DNA of 64,000 nucleotides from Mobula hypostoma (Eukaryota), in contig NC_086097.1 in NCBI RefSeq assembly GCF_963921235.1, forward strand, positions 85,252,001 through 85,316,000, given 5' to 3'. How positions within the stretch are numbered: position 1 is the stretch's first letter; each line of letters opens with the position of its first letter. The position numbers and the translations under genes are program-made. This document shows positions 1 through 64,000 of the stretch, piece after piece. The notes below the pieces were generated by a model, which did not search any database, was not told where the DNA came from, and saw only the letters and a list, made by a program, of their open reading frames with translations.

Positions 1-39
1 GCTTGAATTTCCAGCATCTGCAGAATTCCTGTTGTTTGC

Positions 40-585
40 CACTTTTATTCACACTCTTTGCCTTCCGCCAGTCAGCCAATCTTCGAGCCATGCTTTTTAT
101 CTTTTTGTGTAATACCATGTTTAGCAGCCTCGTGTAGCATTTCTGAAAATCCAAGCAAACAACATGTAACGACTCTGCTTTGCCTATCTTGCCTGTTATT
201 TCCTCAAATAATTCCAGAAAATTTGTTAGATAAGATTTTCCCTAAAGGAAACCATGTTGAATTCAGTCCATTCTACCATGTGCCTCCAAGTACCTTGAAG
301 CCTCATCCTTGTTAATGGTCTCGAACATCTTGTCAGCTTCTGAAGTAAAGCTAACTGGCCTATAACTTCCCATATTTGCCCCCCTTTTTAAAGAGTGGAG
401 TGACTTGCAATTTGCCAGCCCTCCGGAACCACTGCAGAGTCCAATAGTTCTTGGAAGATCACTACTAATACCTTCAAATCTATTCAGGTACTTCTTTCAG
501 AGCCCTGGGGCGTAATCCATCTGGTCCAGGTGACTTACCTACCTTCAGACCTCTCAGCTTCCTAAGCATCCTCTCCTTGTTCTCA
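40..585 (-). mobile_element. CR1 LINE ORF2 fragment, degraded
   Basis: Shares blocks (ggaaaccatg, ctaactggcctataa, tctggtccaggtgactta) with the minus-strand CR1 copy near 57900-58250. Confidence 0.75.
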
Positions 586-1524
586 GTTGCGGAGGGCACG
601 TATGGTATTATTAACCATGATGAAATCTCAAGAAACCCTTTGTAACTCCCGTTAATATTGAAAGCTGCAGAAGTTATGCTGTAATATCACTGACAGCCCC
701 GTCTGTGTTTCCCATCCAGCTCAGTGCCCAGTTCTGCAACCTGTCACCAGTGCATCGGACAATGGAAAGGCAAAATAGAGACCAGTTTGAAAGAGCAGTG
801 CACCCTAATTGGTGCCTGCTTGCAGCAGAGCTCTTAATACCCACTGCGCCAATTAAAACAGACCATTCCCAGTGTTTCGTCAGGTGCAGTGTCACTCCCG
901 CTGACCCTGTCAAGGCCGCTATGGTACATATGGGGAGTGCTGAGTGAGATGTGGTAACGTGTTTGAGCTCACCTGCAAACCTGGCTCCAACTCCCCATGC
1001 TGAGAAAGTGAGAGAAACGATGAGACATGCGGGACACCGCAGGGCAGGAGAACACATGGAATTAGTCAAACAGTAATTCCTCTTCTAAAAGTAGTACTCT
1101 CTTATTGTAGCATTACAAATAAAAAACAAAACAAACAGCAAACTTGGCACTCTTCTGGCTTTAATTAATGACAATAGAACCACAACAATTAAACCTACTC
1201 ACAGTGATTGCTGTAGCGTTTTGTCAGTACCAGTGTCAAGCAATCTTACAAAATAACAACTATTTTGCTTGATTATCATTTTCCCAGCAAGATTGGAAGT
1301 TCCAGCTCCCAAGGCACTCACACTAGTTGCGAAGTGCACTTTAAGGTTTATGCAGAATTGCTGGACAGCCTGATCAGTTGACCAGTGTGGCTACTGTTTG
1401 GATGTTCATGTTTAAATATGCACTGGGCTGTGCCGATGGATAAAGCGAAAGGGGGATATTGGAAAGTACAGGTCTAGGACTTTGGGTTTTCTAATAAATA
1501 AGGCTTTCTTAGACAGCCCTTCAG

Positions 1525-1710
1525 GATCGGGCAATCAGCCTAGCAAACCAGCATATCTTTGGGATGTGGGAGGGAGGCAAGTATCTGGGGAAACCAATGG
1601 ACTCACAAGGGAGATCTTGAAGGTTCCACACTGACAGATTCAGGGGTCAGGAAAGAACTCAGACTGCCTGAGCCCAGAGGTAGTGGCGTCGCCTGCTGTA
1701 CCACTGTGTC
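1525..1710 (-). mobile_element. Degraded V-SINE (HE1-like)
   Basis: Reverse-complement similarity (tctttgggatgtgggagg...) to the SINE core at 9700-9745. Confidence 0.5.
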
Positions 1711-2879
1711 TTTTCCTTAAAGTGGTCAGAGGCACAGCAGTAGTGTTGAACGTGGCTTTCAGCAAAGTGGTGACTGTTGAGCCAGTGACTCTGTAGTAGA
1801 TTGGAAATACTGTACTTGTTTATAAGAGGTATGTCCCTGCTAACAAAAAGAAACTTTGTCGCAATGAACAGCACGGGGAGAAACACTTTATTTCCAATGA
1901 CCACCTGATCAATAAGATTCATAAAATTTGTTGAAATACCCTAACTTAGTCTTATTTGGTAAGTCTAACGCTTAATACTGAACTGGTGAATACTGGTGTT
2001 AAGATGTCCATGTGGGAAAATACCTAATCGCAATAATATCTGATTCAATTGGTTGATAGAATTTAAGGAACAAGGTATCTCCAGAAGTAAATTTGAAAAA
2101 AAAAATTTACTTTGATGAAATGGCAGAGCATTTGGAAGGGGTTGGTTGGATAAATCATGATGTGTGTTGACAACACCATGACAGAATATAAATAAAAAGC
2201 TTTTAACAGCAAGTTTAAAAACAAAGCACATTATGTACCTTAAGAATGGGTGAGTTTTTATGAAGTCCCAAATGACTGGTCAATAACAAATGTTATAAGT
2301 AAACTGGGACTACAAGTGCTATACACGGGTAAAAAACAACGCCAGGTTTTATTGGATCAGCTAACAGTAGATTTGTAGTCATTGCAATGGCTTGCATATT
2401 CTTAGGTCGTGTTGGTCGTTAATGCAAATGATACATTTTACTGTATGTTTCAATGTACATGTGACAAATAAAATAATCTGAAATGTGAGAAGTAGGTGAG
2501 AAGATCATTGATTATATTCAGTTATTGAAAGATACTCAATAAAGGAAGTCTCAAGCAAATGCACACTTTGACTCTTGAGAATGACTGGCAACCGACAGCA
2601 ATTAATAGTGCTGATAGCAATGAAAATGTTAATGTTTCCTAAACTGGAATTATGCCAATGTACATCCAATTTTTCAAATAGGGCAAAAGCAGAACTAGAT
2701 AATTATAGGCCCATTAGCTTGACGTCAATAATAGGTCAGATATTCCAGGGTGTCCTTGTAAATGCGATATTTGACCAACTAGGCAAGGGATTATCAAAGG
2801 TATTTAACATGACTTGCAAATGGGAAGGCTGTGCCCCAGCAACTTAAAGTTCTTCAGGTTTACAGAAAGTCTTTCTAGA

Positions 2880-3570
2880 CATGTATCACACACAAAGTTG
2901 CTGGAGACACTGAATAGGTCAGGCAGCATCTGGGGTCGGGGGGGGGGGGATGGGATGAACAATCCAGCTGAAACCCTTCAACAGAAGCAGAAAGGTAGCG
3001 AGCAGAAGCTGAAATAAGCGGGTGGGGGAGGGGACAAGCAAGAGCTGCTGGGTAATTGGTCGTAGGGGGAGGTAGGAAGTGAGAAAGAGCGTGATGTGAG
3101 AAGCTGGCAGCTGATAGGTGGAAGAAGCATAGGCCTGAAGGAGAAGGAATCCAACTGGAGTGGAAGCAATGGAAAGGAGGTGAGGAACCAGAGGAAGGTG
3201 AAGGTGATGAGCAGGTCTCATGATGGTGGGGAGGGGAAAGGGAAGAAGTAAAGGAGCTGGGGGATAAGGGAAAGCAGGAGATTAGGGGGTGGGAGGACAG
3301 GGCGAAGTGGTTAACATAAGTCAGAGAAAATGATGTTAATGCTGTCAGGTTGAAGACTACCAAGACAGAATATGAGGTGCTGCTCCTCCGACCTGCATTT
3401 GGCTTCACTGTTGCAGTGGAGGAGGCAATGGACAGAGACGTCTGTGTGAGAATGGGAATTAAAATGGCTGGCCAGTGGGAGATCCTGGCACATGGCAGCT
3501 GGAGTAAAGGGAACTCCCAATCTGCTTCGAGACTCAACGATGTAGAGGAGGCCACAGGGGGAGCAAGTAT
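2880..3570 (-). mobile_element. Penelope-like element 3' fragment
   Basis: ORF 3311-3520 (LPLASHFNSHSHTDVSVHCLLHC...EEQHLIFCLGSLQPD) matches the C-terminus of the GIY-YIG ORF at 39920-40290. Also has the purine-rich UTR and shared terminus. Confidence 0.8.
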
Positions 3571-3688
3571 TTGGGACGAGTTGGAGAGCTTATTCAAAGA
3601 ACTGGTAAATGCAGGGTGAGTTGAATGTTATTGGGTGATTCATTGTGCATTAGATCCGGTCATTAATTCTGCATCCTCTAACTGGCAG

Positions 3689-3788
3689 AGCACAGTGGAT
3701 AAGCTCATAAAGAAGACGAATCTTGCGCTTGTGGTCGGGACACATTCCTGGCGGGATCAGTTCATGGAGGCCATCACAGTCAGTGCAG
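3689..3788 (+). CDS. SLC8A3: Na+/Ca2+ exchanger (SLC8A3/NCX3-like), internal coding exon (100 bp), end of the cytoplasmic loop
   Basis: Acceptor ctggcAG ends at 3688 and donor GTgagg starts at 3789. Translates STVDKLIKKTNLALVVGTHSWRDQFMEAITVSA+g. From recalled NCX sequences, GTHSWRDQFM fits NCX3 better than NCX1 (GTNSWREQFI) or NCX2 (GTHSWREQFL). Phase 1 end joins the next exon in frame. Family assignment is firm; paralog is less so. Confidence 0.92.
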
Positions 3789-3929
3789 GTGAGGTATTTA
3801 TCCAAGTGCATCCGATTTATAGACTGCTTTTAACATAAGCTGTAACTTCTTTTGATCGTGCAAAGTAAAACAGACCTGTGCACCGTCTGCTTGCCTGTAA
3901 CTCATTACAGCAATGGCTCACTGCCGGAG

Positions 3930-4712
3930 ATCCATGAGCCTGTCCTCGTTTGGGGAATGGAGGTGGAGAGGGTCAGTAGCTTTAAATTCCTTGGCGTTAA
4001 CAGATCAGAGGATCTGTCACATAAAGGTCATCACTGAGAAGGCACGGCAGCACCTCTAATCTCTTAGAAATTTGCATAGTTTCGGCATGTCACCAAAGAC
4101 CTTAACAAACTCCTATTGACGTGCAGTGGTTGCATCCTGACTGGTCGATTCATGGCGCCGGGTATGGAGACGCCAATGGCCAGGAATGGAAAGGACTACC
4201 GAAAATGGTGGATACAGCCCAGTCAATCACTGGCAAATTCTCCCCCACCTTTGAGCACATTTACATGGAATGCTGCCAGAAGAAAGCTGTATCCATTAGC
4301 CAAGACCCCCCCCCAACCCCCCACCCCCATCATCCAGGCCATGCTCTCTTCTCACTACTATTACCATCACGCAGGAGGTATAGGTGCCTTAGGACCCACA
4401 CCACTAGGGAATAGTTAATACACGACAGCTATCAGGCTCCTGAACTGACATGGATAACTTCATTCACCACTACTCTTAACTGATTCTATGACCTACAGGA
4501 CTCTTTACAACTCATGTTCTCAGTATTATTTTCATTTGCACAATTTATCTTCTTTTGCACCTTGATTATTTGTCACCCTTTTTTGTCTGCTCAAGTATAG
4601 TTTTCTTTAGATTCTACTGTATTTTGTTTTTCCTGTAAATGCCTGCAAGAAAATTAAGACAGTATATGGTGAATATGTAGGTAGAAAATACTTTGAACTT
4701 TGAACTTTGAAC
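3930..4712 (+). mobile_element. Rex1/Babar-like LINE 3' end
   Basis: Peptide remnants VERVSSFKFLGV, ILTG...YG and PHHPGHALFSLL.PS.RRYR; tail (tttgaac)n. Confidence 0.75.
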
Positions 4713-5384
4713 AAGCTTGCGAAGTTTCTAATAGTTTTGGCACTGCTTGTTGCCAGCATGCAAAATTTGACTGTCCATATATGAAAAGTTGTCAGAAAGT
4801 AGCAATGCTACCATCCGGTTGAAAAACATTACGTTTTAGAGGGAAGCATTAAGCTGTGAGCTTTTTACTTCTATAGAATCTAATCCTGCATAATATCAGC
4901 TAAATTACTATGGTCTAGGAAATCGATTGGAACATCATAGCTGAGCTGAATAAATATAATGAAGGAAGAATACAAGCCATTTATGATGTGAATATTCAAA
5001 ATCTTTCATTCAGACAGATAGTCCTCTACCTTTGCAGCAGTTCCACTGGCATAGTATCTCTTTGCTTTTACCCAAGACCATCCTCAGAAATAGATCATGA
5101 AAGCAAAAAGGTTTTGCTGGGGCAATTGGTCAAATGGATTTGCTAGCTGCAAGGGAAGTTTTTCTTCAAATCAGACATCAGCACTGTCTCTGTTCATGCT
5201 AAGGAGACCATTATGGTCAATTTTTAGGACACAGAACACAGAATAGTAAAGCACAGTACATGATAGTTCAATATTTAGACCTATTTCAAGATCAATGTTA
5301 CCCTTCCCTCCCACATAGATCTCCATTTCTCATTGGTCTACATGCCTATTGAAGAGTTTCTTGAATATCCCTGATGTATCTGGT

Positions 5385-5878
5385 CACCCACCTACAGGAA
5401 CGATATCAATAAGGATGAAAGAGTACAGAGAAAACTTGTAAGGATGTTGCTGGGTCTTAAGGACCTGAATTATAGGGAAAGGTCAAATCAGCTCGGACTT
5501 CATTCCCTGGAGCATTAGAGAATGAGAGGAGATTTGATAGCAGTGTATAAAATTATGAGGGATATAGGTAGGGTAGATGTAAGCAAACTTCTTCTGCTGT
5601 GATTGGGTGAGACTACAACTAGAGGTCATGGGTTAGGGGTGAAAGATGAAATGTTTAAGGGGAACTTCACTCACAAGGGGATGAGAGTGTGGAACAAGCT
5701 ATCTGCGGAAGTGGTGAATGCGGTTTTGATTTCAATGTTTAAGAGAAGATCAGAAAAGTACATGAATAGGAGGGATATGGAGGACTACGGTCAGGGTGCA
5801 GGTCGATGGAACTAGTTTGGCACAGACAGACAGGCAGGATGAAGATTCTGTTCCTGTGCTGTAGTTCTCCATGACTCC
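5385..5878 (+). mobile_element. CR1 LINE 3' end, nested in an opposite-strand CR1 tail (about 5230-6090)
   Basis: Peptide remnants TRGHGL and RVWNKLSAEVV, typical of the CR1 ORF2 C-terminus. Confidence 0.7.
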
Positions 5879-6139
5879 ATATGCCTCCACCACCGATCAT
5901 GGAATGGCATTCCATGCACCCACTCTCTGTGTAAAAAGTCTACCTCTGACATCCCCCCTATACTTTCCTCCAAACACCTTAAAATTATGCCCTTTTATAT
6001 TAGCCATTTCCACCTTGGGAAAAAGTAATTGGCTCACCTATCCTTTTAAGATGTGATCTCTAATCCAGGCGGTATCTAGGTCTTGTTCTGGACCCTTCAT
6101 ATAAATAAAATTGCAAAGAAACAAGACAAGTGCCTCTAG

Positions 6140-6797
6140 CTCCTCAGGAGTCTGTGGAGATTCGGTATGTCATCAAAAACCTTGGCAAACTTCCATAGAA
6201 AGCGTGCTACATACATCAAAGTTGCTGGTGAACGCAGCAGGCCAAGCAGCATCTACATCTACAGCACAATGCGTGCTGACTGCCTGCATTGCAGCCTGAT
6301 ATGGGAACACCAATGCCTTTGAACAGAAAATCCTACAGAAGGTAGTGGATTCAGCCCAGTACATCATGGGTAAAACCCTCCCAATTATTGAGCATGTCTA
6401 CGTGAAACGTTGTCGCAGAGAAACAGCACCCATCATCAAAGATCCTCACCCCCAGGCCATCGTCTTTCCTCGCTGCTGCCATCAGGTAGAAGGTACAAGT
6501 GCCTCAGGACTCACACCATCAGGTTCAGGCTCTTGAACAAAAGGGGATAACTATGCTCATTTAAGGACCCTGTAATATTGTCACTTCATGCTTGTTATTT
6601 ATTGCTACTTATTTATATCTGCATTCGCAGTTTGTTTACAGTTTACAGTTCCTGATATTTACAGTTTACAGATCCTGTTTATGGTTACTGTTCTATAGAT
6701 TTGCTAAGTATGCCCGCAGGAAAAGGAATCTCAGGGTTGTATGTGGTAACATGTATGTACTGTGATAATAAATTTTACTTTAGAGTTTGAACTTTGA
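6140..6797 (+). mobile_element. Rex1/Babar-like LINE 3' end containing a 62-bp PLE-derived insert
   Basis: Peptide remnants VDSAQYIMGKTLP..EHVY.KRC and IIKDPHP; tail tttgaactttgaa. Confidence 0.75.
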
Positions 6798-6799
6798 AA

Positions 6800-9420
6800 T
6801 CTCCTCTGCTCCCTTTTTACAGCTTTCCCCTCTTTCCTATAATGAGGCAAACAGAACTGAAGTGTGGTCTACCAGAGTTTTATAGAGCTGAAACATTACC
6901 TTGCGGATCTTGAACGCAATCCCCCAACCAATGAGGGCAACACACCATATGCCTTCTTAACCGCCCTAACAACTTGCATGGTAATTTTGAGGGACCCGTA
7001 GCTCTGGACTCCAAGATCCCTCTGTTCCCTTAAAGTGCCAACAATCCTGCCATTAACCCTGCCCTCTGCCTTCATGCCCAACCTTCTAAAACACGTCACC
7101 TCACACTTTTCTGGATTGATCTCCATCTGCTACTTTTCAGCTCAGTTCTGCATCCTATCCATGTCCTGTTGTAACCCACATTGACTTTCAGCACTATTCT
7201 CAACACCACCAGCCTTCGTTCAATCCAAACCACACTCTAACTAATGTGGCAAGCCAATTCGGAATCAAGTTTCCCCGAATCCCATGTATCTTCACTTTCT
7301 GAATGAGTAAGCCATGGGGATCTTTATCAACTGCATGTTCATCCATTGTTCTATCTTCATCACTGTGTTCTGTCACATCCCCAAAGAACACAATCAGCCT
7401 CGTGAGGAATGGCCTGCCCCTCACAAAGCCATGTTGACTATCCTTAATCAGATGTTGCTTCTCCAAATGCTCATAAATCCAGTCTTCACCGACAGGTCAC
7501 CCTCCACTGATGTAAGACTCACTGGTCTATAGTTCAGCAGGATTACCCCGATTAACTTTCTTGAACAAAGGAATAACATTTGCCACCCTCCAGTCTTCTG
7601 GCACTACTCCTGTGGCCAGTGAGGACACAAAGATAATTGCCAAATGTGTAGCAATCTCTTCACTTATTTCCTGTAGAAACCTGGAGTATACCCTGTCTAG
7701 CCCTGGAGACTTACCTACCCTAATGTTTTCCGAAAGTTCCAGCAAATCGTCTTTCTTAACTTCGATATGTTCCAGCATTTCAGCCTGTTTTACCCTGTCC
7801 TCAGATTCATCAAGGTCCCTCTCACTGGTGAAAACTAAAACAAAATATTCATTAGGGACGCCCCCTTCCTTCTCTGACTCCAGGCACAAGTTTCCTCCTT
7901 TATCCCTGGTCAGTCCTATCCTTATTCCATTCATTATCCTGTTCTTCATATACATTGGCCTTCGCATGTCCCCTTCTAGCTTTCATAAGCCCCTCCTTAG
8001 GCTCCTTTCTGGTTATCTTGTAACTCCCCAGAGCCCTGTCTGATCCTGGCTTCCTAAACCTTAAGTATGCTTTATTCTTCCTCTTGACAAGATGTTCCAC
8101 ATCTCTTGTCAACCATCTATGGAGGGGAATAAACAGTCAACGTTGTGGGCGAGCCCCTCTTCATCAGGATTTAAAAGGAAAGGTGTAGACGAATAAGCAG
8201 ATGGGAGGGGGGAGGGAAGGGAGTACCAGCAAGAAGGGATCTGATAGAGGACAGTGCACGTGGAAGAAAGGGAAGGATGAGGAGTACCAGAGGAGGCGAT
8301 GGGGGCGGGGGGGGGAGTAAGGAAAAGAGAAGGGGTAAGAGAAAATCAGAATAGGGAACGGAAAAGGGGAGAAGGGGAGGGGGCGAGATTACCATAAGTT
8401 AGAGAAATCAATGTTCATGCCACCGTCCCACTTTTCTCTGAGGTGGCCTATTTCAATTTGAATGCTCATTTCCATTCCGCTATGTCAGCCCCTGGCCTCC
8501 TCTACTGACACAAGGGTGCCACAGTCAGGTTGGAGGAGCAGCACCTTATATTCCATCTGGGTAGCCCCCAGTCTGATAGCTGTCCATCATCTCCCTCTGG
8601 TGCCCCCTTCATCCTTCCTTTCCTTCCACGGTCCACTGTCTTCTCCTATCAAATTCCTTCTTCTTCAGTCCTTTACCTTTTCCACCTATCATTCCAGCTT
8701 CTCTCTCCATCCTTCCTCCCACACCCACCCATCTTCCTCCTCCCCACACCTTCTTATTCTGGCATCTGCACCCTTCCTTTCAACTCCTGTGGAAGGGTCT
8801 TGACCAGAAACATTAACCACTTATTCCTCTCTTTAGATGCTGCCTGACTTGCTGAGTTCCCCCAGATTTTTTTTTGTGTATTGCTCTAGATTTCCAGCAT
8901 CTGGAAAGTCTCTGGTGTTCTTGTCAACCAATGTCTCTTCATCCTACAATTTTTTCCTGGCCTCAGAGTGACAAATCTATCCAGAACTCCAGGCAAGTAC
9001 TCCCTATCAACCTCCATATTTACATTGTACATTTTCCTGAGTACATGTTCCCAATTTATGCACCTAAGTTCCTGCCTAACAGCACATAATTCACCCTCCC
9101 CCAATTAAATGCTTTTCTATATGACCTGCTCCTATCCCCGTCCAAGGCTATGGTAAAAGTCAGGGAATTATGGACACTGTCACCGAAATGCTCACCCACC
9201 AAGAAGTTTGCCATCTTACCAGGTTCTTTGCCTAGTATTGGATCCAGTATGGTCTCTGCTCTAGTCTGCCTGTCCACATATTGTGTCAGGAATCTTTGCT
9301 GGATATACCTACCAAATCCCACCCCATCTAACCTTTCTACAGCTGTGCTACTATTCCTGATTAGCAATGCCACCCACCCCCCCCACCTCTTTTACCTACC
9401 TCTCTGTCCTTTTTGAAACA
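6800..9420 (-). mobile_element. CR1 LINE ORF2 (endonuclease C-terminus, linker, RT), fragmented and interrupted at 8116-8918
   Basis: ORF remnants VGEHFGDSVHNS, KSPGLDRVY, VPEDWRVANVIPLFKK, QHGFVRGR and NPEKCEV. Confidence 0.9.
8116..8918. mobile_element. Inverted pair of Penelope-like 3' ends inserted in a CR1, with a 12-bp TSD
   Basis: tcttgtcaacca at 8104-8115 and 8919-8930. Left part is in minus orientation, right part in plus orientation (EEQHLIFHLGSPQ). Confidence 0.8.
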
Positions 9421-9589
9421 TCCATCATCCTTTCTTCTGCCATATCATCCTATGCAGGGGATTTTTAAGGCAATGGAAGAGTCAGAAAAGGGATGGACAG
9501 AACCAACTCTGAAAAATTATTCTTTTCAGTGACTGTTATTATTACACAGTGAAGGTGGTTAAAATTGAAGAAGCTCACCAAAAGATCTT

Positions 9590-9800
9590 TGGGCAGCATG
9601 GCAGTGTAGTGGTTAGCATAATGCTTTACAGTACAGGCGACCCGGGTTCAATTCCCCTCACTGCCTGTAAGGAGCTTGTACGTTCTCACCGTGACCACGT
9701 GGGTTTCCTCCGGGTGCTCTGGTTTCCTCCCACAGTCCAAAGAGGTACCAGTTGATAGGTTAATTTGTCATTATAAATTGTCCAGTGATTAAATTGGGCA
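9590..9800 (+). mobile_element. V-SINE (HE1-like, tRNA-derived head)
   Basis: Pol III A-box-like tggcagtgtagtgg, B-box-like ggttcaattccc and V-domain gtgggtttcctccgggtgctctggtttcctcccacagtccaaaga. Confidence 0.8.
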
Positions 9801-11302
9801 CCATGGCTTGTAGTAAACATTGTTACTGAAAAGACAATAGAATTCTGAATTGTGATATCATGAAAAGGCTTTAGAATGGAAAATGAAAGCAGGCATAAGA
9901 TGACATTGGTTCCCATCCCTTGGATAGCTATGGCTGATCATAAATGGAGCGTCATGCATTGGTGAATAGTTGAAAGAAAAACAGAAAATGTTGGGAGCAG
10001 CCAGCTGGTCCGGTGGCATCTGTGGAGAGGGAAATAGAGGTAACACCTCTGGTCAATGACCATCAGAACTGGAGAAGTCAGAGAACAAGTCTGTTATAAG
10101 TTACAGAGGGGGGGAGATGTGGAGAGAACGGTGGGGATGTCTGTGATGGAGTGGAGACCAAAGGTGTCCACGTGACATCACTTTCATTCAAGCTATTGGA
10201 GAAAACTGAAACAAAAAGAAGGCATTAGAGGAATCAGATACAGATCACTTACTGTACGTTGGTAGAAGCCTCAGACAAATGAGAACACCGGATATAACTA
10301 GCAGGTCAGGCAGCATCACTGGAGAGAAAGACAAAACTGTGTCAATGTCAGAGGCGGATGACCTTGCATAGCGGGCCAGTTCTGACAAAAACTAAAAACG
10401 GTCCTTAGCCAGAACTGTGGAAGGAGGAACATTTTGCTCGGAACCAGCAAGGATAAACAGGTTAGCAGCCAGCTGAAAATATTGTATACCTTACTAAGAG
10501 AGCTGTTGATATTTGTTCAGCTTGTAGATTAGTTTAGTTTGCAAGCTGAACATCCAATCAGAGAATTAAAATTTTGTCAGATTGCATTTAAAGACTGTTC
10601 CTACCGTGCCAGATTTCAAAGTCAGGATTGATTCTCCAGTTATCAAGGCACCTTTCGGGTATTTTTTTAATGCCTTCTACAGTTTGTTACATATATTATA
10701 AGGAACAGACATGGGAAACAGAAGAACGAAACCAAGTATTGACATCAGTTTATTGTGCTTCTGTTTCTGTTTTCATGCCCACTTTTTCAGGGGTGAGGTC
10801 AGTCACGTGAAGAATGCTGGAAATCTGCATTTCTCTTCCGCTTCAGACCATTAAGGTCACAATGGTGAATGGTTCAAAGCTGATGCTGACAGATCTTTTT
10901 TAAGTATGAGTATTCAAAGTTTTGGATATTAGAGGTCACACATCAAAGGCAATAGCTGGAGTTAAAATGAAAATCAGCTATGACTTATAACAGAACATCC
11001 CAAAGATTTCTTTTAACTGTTCCCTCACACAACTCCCCTAGCAGCAAACCACCTTCAGGCTCTAGCATCGAAATGAATAACTGTTGAGATGTGAAGGGCA
11101 GAATCCTCCACTCCTGTCGATTCAGTGTTGTGCTTCAGGGAGCTCGCGCAGCCAGTGGCTCCAGCCCAACATTCCCTTGGAGGGCAGTGGGTCCATAATG
11201 CTGAGTCACACTTCCCTAAAAGAATGATGCATTCAGTGGACTAATGTAGCTCTTGCGAGAAAGGACAAGAGTGTCTGGTGACAGGTAGTGGTGGTGAACA
11301 AT

Positions 11303-11830
11303 GGAATTGGAATTGGAATTTGTTTACTATCGCCACACGTACCAAGTTGCAGTGAAAAGCTTGTCTTGCAAACTGCTCATACCGATCAGATCATTGCACA
11401 GTGCAATGAGGTAGAACAAAGTAAAGCAATAACAATGCAGGATAAAGTGTAACAACTACGGGGGAAATGCAGTGCAGGTAAACAATAAGGTACAAGATCA
11501 TAATGAGGTAGACTGGGAGGTCGAGAGTCCAATATATTGTACTAGGGAACCATCCAATATTCTTATAACAGCAGGATAGAAGCTGTCCTTGAGCTTGGTT
11601 GTGTGCTCTTTCAGGTTTGGTACGTTATGCCCAATGGAAGAGGGGAGACTAGAGAGAATGTCCAGGGTATGTGGGTCTTATACGATGCTGGCTGCTTTAC
11701 TGATACAGTAAGAGGTGTAAACAGAGCCCATAGAGGAGTGGCTGGATTCCCTGGTGTGCTGAGCTGTGTCCACAAATCTCCACAGTTTCTTGAACCATGA
11801 TGCATCCAGATTGGATGCATTTGATGGGCA
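11303..11830 (-). mobile_element. Rex1/Babar-like LINE 3' end
   Basis: Tail (ggaatt)n on the plus strand; reverse-strand remnant FSL.SPLPLG..YQ. Related + copy at about 55590-55880. Confidence 0.55.
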
Positions 11831-13864
11831 TCGATAAAAGTTGGTTAGGCTTTGTACTTTCCCAGGAAGATAAACACAGTGAGGAACAGGATGAGAGATT
11901 ACTAGATGAATGGAGATTCTGTGTCCTCTATCCTTCCATCAACGAGAATATTTCTTCTCTGTACTCTGTTGAGACCCCTCATTACTCTGAATGCTTCGGC
12001 TCTGTTTTTTTAAGCCTTTGACATGTAAGGAGAGCTTTTCTAGTGTCTCAAGCCTTCCAGTAACATTTTATTACATTTCAGTAGGCCTTTTCTGCACCTT
12101 CAGCAAGGATTGTGCACCCTCTGGTGCTTGGAGTGCAAGAATGGGATGCAATATTCTAACTGGCTGAGTTGGCCTTCTATAGAGCATTGTTATAAGCGCT
12201 CTACTTTGGTAATCCACATGTCTGTTTTTGAAGCTAGGTATATGTCCATCCATGTACACGTTTGAGAATTTGTACTTGCATTGTTTCTCCTTATACTTCC
12301 TACCAAATTACACCACTTGGTACTTTTTTTTATGAAATGTCATCTGCCACAGGTCCATCCTCTTTACTAGACTTTCTGCAGCCCCCTGAACTCATGTCAC
12401 TTTCCTCCTGACCATTCACAACTTTTGCTGTCTGCTATGATCCTTTTACACACACATCCTATGTTTAAGGTATTATACATAAGAGTCAGTACTAGCAGAA
12501 GTACCTTGACCTACATCAGTCACCCTTCTGAGATTATTGAGATTGCTTTGACCGTGTGACTGTGAATCGTAGCGGTGGGAGATGCTTCATTGATTCTCTT
12601 CACTATGTGCAAGTGGTCTGGATCACTGCACCATCAGAGACCGTGGAACCATGGATGCACCTCCATGGAGGCTCCCATCTCCATCTCATTTCATCAGGCT
12701 ATCCTACTGGTTCTTCATTCTCCACCAGAGGAAAGTACACCTTCCTGTCTGTGCTAACAAGCTTAGTAATCATTGTAAATGCCCCAGTGACTGCTGGGGA
12801 GCGCAGGCCTAATATTTGCTGTTGACACTGAGTGAGATGGGGAAATCATGGCGATATATTGTCAGCCAGGCCTAAAATTTTGCTTCTGAGGACAAGCTAA
12901 CTACAGTCAAGTAGTGGGATTTTTACATTTCAACAATGTGGTTGAGATGGCAGTGTGCTTGGCTCAGAGTTACGGGTTCAGGACTCACTGAAGCACTTTG
13001 AACATAACTCAGGCTTCTTCCCACATGAGTCTGCTATTCAATCGGTTATTCAACATCCCACAAAAGAGCAGGAAATGCTGCTACCTTAGCCAATCCTCCT
13101 CTCTTCACCAGTAACAACAGAGGCCAATCAGCAGCACGTCTTCCACCGGGGGCAAGGCTGAGGCATTGCCTGACTGGCAGAGGACTGCACACTCAACCCA
13201 CCATCTTCTGGCCAGCACAGCATCTAGAACCCAGCTGACAGAGGGGAAATTATTTATGGTGGGTTTATTCCGATCACAGAGAGCAATGGCGACATCAGTA
13301 GCTCAGGTCCCTTCCTTAGAGCACTACGTAAGATTTAGAAGCAGGGGTATGCCATTTAGCCCTTCGTAGCTGCCTTATGACAGATAAGGAAACATCTTGG
13401 GGGGTTTTGGAGTGAATGTGGGTTTCTGAAGTGAAGTGCTGGTATCAGCAGAGCTCAAGCTGCCTGTTTTTATCCGTCATGTTGTTGCATCAGAAAGGGA
13501 AAGAGTTAGACTGATATACTGAGCTGTGAAGCTTGTATGTCACTTCAAGTACATTCTCAAAATGATGGTGGGCAGTCGATACTGGGTCCAGAAAGGGGGA
13601 GGACAACATGAGTCCTCAGTTGACTCAACCTTTAAAGCCTTTCTCTTCCAGTCAAACAAGCTTTACTCCTTACACATTATTGGCCTGGAAATTCTAACCT
13701 TCCTGGAAAGCCTTGCATGGCTGACCACTAAATGTTTCACAAAGAGCCCAGTGCTGCGAAATTCTGTTATGTACCAAGCTCAGTAATTCCAGTCCCTCTC
13801 ACTATTATAATCTAAGCAGAGGGAGGCAGGGAGTTTGTGGTCTGTGTTACAGAAGAAGGATGAG

Positions 13865-14425
13865 GGGCGGTGGGTAAAGACATCAAAGCAGTGGCTTGGA
13901 AGTGTGGAATTCCCTCCCCACCATTGAGCATGTCTACACGAAGTGTTGTCGCAGCAAAGTACCATCCGTTATCAGGGACATGCTCCCTTCTCGCTGCCGC
14001 CATCAGGAGGGAGATACAAGAGCCGAAAGACTCACAGCATCATGTTCAGGAACAGTTATTACTCCTCAACCATCAGGCTTTTGAACCCAAGGGGAAATCT
14101 TCACTCAACTTCACTTGCCTCATCACTGAAATGTTCCCACAACCTATGAACTCACTGTCAAGGACTTTTCATCTCATGTTCTCGATATTCATTGTTTATT
14201 GATTTATTATTATTTCTTTCTTTTTGAATTTGCACACTTTGTTGTCTTTTGCACACTGGTTGAATGCCTCTGTTGGTGCGGTTTTTCACTGATTTTCGTA
14301 TGGTCACTGTTCTATTATGGATTTATTGGGTTTGCCCGCAAAAAATGAAACTCGGGGTTGTATGTGGTGACACGATAATACTTTAATAATGATTTACTTT
14401 GAACTTTGAACTTTGCACTTTGAAT
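13865..14425 (+). mobile_element. Rex1/Babar-like LINE 3' end
   Basis: Peptide remnants LPTIEHVYTKCCR and GHAPFSLPPSGGRYKS...FRNSYY..TIRLLN; tail (tttgaac)n. Confidence 0.75.
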
Positions 14426-14653
14426 TAGAATTAGGTTGGGAATGTTCAGAGTTGGGGGGAGATTACTGGCCACTGTAAATTACCACTTTTGTATAGATGA
14501 GTGATGGAACCTAGGATGGTGTGGGGTGGGGGTGGTTGATGATGGGAATGTGGGGAGAATAAAATGGGATAAGAGTAGGATTAGTGTAAGTGGCTGCGGA
14601 ATCAATGGGCCAAAAGGCCTGCATTCTGCAAATGCTGGGGTGAAAGCAACAGA

Positions 14654-14787
14654 AAAAAACACAACATGCTGGAGGAACTCAGCAGGTCAGGCAGCATCCG
14701 TGGAACATGGAGAAACACAACACGCTGGAGGATGCTGCCACAGATGCTGCCCGGCCTGCTGAGTTCCTCCAGCGTGTTGTGTTTTTT
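14654..14787. repeat. Inverted repeat with 50-bp arms built from the PLE terminal sequence
   Basis: Arm 14654-14703 and arm 14738-14787 are near-perfect reverse complements. Confidence 0.85.
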
Positions 14788-16199
14788 CGTGTTGTTTTGG
14801 CCTGCATCTGTACTGCAGGACTCTGTAGATTCACGTTAGTGAGGATGATCCAGCCTTTGGACTGGCATCAGTTCTGAGAAGCTCTATAAAGTCAGAAAGA
14901 TCAAACTGAGACCTGGATAAATCTGAGGAAGAAGTTTCAGGGTTTAGGTACAGAGATTGCTGGAAAGGGATTCAGATTCCAATTAATTTCAGGGAATAAG
15001 TTGCCAGTGTCATGTGCCTGGAAAGGGGTGGGAATTGGGGAGGGAATCACAAGTGGGTGGGGTTCTCAACCTGCCTGAGCAGGTTCTCTTGGAGCATGTC
15101 CAAAGTCTTATATGTGTTTTGGAGGCGTGTTGTCCATGAGTGGGAATGAAAACACAGATGTGGTGACCACATGGGCTCAAACATAATGAATGTTGTAAGC
15201 CCGATCTCAGAGCGTTTCTATATTCGCCTTTTTCCACATAGCATCAGATATCAGTTTTACTATCAAGCCAATATATTAAAAGGATTACAAAGGTGACGTT
15301 AGAGAATTTTTGACAATTGGTGTTACATCCTTTTATAATTGCTTTAGGAACAGAGTAGATCACCAGCTAATCCATTATCAGAGCAGATTGTCATCTGCAT
15401 CCGTTGCACTTTTTGATAACGTGCTCTGTTTATTGGCCCTGAAGCTCAGTGCAGTGTCAAGGCTCTGCAGCACTTGTGTTTCCTCTGGTGGCTCCAGCTG
15501 ATGCAGTTAGTAAATAGCTGGCAAACTTGTGCGAGGGCAATGAGGCACGACACAGGCAGTGATTTCAGCTCTCAAGTACGCCGAAGTGAGAAGAAAATAA
15601 ACTGCATACCACTAATTACTTGCAAGGTTGCTACAGATGAAGTGAATGATAAACACAAGAGATTCTGCAGATGCTGGAAATCCAGAGTAACACACACAGA
15701 ATGTCAGAGGAACTCGGCAGGATAGGCAGCATCTATGGGGAGGAATATGCAATTAGCATTTTGGGCCATGCCCTGGTGACTTTCTGTGTGTTACAGATGG
15801 AGAAGACCACATTTGGCATCATAATCCACCCATCCAATCGGCACATGAAATCTCCATTTTACAATCCTGCCAATGGTTTCACCCCTGCCTATCCTCTAAA
15901 TTCCTCTCGTCTTAAAAACTTCCAAGTTATTTTCACACCTCTAGCTCAGGACATTTGATAATCCCTGAATTCAATCACTCCACCTTTGGAGGGATGTGCC
16001 TTTAGCTCTCAAGTACCTAAACTCCAAAACTTCTTCCCCAGATTCATGCAGGTCTCTGTTTCAACTTTCATAGAGCTGCTCAGAATGGATGTCAGTCCAA
16101 GACTTGGATCATCTCACTAATGTGACTGCACAGAGCCACGCAGTACTGATGCAGGCCTTTTGGTCATTTGAATTTGCACCCATTTCACTATCCTCTCTT

Positions 16200-16470
16200 A
16201 TCCAATTTTATTCTCCCCACATTCCCATCAGTAACCTCCCCCGCCCCCCACATCCCAGACTCTACCACTCACCTACACTAAGGGATCAATTTACTGTGAC
16301 CGATTAACCTCCTAATCTCACGTCTCTGAGATGTGAGAAGAAGTCTGAGCACCCAGATAAACTTACACCCTCACAAGGAGAACGTGCAAACTCCACAAAG
16401 GCAGCACTATGGGTCCTGATGGAACTCAGATCACTGGAACTGTGAAACAGCAGCTCTACACGCTGTGCCT
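16200..16470 (-). mobile_element. V-SINE, degraded
   Basis: ggagaacgtgcaaactccaca is the reverse complement of the V-domain. Confidence 0.65.
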
Positions 16471-19400
16471 TGATGCAACCCACGTCCAATGTCGGTTTAT
16501 ATCCAGTCACATTACTCTTTCAGCTTCCCATGAAGTTGCCTCTGTAGATTCGCCTCTCTTTCCTGTGAGCTAAGCATTAGTCCGAACTTGATCTTTCAAG
16601 CATTCCACCACTTGTCTCCTCTCACATCCACGATATCCTCGAGGATGTCCAATCAGGATGTTCTGTAGGTGAAAATATATGTCCCTACTGGCTCCAAAAT
16701 AAACTATTTTATCGAACAGTGCCACAGCATAGCCAAAATATCTAGTGCTCATTCCTGCTAGGGTAATTCCCTGGGAATGCTAAACCTGTTCTTTTGGCCC
16801 TTTGTTTCCCCTCCCCTGAGTGCTTAAGTATATACAGGAAGAGGACTCCAGAAGGTGGTTCTGCAGTCACTGATATCTGATGCACACACTGGCCCAGGGC
16901 CCAACAAACTGTAGCTTGTGCGCACAGCCAGGCGCAAGGTGCAGGCCTAAGGTAAAGGCCTGAGCCTACATCTGAGTCTAGATAAGCAGATGAAGGCCCA
17001 GATTTTGCTATGGATACATAAACCCACGTTTGGTACAGAGTCATAGAATGATACAGCATGGAAACAAGTCATTTGGCCTATCATGTCCACACCAGCCAGT
17101 GGGCACCCACCCAAATTAATCCCACCTCTCAGGTGTTGGCTTGTAACACTCTAAGCCCAGGAGGTTCAAGAACAAGCTGTCACTGGCTGTGCTCCCACCA
17201 CCCTTCCAGGCAGTGTATTCCAGGTATTCTGGGTGAAGAATATAGTGTGCTGTATGTATGCACGAGTCTGCATTTAGGCATGTTTCTGCAAGTCCAAGCA
17301 CATCCATCATCTCTGATGAAATGTCAATGACCAGAAACCTTAATTCTGTTTCCCTTTCCCCAGGTGCTGTCTGACCTGCCGAATCTCTCCTGCCTTTTCT
17401 ATTTTATATTAGATTTCCAGAATATACATTTTAAATTTATTTTTAGAAAAGCACTATGAACTTTACATAATCTTTTTGATATGTGGGAAAAAATACAGCT
17501 GGAGAAAATAAGAGTTTAAATAAAAACACAAAAACTATTTTCTTTCCTCTCTGGATCGGTCTTTTTAGACTGATACCAATGCTTCTGTGAGCAGTTTAAA
17601 TATAGATTATTTCCAGAATGTGGGACATGTTAGGCAGACAATTGTGTATTAGGAAGCTGTGGTTTTAAAAGCTTTACGTTGTCAGGAATTACTGGCTTGT
17701 CAGTTCGTTATCTTTATCAAGCAATAGCATGTGATGACACGGGTGCTGAAATTGTCAAAGATAGCAATATATTCTTTAAAGGGATTATTTGTGTGATTGC
17801 TTTAAAGGTCATCGGCTGAAGTCTTTTCACTATACTGGCAGTTGTCTTCATTTTGTGAATGCTCTTCTCAGAAATGTCCACAATTGAGCAGCTCATCAAG
17901 CTTTCGTACACTCGAACTTTTAAGTAGCTGTATGAGTGGGGATTTTTCGCAACTAAGAATCTGGATTCTCCAAGACTTTGAGGGAGTTTAATTTGTTCAC
18001 ACCCCATTGCTTTAAGAGGTGGTGACAGGGAGTTGTGGTGGCGAGACCTCTCTTTACAAGCATGATAACTCAGCAATGTTTCACATTTTCCAACAATAAT
18101 CACAACCCCCATTGATTACAACAAACAGGCCATGTTCTATTTATTAGTGTACAGTTTTCCAATGAAACGCAGATACAAATGAAACTAGTTTGTCCGCCTT
18201 TGTAGATTTTATTCTTTCTATTGTTTTTCCTTGTTCTATTGTGAGTACCTGCAAGAAAATAAATCTCAAAGTAGTATATATGGTGGCACGCACATACGTC
18301 GATAATAAATTTACCTTCCGCTTTGAACTTCAAAGCTATTGACAATGAGGCTCAGGCTGTAGTGACATGGACTGGCCAGCGTTCCACAGGTGTGACCACC
18401 GCTTTGTAAGTATCAAGGTGAAGCATGCAAGCACCCTTTGCCCCAGTTCCAGCCCAAACCTCTCCATGTTCCTGATCTCCTGGTGTTCCCAGCTCCAGTT
18501 GCACGCATGACCCATACTCCGCCCCAGATTCTACAACATACCCCATCTAAATTCCTGAGCCCTGATTTTTCCAATCATAACTATAATTCCAGCTACATGC
18601 CAATTATTGATACTTTGCCAGCACAGGATGTCCAATGCAATCCATCTCATGGTAAAAAGGATTCACAGGACACCATGTGAGAGGGGCTCCTTTAACAGCA
18701 TTCCCAGTAATATGAGCTGACCTCACAAGTCCACGGTCAGTCAGTGGACAACAAGGGCTCAGCATAGTTAGTTTGGTGAGAGCTTAATTGTTGTTAACTC
18801 AGAATTGAGTTTAGATTTTGACCTGTCGAAAGGAAATAAAATATGGGGTGAGACAAAATGTGACTGCAAGGTTCACTGTCAGTTCGATGTAAATTCAGCA
18901 GTACAGGCCCAACGTGGTCCTACCATAAAGATACAAAAGGAAAGTTTTGTTTCTTAATTGGAAATTGATTTCACCCTAACCTAATGATGTGCAATTAAAT
19001 CAGTTTGATTTTTTTTTGCTCAAGCGTGACAGCATTTAATTAAGCTGCTATCAGTGGGACAGGTAGAAACATACAAATATGTTCAGGTCACTCATTGCTG
19101 AAAACCAATTTTCTAATGCTTGAAAAATATTTCAAAAGTTCATAGGCCACTTAGGGTATTTATAGCATTACCCAGCAAGCAGATTGAGTCAGAGTATATT
19201 ATCAGTAACATATCTATATTAATTTGTGTGAAATTCCTCTTCTTTGACTTAAATACAGCTGGAAACCCATTTTAAAATCAGTGGGCATTGTAAACGACTC
19301 CAGTCTGATATCAGACTCACAATATTTCATTTACAAGCAACAGGGCTAACAGTTTTGATTTTAACTTGTTAATCTGGCTACAACCTAAAGGGGAACATGT

Positions 19401-19768
19401 CTACTGTGCATCGGCCATGAGAGGTGTGCAGTCAGAGTAGCTGATAAACATTCATGCCAATGACTGATGTTGCCTCAGTGGATTTTAAAATTCAGCTGTT
19501 TCAACTCTTACTGTTTCCAAAGGAGAACAATGAATACTAACTTACCAAGATCAGGCAGATGCAATCAATATCAAATTTACTCCACAGGAGTCCAGTTGGA
19601 ACGTTCAGACAACATGAAAGATGTCTCCTGAATGCTTTCAAGTGACAAGACTGACTTAATTTGTTCCCCACCAGAGACTGTATCACTCACTGGAAAGTAG
19701 GCTGTTGTTACTCTAGAGCTTTGACGCAGGGAAGTTTGTGTTGAATCGTTTGGTTTTTATTAAAGATG

Positions 19769-20122
19769 TCTAGCGGGTGGTGGGGCAGATATACGTCTCT
19801 ACCAAAGGAGGTGTAAGGTTCTCCTTGCCTCTGCTAGCCGGCAGGCCACCCTTGGGCAGGTTGTACGACCTGCTTAGCGCACTCCCCCGATCAGGGTCAC
19901 CTGAAGCTATCGGAGCAGGTGGTGGATGGTTGCAGGAGCAGCTGCTGCACATCGCAAGTCCTGGTTGTACAACTGCTGATGCCAGGCTGAAGAGTATTGA
20001 TAATGGCTGGGGTCAGAAAAAGGCAATGGCAAACCACTTCTGTAGAAAAATTTGCCAAGAGCAATCATGGTCACAGAGGCCATGATTGCCTACGTCATAC
20101 AATACTGCACATAATGATGATG
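19769..20122 (+). mobile_element. RTE-related short non-autonomous retroposon
   Basis: 3' part aaggcaatggcaaaccacttc resembles the RTE/Bov-type tail motif; ends in (atg)n. A similar tail lies on the minus strand near 43445-43500. Confidence 0.5.
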
Positions 20123-20414
20123 GTGAATCCAAATGAGCACTTTGAATGGTATGATGTTGATTTTGTTGCTATCAGTGGTTAAGTTTGCCCTTCCATTCTC
20201 TCTTTTGACCCAGCAAAAAAAGTATGATTCCCTAGATGTGAGGGGCTGCAGTTAATAATTGGATTTTGAAGAATGGAGAGATTTTGTCACTCTTAGAGTA
20301 TGGAAAACAGAGAGATAGCATTTGCAGGTGCCTGCTGACAATATTGATCACTAGAAACATAGAACGCTTGGGATATAGGGAGATGTAGAATTCCTGCCTC
20401 CTAGTTTCATTGAT

Positions 20415-20705
20415 CTGGCTTCAATCCTGACCTTTGGTGCTGTGTGTGTAGTGTTTGCATGTTCTCACTGTAACAGTGTGGGTTCCATTTTCTTCTCCTG
20501 TTTCAAAATCATGCAGGTAGATCAGTTAATTGGATTCTGTAAATTACACCCAAGTGGGTATGTGAGAGGTAGAATCTGTGAGGAGCTGATGGGAATGTGG
20601 GGAGAATAAAATGGGTTAGGGTAGGATTACTGCCGTGGATGTTTGATGGTCAGTACAGACTCAGTGAACGAACAGCCTGGTTTAGTGCCATATGACTCTA
20701 TGTCT
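20415..20705 (+). mobile_element. V-SINE, degraded
   Basis: V-domain-like gtgtttgcatgttctcactgt...gtgggtt and 3' gggaatgtggggagaataaaatggg shared with about 14545 and about 55010. Confidence 0.6.
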
Positions 20706-21725
20706 ATGCATAATGATTGCAAAACAATGGCCATTTGGCAGGTCAGTCCATAAACTATCTGATGAGCCGTGACTTCTGGCAGCTGACCTGGTCAGATTCC
20801 CTGAGTGGAGTCTCCATCTCAGTGCTGACATCTGTTGGTGATGGAGCTGTTCACCCTTCCCCCAACCTCATGGCCTAGAGGTCTTACTTTCAAGGTAAAA
20901 CCTCGTCAGTCTTACCAGCTGTCATTGATAATCCCCCTTTGATTTTACACTGAGCTTCATAATCCCCTCCAACCTCCCACCTAACCCTCCACCCTGCTCT
21001 ATCCTCTTTTTGAATTTTAGCCCCTCTCTATCCCCTTGTTTGTCTGCATGTCGTCTGTGCTGGTTTTGTATCATGTTATAAAGTCACAAGTTACAATACG
21101 GTTACTCTAAATAGGAAACTTCATATTTCAATAATTCCTGACCATCTGCTCTCTCTCTTCTTCATTGCATTATGCTGCTCATTTACTGAATGTGCCTGTG
21201 TTGTTCTCATTATTGAACCATGAAATGCCATATTTAAATAAATCGGTAAGTGAGACACAAGGGTTCCAGCACCCTTGGCAGGTATCGTGCCTGCTTTTAC
21301 GCTGGTCCAAAGGCAGCCAGCTGCATTTGTCGCTGATGAATTTTAGTTATTTGCACAGACTGACTTGGCTGGAATTGTTTTCCTTTGAACAAGTGAGACT
21401 GAGGGTACGTTATGTACAAAATGATGAGAGGTCCACACAGGATCTATTTCCATTAACGGTAAAGTCAGCATCAGAGAGAGCATAGACTTAAGGAAATTGA
21501 CAGAAGGAGGCTTTTGGGCATTTGTTTTCATGTGGAGAATTGTGAGTGTCTGGAACTTGCTGCCTGAAAGACAGTGAAGGCTGAAACAATTATGGAGGTA
21601 AGAACCTGAAGTACCAAAACCTGCGAGTGAAAAAGTTAGTTACTTCTGTCAGATTTCTATGATTCTGTGACTACTCCTTGGCCAGACATCATGTTGGATG
21701 TGTGTGTATTATATCTGTGTGTATG

Positions 21726-21776
<51 letters not shown>
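21726..21776. repeat. Compound microsatellite (TA)n(GA)n
   Basis: Directly visible in the sequence. Confidence 0.95.
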
Positions 21777-21778
<2 letters not shown>

Positions 21779-21864
21779 AGGTTGCTTAAGACTTTTGGTC
21801 AGTACTGTATTTCTCAATTTGAACAGAGAGCAAGTTTGTAAATCTGGCAGAAACAAAAGATGCT

Positions 21865-24800
21865 ATAAGACCATAAGACATAGGAGCAGAATTAGGCCAA
21901 TTGGCCTATCGAGTCGACTCTGCCATTCAATCATGACTGATTGTTTTTTTTCAGTCCTCGGTCCAGCTCCCTGACCTTCTCCCCATAACCTTTGATGCCA
22001 TGGCCAATCAAAAACCTATCACGCTCTGCCTTAAATACACCCAACAACCTAGCCTCCACAGCTGCCTGTGTTAAACAAAATTGTACAAATTCACCACCGT
22101 CTGGCTAAAGAAATTTCTCTGCATCTTGGTTTTAAATGGATGCCCTTCTATACTAAGGCTGTGCCCTCTTGTCCTAGACCCTCCCACCATGGGAAACAGC
22201 CTTTCCACATTTACCATGTCTAGGCCTTTCAACATTTGAAAGGCTTCAATGAGACCCTTATCATCCTTCTGAATTCCAGCGAGTACAGACCCAGAGCTAG
22301 TATAAGTTCCTCATATGATTACCCTTTCATTCTCAAAATCATCCTTGTGAACCTCCTCTGGACTTCCTCTAATACCAGCACATTTTTTCTTAGATAAGGA
22401 GCCCAAAACTGTTCACAATACTCAAGGTAAGGTCTCACGAGTGCCTTATAAAGCCTCAGCATCACATCCTTACTCTTGTATTCTAGACCTCTTGAAATGA
22501 ATGCTAACATTGCATTTGCCTTCCCCATGACTGACTCAACCTGCAAGTTAACCTTCAGGGTGTCCTGCACAAGGACTCCCAAAGTCCCTTTGCATCTCAG
22601 ATCTTCTCCCAATTAAGAAAATAGTCTGCACATTTATTTCTGCTACCAAAGTGCATGACCATGCATTTTCCAACATTGTATTTCATTTGCCACTTTCTTG
22701 CCCATTCTCCTAATCTGTCTAAGTCCTTCTGCAGTTTACCTGTTTCTTCAACACTCCCTGCCCCTCCACCAATCTTTGTAACATCCGCAAACTTGGCAAC
22801 AAAGCCATCTATTCCATCATTTAGATCCTTGACATTCAGCATAAAAAGAAGTGGTCCCAACACCGACCCCTGCGGAACACCACTAGTCACTGGCAGGCAA
22901 CCATAAAAGGATCCTTTTATTCCCACTCATTGCCTCTTACCAATCAGCTAATGCTTTAATTATGTCAATAACTTTCCTGTAATACCACAGGCTCTTAACT
23001 TGGTAAGCAGCCTCATATGTGGCACTTTGTCAAAGGCCTTCTGAAGGTCCATGTATATAACATCCACTGCATCCCCTTTATCTATCCTACTTGTAATCTC
23101 TAAGATTTCCGACAGGTTCTTCAGGCAGGACTTTCCCTGAAGGAAACCATGCTGACTTTGTCCTTTCTTGTCCTGTGTCACCAAGTACTCCATAACCTCG
23201 TCCTTAACGATTGACTCCAACATCTTCCCACCTCTGAGATCAGGCTAACTGGTCTATAATTTCCTTTCTGCTCTTTTTGAGCATCTTCTTCCTTGTAATA
23301 GTAACTGCCCTCACTTCCCTTACCCTGCACCCTTCAACATCTGGCACACTGCTAATGTCTTCCACAGTGCAAAATACTCATTTAGTTCATCTGCCATCTC
23401 TTTGTTCCCCATTATTATTTCTCTGGCCTCATTTTCTAGCAATCCTATATCCACTCTCATCTCTCCCTTAGCATTTACTATCCACTTGAATATTGTTTGC
23501 TAGCTTGCTTTCATATTTCATCATTTCCTTCCTAATGATTCTTCTTGTTGCTTGCTGTAGGTTTTTACCTTACTGCTAATTTTCGCATTGTTGTATGCCC
23601 TCTGTTTTGCTTTTTAATCAGCTTTGACTTCCCTTGTCAGCCCCAGTTGTACTATTTTGCCATTTGAGTATTTATTCATCTTTAGAATACATTTATCCTG
23701 CACCTTCCTCATTATTCCCAGAAACATATGCTATTTCTGCTCTGCTGTTATCCCTGCCAGCATCTTCTTCCAGTTTACTTTGGCCAACTCCTCTCTCATA
23801 GCACTGTAATTTCCTTTACTGCACTGAAATACTGCTACATCAGACTTTACTTTCTCCCTATCAAATTTCAAGCTGAACTCAATGATATTGTGATCACTGA
23901 TTCCTAAGGATTCTTTTACCTTAAACTCCCTAATCACCTCTGGTTCATTACATCATACCCAATCCAGTATAACTACACTCCTAGAAGGCTCAATGACAAA
24001 CTGCTCTGAAAAACCATCTCGCAGGCATTCAACAAACTCACTCTCTTGGGATTCATTGCTAACCTGAATTTTCCAATCGACCTACATGTTGAAATCTCCC
24101 ACGACTATCATAAAATTGCCCCTTTGACATGTCTTTTCTATTTCCCATTGTAATCCGTAGTCCACATCCCAGCTACTGCTGGGAGGCTTATATATAACTG
24201 CCATCAGGGTCCTTTTATCCTTGAGGTTTCTTAACTCAACCCACAAGGATTCAGCATCTTCTGATCCTGTGTCACACCTTTCTACTGATTTGATGCCATT
24301 CCTTACCAGCAGAGCCATGCCACCCCCTCTGCCTACCTTCCTATCCCTCCGATACAACCTGTAACCTGTAACCTTGGACATTCAGCTCCCAGCTACATCC
24401 ATCATTCAGCCACGATTCAGTGATGGCCACAACATTGTATCTGACAATCTGTAATAATGCAACAAGATCATCCACCTTATTTCTTATACTCCGTGCATTG
24501 AGATATAACACTTTGAGTATTGCATTTGCTACACTTTTTGATTCTGCATCCCTAATGCACTGATATTCACCCTGCTGGCTGTAATTTTGTCCTATCATCT
24601 ACCTACCCTTCCTGACAGTCTGCCTGCACACTATCTTTGCGATTTTACTGTCCATCCTATCCTGAGTCCCTTCACTCCATTTCCTACCCCCTATCAAATT
24701 AGTTTAAACCCTCCCCAACAGCTTTAACAAACCTGCCTGCAAGAATATTGGTTCCCCTTGGGTTCAGGTGCAACCAGTCACTTTTGAACAGGTCATACGT

Positions 24801-25530
24801 CCCCCAGAAGAGATCCTAATGATCTAAGAGCCTGAAGCCCTGCCCCCTGCACCAGCTTCTTAACCACACATTAATTTGCCAATTCATCCTGTTTCTACCC
24901 TCAGTAGCGCATGGCACAGGCATCAATCCAGAAATTACTACCCTGGAAGTCCTGCTTCTCAGCTTTCTACCTAGCTCTCTAAATTCTCTTTTCAGGACCT
25001 CTTTGCTTTTCCTTCCTGTGTCATTGGTACCAGTATGTATCAAGACATTGGGCTGCTCTCCCTCCCTCTCCAAAATGCTGTGGATGCGATGTTAGAGGTC
25101 CCTGACCCTGGCATCTGGGAGGCAACATACCATTCGGGTGTCCTGTTCGCGTCCACAGAATCTTCTGTCTGTTCCTCTGACGAATGAGTCCCCTATCACT
25201 ACCACTCCCCTCTTCTCCCTCTTTCCCTTCTGCACCACGGACCCATGCTCAGTGCCAGTAACCCAGTCTCCGTGGCATTCCCCAGGGAGGTCATCCCCCA
25301 CAGGGGTACCTCGCGCTAACTGTTGATTCACATTTCCATTTCTCCTGACAGTCAGCTACTCGCCTCCTGCAACTTAGAGGTGACTACTTCCCTGAAACTC
25401 TGATCGATTATCTCCTTCTTCTCCCGTACAAGCTGAAGGTCATCTAGCTGCTGCTCCAGATCCCTAACACGGTCTTCAAGGAGCTGCAGCCGGATGCACT
25501 TCACGCAGATGTACAAACTGTAGTTCCCAG
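21865..25530 (-). mobile_element. Near full-length CR1 LINE (ORF1 coiled coil and SGNH esterase; ORF2 APE and RT), inactive, with internal deletions
   Basis: ORF1: CVKCIRLQLLEDRVRDLE, VVVIGDSFVRG, IHTGTND. ORF2: LYLNARSIRNK, VAITESW, VGDFN, YMDLQKAFDKVPH, VTSGVPQGSVLGP, KFAD. 3' tail at about 21865-21885. Multiple stops and frameshifts. Confidence 0.93.
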
Positions 25531-27002
25531 GGATGTGTATGGGACAGGTAGCAGAAAAGGAGTACCTGAGCTTGGGGGGTGGGGGGTGGGAGTGGTGTGG
25601 TGTAGACACACCCAGCCCTGAGATACCAAAAAACATCATATGATTCCAAACAATTGGTTATACTGATCATTACAGAATATCCCTCTAGTATTTCCCGCTC
25701 CCTCACCTCTCCTTTCCCATTTTCCCAACCATGATTCCCCTCTCCCCGCCCCCTTCCCACTCTCAGTCGACAGTAGAGACCAATATCAGAATCAGGGTAT
25801 GATTACTCATGAAATTAATTTCTTTTTGTGTGGCAGCAGTACAATGCAATACATAATATTACTATACTACTGTGCAAAATTCAAGCATCCTAGCTATGTT
25901 TGTATGTCTAAGGATTTTGCACAGTACTGCAGATTGATAGACAGATGTAACAGGAAATCAGATGGTTCCAATCAGAGGGAACACATTTTTGTTACTGTAC
26001 ATTGGGAAGATTTGTAGTTACCCAGAGGTCAGAACGTGAATAAAATCAGTGCAAGATACAACCTAAGAATTGGCAACAAAAAAGAACAGAAATAAAAGGA
26101 ACACCAGCTAATAAAAGGCTCGTGCTGATGTTAGGAAAATCTGAATATTTCACAAGTTGAAATTCCTTTGCACAATGTAATTATTGAAGATGTTAAGCTT
26201 TTGTATACTGTTCTTTTGTCCATTATTTTAACTGAGAAGTTTATTCATGTAAAATAACTGGGTTAAAATGTCATTATAGCAAACGAAGACATCTAAATCA
26301 TTAAGCCATTCATTACCAGAGTCACACAGAATGATTTGAATGCATTAACTGCTTGAGTCCCACCTTCCCAATGACACCATAACAATAATGTTATAGAACT
26401 GGTGGGCAGGAAGGATAAAGAAAAAGTAGAAAATAGCAAACTACAGTTCCAACAGGGATATATCAGAAAGCACATTATCTGTTCTCTTCAAACAAAACAA
26501 AGCTGTTAGTTCCAAGACTACCTAAATCTGAAAAAGGCAATTTATGTCACTGGGATTATCATCTCTAAAGATTGAGTCTTTTGCATCATTATTTTATTTT
26601 GGTCCCAATATTAATCAGTCTCTAAGCTTCTGCATTGGTGTGCTTTATTTCAATACAGATTTAATTAGTCTGTCTTATTGATGTGTATTTTGAATGCACA
26701 TTTCACTTTTAGTAATGATGGGCAGTTAAAATCAAATCTGAGATAAGTGCCTGAAGACGGAAAATAACCATGACACTTCAATGCCATTATGGAAAGCTGA
26801 CTGATGGTTTACTTCATATAAGTTAACTGGCTGTGAAATGTTTTCTGATACCAGACACACAGAAGTAAGTTACAATGCTGCTGCCAAGGTTGATAGTAGC
26901 CGTGGAAAACATTTTAAAAATCTTGTCCAGTGTCTGGGTTAGGCATAGGTTTTCTTGCCTGGAGTTTACGCTCAGTCCAGATCAATATAGCGAGAGTATT
27001 TT

Positions 27003-27212
27003 ATCCCGCCGCTGCCTGTAAGGAGTTTTTATGTTCTAACCGTGCCTACGTGGGTTTCCTTCTGAATTCCTCCCACAGTCCAAAGACGTACAAGCTGGTT
27101 GGTTAATTGGTCATTGTAAATTGTCCCATGATTAGGCTAGGAGTAAACTGGGGATTTCTGGGCAGCACGGCTCGAAGGGCCAAAAGGGCCTATTCCACAC
27201 TGTATCTCAATA
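27003..27212 (+). mobile_element. V-SINE (5' truncated)
   Basis: Same family as 9590-9800 and 53800-54072. Confidence 0.75.
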
Positions 27213-28159
27213 AAACAAAACATACGTCTCTGTACAATTGATTCAGCTATTCCTAACTCCAGCTCATGGTGGCTGCAAGCCCAAACCACGTGGCAAGCTC
27301 ATGTTGGCAAATGCAGCAGGAATTTTGAGCACAGAATGTCTCCCTGTTGGCATGAATGCTCCTTCTTCTCCTTTACTCTCAATAGCATTGAACTGAAAGC
27401 TCTTCGCGCAATGGCTTCTCCTGACTTCTTCATTCCTTTGAACTTCTTCATACTTTGGTATTTTTGCCTCACTCAGATATCGGTGGAGTGAACTAAGGAA
27501 TTAATTCATGTACTGAAGTATTGAAGTAGAAGTCCAGGACAGTAAGCTATTCGTTAATAGAATCACACAAAATAATCTGAATGCATTAACTGTTTGAGTT
27601 TCTCCTTCATTCCACAACTTGCAAAATCATGTTCTTTACCTTTTATTAGGAAAGTTAAGGAAAAATTGATAATCCGCTAAAAACTCACACTCACTTTGTT
27701 TTTAGTTGATTAAAGATCTTTGGACTTCAAAGCATCCAAATACAAAAAAATTGACAAGGTCACACATCATTAGGTTAGATTCTGGAGACTCAATGGGAAA
27801 ACACGATTCAAGTCTCTCTCAAAATGTATTATTATTTTGTTACTTTACTGTTTGAGTTTATCCTTCAGTCTTCCAAGTACCAACATAACTTTTCCCTCCT
27901 GTGTAACACGTCTATTTAAAGAAGAATTTATTCAAGGAGTGTGAGGGCTCTGGCAGACCAGCACTTATGCCCCACTTGGCTTGAAGAAGGTCACTTCATA
28001 ACCCTGGCGTAATAGAGATTTGACCAGCAGCCAACCTTGACATCAGAAGTCTGGAGAGGAGGAGACTTCAATAAGGTCCACAGCCCAAGGATAAAAGACA
28101 GCAGCAGCAGATTGTGGCAGTGTAATAGAGTTTTTACCAGTCACCAATCACCATCTGGG

Positions 28160-31100
28160 ATTGACTAGTGAAGGTAAATTAAAGGAAGGCAGGGACAAGC
28201 GCAGCAGCCATCATCTGAGTGGACATATCTTGAAGCTTCAGCTCTTCGATGATTTAGTCAGAGAAAGCAAAGGAAAGAAAACATCAACTTTTTTTCATTC
28301 TATTTCTATCTGCTCAGCTAGGGACAGTAGGGATGACAGGCAGGATAGTGAAATGCTCTTCTTGCAGGATGTGGGAAGGCAGGGAGACCTTCAGTGTCCC
28401 TGATGACTACAACTGCGAGAAGTGCATCCAGCTGCAGCTTCTAACAAACTGTGTTAAGGATTTGGAGCTGGAACTGGATGAACTCTGGATCACTCAGGAG
28501 GCTGAATGGTTATAGATAAGACATAGTGTATAGAAAGGTAGTTACACCCAAGGTGCAGGTCACAGGAAACTGGGTAAGAGTCAGGAAGGAGAAAGGGGTT
28601 AACGAGCCAGTGCAGAGTACCTCTATGGCCATACCCCTCAGCAACAAGTATGTTACTTTGGATACTGTTGGGGGGATGACCTAACAGAGGAGAGACACAG
28701 TCGTTGGGTCTCTGGCAGTGAGTCTGCCACTGAGATTCGGAAGGGAAGGGGGGAGAAGAGGCACGCTATGGTGATAGGGGATTTGTTAGGGGATCAAGTC
28801 CTCAGTATTTTTAAGTGGGAGGGTGAACAGCCAGAAGTCATGGTCCATGTAGGTACCAATGATATGGGTAGGACAAGTGATGAGGAGCCCCCAGGATTGT
28901 GGTCTCAGGACCGCTAACCATGCCATATGCTCATGAGGCTAGAACTAGGAAGATTATATAGTTTAATACGTGGCTAAGGAGTTGGTGTAGGGGGGAGGGC
29001 TTCACATTTTTGGATCATTGGGCTCTCCTCTAGGGAAGTTGGGAACTGTACAGAAGAGACAGTTTGCACCTGAACTGGAGGGTGACTAATATACTAGTGG
29101 GAAGGTTTGTTAAACTAGAGTTGCAGAGGGATGGGAACCAGAGTGCCAGAACAGTTAGTGGAGAGGTTGTGGAGGCAGGTATTAGTAAGAACTCAGACAA
29201 AGTGAAGAATCACCAGATTGAGCGCGGTGTGACTAGTGTCCTAAGCTGCCTAAACTTCAGTGCAAGGAGTAGCACAGGAAAGGCAGATAATAGTGCTGAC
29301 GATGAGGTAGATGGTTTCCAAACAGAGACAATATGTAGTGACGAGAGGCTGATAACAGGCAAAATTACAGTGAACAGGATGAGCTGCAACTTAAAAGGAA
29401 GACAAAATTGAAAAGGTTAAATACAGGACAAAAGGTGTTATATCTGAATACGTGCAGTATACTGAATCAGGTTGATGAACTTGCAACATAGTTGTAGATT
29501 GGCAGGTGCAAAGGGACTTTGTGAAAGACTCCCAAAAGGTTAATTCATGGGTTGAGTCTATGGTAAAGAAGGCAAATGCAATGTTGGCAATTATTTCAAG
29601 GGGAAATAGAATATACAAACAAGGAAATAATAATGAAGCTTTATAAAACACTAGTCAGGCTGCTCTTGGAATATTGTCAAGAGCAGTTTTAGTCCTCCTA
29701 TCTCAGAAAGGATGTATTGTCATTGGAGGGAGTCCAGAGAAGATTTGTGAGGATGATTCTGGGAATGAATGGGGTTAACATATGAGGAGTGGTTAGCAGC
29801 TTTGGGCCTGTACTCACTGGAATTTAGAGGAATGCAGGGGGATCTCATTCAAACCTACAGAATGTTGAAAGGTAGAGGATTAACTTCTGGATCAAGTGTT
29901 ATGCAATGAACCAGAATTGATTAGAGAGCTTAAGGTAAAAGAACCCTTGGGGGAAAGTGATCATAATATGATTGAGTTCACCCTGAAATTTGAGAAGGAG
30001 AAGCTAAAGTCAGATGCATCAGTATTATAGTGGAATAAAGGGAATTACAGAGGCATGAGAGAAGAGTTGGCCAGAATCAATTGGAAAAGAACACTGGCAA
30101 GGATGACGGCAGAGCAGCAACGGCTGGAATTTCTGGAAGCTATTCAGAAGGCTCACGATATATACATCCCAAAGAGGAAGAAGTATTCTAAGGGAAAGAT
30201 AACACAACAGTGGCTAGGAAGAGAAGTCAAAGGCAACATAAAAGCCAAGGAGATGGCATATAACAGAGCAAAATTTAGGGGGAAGTTAGTGAATTGGGAA
30301 GCTTTCAAATACCAACAGATGGCAACTAAGAAGTCACTATGAAAGTAAAAGTTGACTTCAAAAGTAAGTTAACCAACAATATTAAAGAGGGCACCAAAAG
30401 TTTCTTCAGATAGATAAAGTGTGAGGCGGGAATGGATATCGGACCGCTGAAAAACAATGCTGGAGAGATAGTAATGGGAGACAACAAAACGGTGGACGAA
30501 CTAAGTAAGTATTTTGCATCAGTCTTCACTGTGGAAGACACTAGCAGTATAGTGGAAGTTCCAGGAGTCAGGGGGCATGAAGTGTGTGAAGATACCATAA
30601 CTCAAGAGAAGGTTCTTGGGAAAATGAAAGGTCTGAAGGTAGATAAGTCGCTTGGACCAGATGGCATACATCAAAGAGTTCTGAAAGAGGTGGTTGAAGA
30701 AATCGTGGAGGCCTGAGTTATGATCTTCCAAGAATCACTAGATTCTGGAATGGTTCTGGAAGACTGGAAAATTGCATATGTCACTCAACAACAAGAAGAT
30801 GTTGGAGTCAATTATTAAGGGTGAGACCTCAGGGTACTTAGACGCATATGATAAAATAGGCCATAGTTAGCATGGTTTCCTCAAGGGAAAATCTTGCCTG
30901 ACAAATTTGTTGAAATTCTTTGAAGAAATAACAAGCAGGATAGATAAAGGAGAATTGGCAGATAAATGTGTGGTTAAGAAGCTGGTGCAGGGGTCAGGGC
31001 TTCAGGTTCTTGGATCATTGGGATCTCTTCTGGGGGAGGTATGACCTGTACAAAAGTGATGGGTTGTACCTGAACCAGAGGGGGACCAATATTTTCGAGG

Positions 31101-32626
31101 GCAGGTTTGTTAGAGCCGTCGGGGAGGGTTTAAACAAATTTGGCAGAGGGATGGGAACTGGAATGAAAGGACGCAGGATATGATGGATGGTAAAAAAGCA
31201 AAGACAGCATGCAGTCAGACTGTCAGGAAGGGTATTCAGATTATAGGACATCGGTTGATGTCGTGTACTTGGATTTTCAGAAGGCCTTTGACAAGGTGCC
31301 ACACATGAGGCTGCTTAATAAGCTACGAGCCCATGGAATTACAGGAAAGATTCTAGCACAAATAAAGCAGTGACTGATTAGCAGGAGGCAAAGAGTAGGA
31401 ATAAAAGGAGCCTTTTCTGGCTGGCTGTGGTGACTAGTGGTGTTCCACAGGGGTCTGTGCTGGAAATGATTCTTTTTATGTTATATGTCAATGATTTGGA
31501 TGATGGAATTGATGGCTTTGTTGAAATGTTTACAGATGAAATGAAGGTAGATGGAGGGGCACATTGTTTGAGGAAGTAGAGAGGCTACTGAAGGCAGATT
31601 AGGAGAATGGGCAAAGAAATGGCAGGTGGAATACAGTGTTGGGAAGTGTGTGATCATGCACTTTGGTAGAAGAAATGTCTATTTTCTAAATGGAGAGAAA
31701 ATACAAATAATTGAGGTGCCAAAGGGACTTGGGAGTCATTGTGCAGGATTCCCTAAAGGTTAATTTGCAGATTGAGTCTGTGGTGAGGAAGCCAAATGCA
31801 ATATTAGCATTCATTTCAAGAGGACTAGAATATAAAAGCAAGGATGTAATGTTGAAACTTTATGAAGCACTGGTGAGGCCTCACAGGGTATTGTGATCAG
31901 GTTTATGTCCCTTATCTTAGAAAGTATGTGCTGAAATTGGAAAGGGTTCAAACGAGATTTACGAAAATTATTCCAGGAATGAATGGCTTGTCATATAAAG
32001 AGCTTTGATGCCTCTGGGCCTGTATTCACTAGAATTCAGTAGAGTGATGGGTGACCTCATTGAAACATATCGAATGGTAAAAGGTGTTGATAGAATGGAT
32101 GTGGAGAGGATGTTTCCTATGGTGGGAGAGTCTAAGACCAGAGGACACAACCTCAGAATAGAGGGGCGTCCTTTTAGAGAAGAAATGAGGAGGAATTTCT
32201 TTAGCCAGAGAGTGGTGAATCTGTGGAAGTTTTTGCCACTGGCAATTGTGAAGCCCAAGTCTTTATCTATATTTAAGGCAGGGATTGGTAGATTCTTGAT
32301 CTGTCAGGGCATGAAGGGCTATCGGGAGAAAGCAGGCGATTGGGGCTGAGAGGAAAATTGGATCAGCCATGATGAAATGGTGGAGCAGACTCAATGGGCC
32401 AAATGGCCTAATTCTGCTCCTATATTTATTGCCATGGGCGGCTGTGGAAGACAGGTCATTGGGCGTATTTAAGGCGGAGGTTGATAGGTTCTTGATTAGT
32501 CAGGGCGTGAAAGGTTACAGGGAGAAGGCAGGAGAATGGGGTTGACAGGGAAATGGATTAGACATGATCAAATGGCGGAGCACACTCGATGGCACTAATT
32601 CTGATCCTGTGTCTTATGGTCTTATA
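28160..32626 (+). mobile_element. CR1 LINE complex, rearranged and mosaic, with a duplicated 3' end
   Basis: ORF1 zinc-binding start VKCSSCRMWE...CEKCIQLQLL; KYFASVFTVED; LDFQKAFDKVPH; TRGHNLRIEGRPFREEMRRNFFSQRVVNLW; tail (tcttatgg). Confidence 0.9.
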
Positions 32627-34865
32627 ACTTACTGCAATCCTTCTAGTGAAGGTAATCCATTACCACCACTTAAGTTCAGAATACTAGGATTTGGACATTG
32701 CAGTGCTGAAGGGATGATGTTTCCATATGATTCTGATCTGTAATCGGAAGAATTTGAAAATAGTGGTGTTCCCACTCACTGGCTACTCCTGCCCTCCAAA
32801 GTTGTTGCGTGTGTGGGTTTGGAAGGTATAATTGAAATCCTGATGAGTTGCTGCACTACACTATGGGAGAGATGCAGACAGCAGCCACCAGTGTAGAGGA
32901 AGTGACTGTTTAAGGCAGCTGGATGATGTCCCAATGAAGTGACCTACTTTATTTTCCTTTTCTGCCATTATGCCTACTAAATGACATTGACACGCACTCA
33001 TCCAGGTTTACGGAGGCGTATCAGTCACGGACCAGGTCGGAGAAGGGAGGTTTTGGGGTGTCAGGAACTGAATAATTCACTGTAGAGTTATCAGGATCCA
33101 ACTTGCTGTTGTTTTCCTGGTCCAGCTAAGATTCTTGTATCTCCCATTACAAAGGCTCAGCTTCTGCGCATTCCACATGTTATATTTTTATAATATAATT
33201 CTACTTGCTTTGTTGATGAGATTTTGCCATCTGTCCACGTGTGCATGAGTGGAGATGTAACATAATATCGAGGCACTAGAAAATTGGCCTATACATGTCT
33301 GGTAATGAGAAAACGAGGCCAATGATATGGATTGCTCCTGGCAATCTTAAAATATTGTCTGGATCGACCTTACACTCGGCCAGAAGTTATGTAGGGAACT
33401 ACTGGCTTCTTCCAGTCTGTCTCAGAGCATTCTCCTACATGCCTGATGAAATACAGAGGTCTGAGATCCAACTGGCCTCCTGCTCTGGCTGGAACCTACT
33501 GAGGATGCACTTTACATTTGGCTCCTCAGATTTATATCTACTTGGGTGAAAGCCACAAACCCCTGCCCCACTCCACACACTCATGGTCACTGTTACAGAA
33601 TTAACTGATTTGCTTGTTTTCCTTTATTTTAATTTCTTTTTCTAACTAAAGGCTAGCTTTTAAAATGTTTTAATTAAATTTATTGCTTAAATTCTTTAAT
33701 TTTTGTCCTGCTAAACTTTAGTTGTTTCACTTATTTAAATCCACTTGAACAGCTTTGAAATGCTTTGGTTGGAATCATTTAAAGAATGGTTTAGGTGTCT
33801 TTGAAGGCAGCAAGCTGTCAAAGACCTTAAGTACATTTTGGGGATGGGACTTCAAGATCCAGTGCCTGAGACTGACTTGGAGTAGGGATCTCACTCTACC
33901 CCATGGTGATTAGGTTGGCTGGCTCGCCATAACCAGTACGGTACAGTACAAGTGAGTAGTGAGCTCAGGCAATAGATACATCCGGGACAGCCTTGCCAAT
34001 TCTTACTAGTTGTAAATAAAGGCTCTATTTGCAGTTTAAGGAGTTGTAAAATGTTGAGAATATACAGGGTGACCTGGTGGAAAAAAACTATGCTTGATTT
34101 TCCTTTAGGGCAGATGGACTTTTGAATAATTTACCTCTTTGCATCAAAGTATTCATGAATGTCTAATTATGCACAAACTGCAGAAACAGTTGCTCTGTTC
34201 TTGTTCAGAGCCAAATAAAGCAGCTGCAGTTCCATCTACTTGTCTTGTGACTTACCCAGTAAAATATGCAAACTCTACTTTGTGCTGTAACCAAACCAAG
34301 TCAAACAAGGGCTCTGAGGGAAAACTCAACATCGGCTAATGTGGTGAGTGAGGGCATTAGATTATGACACTCTCGCGGAGGGCAGACAATTCTTTCAGAA
34401 AGTCGAGTATATGTTTTGTGATGTTAAACCTTCACCCAAATGGAGAGATGTCTGTTCTGCTTGAAATCTGCAAAAGTAGCACTCGTTTGTCAGCTTCTTA
34501 GTGAATAAGCCTGCCGGGATCACCTGGGAATATAGAGGGTCTGCTTAAACTATCCATGGGATAAAATTCCGATGTTTCTGGGAATCCTTCATCATTTTAA
34601 ACTATTTTTCCTGCTTCTGTTAGAAGTCATTCCGCGATATAGTAGAAAAGGAAGAGGCTTGACAGGGTACTACTTTGGCATATTGACCATTCAAAATTTG
34701 TCCTTCCACCTGAATTCAATTCATGTCAACTTGAAGAAGATCTGCTCTGACCAGCTGGGTGAATAGGTGCTTTGTTTTGGACCTGTGTGATTCAATTCCC
34801 AGTCGCAGGTTGGAACAAACTTTGCAGTCTCAGTAATAAGGACAACTGATATGGAAAATAGAAAC

Positions 34866-35088
34866 ACAATTGATTCCTGTTAAGTGGGCACATCTGAACC
34901 AGTACATTTTGTCCCAATTAAGCGGCTGCCCCAATTATCGGAAGTTTCATGGAAATAGTTAAAAAGGTATAAATAAGACAAACTACTGTTTAACTGAGTA
35001 ACTAATTATGTATTTACTTGAAATACAGAACAGATTAGAACACTACCAATGCTATCACAGTACTATAAAATGTGTATTAGTTCCTAAT
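34866..35088. mobile_element. Probable DNA-transposon (pogo/Tigger-like) end fragment
   Basis: Starts caattgattcctgttaagtggg with internal cccaatta subrepeats and is interrupted by the LINE at 35089. The family call is from recognition only. Confidence 0.4.
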
Positions 35089-35508
35089 GGAACTCTGGAA
35101 TTTAGAAGATTGAGGGGGGATCTTATTGAAACATATAAAATCCTAAAGGGATTGGACAGGCTAGATGCAGGAAGATTGTTCCCGATGTTGGGGAAGTCCA
35201 GAACGAGGGGTCACAGTTTGAGGATAAAGGGGAAGCCTTTTAGGACCGAGATGAGGAAAAACTTCTTCACACAGAGCGTGGTGAATCTGTGGAATTCTCT
35301 GCCACAGAAAACAGTTGAGGCCAGTTCATTGGTTATATTTAAGACGGAGTTAGATATGGCCCTTGTGGCTACGGGGATCAGGGGGTATGGAGGGAAGGCT
35401 GGTACAGGGTTCTGAGTTGGATGATCAGCCATGATCATACTGAATGGCGGTGTAGGCTCGAAGGGCCGAATGGCCTACTCCTGCACCTATTTTCTATGTT
35501 TCTATGTT
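35089..35508 (+). mobile_element. Young 5'-truncated CR1 (HER1-like) LINE 3' end
   Basis: Uninterrupted frame LEFRRLRGDLIETYKILKGLDRLD...RTRGHSLRIKG...FFTQSVVNLWNSLP to the stop at 35415; tail (tttctatg)n. Confidence 0.9.
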
Positions 35509-36739
35509 TTTAATTGTTAGTGACAGAGCAATGCATCAGTGTATGGGGTGTCCAGGACGGGTTAGTACCCCTGGTGAAGGGGCTTGTCGTGTCCATTCTG
35601 GGGCAGCTCACTTACCTTTGGTCCCTACCGGACACTCAGCTTTCACCTGTGGCTCCAAGTAGCTGTTTGTGCGCAACAGCGGTCACACTGCGGTACGCTG
35701 GTTCGACAGGCAGACTAAACCAGGTGAAGGTAGCTAGCAGCCCTGGTGAGATGGAGACATGCCTGTCCCAGCATGTGAAGTCTGCTCCATCTGACTGGAG
35801 CACCAAATTGTAGATAATTTCATCCATCAGGCATAAAAGTTGAACTTGCCTTTCATGGGCAGAATGTTGAGTGCCTTTTCAAATATCTTATAATTAGTTA
35901 ACTATTTCCAAGTTATTATGCAATCTGGACATTTGAGACTTTATTTATGTTAGCCAAATGCTAGATTCAATGTGGTGAGATAAATGTGAAATGTCAGTTG
36001 GTTGGCTATGTTATCCTAAGATCACCTCACACCCACTGAGGCAAGAAGACATTCGTGGTGTGAAAACATCAGGGGAGATGCATCCTCACTCCAGTTAATT
36101 CACTCCAGTGAATGCACAATATTTACAGCTTTCAGTTCATTACAATGGGTTACTGTATCAACGGATTCTACCTCTCACGCCAGAGGCCAATTAACCAACC
36201 AACCCGTCCAACTTCGTGGTGTAAGTAAAATAGGAGCACCTGGAGCAAACACACGTCATCACAGGGAGAACTCCAAACAGATAGCACTGCAGGTGGATTG
36301 AGTTGTTAGGCAGCAGCTCTGTTGAACTCCTTGATCTTTGCTAATAATAGTTTCCTGCTGAGTACCAGAACCCTTAGCGCTAAGATGTTTCTTCGGACCC
36401 CAGGATAAATATCAAGAGCTGCAGTGATAAGGATTTCTGCCAACAACAGGTCATTAAGTGAGTAACACAGGGGAGGTTATTTAATTAGTTACACAGGAAA
36501 ATATGGACTCAACAAGAGAGGAGCAGGATTGGACTTTGACCCACCAGCCAGGGTTCATCTACTCTTCTCTGCAAGTTCACTGTAGCCCTCAGTCAGAATC
36601 AGATTTATTACTACTGGCATATGACACAAACTTTGTTGTTTTGCAGGAGCAGAAAAAACATAAAAATTTATAAATTACAAAAGATAAACATTGCAAAAGA
36701 AAAGAAATAATGAAACAGTGCTGCTGTGTTCTCCTAACC

Positions 36740-37071
36740 CAGTGGTCCCCAACCTCCGGGCTGCGGACTGATACACTGCCACGAAGCATGCAGGGGTGCA
36801 GCGGTAGCCAGAACGCATCCAGCACATCTTTAAGAAAAAAGCCAAAATAAACAAGCTAATTAATTAGGTGCTGCCTGGCACGTAAATGTCGGCCCAGATC
36901 AGAGGCGATTGCCGATTGCGTCACCTCTGATCTGGGCCGATATTTATGTGCCGGGTGGCACCTAATTAATTAGCTTGTTTATTTCGGCTTTTTTCTTAAA
37001 GGTGTGCTGGGTGCGTCCCAGCTACCGCTGCATCACTGCATTCTTCGCAACCCGGAGTTTGGGGACCACTG
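36740..37071. mobile_element. Palindromic hAT-superfamily MITE (332 bp)
   Basis: TIR CAGTGGTCCCCAA...TTGGGGACCACTG. 8-bp TSD tcctaacc/ttctagcc (6/8 match, central TA). The interior is a long inverted repeat. Confidence 0.9.
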
Positions 37072-37447
37072 TTCTAGCCTGTGGACAGATTCCAAATCTG
37101 TGTTTATCTATGGAATCTGTCCCATCCATGCTTGAGTAATCCTGACTCGCCATGGCATTCTGGTGACTTTACAAATTGTGAGTCCTCACTGGCGTACAAT
37201 GCACTTCCCTTATCTTCAATCTGCTTGGCTTCCTTTCACTGTACGTTTACAGATAACTAGCAACACTGGGGACATGGGAAGCTTCCTAGAAAAGAACATT
37301 TTCATGTGCAATTCTGTTCCATATAATTGTAACTGAAAAAAAGATATCATCCGAAATAATACAGGTGCCAGCCATGCAAGCCTCTTGCTCAGTGATAGCC
37401 CATTGTCTTGTTCTGAATTAATCATTGATATAGAAGTCTGTGTTTCA

Positions 37448-38215
37448 GAGCAACACACAAAATGCGGAGGAACTCAGCAGGTCAGGCAGCATCCATGGAA
37501 ATGAATAACTAGTCAACGTTTTGGGCTGAGACCCTTCTTCGGGACTAGAAAGGAAGGAGGAAGATACCAGAACAAGGTGGGGGGGGATGGGGAAAGAGGA
37601 CTGGCTAGAGGGTGATAGGTGAAGCCAGGCAGGTGAGAAAGCTAGAGGGTTGGAGAGGAAGAAATCTGATACAAGAGGAGAGTGGACCATTGGAGAAAGG
37701 GAAGAAGGAGAGGCACTGGGGGAGGTGATAGGCAGGTGAGGAGAAGAGATAAGGGGCCCAAGTGGGGAATAAAAGGGAAAAACATTCCCTTTTCCAGGGA
37801 AGGAAGCTGGAAAAAAATTACTGTACGGAGAAATTGACATTCATACCATCAGGCTGGAGACTACCTAGACAGAATATGAGGTGTTGCTCCTCCACCCTGA
37901 GGGTGGCCTCATTGTGGCAAATTTGGGACATGTCGGAATGGGAATGGGGATAGGAATTAAAATTGTTGGCCACTGGAAAGTTCTGCTTTCTGCAGATGGA
38001 ACAGAGGTGCTCGGCACGTTGCTGCTCCCTACTTTGGGTCTCACCAATGTAGAGGAGATGGCATCAAGACCACCGGATACAATAGGTGACCCCAACGGAT
38101 TCACAGGTGAAGTGTTGCCTCACCTGGAAGAACTGTTTGGGGCCCAGAGTGGAGGTGAGGGAGGAGGTGAATGGGCAGGTGTAGCATTTCTGTTGGTGGC
38201 AGGGGTATGTGGCAG
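37448..38215 (-). mobile_element. Penelope-like element 3' fragment
   Basis: Collinear with 39485-40286 (terminus, purine-rich UTR, degraded GIY-YIG region). Confidence 0.8.
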
Positions 38216-38739
38216 GAGGGAGAATAGTGTTTCATGCTATTTTTTAAGCTATTTTAAAAGCCGACCAAGACTATCAATGACTCTTCTTCATGTGAACTTC
38301 CACTTATATGGCATTTATGACTGTACTTTACAAATAAATACCTTTGCATACAATCACTTACCATGTAACAAAGGTGACAGCTGATAAGGCAAAGTTCAAA
38401 GTAAATTTATTAAAGTACATATATGTCACTTTACACAACTCAGAGATTCATTTTCATTAATAGAAGCAATGAAGGACTGCACGAACCGTGTGCAAAAGAC
38501 AACATCGATTTATTGGCGGATGTCATAGCAAGGACTGGCCTCAAGCGTGGTGTCACCCGTTTGCAGCTGCCCAGGAGGGAGGTGCGCTCCACCGGAGTGG
38601 TGTGGGGGTGGGCGGTGTGGCATCCAAGCTGGAGTTGGTGCTGCAGCCCAGTGTTTGCTTAAGCATTCGACTGCAGACCGCCGCAACATTCATGGACTCA
38701 AGGTCTTGGACTATATATTTTTTGTGTGACTGTATTTTG

Positions 38740-39093
38740 CCCCAGCACCCAGGGCATGCCCTTTTCTCACCATGACCATCAGGTAGGAGGTACAGGAGCC
38801 TGAAGGCACACACTCAGCGATTCAGGAACAGCTTCTTCCCCTCTGCCATCTGATTCCTAAATGGACATTGAACCCGTGAACACTACCTCACTTTTCAAAT
38901 ATATATTATTTCTGTTTTTTTCTGCATGCTTTTTAATCTATTCAATATATTTATACTGGAATTGATTTACTTATTTATAATAATTATTATTATTTTGTTT
39001 TTTTCTTCTATATTATGTATTGCATGGAACTGCTGCTGCTAGGTTAACAAATTTCATGACCCATGCCGGTGATAATGAACCTGATTCTGGTTC
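38740..39093 (+). mobile_element. Rex1/Babar-like LINE 3' end nested in an unclassified retroposon (about 38520-39350)
   Basis: HPGHALFSP*PSGRRYRSLKAHTQRFRNSFFP; tail ctgattctggttctga. Confidence 0.75.
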
Positions 39094-39128
39094 TGATATT
39101 TTATATGTGTTTGCTACCTTATATGTGC

Positions 39129-39230
39129 TATATGAGTTGGATGATCAGCCATGATCATAATAAATGGCGGTGCAGGCTCGAAGGGCCGAATGGCCTACTC
39201 CTGCACCTATTTTCTATGTTTCTATGTTTC
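39129..39230 (+). mobile_element. 102-bp CR1 (HER1-like) 3' tail insertion with a 9-bp TSD
   Basis: TSD tatatgtgc at 39120-39128 and 39231-39239. About 3 mismatches to 35413-35508. Confidence 0.85.
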
Positions 39231-39484
39231 TATATGTGCCTTTTGCTGTGTATGTTTGTTGGCATTGTATTTTGTATCTTGGCCCTGGAGTAATGCTATT
39301 TCATTTGGCTGTATTCATGTTTGGTTTAATGACAATTAAGCTTGAGAATTAAATAAATAAATAAGTAAATAAATGAATGAATGAGCAATAAATATCAAGA
39401 ACATGATGAAGAACTCTTTAAAGTGAGTCCATAGGTTGTGGAAACAGTTTCGTAATGGGGCAAGTGAAAATGAGTGAAGTTATC

Positions 39485-40286
39485 TGTCAAACATGAGGAA
39501 ATCTGCAGATGCTGGAATTTCAAGCAACACACATAAAAGTTGCTGGTGAACGCAGCAGGCCAGGCAGCATCTATAGGAAGAGGTACAGTCGACGTTTCGG
39601 GCGGATATCCTTCGTCAGGACTAGCTGAAAGAAGAGCAAGTAAGAATTTGAAAGTGGGTGAGGAGGGGGAGATCCGAAATGATAGGAGAAGACAGGAGGG
39701 GGAAGGATTGAACAAGGAGCTTGACAGTTGATTGGCAAAAGGGATATGAGAGGATCATGGGACAGGAGGCCTAGGGAGAAAGAAAGGGGGAGTGGTGAAG
39801 CCCAGAGGATGGGCAAGGAGTATAGTGAGAGGGACGGAGGGAGAAAAAGGAGAGAGAGAAAAAGAATAGATATATAGAATAAATAAATAACAAATGGGGT
39901 ATGAGAGGGAGGAGGGGCATCAACAGAAGTTAGAGAAGTCAATGTTCATGCCATCAGGTTGGAGGCTACCCAGACAGAATATAAGGTGTTGTTCCTCCAA
40001 CCTGAGTGTGGCTTCATCTTGGCAGTAGAGGAGGCCGTGGATAGATATATCAGAATGTGAATGGGACGTGGAATTAAAATGTGTGGCCACTGGGAGACCC
40101 TGCTTTCTCTGGCGGACAAAGCGTAGGTGTTCAGCGAAACGGTCTCCCAGTTTGCGCCGGGTCTCGCCAACATATAGAAGGCTGCATCGGGAGCACCGGA
40201 CACAGTATATCACCCCAGCCAGCTCACATGTGAAGTGTCGCCTCACCTGAAAGGACTGTCTGGGGCCCTGAATAGTAGTGAGGGAG
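39485..40286 (-). mobile_element. Penelope-like retroelement, 5'-truncated, with an open GIY-YIG endonuclease frame
   Basis: ORF FTC...GVIYCVRCSRCSLLYVGETRRKLGDRFAEHL...VATHFN...RLEEQHLIF.LGSLQPDGMNIDF shows VIY...YVG with CxxC between them and conserved R, E and N. Flanking duplication gaagttatc at 39476-39484 and 40287-40295. Confidence 0.9.
39587..39622 (-). ncRNA. Minimal type I hammerhead ribozyme motif in the PLE terminus
   Basis: Minus strand reads AGUC-CUGACGA-aggauauccgccc-GAAAC-GUC-GACU: core boxes intact, stem I AGUC/GACU, loopless palindromic ACGU stem III. Confidence 0.75.
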
Positions 40287-41259
40287 GAAGTTATCCCTTC
40301 TGGTTCAAGAGGCATTGTTTGAAGAGGTGGTAAGGATCTTTTAGAGTTTATATTTTCGGCTGATTGACAGCATCTCCAACAGTCCAGCATTGTTTCAGTA
40401 TGAGGGTGGAGTGTCAGCCAGGATTACTTGCTCAGACCTATGGAGTGAGGCTTGAGTCTGCACTCTGGTTGTGAGGTACAGTCAGTAATGCTGCTGCTTG
40501 TTTGACAGCTTTCTGTAGGGCTGACTGAAGTAGTTCTTGGATCATTTGATACCTTTCTATTTCCATTGTTTACTTTACTCATTTAATGGCAAGCATATCA
40601 TTCTCTGTGAGACTTCATAAACACTTGGATTATTTGAAGTGGATGCAACAGCAATTTAAGTAAAGCAATGACTTTATAACAGATGTTCCAATACCTTGGC
40701 AACAGCTTTGGGACTATACTGAGAGCTTCAGAAAAATTAAAGCTGACAGGGTGGATGGCAAGATGAAAAGCTCAAAACCCATACATTCCAATGGCATTTT
40801 TTAAAAAAGAATTACGTATTTGCTTTGTCTTTCTGCCTTTGTCTCTCCTTCTCTTCTGAAGGTGGTTATCCACAGGCACTGTCTGACCTCCAGTGCCTCA
40901 TAGGTGGGAGAAGGTAAGGGACAGCAAGTTGTTGAATTGTAGAGGAAAGTCCCTGCCTTGACTAGGCCTCCACTCAGTGTGGCCTTTGCAGATGGTAGCC
41001 AGAATTTGCTGCCCTCCAGTCAGTGGAACGTGAGGTTGTTATTACAATTTGTTTGGGGGGAAGGAGGTGGGACGGGTGTGTGAGGAGGGTAGAGTTATTC
41101 TGCTCGCCAGTGCTTATGTAGATGCAGTTGGTTCTGCTCTTTCAGTTCCACAGTCAATGTGTGGAAGTAACGATAACCATCTCCCCTTTGGTAAGCCTTG
41201 CCCCTTGCTGTCTTCCATCTGGGTGTAGATCATGTCATAGAAGGAGCAAGAAAACCACA

Positions 41260-41690
41260 CTTAGCAGGTCAGGCAGAATCTGCACTGGGAAACAGATAGT
41301 CAATATTTTGGGCCAAGACCCTTCATCGGGACTGAACGGGCAGAGGGGAGAAATCCAGTATAAAGATGTGAGTAGGATAAGAGCTGGCAAGCAAAGGGTG
41401 GATCCATGTTAGGTGGAGTGGCTGGCAGATGGAGTCAGGTGGGCAGGGAAGCTCGTGACAGAAGCCGGGAAGTGGAGGCAACAAAGGGCTGCAGATGATG
41501 TAATCTGAGAAGGAAAGAACGTCGACCAAGGAGCCAAATAAGGGTAGTGGGGAGGGGAGCACATCACTTTCGCCCACCTATTGTTTGCCAGCTCTTGCTC
41601 CAGCCAACCCCCTCATTTTATGTCAGCAATGTCCCTTCTGACTTACAGTCCAGATGAAGGATATTAGCCCAAAACATCTGTTGTCCTTGT
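41260..41690. mobile_element. Inverted pair of degraded PLE termini just upstream of the exon at 41881
   Basis: gagctggcaagcaaagggtgg (41381-41401) pairs with ccacctattgtttgccagctc (about 41574-41594). Decayed hammerhead motifs at both outer ends. Confidence 0.6.
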
Positions 41691-41880
41691 GTCAGCTATA
41701 TGAGCAAACATACTGGTCTGTCTTCATTGGCTCCACACTACCAAAAGTGTACCCCTCCATTCCACAGCCATGACATTGCATTGGAGGTATTCCCATGAGT
41801 CCCACTTGCTTTTGTCCTGTCTGATTCCCTGCTGACTTAACTGACCTTCCACCCCAACCAAACTCTGCTATTTCTGCCAG

Positions 41881-42153
41881 GTGATGAAGAAGATGAAGAT
41901 ACAGGGGAGGAGAGGCTGCCTTCATGCTTTGACTACGTGATGCACTTCCTGACCGTCTTCTGGAAGGTTCTGTTTGCCTGCGTACCACCCACTGAATATT
42001 GGAATGGCTGGGCCTGCTTTGTAACGTCCATTCTCATCATTGGCATCCTGACAGCCATCATTGGAGATCTGGCCTCTCACTTTGGTTGCACCATTGGCCT
42101 GAAAGATTCAGTCACTGCTGTGGTATTTGTAGCTCTTGGCACCTCTGTACCTG
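41881..42153 (+). CDS. SLC8A3: Na+/Ca2+ exchanger (SLC8A3-like), penultimate coding exon (273 bp), TM segments and first part of the alpha-2 repeat
   Basis: Pyrimidine-rich acceptor tttctgccAG ends at 41880 and donor GTaagt starts at 42154. Encodes (G)DEEDEDTGEERLPSCFDYVMHFLTVFWKVLFACVPPTEYWNGWACF...GDLASHFGCTIGLKDSVTAVVFVALGTSVP. Phase 1 at both ends, in frame with both neighbours. Confidence 0.95.
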
Positions 42154-42279
42154 GTAAGTAAACAGAAGACATAACTGTGATTGTATTTGATTTACTTGCT
42201 GTTCACTTCTCGTGTTTCCCTTTAAGAGGCACTCAATGATTATTTTAATAGGGAACTTCAGTTCATGTGAAATGTCAGC

Positions 42280-42805
42280 ATTTGTGCAAAAGCATTCAGA
42301 ACATATACATAGCTAAGGTGCTTAAGATTTTCACACAGTACTGTGTTTGTCAATGTGGAGCAGAGAGCAAGTTTGTAAATCGGGTGGGAGCCGAGGAGGT
42401 TGGAAATGGAGTGGTGGAGTGTGGGATGGGTGGCAGAGAAGGAGTGCCAGGGCGGAGGGTGGTGTGGGTATAGACACACCCGGCCCTGAGACACCAGGCA
42501 ATACCATTGGATTCCAAACAATTGGTTTATTGGTCATTACAGAATGTCTCTCAGCTGCTTCCACCCCTCTCCCTTCCCCTTATTCCAATCATGATTCCCC
42601 TCCCCCTGACCCCTTCCCACTCTCAATTCACAATAGAGACCCATAGCACAATCAGGTCTATCATCATTCACATATGTCATGAAATTTATTTTTTTTTGCG
42701 GCAGCAGAATAGTGCAATACATACAATTACTACAGTACTATGCAAAAGTCTTAGGCCCCGTAGTTATATATACTGTGTGTGCCTAAGACTTTAACACAGT
42801 ACTGT
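42280..42805. mobile_element. Unclassified composite repeat bounded by two short cagtactgtgcaaaa-type hairpins
   Basis: A second copy is split into about 21780-21864 and about 25530-25930 by the CR1 insertion. Confidence 0.7.
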
Positions 42806-43944
42806 CTATCATTCCTCCAAGTCACAGGTATGTTTCAACATGCTTTGAAACTAAATCATTTCCTTCAGTGTTGGTTCTATGGGCAACGGGAAACTCATTT
42901 TGCATTCAGCAAGATCCCACAGGCCATTTTGATCAAACACCTCAGTAATGCGCCTTATTACTCTCTCCATTCCACATGGCTCGTGTCTATTCCTCAGGCT
43001 AAAATCAGAAGGAAGACAAGCAGGCTGGAAACACTCAGCAGGCCAGGAAGTATCTGTGAAAAGATAAATAGCTAAGCTTCAGTTGTGAAAACCTTTGTAC
43101 GAGAAAGGGAGTGGATATGTCAGTGTTTTATTATGTAGCTGTGATAGGTCAAGACATTTTAACAGAGGTGTGAACCACCCATGAAGGTCAACCAGTTTCT
43201 GAACAGAGGAGCTTGAGTTGCCTTCTTCTGCTTTTCCTTACAATCTGTTTCCATTTTTTGAGAGAAGTTTGAGGCTGCAGAGAGATTTAAAAAGGCTGAG
43301 ATATTAAAACTGCCCATATGATGCAGAAATGAAGTATGATAAATTTTCAGAATGCAGAATCATGCAGCAGGTGGGGACCTTATAAAAGTTATTATTTAGC
43401 TGTTCCAATCTGTTTGCAATAGCAAGCAAGAGCTAACCACCATTCATCCTCAATATCATTATGTGCCATGTTGCATGACATGGGCGATCATGGTCTGCCA
43501 TCTGTCTTCAATCTGTGATATTCTAATAAGCACTTCAAAACTTTTGCCTGTCCCTCCCTTGATGTAATTCATGAATGTCTTGCTCTCTCAGTCACGACCT
43601 TTTCTTCCATCACTTTCTCCCATCTCTTTCCTCTGTACATACCCCAGAAATTCCATCTGCTGCTCCCTGATTGAAGACATCAGCTCTCTTCTTATTCCGG
43701 CACTTTGCAACATTATCACCATTAACTAGATTATTCAGCAAAGTTAAATCTGAATCATCAGTTTTCCAATTCATCCATTAACGAGAATCCAGCGTAGTCT
43801 CCCCGGATCCACAGGGAGATTGATGTAATACTGAATTTCAATAATTGGGCAGTAACACTCACTGAAACTGCTGGCACTCCCTGTATTCCCTAAATCATTG
43901 GTCTAATTGTTAAGTGATGCAGCCCACATTTCTTTATTTTTTAT

Positions 43945-44250
43945 TGTCACAGAGTGATAGAGCACTACAGCAGAGAATAAGGCCCTTCGGCCCATCTAGT
44001 CCATGCTGAGGTGTTAGTCTGCCTAGTCCCACCGACCCAAACCTGGACCATAGCCCTCCATACCCTCCTATCCCTGTACTTATCCAATCTTTTCTTAAAT
44101 GCTGAAATCAAACCTGCTTCCACTACTTACTCTGGCAGTTCGTTCCAAACTCACATCACCCTCTGAGTGAAGAAATTCGCCCTCAGGTTCCCCTTTCACC
44201 CCTAACCTATGACCTTTAGCTTTAGTTTCACCCAACCTTAGCGGAAGGCA
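43945..44250 (-). mobile_element. CR1 3' tail, degraded
   Basis: ggcccttcggcccatc and caccctctgagtgaagaa are reverse complements of blocks in the + copy at 45310-45735. Confidence 0.65.
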
Positions 44251-45309
44251 TCTGTCTTTGTATTCTTAATTAATTCCTAGCAGTGTAGGGAATTTTTAAA
44301 TAGACTATCATTTTTGTAACTTTTTAAAATAAGTTTTTGAGATTCTTTGAACCTGTTGAAACGACATTTAAATAGTTCCAATGATATCGAAATTATTTAA
44401 CTACTGAAAGCCCAATGTAGTTGAGACCCCAGATTCCACCAGCTGCGACCTGGGAGACAAACTGATCTCACAGAGGGGCTGCAGCAGCTGGGTTGGCCAC
44501 CCTCATGGAGGTGACTGAAGTAACTCTGTTTCTAAGGCTTGTGAGTCGCACAGTAGCAGAGCCACACGGCCCCACAGCTCCATTGATTCAGGATTCGACC
44601 CTGACCTCTGAGCGGAGTTTGCTTGTTTCTGCTGGACGTGCTGGTTTGCTCCAGCATGCCAAAGTTATCAGGCTGGGTGGATTGGTTGACTGCTGAAAAT
44701 TTCACCAAGTGTGTAAGTGAGTGGTTGAAACTGCAGGATTGAAAACATGGGGATTTTTATAAAAATGGGATTAGCATTGTATTAATGGTTGTTGGCAAGG
44801 ACTCAGTAAGTTGAAAAGCCAGTCTCTGAACATTCACAGTTATAGCCATGACTTGGCTGCAATTGTGATGCAAGCCCTTATATCTTGCACTGCCGTTCAG
44901 TAATTAGCTACATCTCACTTTCCTGCATTGCATTTAATTTGCTGTCAAAATCACTTCCTTCATGTGGCTGCACTGCTGGCTATTTGAAATAGCCAGAAAT
45001 AATAATACCCCGTGATAGCACCCAGATCCATACTTTCAGCCTTGGATTTATCCTTGTCTATCGTTACTCTTTTCATCATACAGGCACCATCCTTACCTGC
45101 CACCACTGGCTTATCGTCGTTCACATTCTTTAACTTTGTGACGTCATCTGTGAAAATTGCTAATTTCCACACGCACATCAATAATACTCCAGCTTTCTCA
45201 ACAATTACACTTTCTGTGTGTCCAGCACAGAGTTTTGGATGAGACTTAATTGATGTGCTTGGGAGTACTAAAGTAGAATATATCTCAGTAGAAATAGGAA
45301 GCACATGCT

Positions 45310-46130
45310 TAATGAGAATGTTTACGAGGATGTTGCCAGGAATTGAGGACCTGAGCTATAGGTTAGGATTTTGTTCCCTGCAGCATAGAAAAATGGTGGG
45401 AGATTTGTTAGAGATATACAGAATTATGAGGGGTGTCGATAGGGTAAATGCAAGCACGCTTTTTCCACTGAGGTTGGGTGAGACTTGAACTAGAGGTCAG
45501 GGTTAAGTGTGAAAGGTAAAATGTTTAGAGGGAATACAAGGGGAAACTTCTTCACTCAGAGGGTGATGAGAGTGTGGAATGAGCTGCCAGTGGAAGTGGT
45601 GGATGTGGGTTCAATTTCAACATATAGGAGAAGTTTGGATAGGTACATACTGTAATGGGACTAGGCAGATAAAAAGTTTGGCATGAACTAGATGGGCCAA
45701 AGGGCCTGTTTCTGTGCTTTAGTTTTCTATGACTCAATAAAGTATATTATTCAGTCCTGGTTGCCTGAATATATGAAGGATGCGGGAGTCTTAGGCAAGG
45801 TGTAGAGGAGATTTAGTAAAATGATCAAAGAACATGTCTACAGCAAGCTAGAGCTTTTCTCTTGAAGCAACAGGATACCCCAAAAGGATGAGTGGAGACT
45901 TACTAGAGGTGAATAAGATTATGAGAGGAATAGAATGGACAGTCATCACCTTTTTCCCAGGTGCCCCAAACCAGAGAACATCTGCTTAATGTGAGTGGAG
46001 AAAAGATTTCAAATGTAGTTTCTTTTTGCACAGAGTGGCAGGTGCCTGGATTATGGGGTGTATGGGAGGGAAGGGTTATATTGATTGTGGAGTAGGTTTA
46101 TATACAACATTGCAGGCTGACAGTCCTGTA
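45310..46130 (+). mobile_element. Two degraded CR1 3' ends in tandem
   Basis: RMFTRMLPGIEDLSY...GDLLEIYRIMRGVDRV and ttcttcactcagagggtg; a second copy starts at about 45750. Confidence 0.7.
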
Positions 46131-46332
46131 TATGTATTATATCTGGAGAGTTTGTAAATTGTCAAATCAAGTGAAAGCAAGTAACACCTGATCAAATAAA
46201 CCAGAAAGATGTGAAGATGGCAAGTAGTCAACTACACAACATTAAGTACCCTAATGTAAACTCTGGAAAAATGGCGTGAAGGCAGGGAAGCACCTGGAAT
46301 GCATGGTGGTGATCAGAATCTTAACAAGCTAG

Positions 46333-46530
46333 AAACACAAGAAAGTCTGCAGATGCTGGAAATCCAAAGAAACACACACAAAATGCTGGAGGAACTCAGC
46401 AGGTCAGGCAGCATCTATGGAAAAGAGTAAACAGTCAATGTTTCGGGACTGTGAAGGAGGAGGGCAGATGTGTGGATAAAAAGCTGGGCGGATCGGAAAG
46501 AGGCTAGCTGGAAGGTGATCGATGGAATAT
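46333..46530 (-). mobile_element. PLE terminal fragment
   Basis: ctgcagatgctggaaatcc...atgctggaggaactcagcaggtcaggcagcatctatgg, shared with the other PLE ends. Confidence 0.75.
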
Positions 46531-47009
46531 GGTCAGGAGTCAGCACAGGCCTTTGGGCTGAATACCTCCTTTCTGTGTGGTTACAATCATGAAACAAGAT
46601 TGGGCGTATTCTGGGTTTTTCACTGAAGAACGGATGAAGCTCAGTTGCAGATTTCCGGAGAGCGACAGATGAATTGGTGGAAAGGGCAGAGACATAGCTG
46701 ATGTAGTACAGAGAATTGTGTTAAAACATCCTGGATGGTAAAACACGGGGAGTCAATTTAACTAAATAGTTCAATTGCAGAAGAGAGTGTGGGTAGAGAG
46801 GAAATGTGGAGTGGGAACTGGGGAGCAGCATCAGAAGAGGCCCAAGTTTGAGGGATCAGATATAACACCACAACTTCATATATTCAAAGTGAAAATGTAA
46901 GTAACTCATTTTCCCAATCACTATTTTTGGGCTCACTTCAGCCAATGAATGTAAAAGTTTTTTTTACCTACTCCTGTTTTGATCTGCTGCACCTTGTGTT
47001 ATCCCACAG

Positions 47010-47386
47010 ATACCTTTGCCAGCAAAGTGGCAGCCTCACAGGACTACTATGCAGATGCCTCCATCGGGAACGTCACTGGAAGCAATGCGGTCAATGTTTT
47101 CCTGGGCATTGGATTGGCGTGGTCTGTTGCTGCCATCTACTGGGCATCCCAGGGCAAGGAGTTCCGAGTGGAAGCAGGCACCCTGGCCTTTTCTGTCACT
47201 CTCTTCACCATCTTTGCTTTTGTCAGCGTGAGCATCCTGCTGTACAGGAGGCGGCCGCACATCGGGGGAGAGCTTGGGGGTCCGCGGGGACCCCGCATTG
47301 CCACCGCCGCATTATTTGGTGGATTGTGGTTACTATACATTCTGTTCTCTTGTTTGGAAGCCTACTGCTATATAAAGGGGTTCTAA
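47010..47386 (+). CDS. SLC8A3: Na+/Ca2+ exchanger (SLC8A3-like), last coding exon to the stop codon
   Basis: Acceptor atcccacAG ends at 47009; g+at gives Asp, completing GTSVPD. Encodes DTFASKVAASQDYYADASIGNVTGSNAVNVFLGIG...RRRPHIGGELGGP...LEAYCYIKGF with TAA at 47384-47386, the typical NCX C-terminus. Confidence 0.95.
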
Positions 47387-47528
47387 AGCAAAGGGGCCTT
47401 TGTGCTACCCCCAAAGAGACACATCACTTGAATCTCTTCGAACACAATGCAATACTTGCCAACAATATTCCACTCTTAAAAGAAACACTGGAGATGGTCC
47501 CATTGAAGAGGGCAGCACATGTCCCACA

Positions 47529-47538
47529 AATAAATAAA
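47529..47538 (+). promoter_or_regulatory. Possible proximal polyadenylation signal (two overlapping AATAAA)
   Basis: AATAAATAAA about 145 nt after the stop codon; downstream GT-rich element is weak. Confidence 0.3.
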
Positions 47539-48329
47539 AACATGACATTTTGTAGAGGACAGTCCTGTGTCTTCATCAGTCGCTCCTGAGCTTTCTTGCC
47601 TTACTGAAGGGTTTTTATGAAACTAATGTTAGGGGGAGGGGTGGGTTAGGTAGTGCTTAGGTCCTGTTGGGTTACCTGAATTGAATTGGATGAAGGATTG
47701 TTTAATTGAACTGTCAACTAAGGAAGAAAAGAACAGCAATGAGAACTGCCGTTTATGAGTATTGCCCTGCTGTGTGTCCATAGCAATTACTGTGTTCAGT
47801 CCTTCCTCTGGAGAGTAAATCCACCCAAAGCAAATAGTCTCAAAGAACAAACTGGATGGCATTTACATCACGGGCTGGCAGTGGGATCCACTTGAAAGCA
47901 CGCCTATAGCAGAGACCTAATTTAATTTAATTACAAATCCTGTACGCTTTGGAACCCTGTTTTAATGTAGCTTGCTTGCATCATCACAAATGAAAAGAGC
48001 CAAGGCAAGCACATGGAAGGCAAAAGCTGAGCTCAAACCCTTCAGAATACTCGTTCAGTTCTTCAGGAAGGGCTGGGTTCACAGAATTGGTGCACTGGGT
48101 TGCGACGTTAATTCTGCCTTGCCATTTACTAAGAAAGAGACAAGTAGCATTCAGAGTCTGATGGATTAGCTTAATTTGCCCCATGATTGATCTGGAATAT
48201 TGGAACAGAAGCTAACTCCTGCCACTCACTCAGTTCACAGCTAGAGCCATCCTTAATTCCAATTGCCTGGAATGGTAATAAGTGGGATGAGAGCCTCGGA
48301 GAGTAGTTGAGGTGGCGTCACGTCTGTTA

Positions 48330-49370
48330 TATTTATTTTACTCAATCTCAGGAGGTGGACGTTGCCAGCACGTCTGCTATTTATCGTCCAATGTGAATTG
48401 TGCTTAAGAAGCAGATGGTGAACTGCCAAATTGTGGCGAATTTACTCTTTTAAAAGCATAATAAATCTGAGAGGTCCAGGATTTTAATTTCATAACCGCA
48501 CTGGGCACTGGGACTTAAGCACACATCATTGTGGCAATATTCCCCTGTATTTATGGTCCATGGTCAAGAGGCGTAGCAGGTGCTGCTGAGGAAGTATTGG
48601 CAGGTTACCGCAGTGTGCCTTATGCACACAACAAGAATGGAGAAGCTGTAGTGGAGGGAGTGAGTGAGTGAGTGAGTGATTAAATCGGAAAGTGGGTTGC
48701 TGATAGGATGGGGCACTTAATTCTGATGGTGTGGAGGTTCTTGAGTGTCCCTGATACCATGTTCATTTAGACCACAACATCTGGGTTGTGACTTGTGAAT
48801 GGCGCAACAGCCTTGGGGAGTTACAAGGTAAGACTCTGTAATCTGCTTTCATAGGCTTGGCTTTTATGTGGCTGGCTCATGTAATGTTTCTCTTTAATGG
48901 CGACCCCCAGGTTGTTAATGGTGGAGAGTAGATGATCATAATGCCATTACATCCCAAGGTAAAACTGTTAGAGCTGATCTTGTTGAAAATGGTCAAAGTC
49001 TATAACTTGTACAATGTGACTATTATTTCAGAACTGCTCAAGGCTGATTATTGCGGAAGCCTTGCTCACAGTAGGCACGGAACTGATCGTTGTCTAGGGA
49101 AAGCAAATAGAAGGGAACTTTGAGCAACCATCAGCAAACTTCCCAACTTCTGCGATGGAAGGAAGATAATTAATAAGGCAGCGATGACATCAGGCTGGAA
49201 CAGTGCCCTCCAGGACATACTGGAGCTAGGATGATTGTCTCTTGTCAGTACGTCCCCTGGATTCCCATTAACTCCTGGTTTCTCAAGACCTTCCTGTATG
49301 ACTCTTGGTTTAATACTACATTGAAATGAAGAGCAGTCGCCATCTGGAATTCAGTGCTTGGGTCCTTGCC
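48330..49370 (-). mobile_element. Ancient, highly degraded LINE remnant inside the putative 3' UTR
   Basis: Weak similarity to the old LINE flanking the CR1 complex (about 27925-28000 and 32640-33070) and faint reverse-strand RT motifs near 49130-49230. Confidence 0.4.
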
Positions 49371-52261
49371 CAAGCATCCCCTTCACATCATAGAACATTC
49401 AGCTGCCTGATTGTCCATAATCAGCGCTGCAATCTTAGCAACCTAATTCAGAACACAAGACGCCGAATGCATTATACAGTGTAAACATTTCACCTGGGTC
49501 AAGGTTAGGGGAAGCAAACAGCACAATTATTAGGTTCGTGCTTACAGCAGCATCAAAGTATGCTTACTGTGAAAATGAGATCTAATAGACTGGTGACATT
49601 AACGGTTCCGGGGAGAAGGTGCACGTTACGTTTTGAATGCAAAATGTCTAGGATGGCAGGCGCAGTCATAAAATAGATACTCAAAAGTGCTCTTATTTTT
49701 CCTGCTGTATATCTTCTTCCCAATGTTTTTGAGAGGAAAACAAAAGCCTATCCTACAGAAGCATAGTTCATTTACTTGCGGGGGTAATCATGTTCATCGT
49801 TCAGTTTAGCCTAGTGCTGTTAATGCTGATGAGTTTATTGGATTGTTGTTTATGTCCAAGTAATGATCCTCTTTTTTCAGAGAAAGTCTGCATGGAAAAC
49901 TTCTGTGTATTTGTGTGCATATCTTTCTTTCTGGCTCGAAAAGGTTTGAGTAAAATTACACAAAAAAACTGAATTTACAGAAAAAGGTATTAGTTTGCTT
50001 TAAACATTTTTCCTTAATTAGTTAAAGTTGTTCTAGGTTTCGAAGTGATAAATTGTAGTTGCGTTGACTGCAGTTGTTTTTGATTTAGGTGCACTCTGGT
50101 ACACATGACAGTGATGGAGTTAATGTTTTTGTTCAATTGGCAATGCAAATGGTCTTTTTTGCGCAATAATTTAAGTTTTACAGCTTTTGTTTGATAAGGG
50201 TAGTCTGTACCTCTTTCATATCTGGGGGGCAAAGTGTGCAAACCTGTCCATAGCCTTGCATTACACTCATGTTTAGGATCATTTTTGGGTAAACCTTTGC
50301 TCCTTGCTTGTCCCCAATCCCCTTGGACACATCACTGCAAGGGTAGTGAAGATATCCATCAGACTAAATGTCTTTGCCCCATAGAGACAGATCAAGTATT
50401 CTTAAGGTATCTAAAAGTATTCCAAGATTATATTTACGAGCAAGATCCTTGAGGTAAATCTTACTGCTCACCGCCCCGGTCCTTCGCCTCAACAGTGGTA
50501 CAAGTGTAGCTGTTAACAATTGGTACTTTCATCCAGCTTGGACATGGAGCAGGCAATTACCCTGAGAGATTGTAGCACCTAAGAATTTAAATGATGATGG
50601 CTGTGGGTATGTGTTTTCTCCACTGTGGCCTGACACGATCAAGTGTTTTACTTCTATATAGTACAGGAAAAGAGGCCCCGCTTTATATCCCACAGATGTA
50701 TTCCACCGTTCACTCAATATAAGAAAACGATTTCATGCAGTAAATACTACTTAAAACCTCTTTCTATACACCAGAGATGCCCACTTTATATCACATGGTC
50801 AAACACTCATAGCTTGTATGCTGATGTCGTTAAGGGTGAATATAATATCTTTAAACCTGCTGTTCTCTCCCAGGTGACTCTTTATACAAGCCGTCGGATG
50901 ACATTTTATACAGATTCTCAACTAACTCTTTCTGCAGTTTTTCCACTCTAGCCAGATTCTTTATACAAAATAATTCACTACAGACAGTACCTTCAAGACC
51001 TTCTTAAGCCTCGAGGATATACTGTAGGCATGACAAAGGTAAATCTTTTAGACATAAATGGCCCCTTTATACAGAGACTTTGTGACATCCGACTCTTATA
51101 TTGAATAACTCAGTGAGGGAGAGCCCTTTATTAATGTTGTAGTTGTACCCTGTAGCTGATCATTTATCCTGGTGAAACCGCTGTAAATTGTATCATTGTA
51201 CATTGGTAAGGCAGTATCATTTGCAGATTCAAAATCATTTCACAGACAAGCTTAAGATAATCTCCACAATCTGTCAAAAAGAAAATATAGAAGGCTAATT
51301 AATTCAACTCTGAAAAGTCTTCTGAAGCAATGGGTACATCATCCATCTCAGTTCCTGAAAGTAAAGATGGGGTAGAGGGTTGGGGCGGATGGGATGGGAG
51401 TCGGGCGTCCAGGAGGTATCTGGTGGATTTGGATTGGTGTAACATTGTCGGTAGCAAATCGGCAGACTGCGTTATATTTCTCCATTAATTTCTATTTCCG
51501 TTGGTTTCAATGGAGAAGTTGGACTTAGCTGCCGACCTGCCTGTTGTATTCTGTCTCACAAAGTCAAGATCTACCCGCACATGCTTTCGTTTTTTCCATG
51601 AGTGAAAGACAGTGTTTTGAAGCATTGTTACTTTTCATGTAGTATCGGGTTGTGCAAGTTCCATTTTCTTTGAATGACTTGGCATCCCACCAGGCTCAGC
51701 TGTAACCAGTTCACTTCTGGAGCCTGAAGATGATGGAAAGCAAAGACCAGGCAGTAGAAATAAAACATCTCAGCTCTGGGCTTGTCCACTGCCATGACGA
51801 GTGCAAGCAAAACACGGATTGGTTTTCCACACAAACAGACCACATTCAAGTTAGAAACCATTTGTAGGTAGTGGTTTTTGTAACCAATTTTCTATCCTTT
51901 GTCTGCATGCTTTGCATGTTGCATTGAATGGAATTGTTTTTTTTTCCTTTCCATTGTTGTCTTCTGATTTTTTTTCCTGTTGCTTTCTTTTACTGCATCA
52001 AAGAGATTCTGTACACGGTACCATGAACTTGTAGCCTAGCTACTTGAAGTAGTTCCATTTGCTGTGCATTGTGTTCTTGACCATCATGGCTAGATTTGGT
52101 AAAGGCAGGATTGCTCACCGCGAAGTAGTTCTTTGGGAAAACTTTCGGTAACTGGGTAATGGCACTGCCTGTTCGCCTGGGCCCTTAGGTGTAAACACCC
52201 CAGAATTACATTCAAAACTGCTTTGTACAGTAATCTGAAGGGAAAATGTGTGAACATTTAC

Positions 52262-52267
52262 AATAAA
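52262..52267 (+). promoter_or_regulatory. Probable distal polyadenylation signal
   Basis: AATAAA with TGTA about 35 nt upstream (ctttgtacag) and a GT/T-rich tract (ttttggtgtgttctctgt) about 20-40 nt downstream. Confidence 0.6.
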
Positions 52268-53799
52268 AGACTGAAAACCACTGAAGTATTTTGGTGTGTT
52301 CTCTGTCCTAAAGGGTGAATGACTTTCTCAATCCCTTCTTGTGTGGACATAAAACTATTTCAGTATATAACAGATGCGTTCCCTTCAGCTTTCAGACATA
52401 TAATGCATCTTATCTGATCAGTTTCATGTTCCTCTCTGGGCACAAACTGGCTGCCACATTCCTTTGCAATGTGAAATTGAAAACATGTCAAGGGTGCTTA
52501 ATTGGCAGTGAAATGTTTTGGAATGCCCTGGGTGCATAGCACTATACAGATGCAAGTTATTTTTTTTAAGCTCAGCCTAAAGGTTGTGCTAAGGTTGTCA
52601 GGACCTGCCCGTTCTCTCAAGCCATGTGGAGGATCATGCGGAAGGACCGTGTGTTGTTCAAAATAACAGGTGATTTATTAAAATTTATAATCTCCCTGAG
52701 CACAAACTTGTTGCAGCTATTACATCCTCAGATTGCACAGAAACTTGATCAACAGTATAACTAGGTTTTGACAGCAGAATAATGGTTCCAGAAAGGCTTA
52801 ATTAAGTAACAAATTAGGTCTTGATTATAGAATAAGATGATCATCCAAAAATCAAATTCAGTTACTAATAAATCCAATTTTCTATTACAATAATTAATAA
52901 AATTTCTGAAACTTGGGTGTTATCGGAGCTGCATTCCATGCCTCTGCTTTTAGGCTTGGCCTGTGGTTCCTTATTACCACATTAGCACCAACCACATCCC
53001 TATTTATGAGTCGTTAGCTTTTCTTTTTCCTACAACACCATGGTCATGCAGAACTTTTGGGTGATAGGTAGTACACAGCATATTACCATTATCCTCCCAA
53101 TCCCAGCCATGACAAGTTAAATAAAACCATCTCCAAATGTTGTTGCCAACGTTGACCCTCCCCCCACCCCCCACACAGTAATTTTGTTATAATCCACTTT
53201 CTGTCCAACTATAACTTGACACTAGAATGGAATACCTTTAGTTTTACAGTTACCAATATAGGGCTGAATCTGGATTTACTGTGTTTAATTCCTGTATTTA
53301 TACCATTGTAGTTAGGACATCTTTTAAATTTCAAAAATAAACTATTCATAATAAAAAATATCTACTAAGGAATAAAGATGGTGCATAGCTGTCTACATTT
53401 TGACTTTTATTGGTGTCAGGTTTCCTGGGCTTTTTGATATTTTAAGGTTTTATAAATGCAGCCAAAAATGGATGGTGTCATTTTAAAAATCTCCTACTGA
53501 CTCAAAAATTGGTACAAACAGTAAAATTTCACTGTGATATTTTAATCTGAGGATATGTCCGTTTTATGTGCCAGGTCACCTCCTAGCACAAACTTTTATG
53601 AACTGCCTTGAGGTTCCCAGACCTTATGAGCTGGCTTGGCTAGTTAGGAGGTGGTGTGTACTACAAGAAAATAGTATTGCTGTAGCAAATTCTGGCCCTA
53701 ATTATTTAGCTTGAACCGATCTGTTGACAAGCTGAAAGATTTCCACCAGCATAGCATCATTTATTTGTTCTCAAAACGTCACCAGGAAGGCCGGCATTT

Positions 53800-54072
53800 A
53801 TTGGCTATCACTGTAGCTTGGTGGTTAGCACCATGTTCTACAGTACAGGCAACCCGGATTCAATTCATTCCTCTACCTGTAGGGTGTTTGTACATTCTGC
53901 CCTGTGACGACATGGGTTTCCTCCGGGGGCTCTGGTCTCCTCCCGCAGTCCAAAGACGTACCAGTTAGTAGATTAATTAGTCATTGCAAATTGTCCCCTG
54001 ATTAGGCTAGGATTAAATTGGGATTGTTGGGCGGCATGGCTCAAAGGGCCTATTCCATGCTGTTTCTCAATA
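53800..54072 (+). mobile_element. V-SINE
   Basis: tRNA-like head, V-domain and tail aagggcctattcca...ctcaataaa. Confidence 0.8.
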
Positions 54073-54261
54073 AATACATAAATAAATTCCCTCGTTAAGG
54101 TGCTGGTGACCCATTGCCCTGAACCACAGCAGTATTTCCAGTGAATGTACTCCTTCTGTGTTGGATAGCAATCACAGGATTTAGATCCAGCAGCAATGAA
54201 GAATCTTTTATCCCCCTCAGTATGGTAAATAAGATGGAGGGGAACCTGCAAGCGTCCTTTC

Positions 54262-54610
54262 AACACACACAAAATGCTGGAGGAACTCAGCAGGCCAGGC
54301 AGCACCTATGGAGAAAAGTACAGTCAACATTTTGGGCTGGACAGGAGGAAAAAAGATGGAGGAATAAATTTGAAAGGTGGGGGAGAGGAGAGAGAAACAC
54401 AAGGTGATAGGTGAAACCAGGAGGGGGAGGGATGAAGTAAAGAGCTGGGAAGTTGATTGGTGAAAGAGATGCAGGGCTGGAGAAGGGGGAATCTAATAGA
54501 AGACGGAAGACCATGGAAGAAAGAAAAGGGGGGAGGAGCACCAGAGGGAGGTAATGGGCAGGGAAGGAGATAAGGGATGGTTGGGGGGGGGGGGTGCATT
54601 ACTGGAAGTA
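54262..54610 (-). mobile_element. PLE 3' terminal fragment
   Basis: Shared terminus and purine-rich tract. Confidence 0.75.
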
Positions 54611-54761
54611 AAGAAGCATCCTTTCAGTCAGTTCAAAGTATAATGACATACTATGCAAAGTAATTTATCACTACTTGCCTTCTTTGCTAAACATTTCAAG
54701 TACAGGTATATGCCTTCTGGCTCAGAACATTCAAACAAAGGAAACTGTTTAATATGGAACA

Positions 54762-54887
54762 CAAACATGAGGAAATCTGCAGATACTGGAATTTCAAGCA
54801 ACACACATAAAAGTTGCTGGTGAACGCAGCAGGTCAGGCAGCAAGAGAGATACAGTCGACGTTTTGGGCCGAGACCCTTCGTCAGGA
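54762..54887 (-). mobile_element. PLE terminal fragment ending at a hammerhead motif
   Basis: Nearly identical to 39489-39620. Minus strand CUGACGA-agggucucggccc-AAAAC-GUC (GAAA changed to AAAA). Confidence 0.8.
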
Positions 54888-56984
54888 AGTTTGTCAATCA
54901 TAGAATGATGATCCTTTACATGGGAAGGTTCACTACTGAGAACTGTGGGTTGTAGGTTAATTTTGAGGAAATGGCCCTGGGTGGTAGAATCTGGGAGCAG
55001 TTGATGGGGGAATGTGGGGTGAATAAATTGGGATTAATGTAAATTGTCACTTGCTAATTGTAGACTTGGTGGACAGAGGGCCATCTATCTAATGTAGTAA
55101 TTTTATTATGCCTACTATTTTGTACAAATATACAGGCAGACAATTCGAGGTGACTGGATTTTTGCTACTTCTGTTTTGAAAAGTCACAGGCAGAGATTCT
55201 TAATATTTAGGGAGGGAATTTTAACAAGGCTATCAATATACGTACTGTAAATTGTTTATCAAAATCAGGAAGCAACCAAAGATGGAAATCTGAAGCAGAA
55301 AATGCTGGAATTGTTCAACAGTTATTTGTGGATGGAAAAATGAGCTAATGCTTTAGGATGAAGACGGTTCATTGGAACTGGGAAAGAAAGAAACATTGGG
55401 GATAAAACTGGTGTGAGGTTGTGGGGGGAAGATGGGGATAAAGTAGACCCATGTACCTCCTTCACTAATGTATTCCTTTTAATCTATCTGGCTAGCCAAA
55501 CTTGGGTTATCAGCAGTATCAAACTCCCAAAATCTGGGGGGGGGGGGGATCTCTGTAAATCAGATGGAACCTGTTCTTTTTGCAGTAAGATACAAAAGCC
55601 TGAAAGAACATAACACCAGATACGAGGGCAGCTTCTACCCTGCTGTTATAAGACCATTGAGTCATTCCTTAGTATGAAAAAATGGATGTTGACCTCACAA
55701 TGTACCTCAGTGTGACCTTGCACCTTACTGTCTACCTGCACTGCACTTTCTCTGTACTGTAACACTTTATTCTGCACACTTATTGTCTTACCTTGCACTA
55801 CACCAATGCATTGCTGTAATGAATTGATTCATAGGATGGTATGCAATATGTTTTTCACTCTACATGGAACAATAATAAATCAACTCACCAATTTAATCAC
55901 CAAGCACTCTTCAAATTCACTGTCAACCTCCTTGCTGTAGGGCACCTAAAATAGAATTGTTTTGGCTGTCAACAGCAAATTGTGCTCCTCTAGAATCCAA
56001 GGTGCCATTGTCCAATTGTCTTCTGTATTTACATACTTACAGAAGCAAACCTGAATATCAATCCAAGAGAATCCATAGAGAAAACCATCCAGCTAAAAAA
56101 ACAGCTCAGACCACGTGCTCACACCAATGCCACTTTCATCATCTGAAATGACAACTTTTTTTGCTGAAACAATAAACGGTTTTTTGATTGTAAAAGGTAG
56201 ATTAAGTTTGACTTGACATTTATAAATAATAAATGTAACATGTCATTGTAACCTTGGCTCTCACCATTGGAATACTTGATGAAGCAGGAATCAAACAATT
56301 AATTACACTGGCGCATCAAACGTTGAGGCGACTTTGGCGCTCTTGCCAACCCAGCCATCAGTATCAAGCCCATCAGTGCCAGTTTTCACCTTTGTAAGTA
56401 AGGTAGAAAGCAAGGTGAAGACAACCAGTTGAGAGGGGCAGGCACTGAACCGCACAGCTCAAGACAACAGGATATATGGCAGCAAAGGGAAAGCAAGCAG
56501 GGATTCAGTTGTGTGAAATAATATTAGCACTTGTATCTCAACTGCACCCACTCAGTTATGGATGACCCAAAATAACTGTTAATAAGCTGTACAATGTTGT
56601 TAACATACAACATAGTAAGGCTCTTCGGCCCTCGACGTTTTGCCAACTTTGTAGCCAACTCTTAAGTTCAACCTAACCCTTACCTCCTGCATAGTCCTCC
56701 ACTTTTCTACCAAACACATGCTTATTAAGTGTTTCTTAAATGTCCCTGTTGTATCAGCCTCTACCACCACTCCTAGCAGAGCATTCTACTATTCTTTGTG
56801 TAAAAAAAAACTTACTTCTGTCATCTCCCCCCCCAAGCATTCCTTCAATCACCTTAAATCTCCTTTGCATCCTCTCTAAAGTTTCCACATCCTTTCTATA
56901 ATGAGGCAACCAGAACGGAACACAATATTCCAAATATGGTCTAACCAGAGTTTTATAGTGCTGAAATATTACTTCATAGCTCTT

Positions 56985-59900
56985 AGGCCATAAGATATAT
57001 AGGAGTAGAGTTCAGCCATTTGGTCCATTAAGTCTGCTCCACCATTTCATCATGGCTGATCCATTTCCCTCTTAGCTCCAACCTTCTTCTTTCTTCACGC
57101 ATCTCTTCATGCCCTGACTAATCAAGAATCTATCAACCTCTGCCTTAAATATTCCCCATGGCTTGGCCTCCATGTCATTGGAGATCCAAAGGGGCCCAAG
57201 ACTGCTCATGATACTCCAAGAGTGGCATGACTAATGCCTTGTAAAGCCATCACATCCTTGCTTTTATATTCTAGTAATCTCAAAATGAATGCTAACATTG
57301 CATATGTCTTCCTTACGACCATCTCAACTTGCAAGTGAACCTTTGGAAACCTTTGCATGAGGAGTCCTTTTGCATCTCTTATTTCTGAATTTTCTCCCCA
57401 TTAGAAAATACTACACTTTTGTTCCTTCTACCAAAGTGCATGACCATACAATTCCCTACACTATATTCCATCTGGCACTAGTTTTACCCATTCTCCTAAT
57501 CTGTCTAAATCCTTCTGCAGACTCACTACTTCCTCATCAGTTCCTGCCCCTCCACTTATCTTCATATTTTCCACAAACTTAGCCACAAAGCCATCAATTA
57601 CATCATCAAAATCATTGACATACAACACAAGAAGAAGCTGCCCCAACAGCAACACCTGTGGAACATCACTAGTCACGGGCAGCCAACTAGAAAAGGCTCC
57701 CTTTATTCCCATGCTTTGCCTTCTGCCAGTCAGCCACTGCTTTATCTATGCTAGTATCCTTCCTGTAGCATGGGCTCATATCTTGTTAAGTTGCCTCATG
57801 TAAGCACCTTGTCAAAGGCCTTTTGAAAATTTAACTACACACCATCCATCGATTCTCCTTTGTCCATCCTGCTTGTTATTTCTTCAAAGAATTCCAACAG
57901 ATTTGTCAATCAAGATTTTCTCTTAAGGAAACCATGCAGACTATGGCCTATTTTATCATGTGCCTTGAAGTACCCCAAAGCCACGTCCTTAATAATCGAC
58001 TCCAACATCTTCCCAGACACTGAGGTCATACTAACTGGCCTATAATTTCCTTACTTCTGCTTGTCTCCCTTCTTGAAGAGTGGAGTGACATTTGCATTTT
58101 CCAGTCTTATGTAACCATGCAAGAATACGCTGATACTTGAAAGATCATTATCAATGCCTCCACAATCTCTTCAGCCACCTCTTTCAGAACCATGGAATGT
58201 GGACTATCTGGTCCAGGTGACTTATATACCTACAGACCTTTCAATTTCCGAAGTACCTTTGCCCTAGTAATGGCAACTTCACACATTTCAGCCCTCTGAC
58301 ACTCTCAGCTTCTGGCAAACTGCTGGTGTCTTCCACATCGAAGGCTGATGCAAAATAATTATTCAATTCATCTGTCTTTTCCTCGTCCCCCATTACTACC
58401 TCTCCAACATCACTTTCCAGTGGTCCAAAATCTACTCTTGCCTCTCTTTTACACTTTATACATCTGAAGATACTTCTTGTATCCTCTATTTAAATTATTG
58501 GCTAGATTACCTTCATATTCCATCTTCTCCCTCTTTATGACTCTTGTTGTTGCATTCTGTTGGTTTTTAAAATCTTCCCAATCCTGCAACTTCCCACTAC
58601 TTATAGCTCTATTACATACCCTCTTTGGCTTTTATGTTGGCTTTGACTTCTCGTCAGACACAGCTGTGTCATCCTGCCTCTAAAATGCTTAGAATACTTC
58701 TTTTTTGGGATGTATCTATCCTGTGCCTTCCGAATTGCTCCCAGAAATTCCAGCCATTGCTGCTCTGCCATCATCCCTGCTAGTGTTCCCTTCCAGTCAG
58801 TTTTTAGCCAGCTGCTCTCTCATGCCTCCAATTCCCTTTACTCCATTGTATTACTAATAGATCAGACTTTAGCCTCTTCTCAAATTGTAGGGTGAATTCT
58901 ATCATATTATCACCACTGACCCTTAAGGATTTCTTTACCTTAAGCTCTCTGATCAATTCTGATTCATTTCACAACACCCAGTCTAGAATAACTGATCCCC
59001 TAGCAGGCTCAACCATATGCTGCTTTAAAAAGCCATCTCGTAGACATTTTAGAAAGTGCCCTCTTGGGATCCATCACCAACCTAATTTTTCTATTCTACC
59101 TGCATATTGAAAACCCCCATGACTTTCGCAACATTGCCCTTCTTACATGCATTTTCTACCTCCTGTTTTAATTTACAGACCACCTCTTTACTACTGTTTG
59201 AGGTCTGTATATAAATCCCATCAGGGTTGTTTTACCCTTGCAGTTCTTTAGCTCTGTCCACAATGATTCTACACCTTCTGATCTGATGTCACCTCTTTCT
59301 AATGACTTGATTTCATTTTTGTTTAAAACCAACAGAGTCATGCCACCCCCTTTGTCTACCTGCCTGTCCCTTCAATACGATGTGTATCTTTGGACATTAA
59401 CCTCCCAGTTGTAATCTTCTTTCAGCCACAATTCAGTGATGCCCATAACACCATAGGTACCAATCTGTAACTGTGCCACAAGTTCATCTACCTTATTCCG
59501 TATGCTGCGTGTATTCATATATAACATCTTCGGTCCCATATTCATCACTCTTTTCAATTTTGTCCCCATTTTCCATTGCACTGCAATTTTGCTCTATCTG
59601 CAGCTTTTCACTTCTAGCAGACTTACTGCACACTGCCTCTGCTTGTAAACCAACTACCCCGTCCTTAGCCCTATCACCCAATTTCCATCTCCCTGCTAAA
59701 TTAGGTTAAACTTTCCCGAATAGTTCAAGCAAACCTGCCCATAAGGATACTGGTCCCCCTCAGGTTTAGGTGTAACACATCCTTTTTGTACGGGCCATAC
59801 CTTCCCCAGAAAAGATCCCAATGATCCCGAAATCTGAAACCCTGCCCCCTGCACCAGTTCCTCAGCCACGCATTCATGTGCCAGGTTATCCTTTTCTTAC

Positions 59901-60250
59901 CCTCACTAGCACGTGGCACAGGCAGCAATCCAGAGATTATTACCCTGGTCTTCCTGATCTATTCTGCTAAATATGTAATCTCTTATCATTACTGCAGTCC
60001 TCTTCAAGTCTCTTCTGAGCCACAGCACCAGACTCAGTGCCAGAGACCCAGTTGCTGTGGTAGGTTGTCCCCCTCAACAGTATCCAAAGTGGTAAACTTA
60101 TTATTGAGGGGAAAGATCACAGGGGTACTCTGCATTTCCCTTCCTCCTCCTGACAATCACCCAGTAACCTACCTCCTGCAACCTAGGGATGACTGTCTCC
60201 GTGTAGCTCCTAACAATCACTTCCTCAGTCTCCCATACAAGCTGAAGGTC
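56985..60250 (-). mobile_element. Near full-length degraded CR1 LINE
   Basis: ORF1 NAWLRNWCRGQGFRF.DHWDLFWGR; APE YMNTRSIRNKVDEL and GITELW; RT PVTSDVPQ; 3' tail near 56990. Confidence 0.9.
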
Positions 60251-60544
60251 GTTGACCCAAAATATCGACTGTATTCTTTTCCACAGTTGCTGCCTGGTCT
60301 GCTGGGTTCCTCCAGCATTTTGTGTGTGTTGACCTTACCCAAGCCTGATGAGCCAAAGCCACTCCAACACTGGCCCACTCACACAATGGCCACTCCGCTT
60401 GACCCTGCTTTACTTTTATTCATCTTTCCTAAAGAATCCCGTTCACAAAGTGCCGCCTTTTTCAAACTTCAGCCATGGACCAAAATGAAATTTCTCTCCT
60501 ACTTCTCATGCTCCTACTCACTGATTCGGTAGAGTACCACTGTG

Positions 60545-61340
60545 AAAACTACCAAGAACTCCATAGCCCAACTAATGGAGGCCAACTCCTTGATACCCTC
60601 CTTACAACTTGTGCGACAACTATGAGGTATCTATGGAAGTGGACCCCAAGATCCCTCTGCTCCCTCACGCTGTTAAGAACCTTGCCATTAACTTTGTACT
60701 CTGCCTTCAAATTTGACCTTTCAAAGTGAAGCACTTAACACTTTTCCAGATTGAACTCCATCTACCACTTCTAAGACCGGCTCTGCATCCCATCAATGTC
60801 CCTTTGTAAACTACAGCTATCTTAAACACTATCTTCAGCACCACCAACTTTACGTCATCTGCAAATTTACTAACACACCCTTCGCTCTCCTCATCCAAGT
60901 CATTTATAAAAATCACGAAGGCACAAATTCCAGAACAGATCATTGTGGAATACCACTGGTCAGGGACCTCCAAGCAGAATACACTCCATTTACAATCACA
61001 CTCTGCCTTATTCGGAAAGACAACTCTGTAACCAAGCAGCCAAGTTTTCTTGGATCCGATGCCTCCTGACTCTCTGAAGGAGCCTACCATGGGTAACCTT
61101 ATCAAACACCTTACTAAAATCCATCTACTACTCTGCCTTCATCAACATGCTTTGTTACATCCTCAAAGGATTCAGTCAGGCTTGTGAGACATGATCTACC
61201 CTTGACAAAGCCTTGCTGACTATTCCTAACCAGACTATGTTTCTCCAAATTCTAGTAAAGTTCCTCTCTAAGAATTTTCTCCAATAATTTGCCCACCACT
61301 GAAGTAATACTCACTGCTCTATAATTCCCAGGGTTATTCC
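60545..61340 (-). mobile_element. CR1 RT fragment
   Basis: FVIFINDLDE...VSKFADD and EQRDLGV. Confidence 0.85.
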
Positions 61341-61341
61341 T

Positions 61342-61517
61342 TGTTGTGGTAGTTAATAGTCAGTTAAGCTACTCAGTTAGTCACTCCCACATGGGAGGAG
61401 TTCACATACTGTACAAGCAGCATTATCAATAAAGTTCAGTCAAGTATCCTACATGCTGGCATCCTGGTGTGCTCTGCACTATCCCTCAATAATGAACACA
61501 GCATGGTATCAGGAGTG
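61342..61517 (+). mobile_element. Short LTR (61342-61503) plus primer-binding site (61504-61517), Ty3/Gypsy-like remnant
   Basis: TGTTGTG...CACAGCA termini (6/7 inverted match), internal AATAAA at 61428-61433, followed directly by TGGTATCAGGAGTG. Confidence 0.7.
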
Positions 61518-61555
61518 ATTGATCATCAATTAATTGGTGCTCTTCAACAAAAAAG

Positions 61556-63320
61556 TTCCTATACTCCTGACTTCCTGAATGAGCCTACCATGGGTAACAT
61601 TATCAAACACTTTACTAAAATCCATACACACCACAACTACTACTTTGCCTTCAATGTACTTTGTTATATCCTCAAAGAATTTAGTCAGGCTCTCCACAAA
61701 GCCATGCTGACTATCCTTAATCAGACTATATTTCTCCAAATGCCAGTGTAAGGAGTTTCTTCTTTCAGGTTATGTGCTAAGACCAATAAAATGGCTTCTC
61801 TGTAGTGTTATAATGAAATGGTTTCTTTGTAATGTTAACTGCTGAGTTAACTGTAGCAATTTGTTTAGGTTATAATTACTGATAACGGGAATTGTATTCA
61901 TTTGCTAATTGGGATAGATGTTATTCTTTCTCATGTATGAAAGCTACTGTTCTTCATGGGTTTTGGTCAGAAGGCGCCATGGGGAAGAAGAGAGAGGACG
62001 CATCTGAAGAGATGTGGTGACCTGTGGCTGGAGGAACCCTGACCGGGGGCTTGGGACCTGACAGAGTTCGGAGGAGATCGGCTAGTGGAAAGAGTTACGT
62101 GATCTCCAACATTTATTGTGCACAAAAGGGGTTGAATTGATAAAGTTACTGATTTGGCACCTTTTTATTTTCATATTTGGTTTTCTACTAACCCTATAGT
62201 TCAAGTAAAAATTATAAAATCTTAATTGTTTAACTGCATGTGGTGTATGACTTGTCATTTCGGGACACTGATTTGAAATGGGGGAGCACATCACACAGCA
62301 TCCACCCAAACGAGAGCTCTAAGGTTTGGCTGGGCAAGAGAAGGTTATCTCCCCGAGATCATACCCTAGGCAAAGCGAGTGTTACACCAGTAAGGCCTAT
62401 CACTAAGAATTTTCAATAATTTGCACACCACTGCAATAAGACTCACTGGTCTATAATTTCCAATGTTATCCCTTCTCTCTGTCTTGAACAAAAGAATAAC
62501 ATTTGCCACCCTCCAATATTATGGTACTACTTCTATGGCCAGTGAAAATGAAAAGATCATCGTTAACCATGCAGCAATCTCTTCCCTGACTTCTCATAGT
62601 AATCACGAGTATATCACATCCAATCCCAGGGACTGATCTTACCTAATGTTTTTCAAAGTTTCTAGCACATCCTCTTTCTTAATGCAACACGCTTCAGCAT
62701 ATCTGTCTGCTTTATGCTGTTGTCATGAACATCAAGGCGCCTCTCACTGGTGAGTACTGACACAAGGTATTCATCTAAGACCTCTCCTACCTCCTCCGAC
62801 TCGGGGAGTATGTTTCCTCTTCTACCCTTGATCAGGCCTACTCTCATTCTAGTTATCTTCCTATTCTTCACATACATGTGGAATATCTTGGGGTTTTCTT
62901 TAATCCTACCGGCTAAGGTCCATTATCTCTCCTATGTCCACCCTTAGGCTTCTTCGTAGCTACTTTGTAACTATCTGAAGTCCTGTCTGATCCTTGCTTC
63001 TTAAACTTTAAGGAAGCTTCTTTTTCCCTCTTGACTAGATGTTCCACATCTTTTGTCAGCCATGGTTCCTTCCTACCCTCCTTTCCCTGCCTCAGAGGGA
63101 CAAACCTATCCAGACCCCATGCAAGTGCACTGTAAATAACCTCTATGTTTCCATTTTGTATTTCCCTGAGGACTTTTTTTCCCAATTTATGTTCCCAAGT
63201 TCCTGCCTAATAGCATTAAAATTTCCTTTCCCCAATTAAATAGTTCCCCATACCGTCCGCCCCTTTCCCTCTCGAAAGCTATGGTAAAAGTCAAGGAGTT
63301 GTGGTCACTGTCTCTGAAGC
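61556..63320 (-). mobile_element. CR1 ORF2 fragment interrupted by a solo LTR
   Basis: LIKDSQHGFV, CMDFSKVFD and KEPWLTKDVEHLVKR; same subfamily as 6800-9420. Confidence 0.85.
61747..62386. mobile_element. Solo LTR (640 bp) with a 4-bp TSD
   Basis: TGTAA...TTACA termini. CCAG at 61743-61746 and 62387-62390. The CR1 sequence resumes cleanly after it. Confidence 0.85.
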
Positions 63321-63420
63321 CCTATAGTTTTCTCTGTACCCATATTTCCATACATTTACATTTCATCAGACATAGAAGCTGATTAGTGTATCAGTCTGTT
63401 GCACACAACGTTTTTCCCTA

Positions 63421-63960
63421 GTTCAAGTTTAATTGTCATTCAACCAAGCTTTAATACCCATGATCACAGACAAATGAAACAGTGTTACATCAGGGCCAAG
63501 GTGCAAAACAGTACCCACAGTCACACAAAGCACAAGGCACATACAGCATATCAGTAATATACAATCAGACATATAATATATAGTCCAAGGCTCTGAGTCC
63601 ATGAATGTTGCAGCAATTTGCAGTCAAACACAATACAACTTGTCTTCAGCTGAGCAAACTCTGGAGAGCAGCACCGACCACAGCTTGAAGGCTGCGTCAC
63701 ACAGCCTCCGGTGGAGCGCCCCGAATCCAACACTTCTCTCATGTGTGTCTGTAAACAGGGAAACCCGTGGCTTGAGGCCCAGTCCTCACCATGACCAGGG
63801 CCACACAGCTCCCGTGCTGGCTGCTCCCGCCAACCGCCACTCAACCAGTGAATCGGACTTGCAGCATTCCACATTAATGATGTCTAACAAGATGTTGTGA
63901 TCACAAGAAAAGCGGCTAAGATGAGCACTCGCTGTTAGACCGCACACTGCCTTCACTCAG
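63421..63960 (-). mobile_element. Unclassified short retroposon, same family as about 38520-39350 (+)
   Basis: Reverse complement shares gcgctccaccggag, gcaacattcatggactca, cttggactatatatt and cttggccctg, plus the gacaattaa tail. Confidence 0.65.
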
Positions 63961-64000
63961 CAACTCCTCCAAAGCCTCTCTGACATGGGCAGCAGCATGA

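Follow-up and report, generated by a model that had tools for sequence, protein, structure and literature searches.

The 36-nt motif at positions 39587..39622 (minus strand) of the 64-kb window, the whole stretch of Mobula hypostoma DNA analyzed here, is very probably a minimal type I hammerhead (min-HHR). It lies in the terminal repeat of a 5′-truncated Neptune-type Penelope-like element (PLE) that is inserted antisense in an intron of SLC8A3, where this 39.6 kb copy is likely an inert passenger. The copy is considered likely inert because it lies on the wrong strand, has a weak stem II and has no intact neighbor. Cleavage can, however, survive in hammerheads whose stem II is reduced to two pairs; this, the complete core and full stem I of the 39.6 kb copy and the predicted persistence of its two stem II G-C pairs keep inertness short of proof. 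The ray Neptune-type family that carries the motif is very abundant, and self-cleavage as a step in processing its transcripts is plausible.

On re-reading, the letters at 39622-39587 (minus strand) agreed exactly, over all 36 nt, with those given in the original prediction. Both boxes, the GUC triplet, stem I and the ACGU stem III named there were confirmed, with 11 of 11 core positions intact. In the numbering of the 36-mer, all on the minus strand, the 5′ arm of stem I (39622-39619) is followed by the C3-A9 box (39618-39612), an extra A between positions 9 and 10.1 (39611), stem II with loop II (39610-39599), G12 (39598), A15.1 (39595), C17 (39591) and the 3′ arm of stem I (39590-39587). 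The palindromic, loopless helix III, ACGU, occupies 39595-39592 and would pair only with a second copy of the motif according to the dimer model (PMC4209133). Stem I forms all four of its four pairs in a type I topology, the G10.1-C11.1 pair is present (G at 39610, C at 39599), and the predicted cut site, after GUC, falls between 39591 and 39590.

The element itself is 802 bp in length, 5′-truncated and of Neptune type, and occupies positions 39485-40286 on the minus strand. Its 3′ ORF remnant (39920..40291, minus strand), with 122 open codons, contains a GIY-YIG endonuclease with CCHH residues and is truncated so that it begins just after the Zn-finger linker, the RT and the linker both being absent from the 39.6 kb copy. 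The GIY-YIG domain was matched by PF01541 with an E value of 1.8e-4 and 22.2 bits, just below the cut-off of 22.6. The hammerhead motif follows 300 nt behind the GIY-YIG stop on the same strand, and is in turn followed by a downstream tail (39485..39586, minus strand) that forms the 3′ end of the insertion; this tail is common to other window copies, and contig loose ends fall at 39488-39489. The insertion is bounded by a 9-bp target-site duplication on the minus strand, with the 5′ copy GATAACTTC at 40287..40295, partly overlapping element sequence, and the 3′ copy at 39476..39484. The chance level of such a duplication is given by the 26 of 20000 random window pairs that share a 9-mer. Two short repeat pairs were also observed at the 3′ flank of the element, one beside it (39133-39232 and 35413-35512, 96% identical) and another adjoining it (39328-39479 and 14099-14249).

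Thirteen longer relatives of the endonuclease remnant were found among 105 candidates. The best are Hypanus and Mobula proteins, 86-88% identical, and the next are sea-urchin proteins with 47-48% identity. The CX4CX2C linker is present in relatives P0002-P0007 and P0010 and in the window copy at 37.4-38.2 kb. RT is represented among the relatives by RVT_1 matches below cut-off in P0010 and P0014 and by a YIDD motif in P0002-P0004, and the CCHH residues occur in the relatives as well. A CX2-5CxxC linker between RT and EN is the mark of Neptune and Nematis elements, in which EN is a C-terminal GIY-YIG domain (PMC8557442). Read in this way, the family is an EN+ Penelope-like element, assigned to the Neptune type by its linker motif rather than by a tree; Nematis, in which a reduced linker is found, is a possible alternative. 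The proposal that the motif lies at the end of a Penelope-like element is accordingly borne out by the GIY-YIG remnant, the ray PLE relatives and the copy profile. Identity as a non-LTR retrozyme was rejected, given that an ORF remnant is attached and that no tandem array with hammerhead units was found among the six TRF rows.

SLC8A3 (NCX3) is a sodium/calcium exchanger gene. The element-bearing intron is preceded by a coding exon at 3659..3793 (82% to P0017 residues 662-706) and followed by one at 41880..42152, and the last coding exon lies at 47009..47386; the second and third of these match Mobula NCX3 at 100%, and all three are on the plus strand. Because the element is antisense within this intron, SLC8A3 pre-mRNA bears the complement of the motif and not the ribozyme.

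Min-HHRs in the pLTRs of metazoan Penelope-like elements were described by Cervera and De la Pena in 2014 (PMC4209133), and the original assignment to a minimal type I hammerhead of the PLE kind holds in that the architecture matches the consensus in Fig. S3 of that paper. Likenesses to these published motifs are the type I topology, the CUGANGA and GAAA boxes, the extra base between 9 and 10.1, the G10.1-C11.1 pair, a palindromic loopless helix III, a short stem I of the 3-5 bp class, a U-rich 5′ flank and a position 3′ of the ORF in 5′-truncated copies (PMC4209133). The Acropora Neptune motif in the same paper shares a 4-bp stem II with a tetraloop, the CGUC core and the same boxes, and one Xenopus motif is a close look-alike, with the same boxes, the CGUC core and a stem II in the 4-5 bp range. 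Schistosoma motifs differ in having a stem II of 7-8 bp, in contrast to 4 bp in the ray family, where the third pair is broken in the 39.6 kb copy (PMC4209133). In Drosophila virilis, an intron of Penelope overlaps the hammerhead and splicing is documented, whereas the ray spacer is intron-like by sequence only (PMC4209133).

Among vertebrate elements, Poseidon PAc from Anolis carolinensis (Frangieh et al. 2024, PMC11167929) is likewise an EN+ PLE with a pLTR hammerhead followed by an insertion-ending tail. Poseidon is, however, a clade without the Zn-finger linker that the ray family possesses. PAc is moreover full length and its cleavage has been assayed, being protein-assisted and dispensable for insertion in vitro, whereas the ray family is known from sequence alone (PMC11167929). 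Elements of the Neptune clade resemble the ray family in their C-terminal GIY-YIG with CCHH and, as far as the ray relatives are concerned, in the linker and upstream RT; the 39.6 kb copy differs in having neither RT nor linker and in being flanked by a clear 9-bp target-site duplication instead of a microsatellite (PMC8557442). Non-LTR retrozymes also carry type I hammerheads related to those of PLE pLTRs and are reported from one sampled chondrichthyan genome, but they are head-to-tail tandem units without an ORF, whereas the ray copy is solitary and joined to an endonuclease remnant (bioRxiv 10.64898/2026.07.22.740005).

The stem II and loop II region of the 39.6 kb copy (39599..39610, minus strand) keeps two G-C pairs, but its third pair (39608/39601) is an A-C mismatch. 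Three of four pairs are formed, and the one broken pair is accompanied by two loop changes (39606 and 39603), which create an 8-nt palindrome. The original prediction had described stem II as mutated relative to a copy at 54.86 kb. The difference is real, comprising 39608, 39606 and 39603, with pairing affected at 39608 alone; the 54.86 kb copy is nevertheless no intact reference, since its G12 is replaced by A and the two leading letters of stem I are missing from it. This second copy (54762..54887, minus strand; 126 bp) belongs to the same subfamily, has the family-type stem II and starts right after the stem I AG, and no target-site duplication longer than 5 was found around it. At 39608 and 39606 the family majority letter differs from the 39.6 kb copy in 91-99% of aligned contig depth, and a contig loose-end line at 39602 reads the stem II of the 54.9 kb type. 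The stem II hairpin is predicted at +0.7 kcal/mol in the 39.6 kb copy, where it is closed by two pairs, versus −3.7 kcal/mol for the family type as found in the 54.9 kb copy. These energies make a weakening of the 39.6 kb copy likely and, with its orientation antisense to the host gene, support the earlier suggestion that it may be inactive.

The first two stem II G-C pairs have a predicted probability of about 0.8 in the isolated 36-mer versus 0.35 with 60-nt flanks, and both fall within a predicted hairpin that joins the core strand to the cleavage triplet. The homodimer of the 39.6 kb copy is predicted at −5.9 in the hammerhead arrangement versus −22.6 as an extended duplex, the latter being helped by the new 8-nt palindrome, and the 54.9 kb copy also favors the duplex (−27.1 versus −7.7 for the hammerhead dimer); nearest-neighbor energies leave out core contacts, so that the hammerhead fold is understated in these comparisons. 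The stem II and loop changes could represent neutral decay after insertion or could mark a minor subfamily. The latter reading is raised because a copy at 41.65 kb has two of the three changes and because up to 9% of the depth of run X1 is non-majority at those two sites. That copy (41647-41682, plus strand) is older and more diverged, and the resemblance could reflect a minor subfamily or chance.

An nhmmer profile built from eight window copies returned 20 matches in the 64-kb window, the eight included. Fifteen of the 20 were scored for the core, five tail-only matches being left out; G12 was counted in 11 of these 15, leaving out four gapped, out-of-register copies; and pairs were examined for covariation in the five ungapped window copies. 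The 39.6 kb copy is the only one of the 15 in which the core is intact at 11 of 11 positions, and it also has a full stem I. An A occupies G12 in eight of the 11 alignable copies. G12 follows C11.1 and forms a CpG with it, which is the likely reason that most copies lose G12, a substitution (G12A) that slows hammerheads more than 500-fold (PMC2553840). The copies nearest to the 39.6 kb motif, 1.7-2.0 kb away, have G12A plus other core changes. One older Neptune-type copy, at 37440-38228 (minus strand), shares the orientation of the 39.6 kb element, from which it lies 2 kb downstream, and keeps the CX4CX2C linker, its hammerhead bearing U4C and G12A. Changes on both sides of a pair, as expected from compensation, were found in none of eight pairs across the five window copies, a comparison of low power; in these same ungapped copies 87.5% of the cells are paired, versus 0-50% when the pairing is slid. 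Because no compensatory change occurs among the five copies, the structure is supported by its likeness to published motifs and not by covariation.

The abundance of the family is apparent in public sequencing runs, contigs from 4 of the 24 listed runs being aligned to 39380-40400: 191,639 and 121,666 contig pieces in two DNA runs and 14,573 and 10,136 in two others, with summed depth not read as copy number. These alignments contain no pile-up of ends, a feature that contigs do not register. At least 33 of the 802 element positions differ from the aligned contig majority. The motif pattern was found at no locus in metagenome, viral and prokaryote contigs, and protein-based scans gave 87, 29 and 42 pattern matches, none of which proved to be a relative.

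Several other features were observed in the window. Two element tails lie inverted about 30 bp apart at 14623-14812, forming a long hairpin that draws spurious Rfam miRNA-type matches. A second, larger repeat family is present in several pieces that are 68-86% identical (21880-24954, 29519-32592 and 56979-59956); a Pfam RVT_1 match at 22600-22926 (minus strand; E 3e-8) makes it likely that this family consists of decayed LINEs. A weak Rfam match to a CPEB3/HDV-like ribozyme at 21596-21678 (plus strand; 22.1 bits against a gathering threshold of 35, E 0.23) is most likely due to chance.

It is scarcely credible that the motif at 39622-39587 itself resembles a hammerhead by chance. Taken by themselves, the two boxes do occur at chance frequency in the window (nine matches versus 7.35 expected, with 30 of 100 shuffles reaching nine). 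The Rfam check suggested with the original prediction gave 14 window matches up to E 10 with no hammerhead among them, and shuffled versions of the 36-mer fold just as well as the motif (z −0.70), the z-score of the tail being likewise not significant. The full minimal-hammerhead descriptor, which comprises both boxes, a palindromic helix III of at least two letters, UH, four of four stem I pairs and at least two stem II pairs, tells against chance, in that it was found in one of three candidates and in none of 200 dinucleotide shuffles, the motif being its only match within the 64-kb window. The motif also sits in the pLTR behind a GIY-YIG domain, the published location of PLE hammerheads, and the four traits in PMC4209133 that lie outside the descriptor and can be read from the copy or the family are all at least partly present. 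Position and descriptor match together rule out chance resemblance. Box matches at 20888-20909, 23106-23124 and 63345-63369 were rejected as hammerheads on account of failing stems. It is highly improbable that the host has retained the 39.6 kb copy for ribozyme activity at the SLC8A3 locus, whether to cut an RNA there or to regulate one. It is the sole copy of the 15 with both an intact core and an intact stem I, and a contig carrying a second species label (run X5 record 32, 40264-40400) extends from single-copy flank into the element with five differences; it contains only 23 element-specific letters, below the 31-letter threshold, and hints weakly at an insertion common to both species. 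Yet the motif is on the wrong strand for SLC8A3 pre-mRNA, its stem II is mismatched, the window holds no intact partner motif, and with a divergence of only a few percent all 11 positions would be expected to survive. Host exaptation was rejected on these grounds of strand, stem II, partner absence and low divergence.

We therefore return to the inert passenger as the preferred reading, under which the RNA of a parent element would have been copied by target-primed reverse transcription, with an early stop leaving 802 bp that then decayed neutrally after insertion. In a tandem transcript of the parent, two motifs would pair via the palindromic ACGU, thereby forming helix III, and cleavage would take place 3′ of GUC. 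This cleavage would likely be slow or weak and would likely depend on assistance from the RT-endonuclease protein that the element encodes, since in the free RNA the core strand is predicted to pair with the cleavage triplet. A stronger version of the original prediction would have routine, RNA-only self-cleavage as dimers, needed in the life cycle of the family, and is one that we regard as doubtful. In its favor, the 39.6 kb copy has a palindromic helix III and every core position, dimeric and trimeric Schistosoma min-HHR constructs cut at a low but detectable level, and the motif is kept across PLE clades (both PMC4209133). Conversely, the Anolis PLE motif is reported to remain uncut without protein, its catalytic mutants insert normally in vitro and RNA-seq ends are absent at its cut site (PMC11167929), while Naiad and most Chlamys PLEs are described as spreading without canonical HHRs (PMC8557442). 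The predicted extended duplexes of free-RNA dimers also argue against it, as does the 54.9 kb copy, whose start coincides with the 5′ boundary of the motif and not with the cut site, albeit in this one case. A different use of that boundary, which we consider unlikely, is offered by the pLTR spacer (39621..39924, minus strand), an intron-like stretch of 304 nt, 79% pyrimidine, running from a GT near the ORF stop to an AG within stem I. If the spacer were an intron, its acceptor would supply the AG with which stem I opens. A further step, to which we give similarly low credence, is that spliced and unspliced RNAs would then differ in a stem I arm, the short copies that begin after the AG deriving from spliced RNA. 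All three of the checked copies in which upstream sequence survives have a pyrimidine tract that ends in AG directly before a conserved TCC; a GT lies at the ORF stop, exactly where RefSeq model P0005 exits the element frame; the 54.9 kb copy starts immediately after the AG; and the D. virilis Penelope intron ends at helix I (PMC4209133). Against this, no joint of that size is present among the 15 of 474 joints listed, from runs whose RNA label is a guess, a U-rich upstream sequence is a general trait of min-HHRs (PMC4209133), and the start of a single copy is weak evidence that stalling at the structure would explain equally well. Loose ends at 39622 in a run guessed to be RNA were rejected as signs of splicing, their purine-rich, low-agreement consensus (0.45) indicating the spacers of other subfamilies. 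Inclusion of element pieces in the RefSeq ray gene models P0005 and P0014 suggests exonization.

No published report of a min-HHR in the ray Neptune-type family was found in a search of mostly non-subscription literature, and cartilaginous fish are missing from the list in Fig. S3 of PMC4209133. The finding extends min-HHRs to this family, the motif class itself having been described in 2014. Taken by itself it is of small significance, as it concerns one worn, antisense, intronic copy. Should the spacer prove to be an intron, splicing would switch stem I and fix where short copies start at their 5′ end; given so many copies, what hammerheads do in PLEs could then be tested with nothing more than genome and RNA-seq data. 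The 39.6 kb copy is unsuited to the purpose, but through its abundance the family offers a good set of natural mutants for examining the role of hammerheads in Penelope-like elements.
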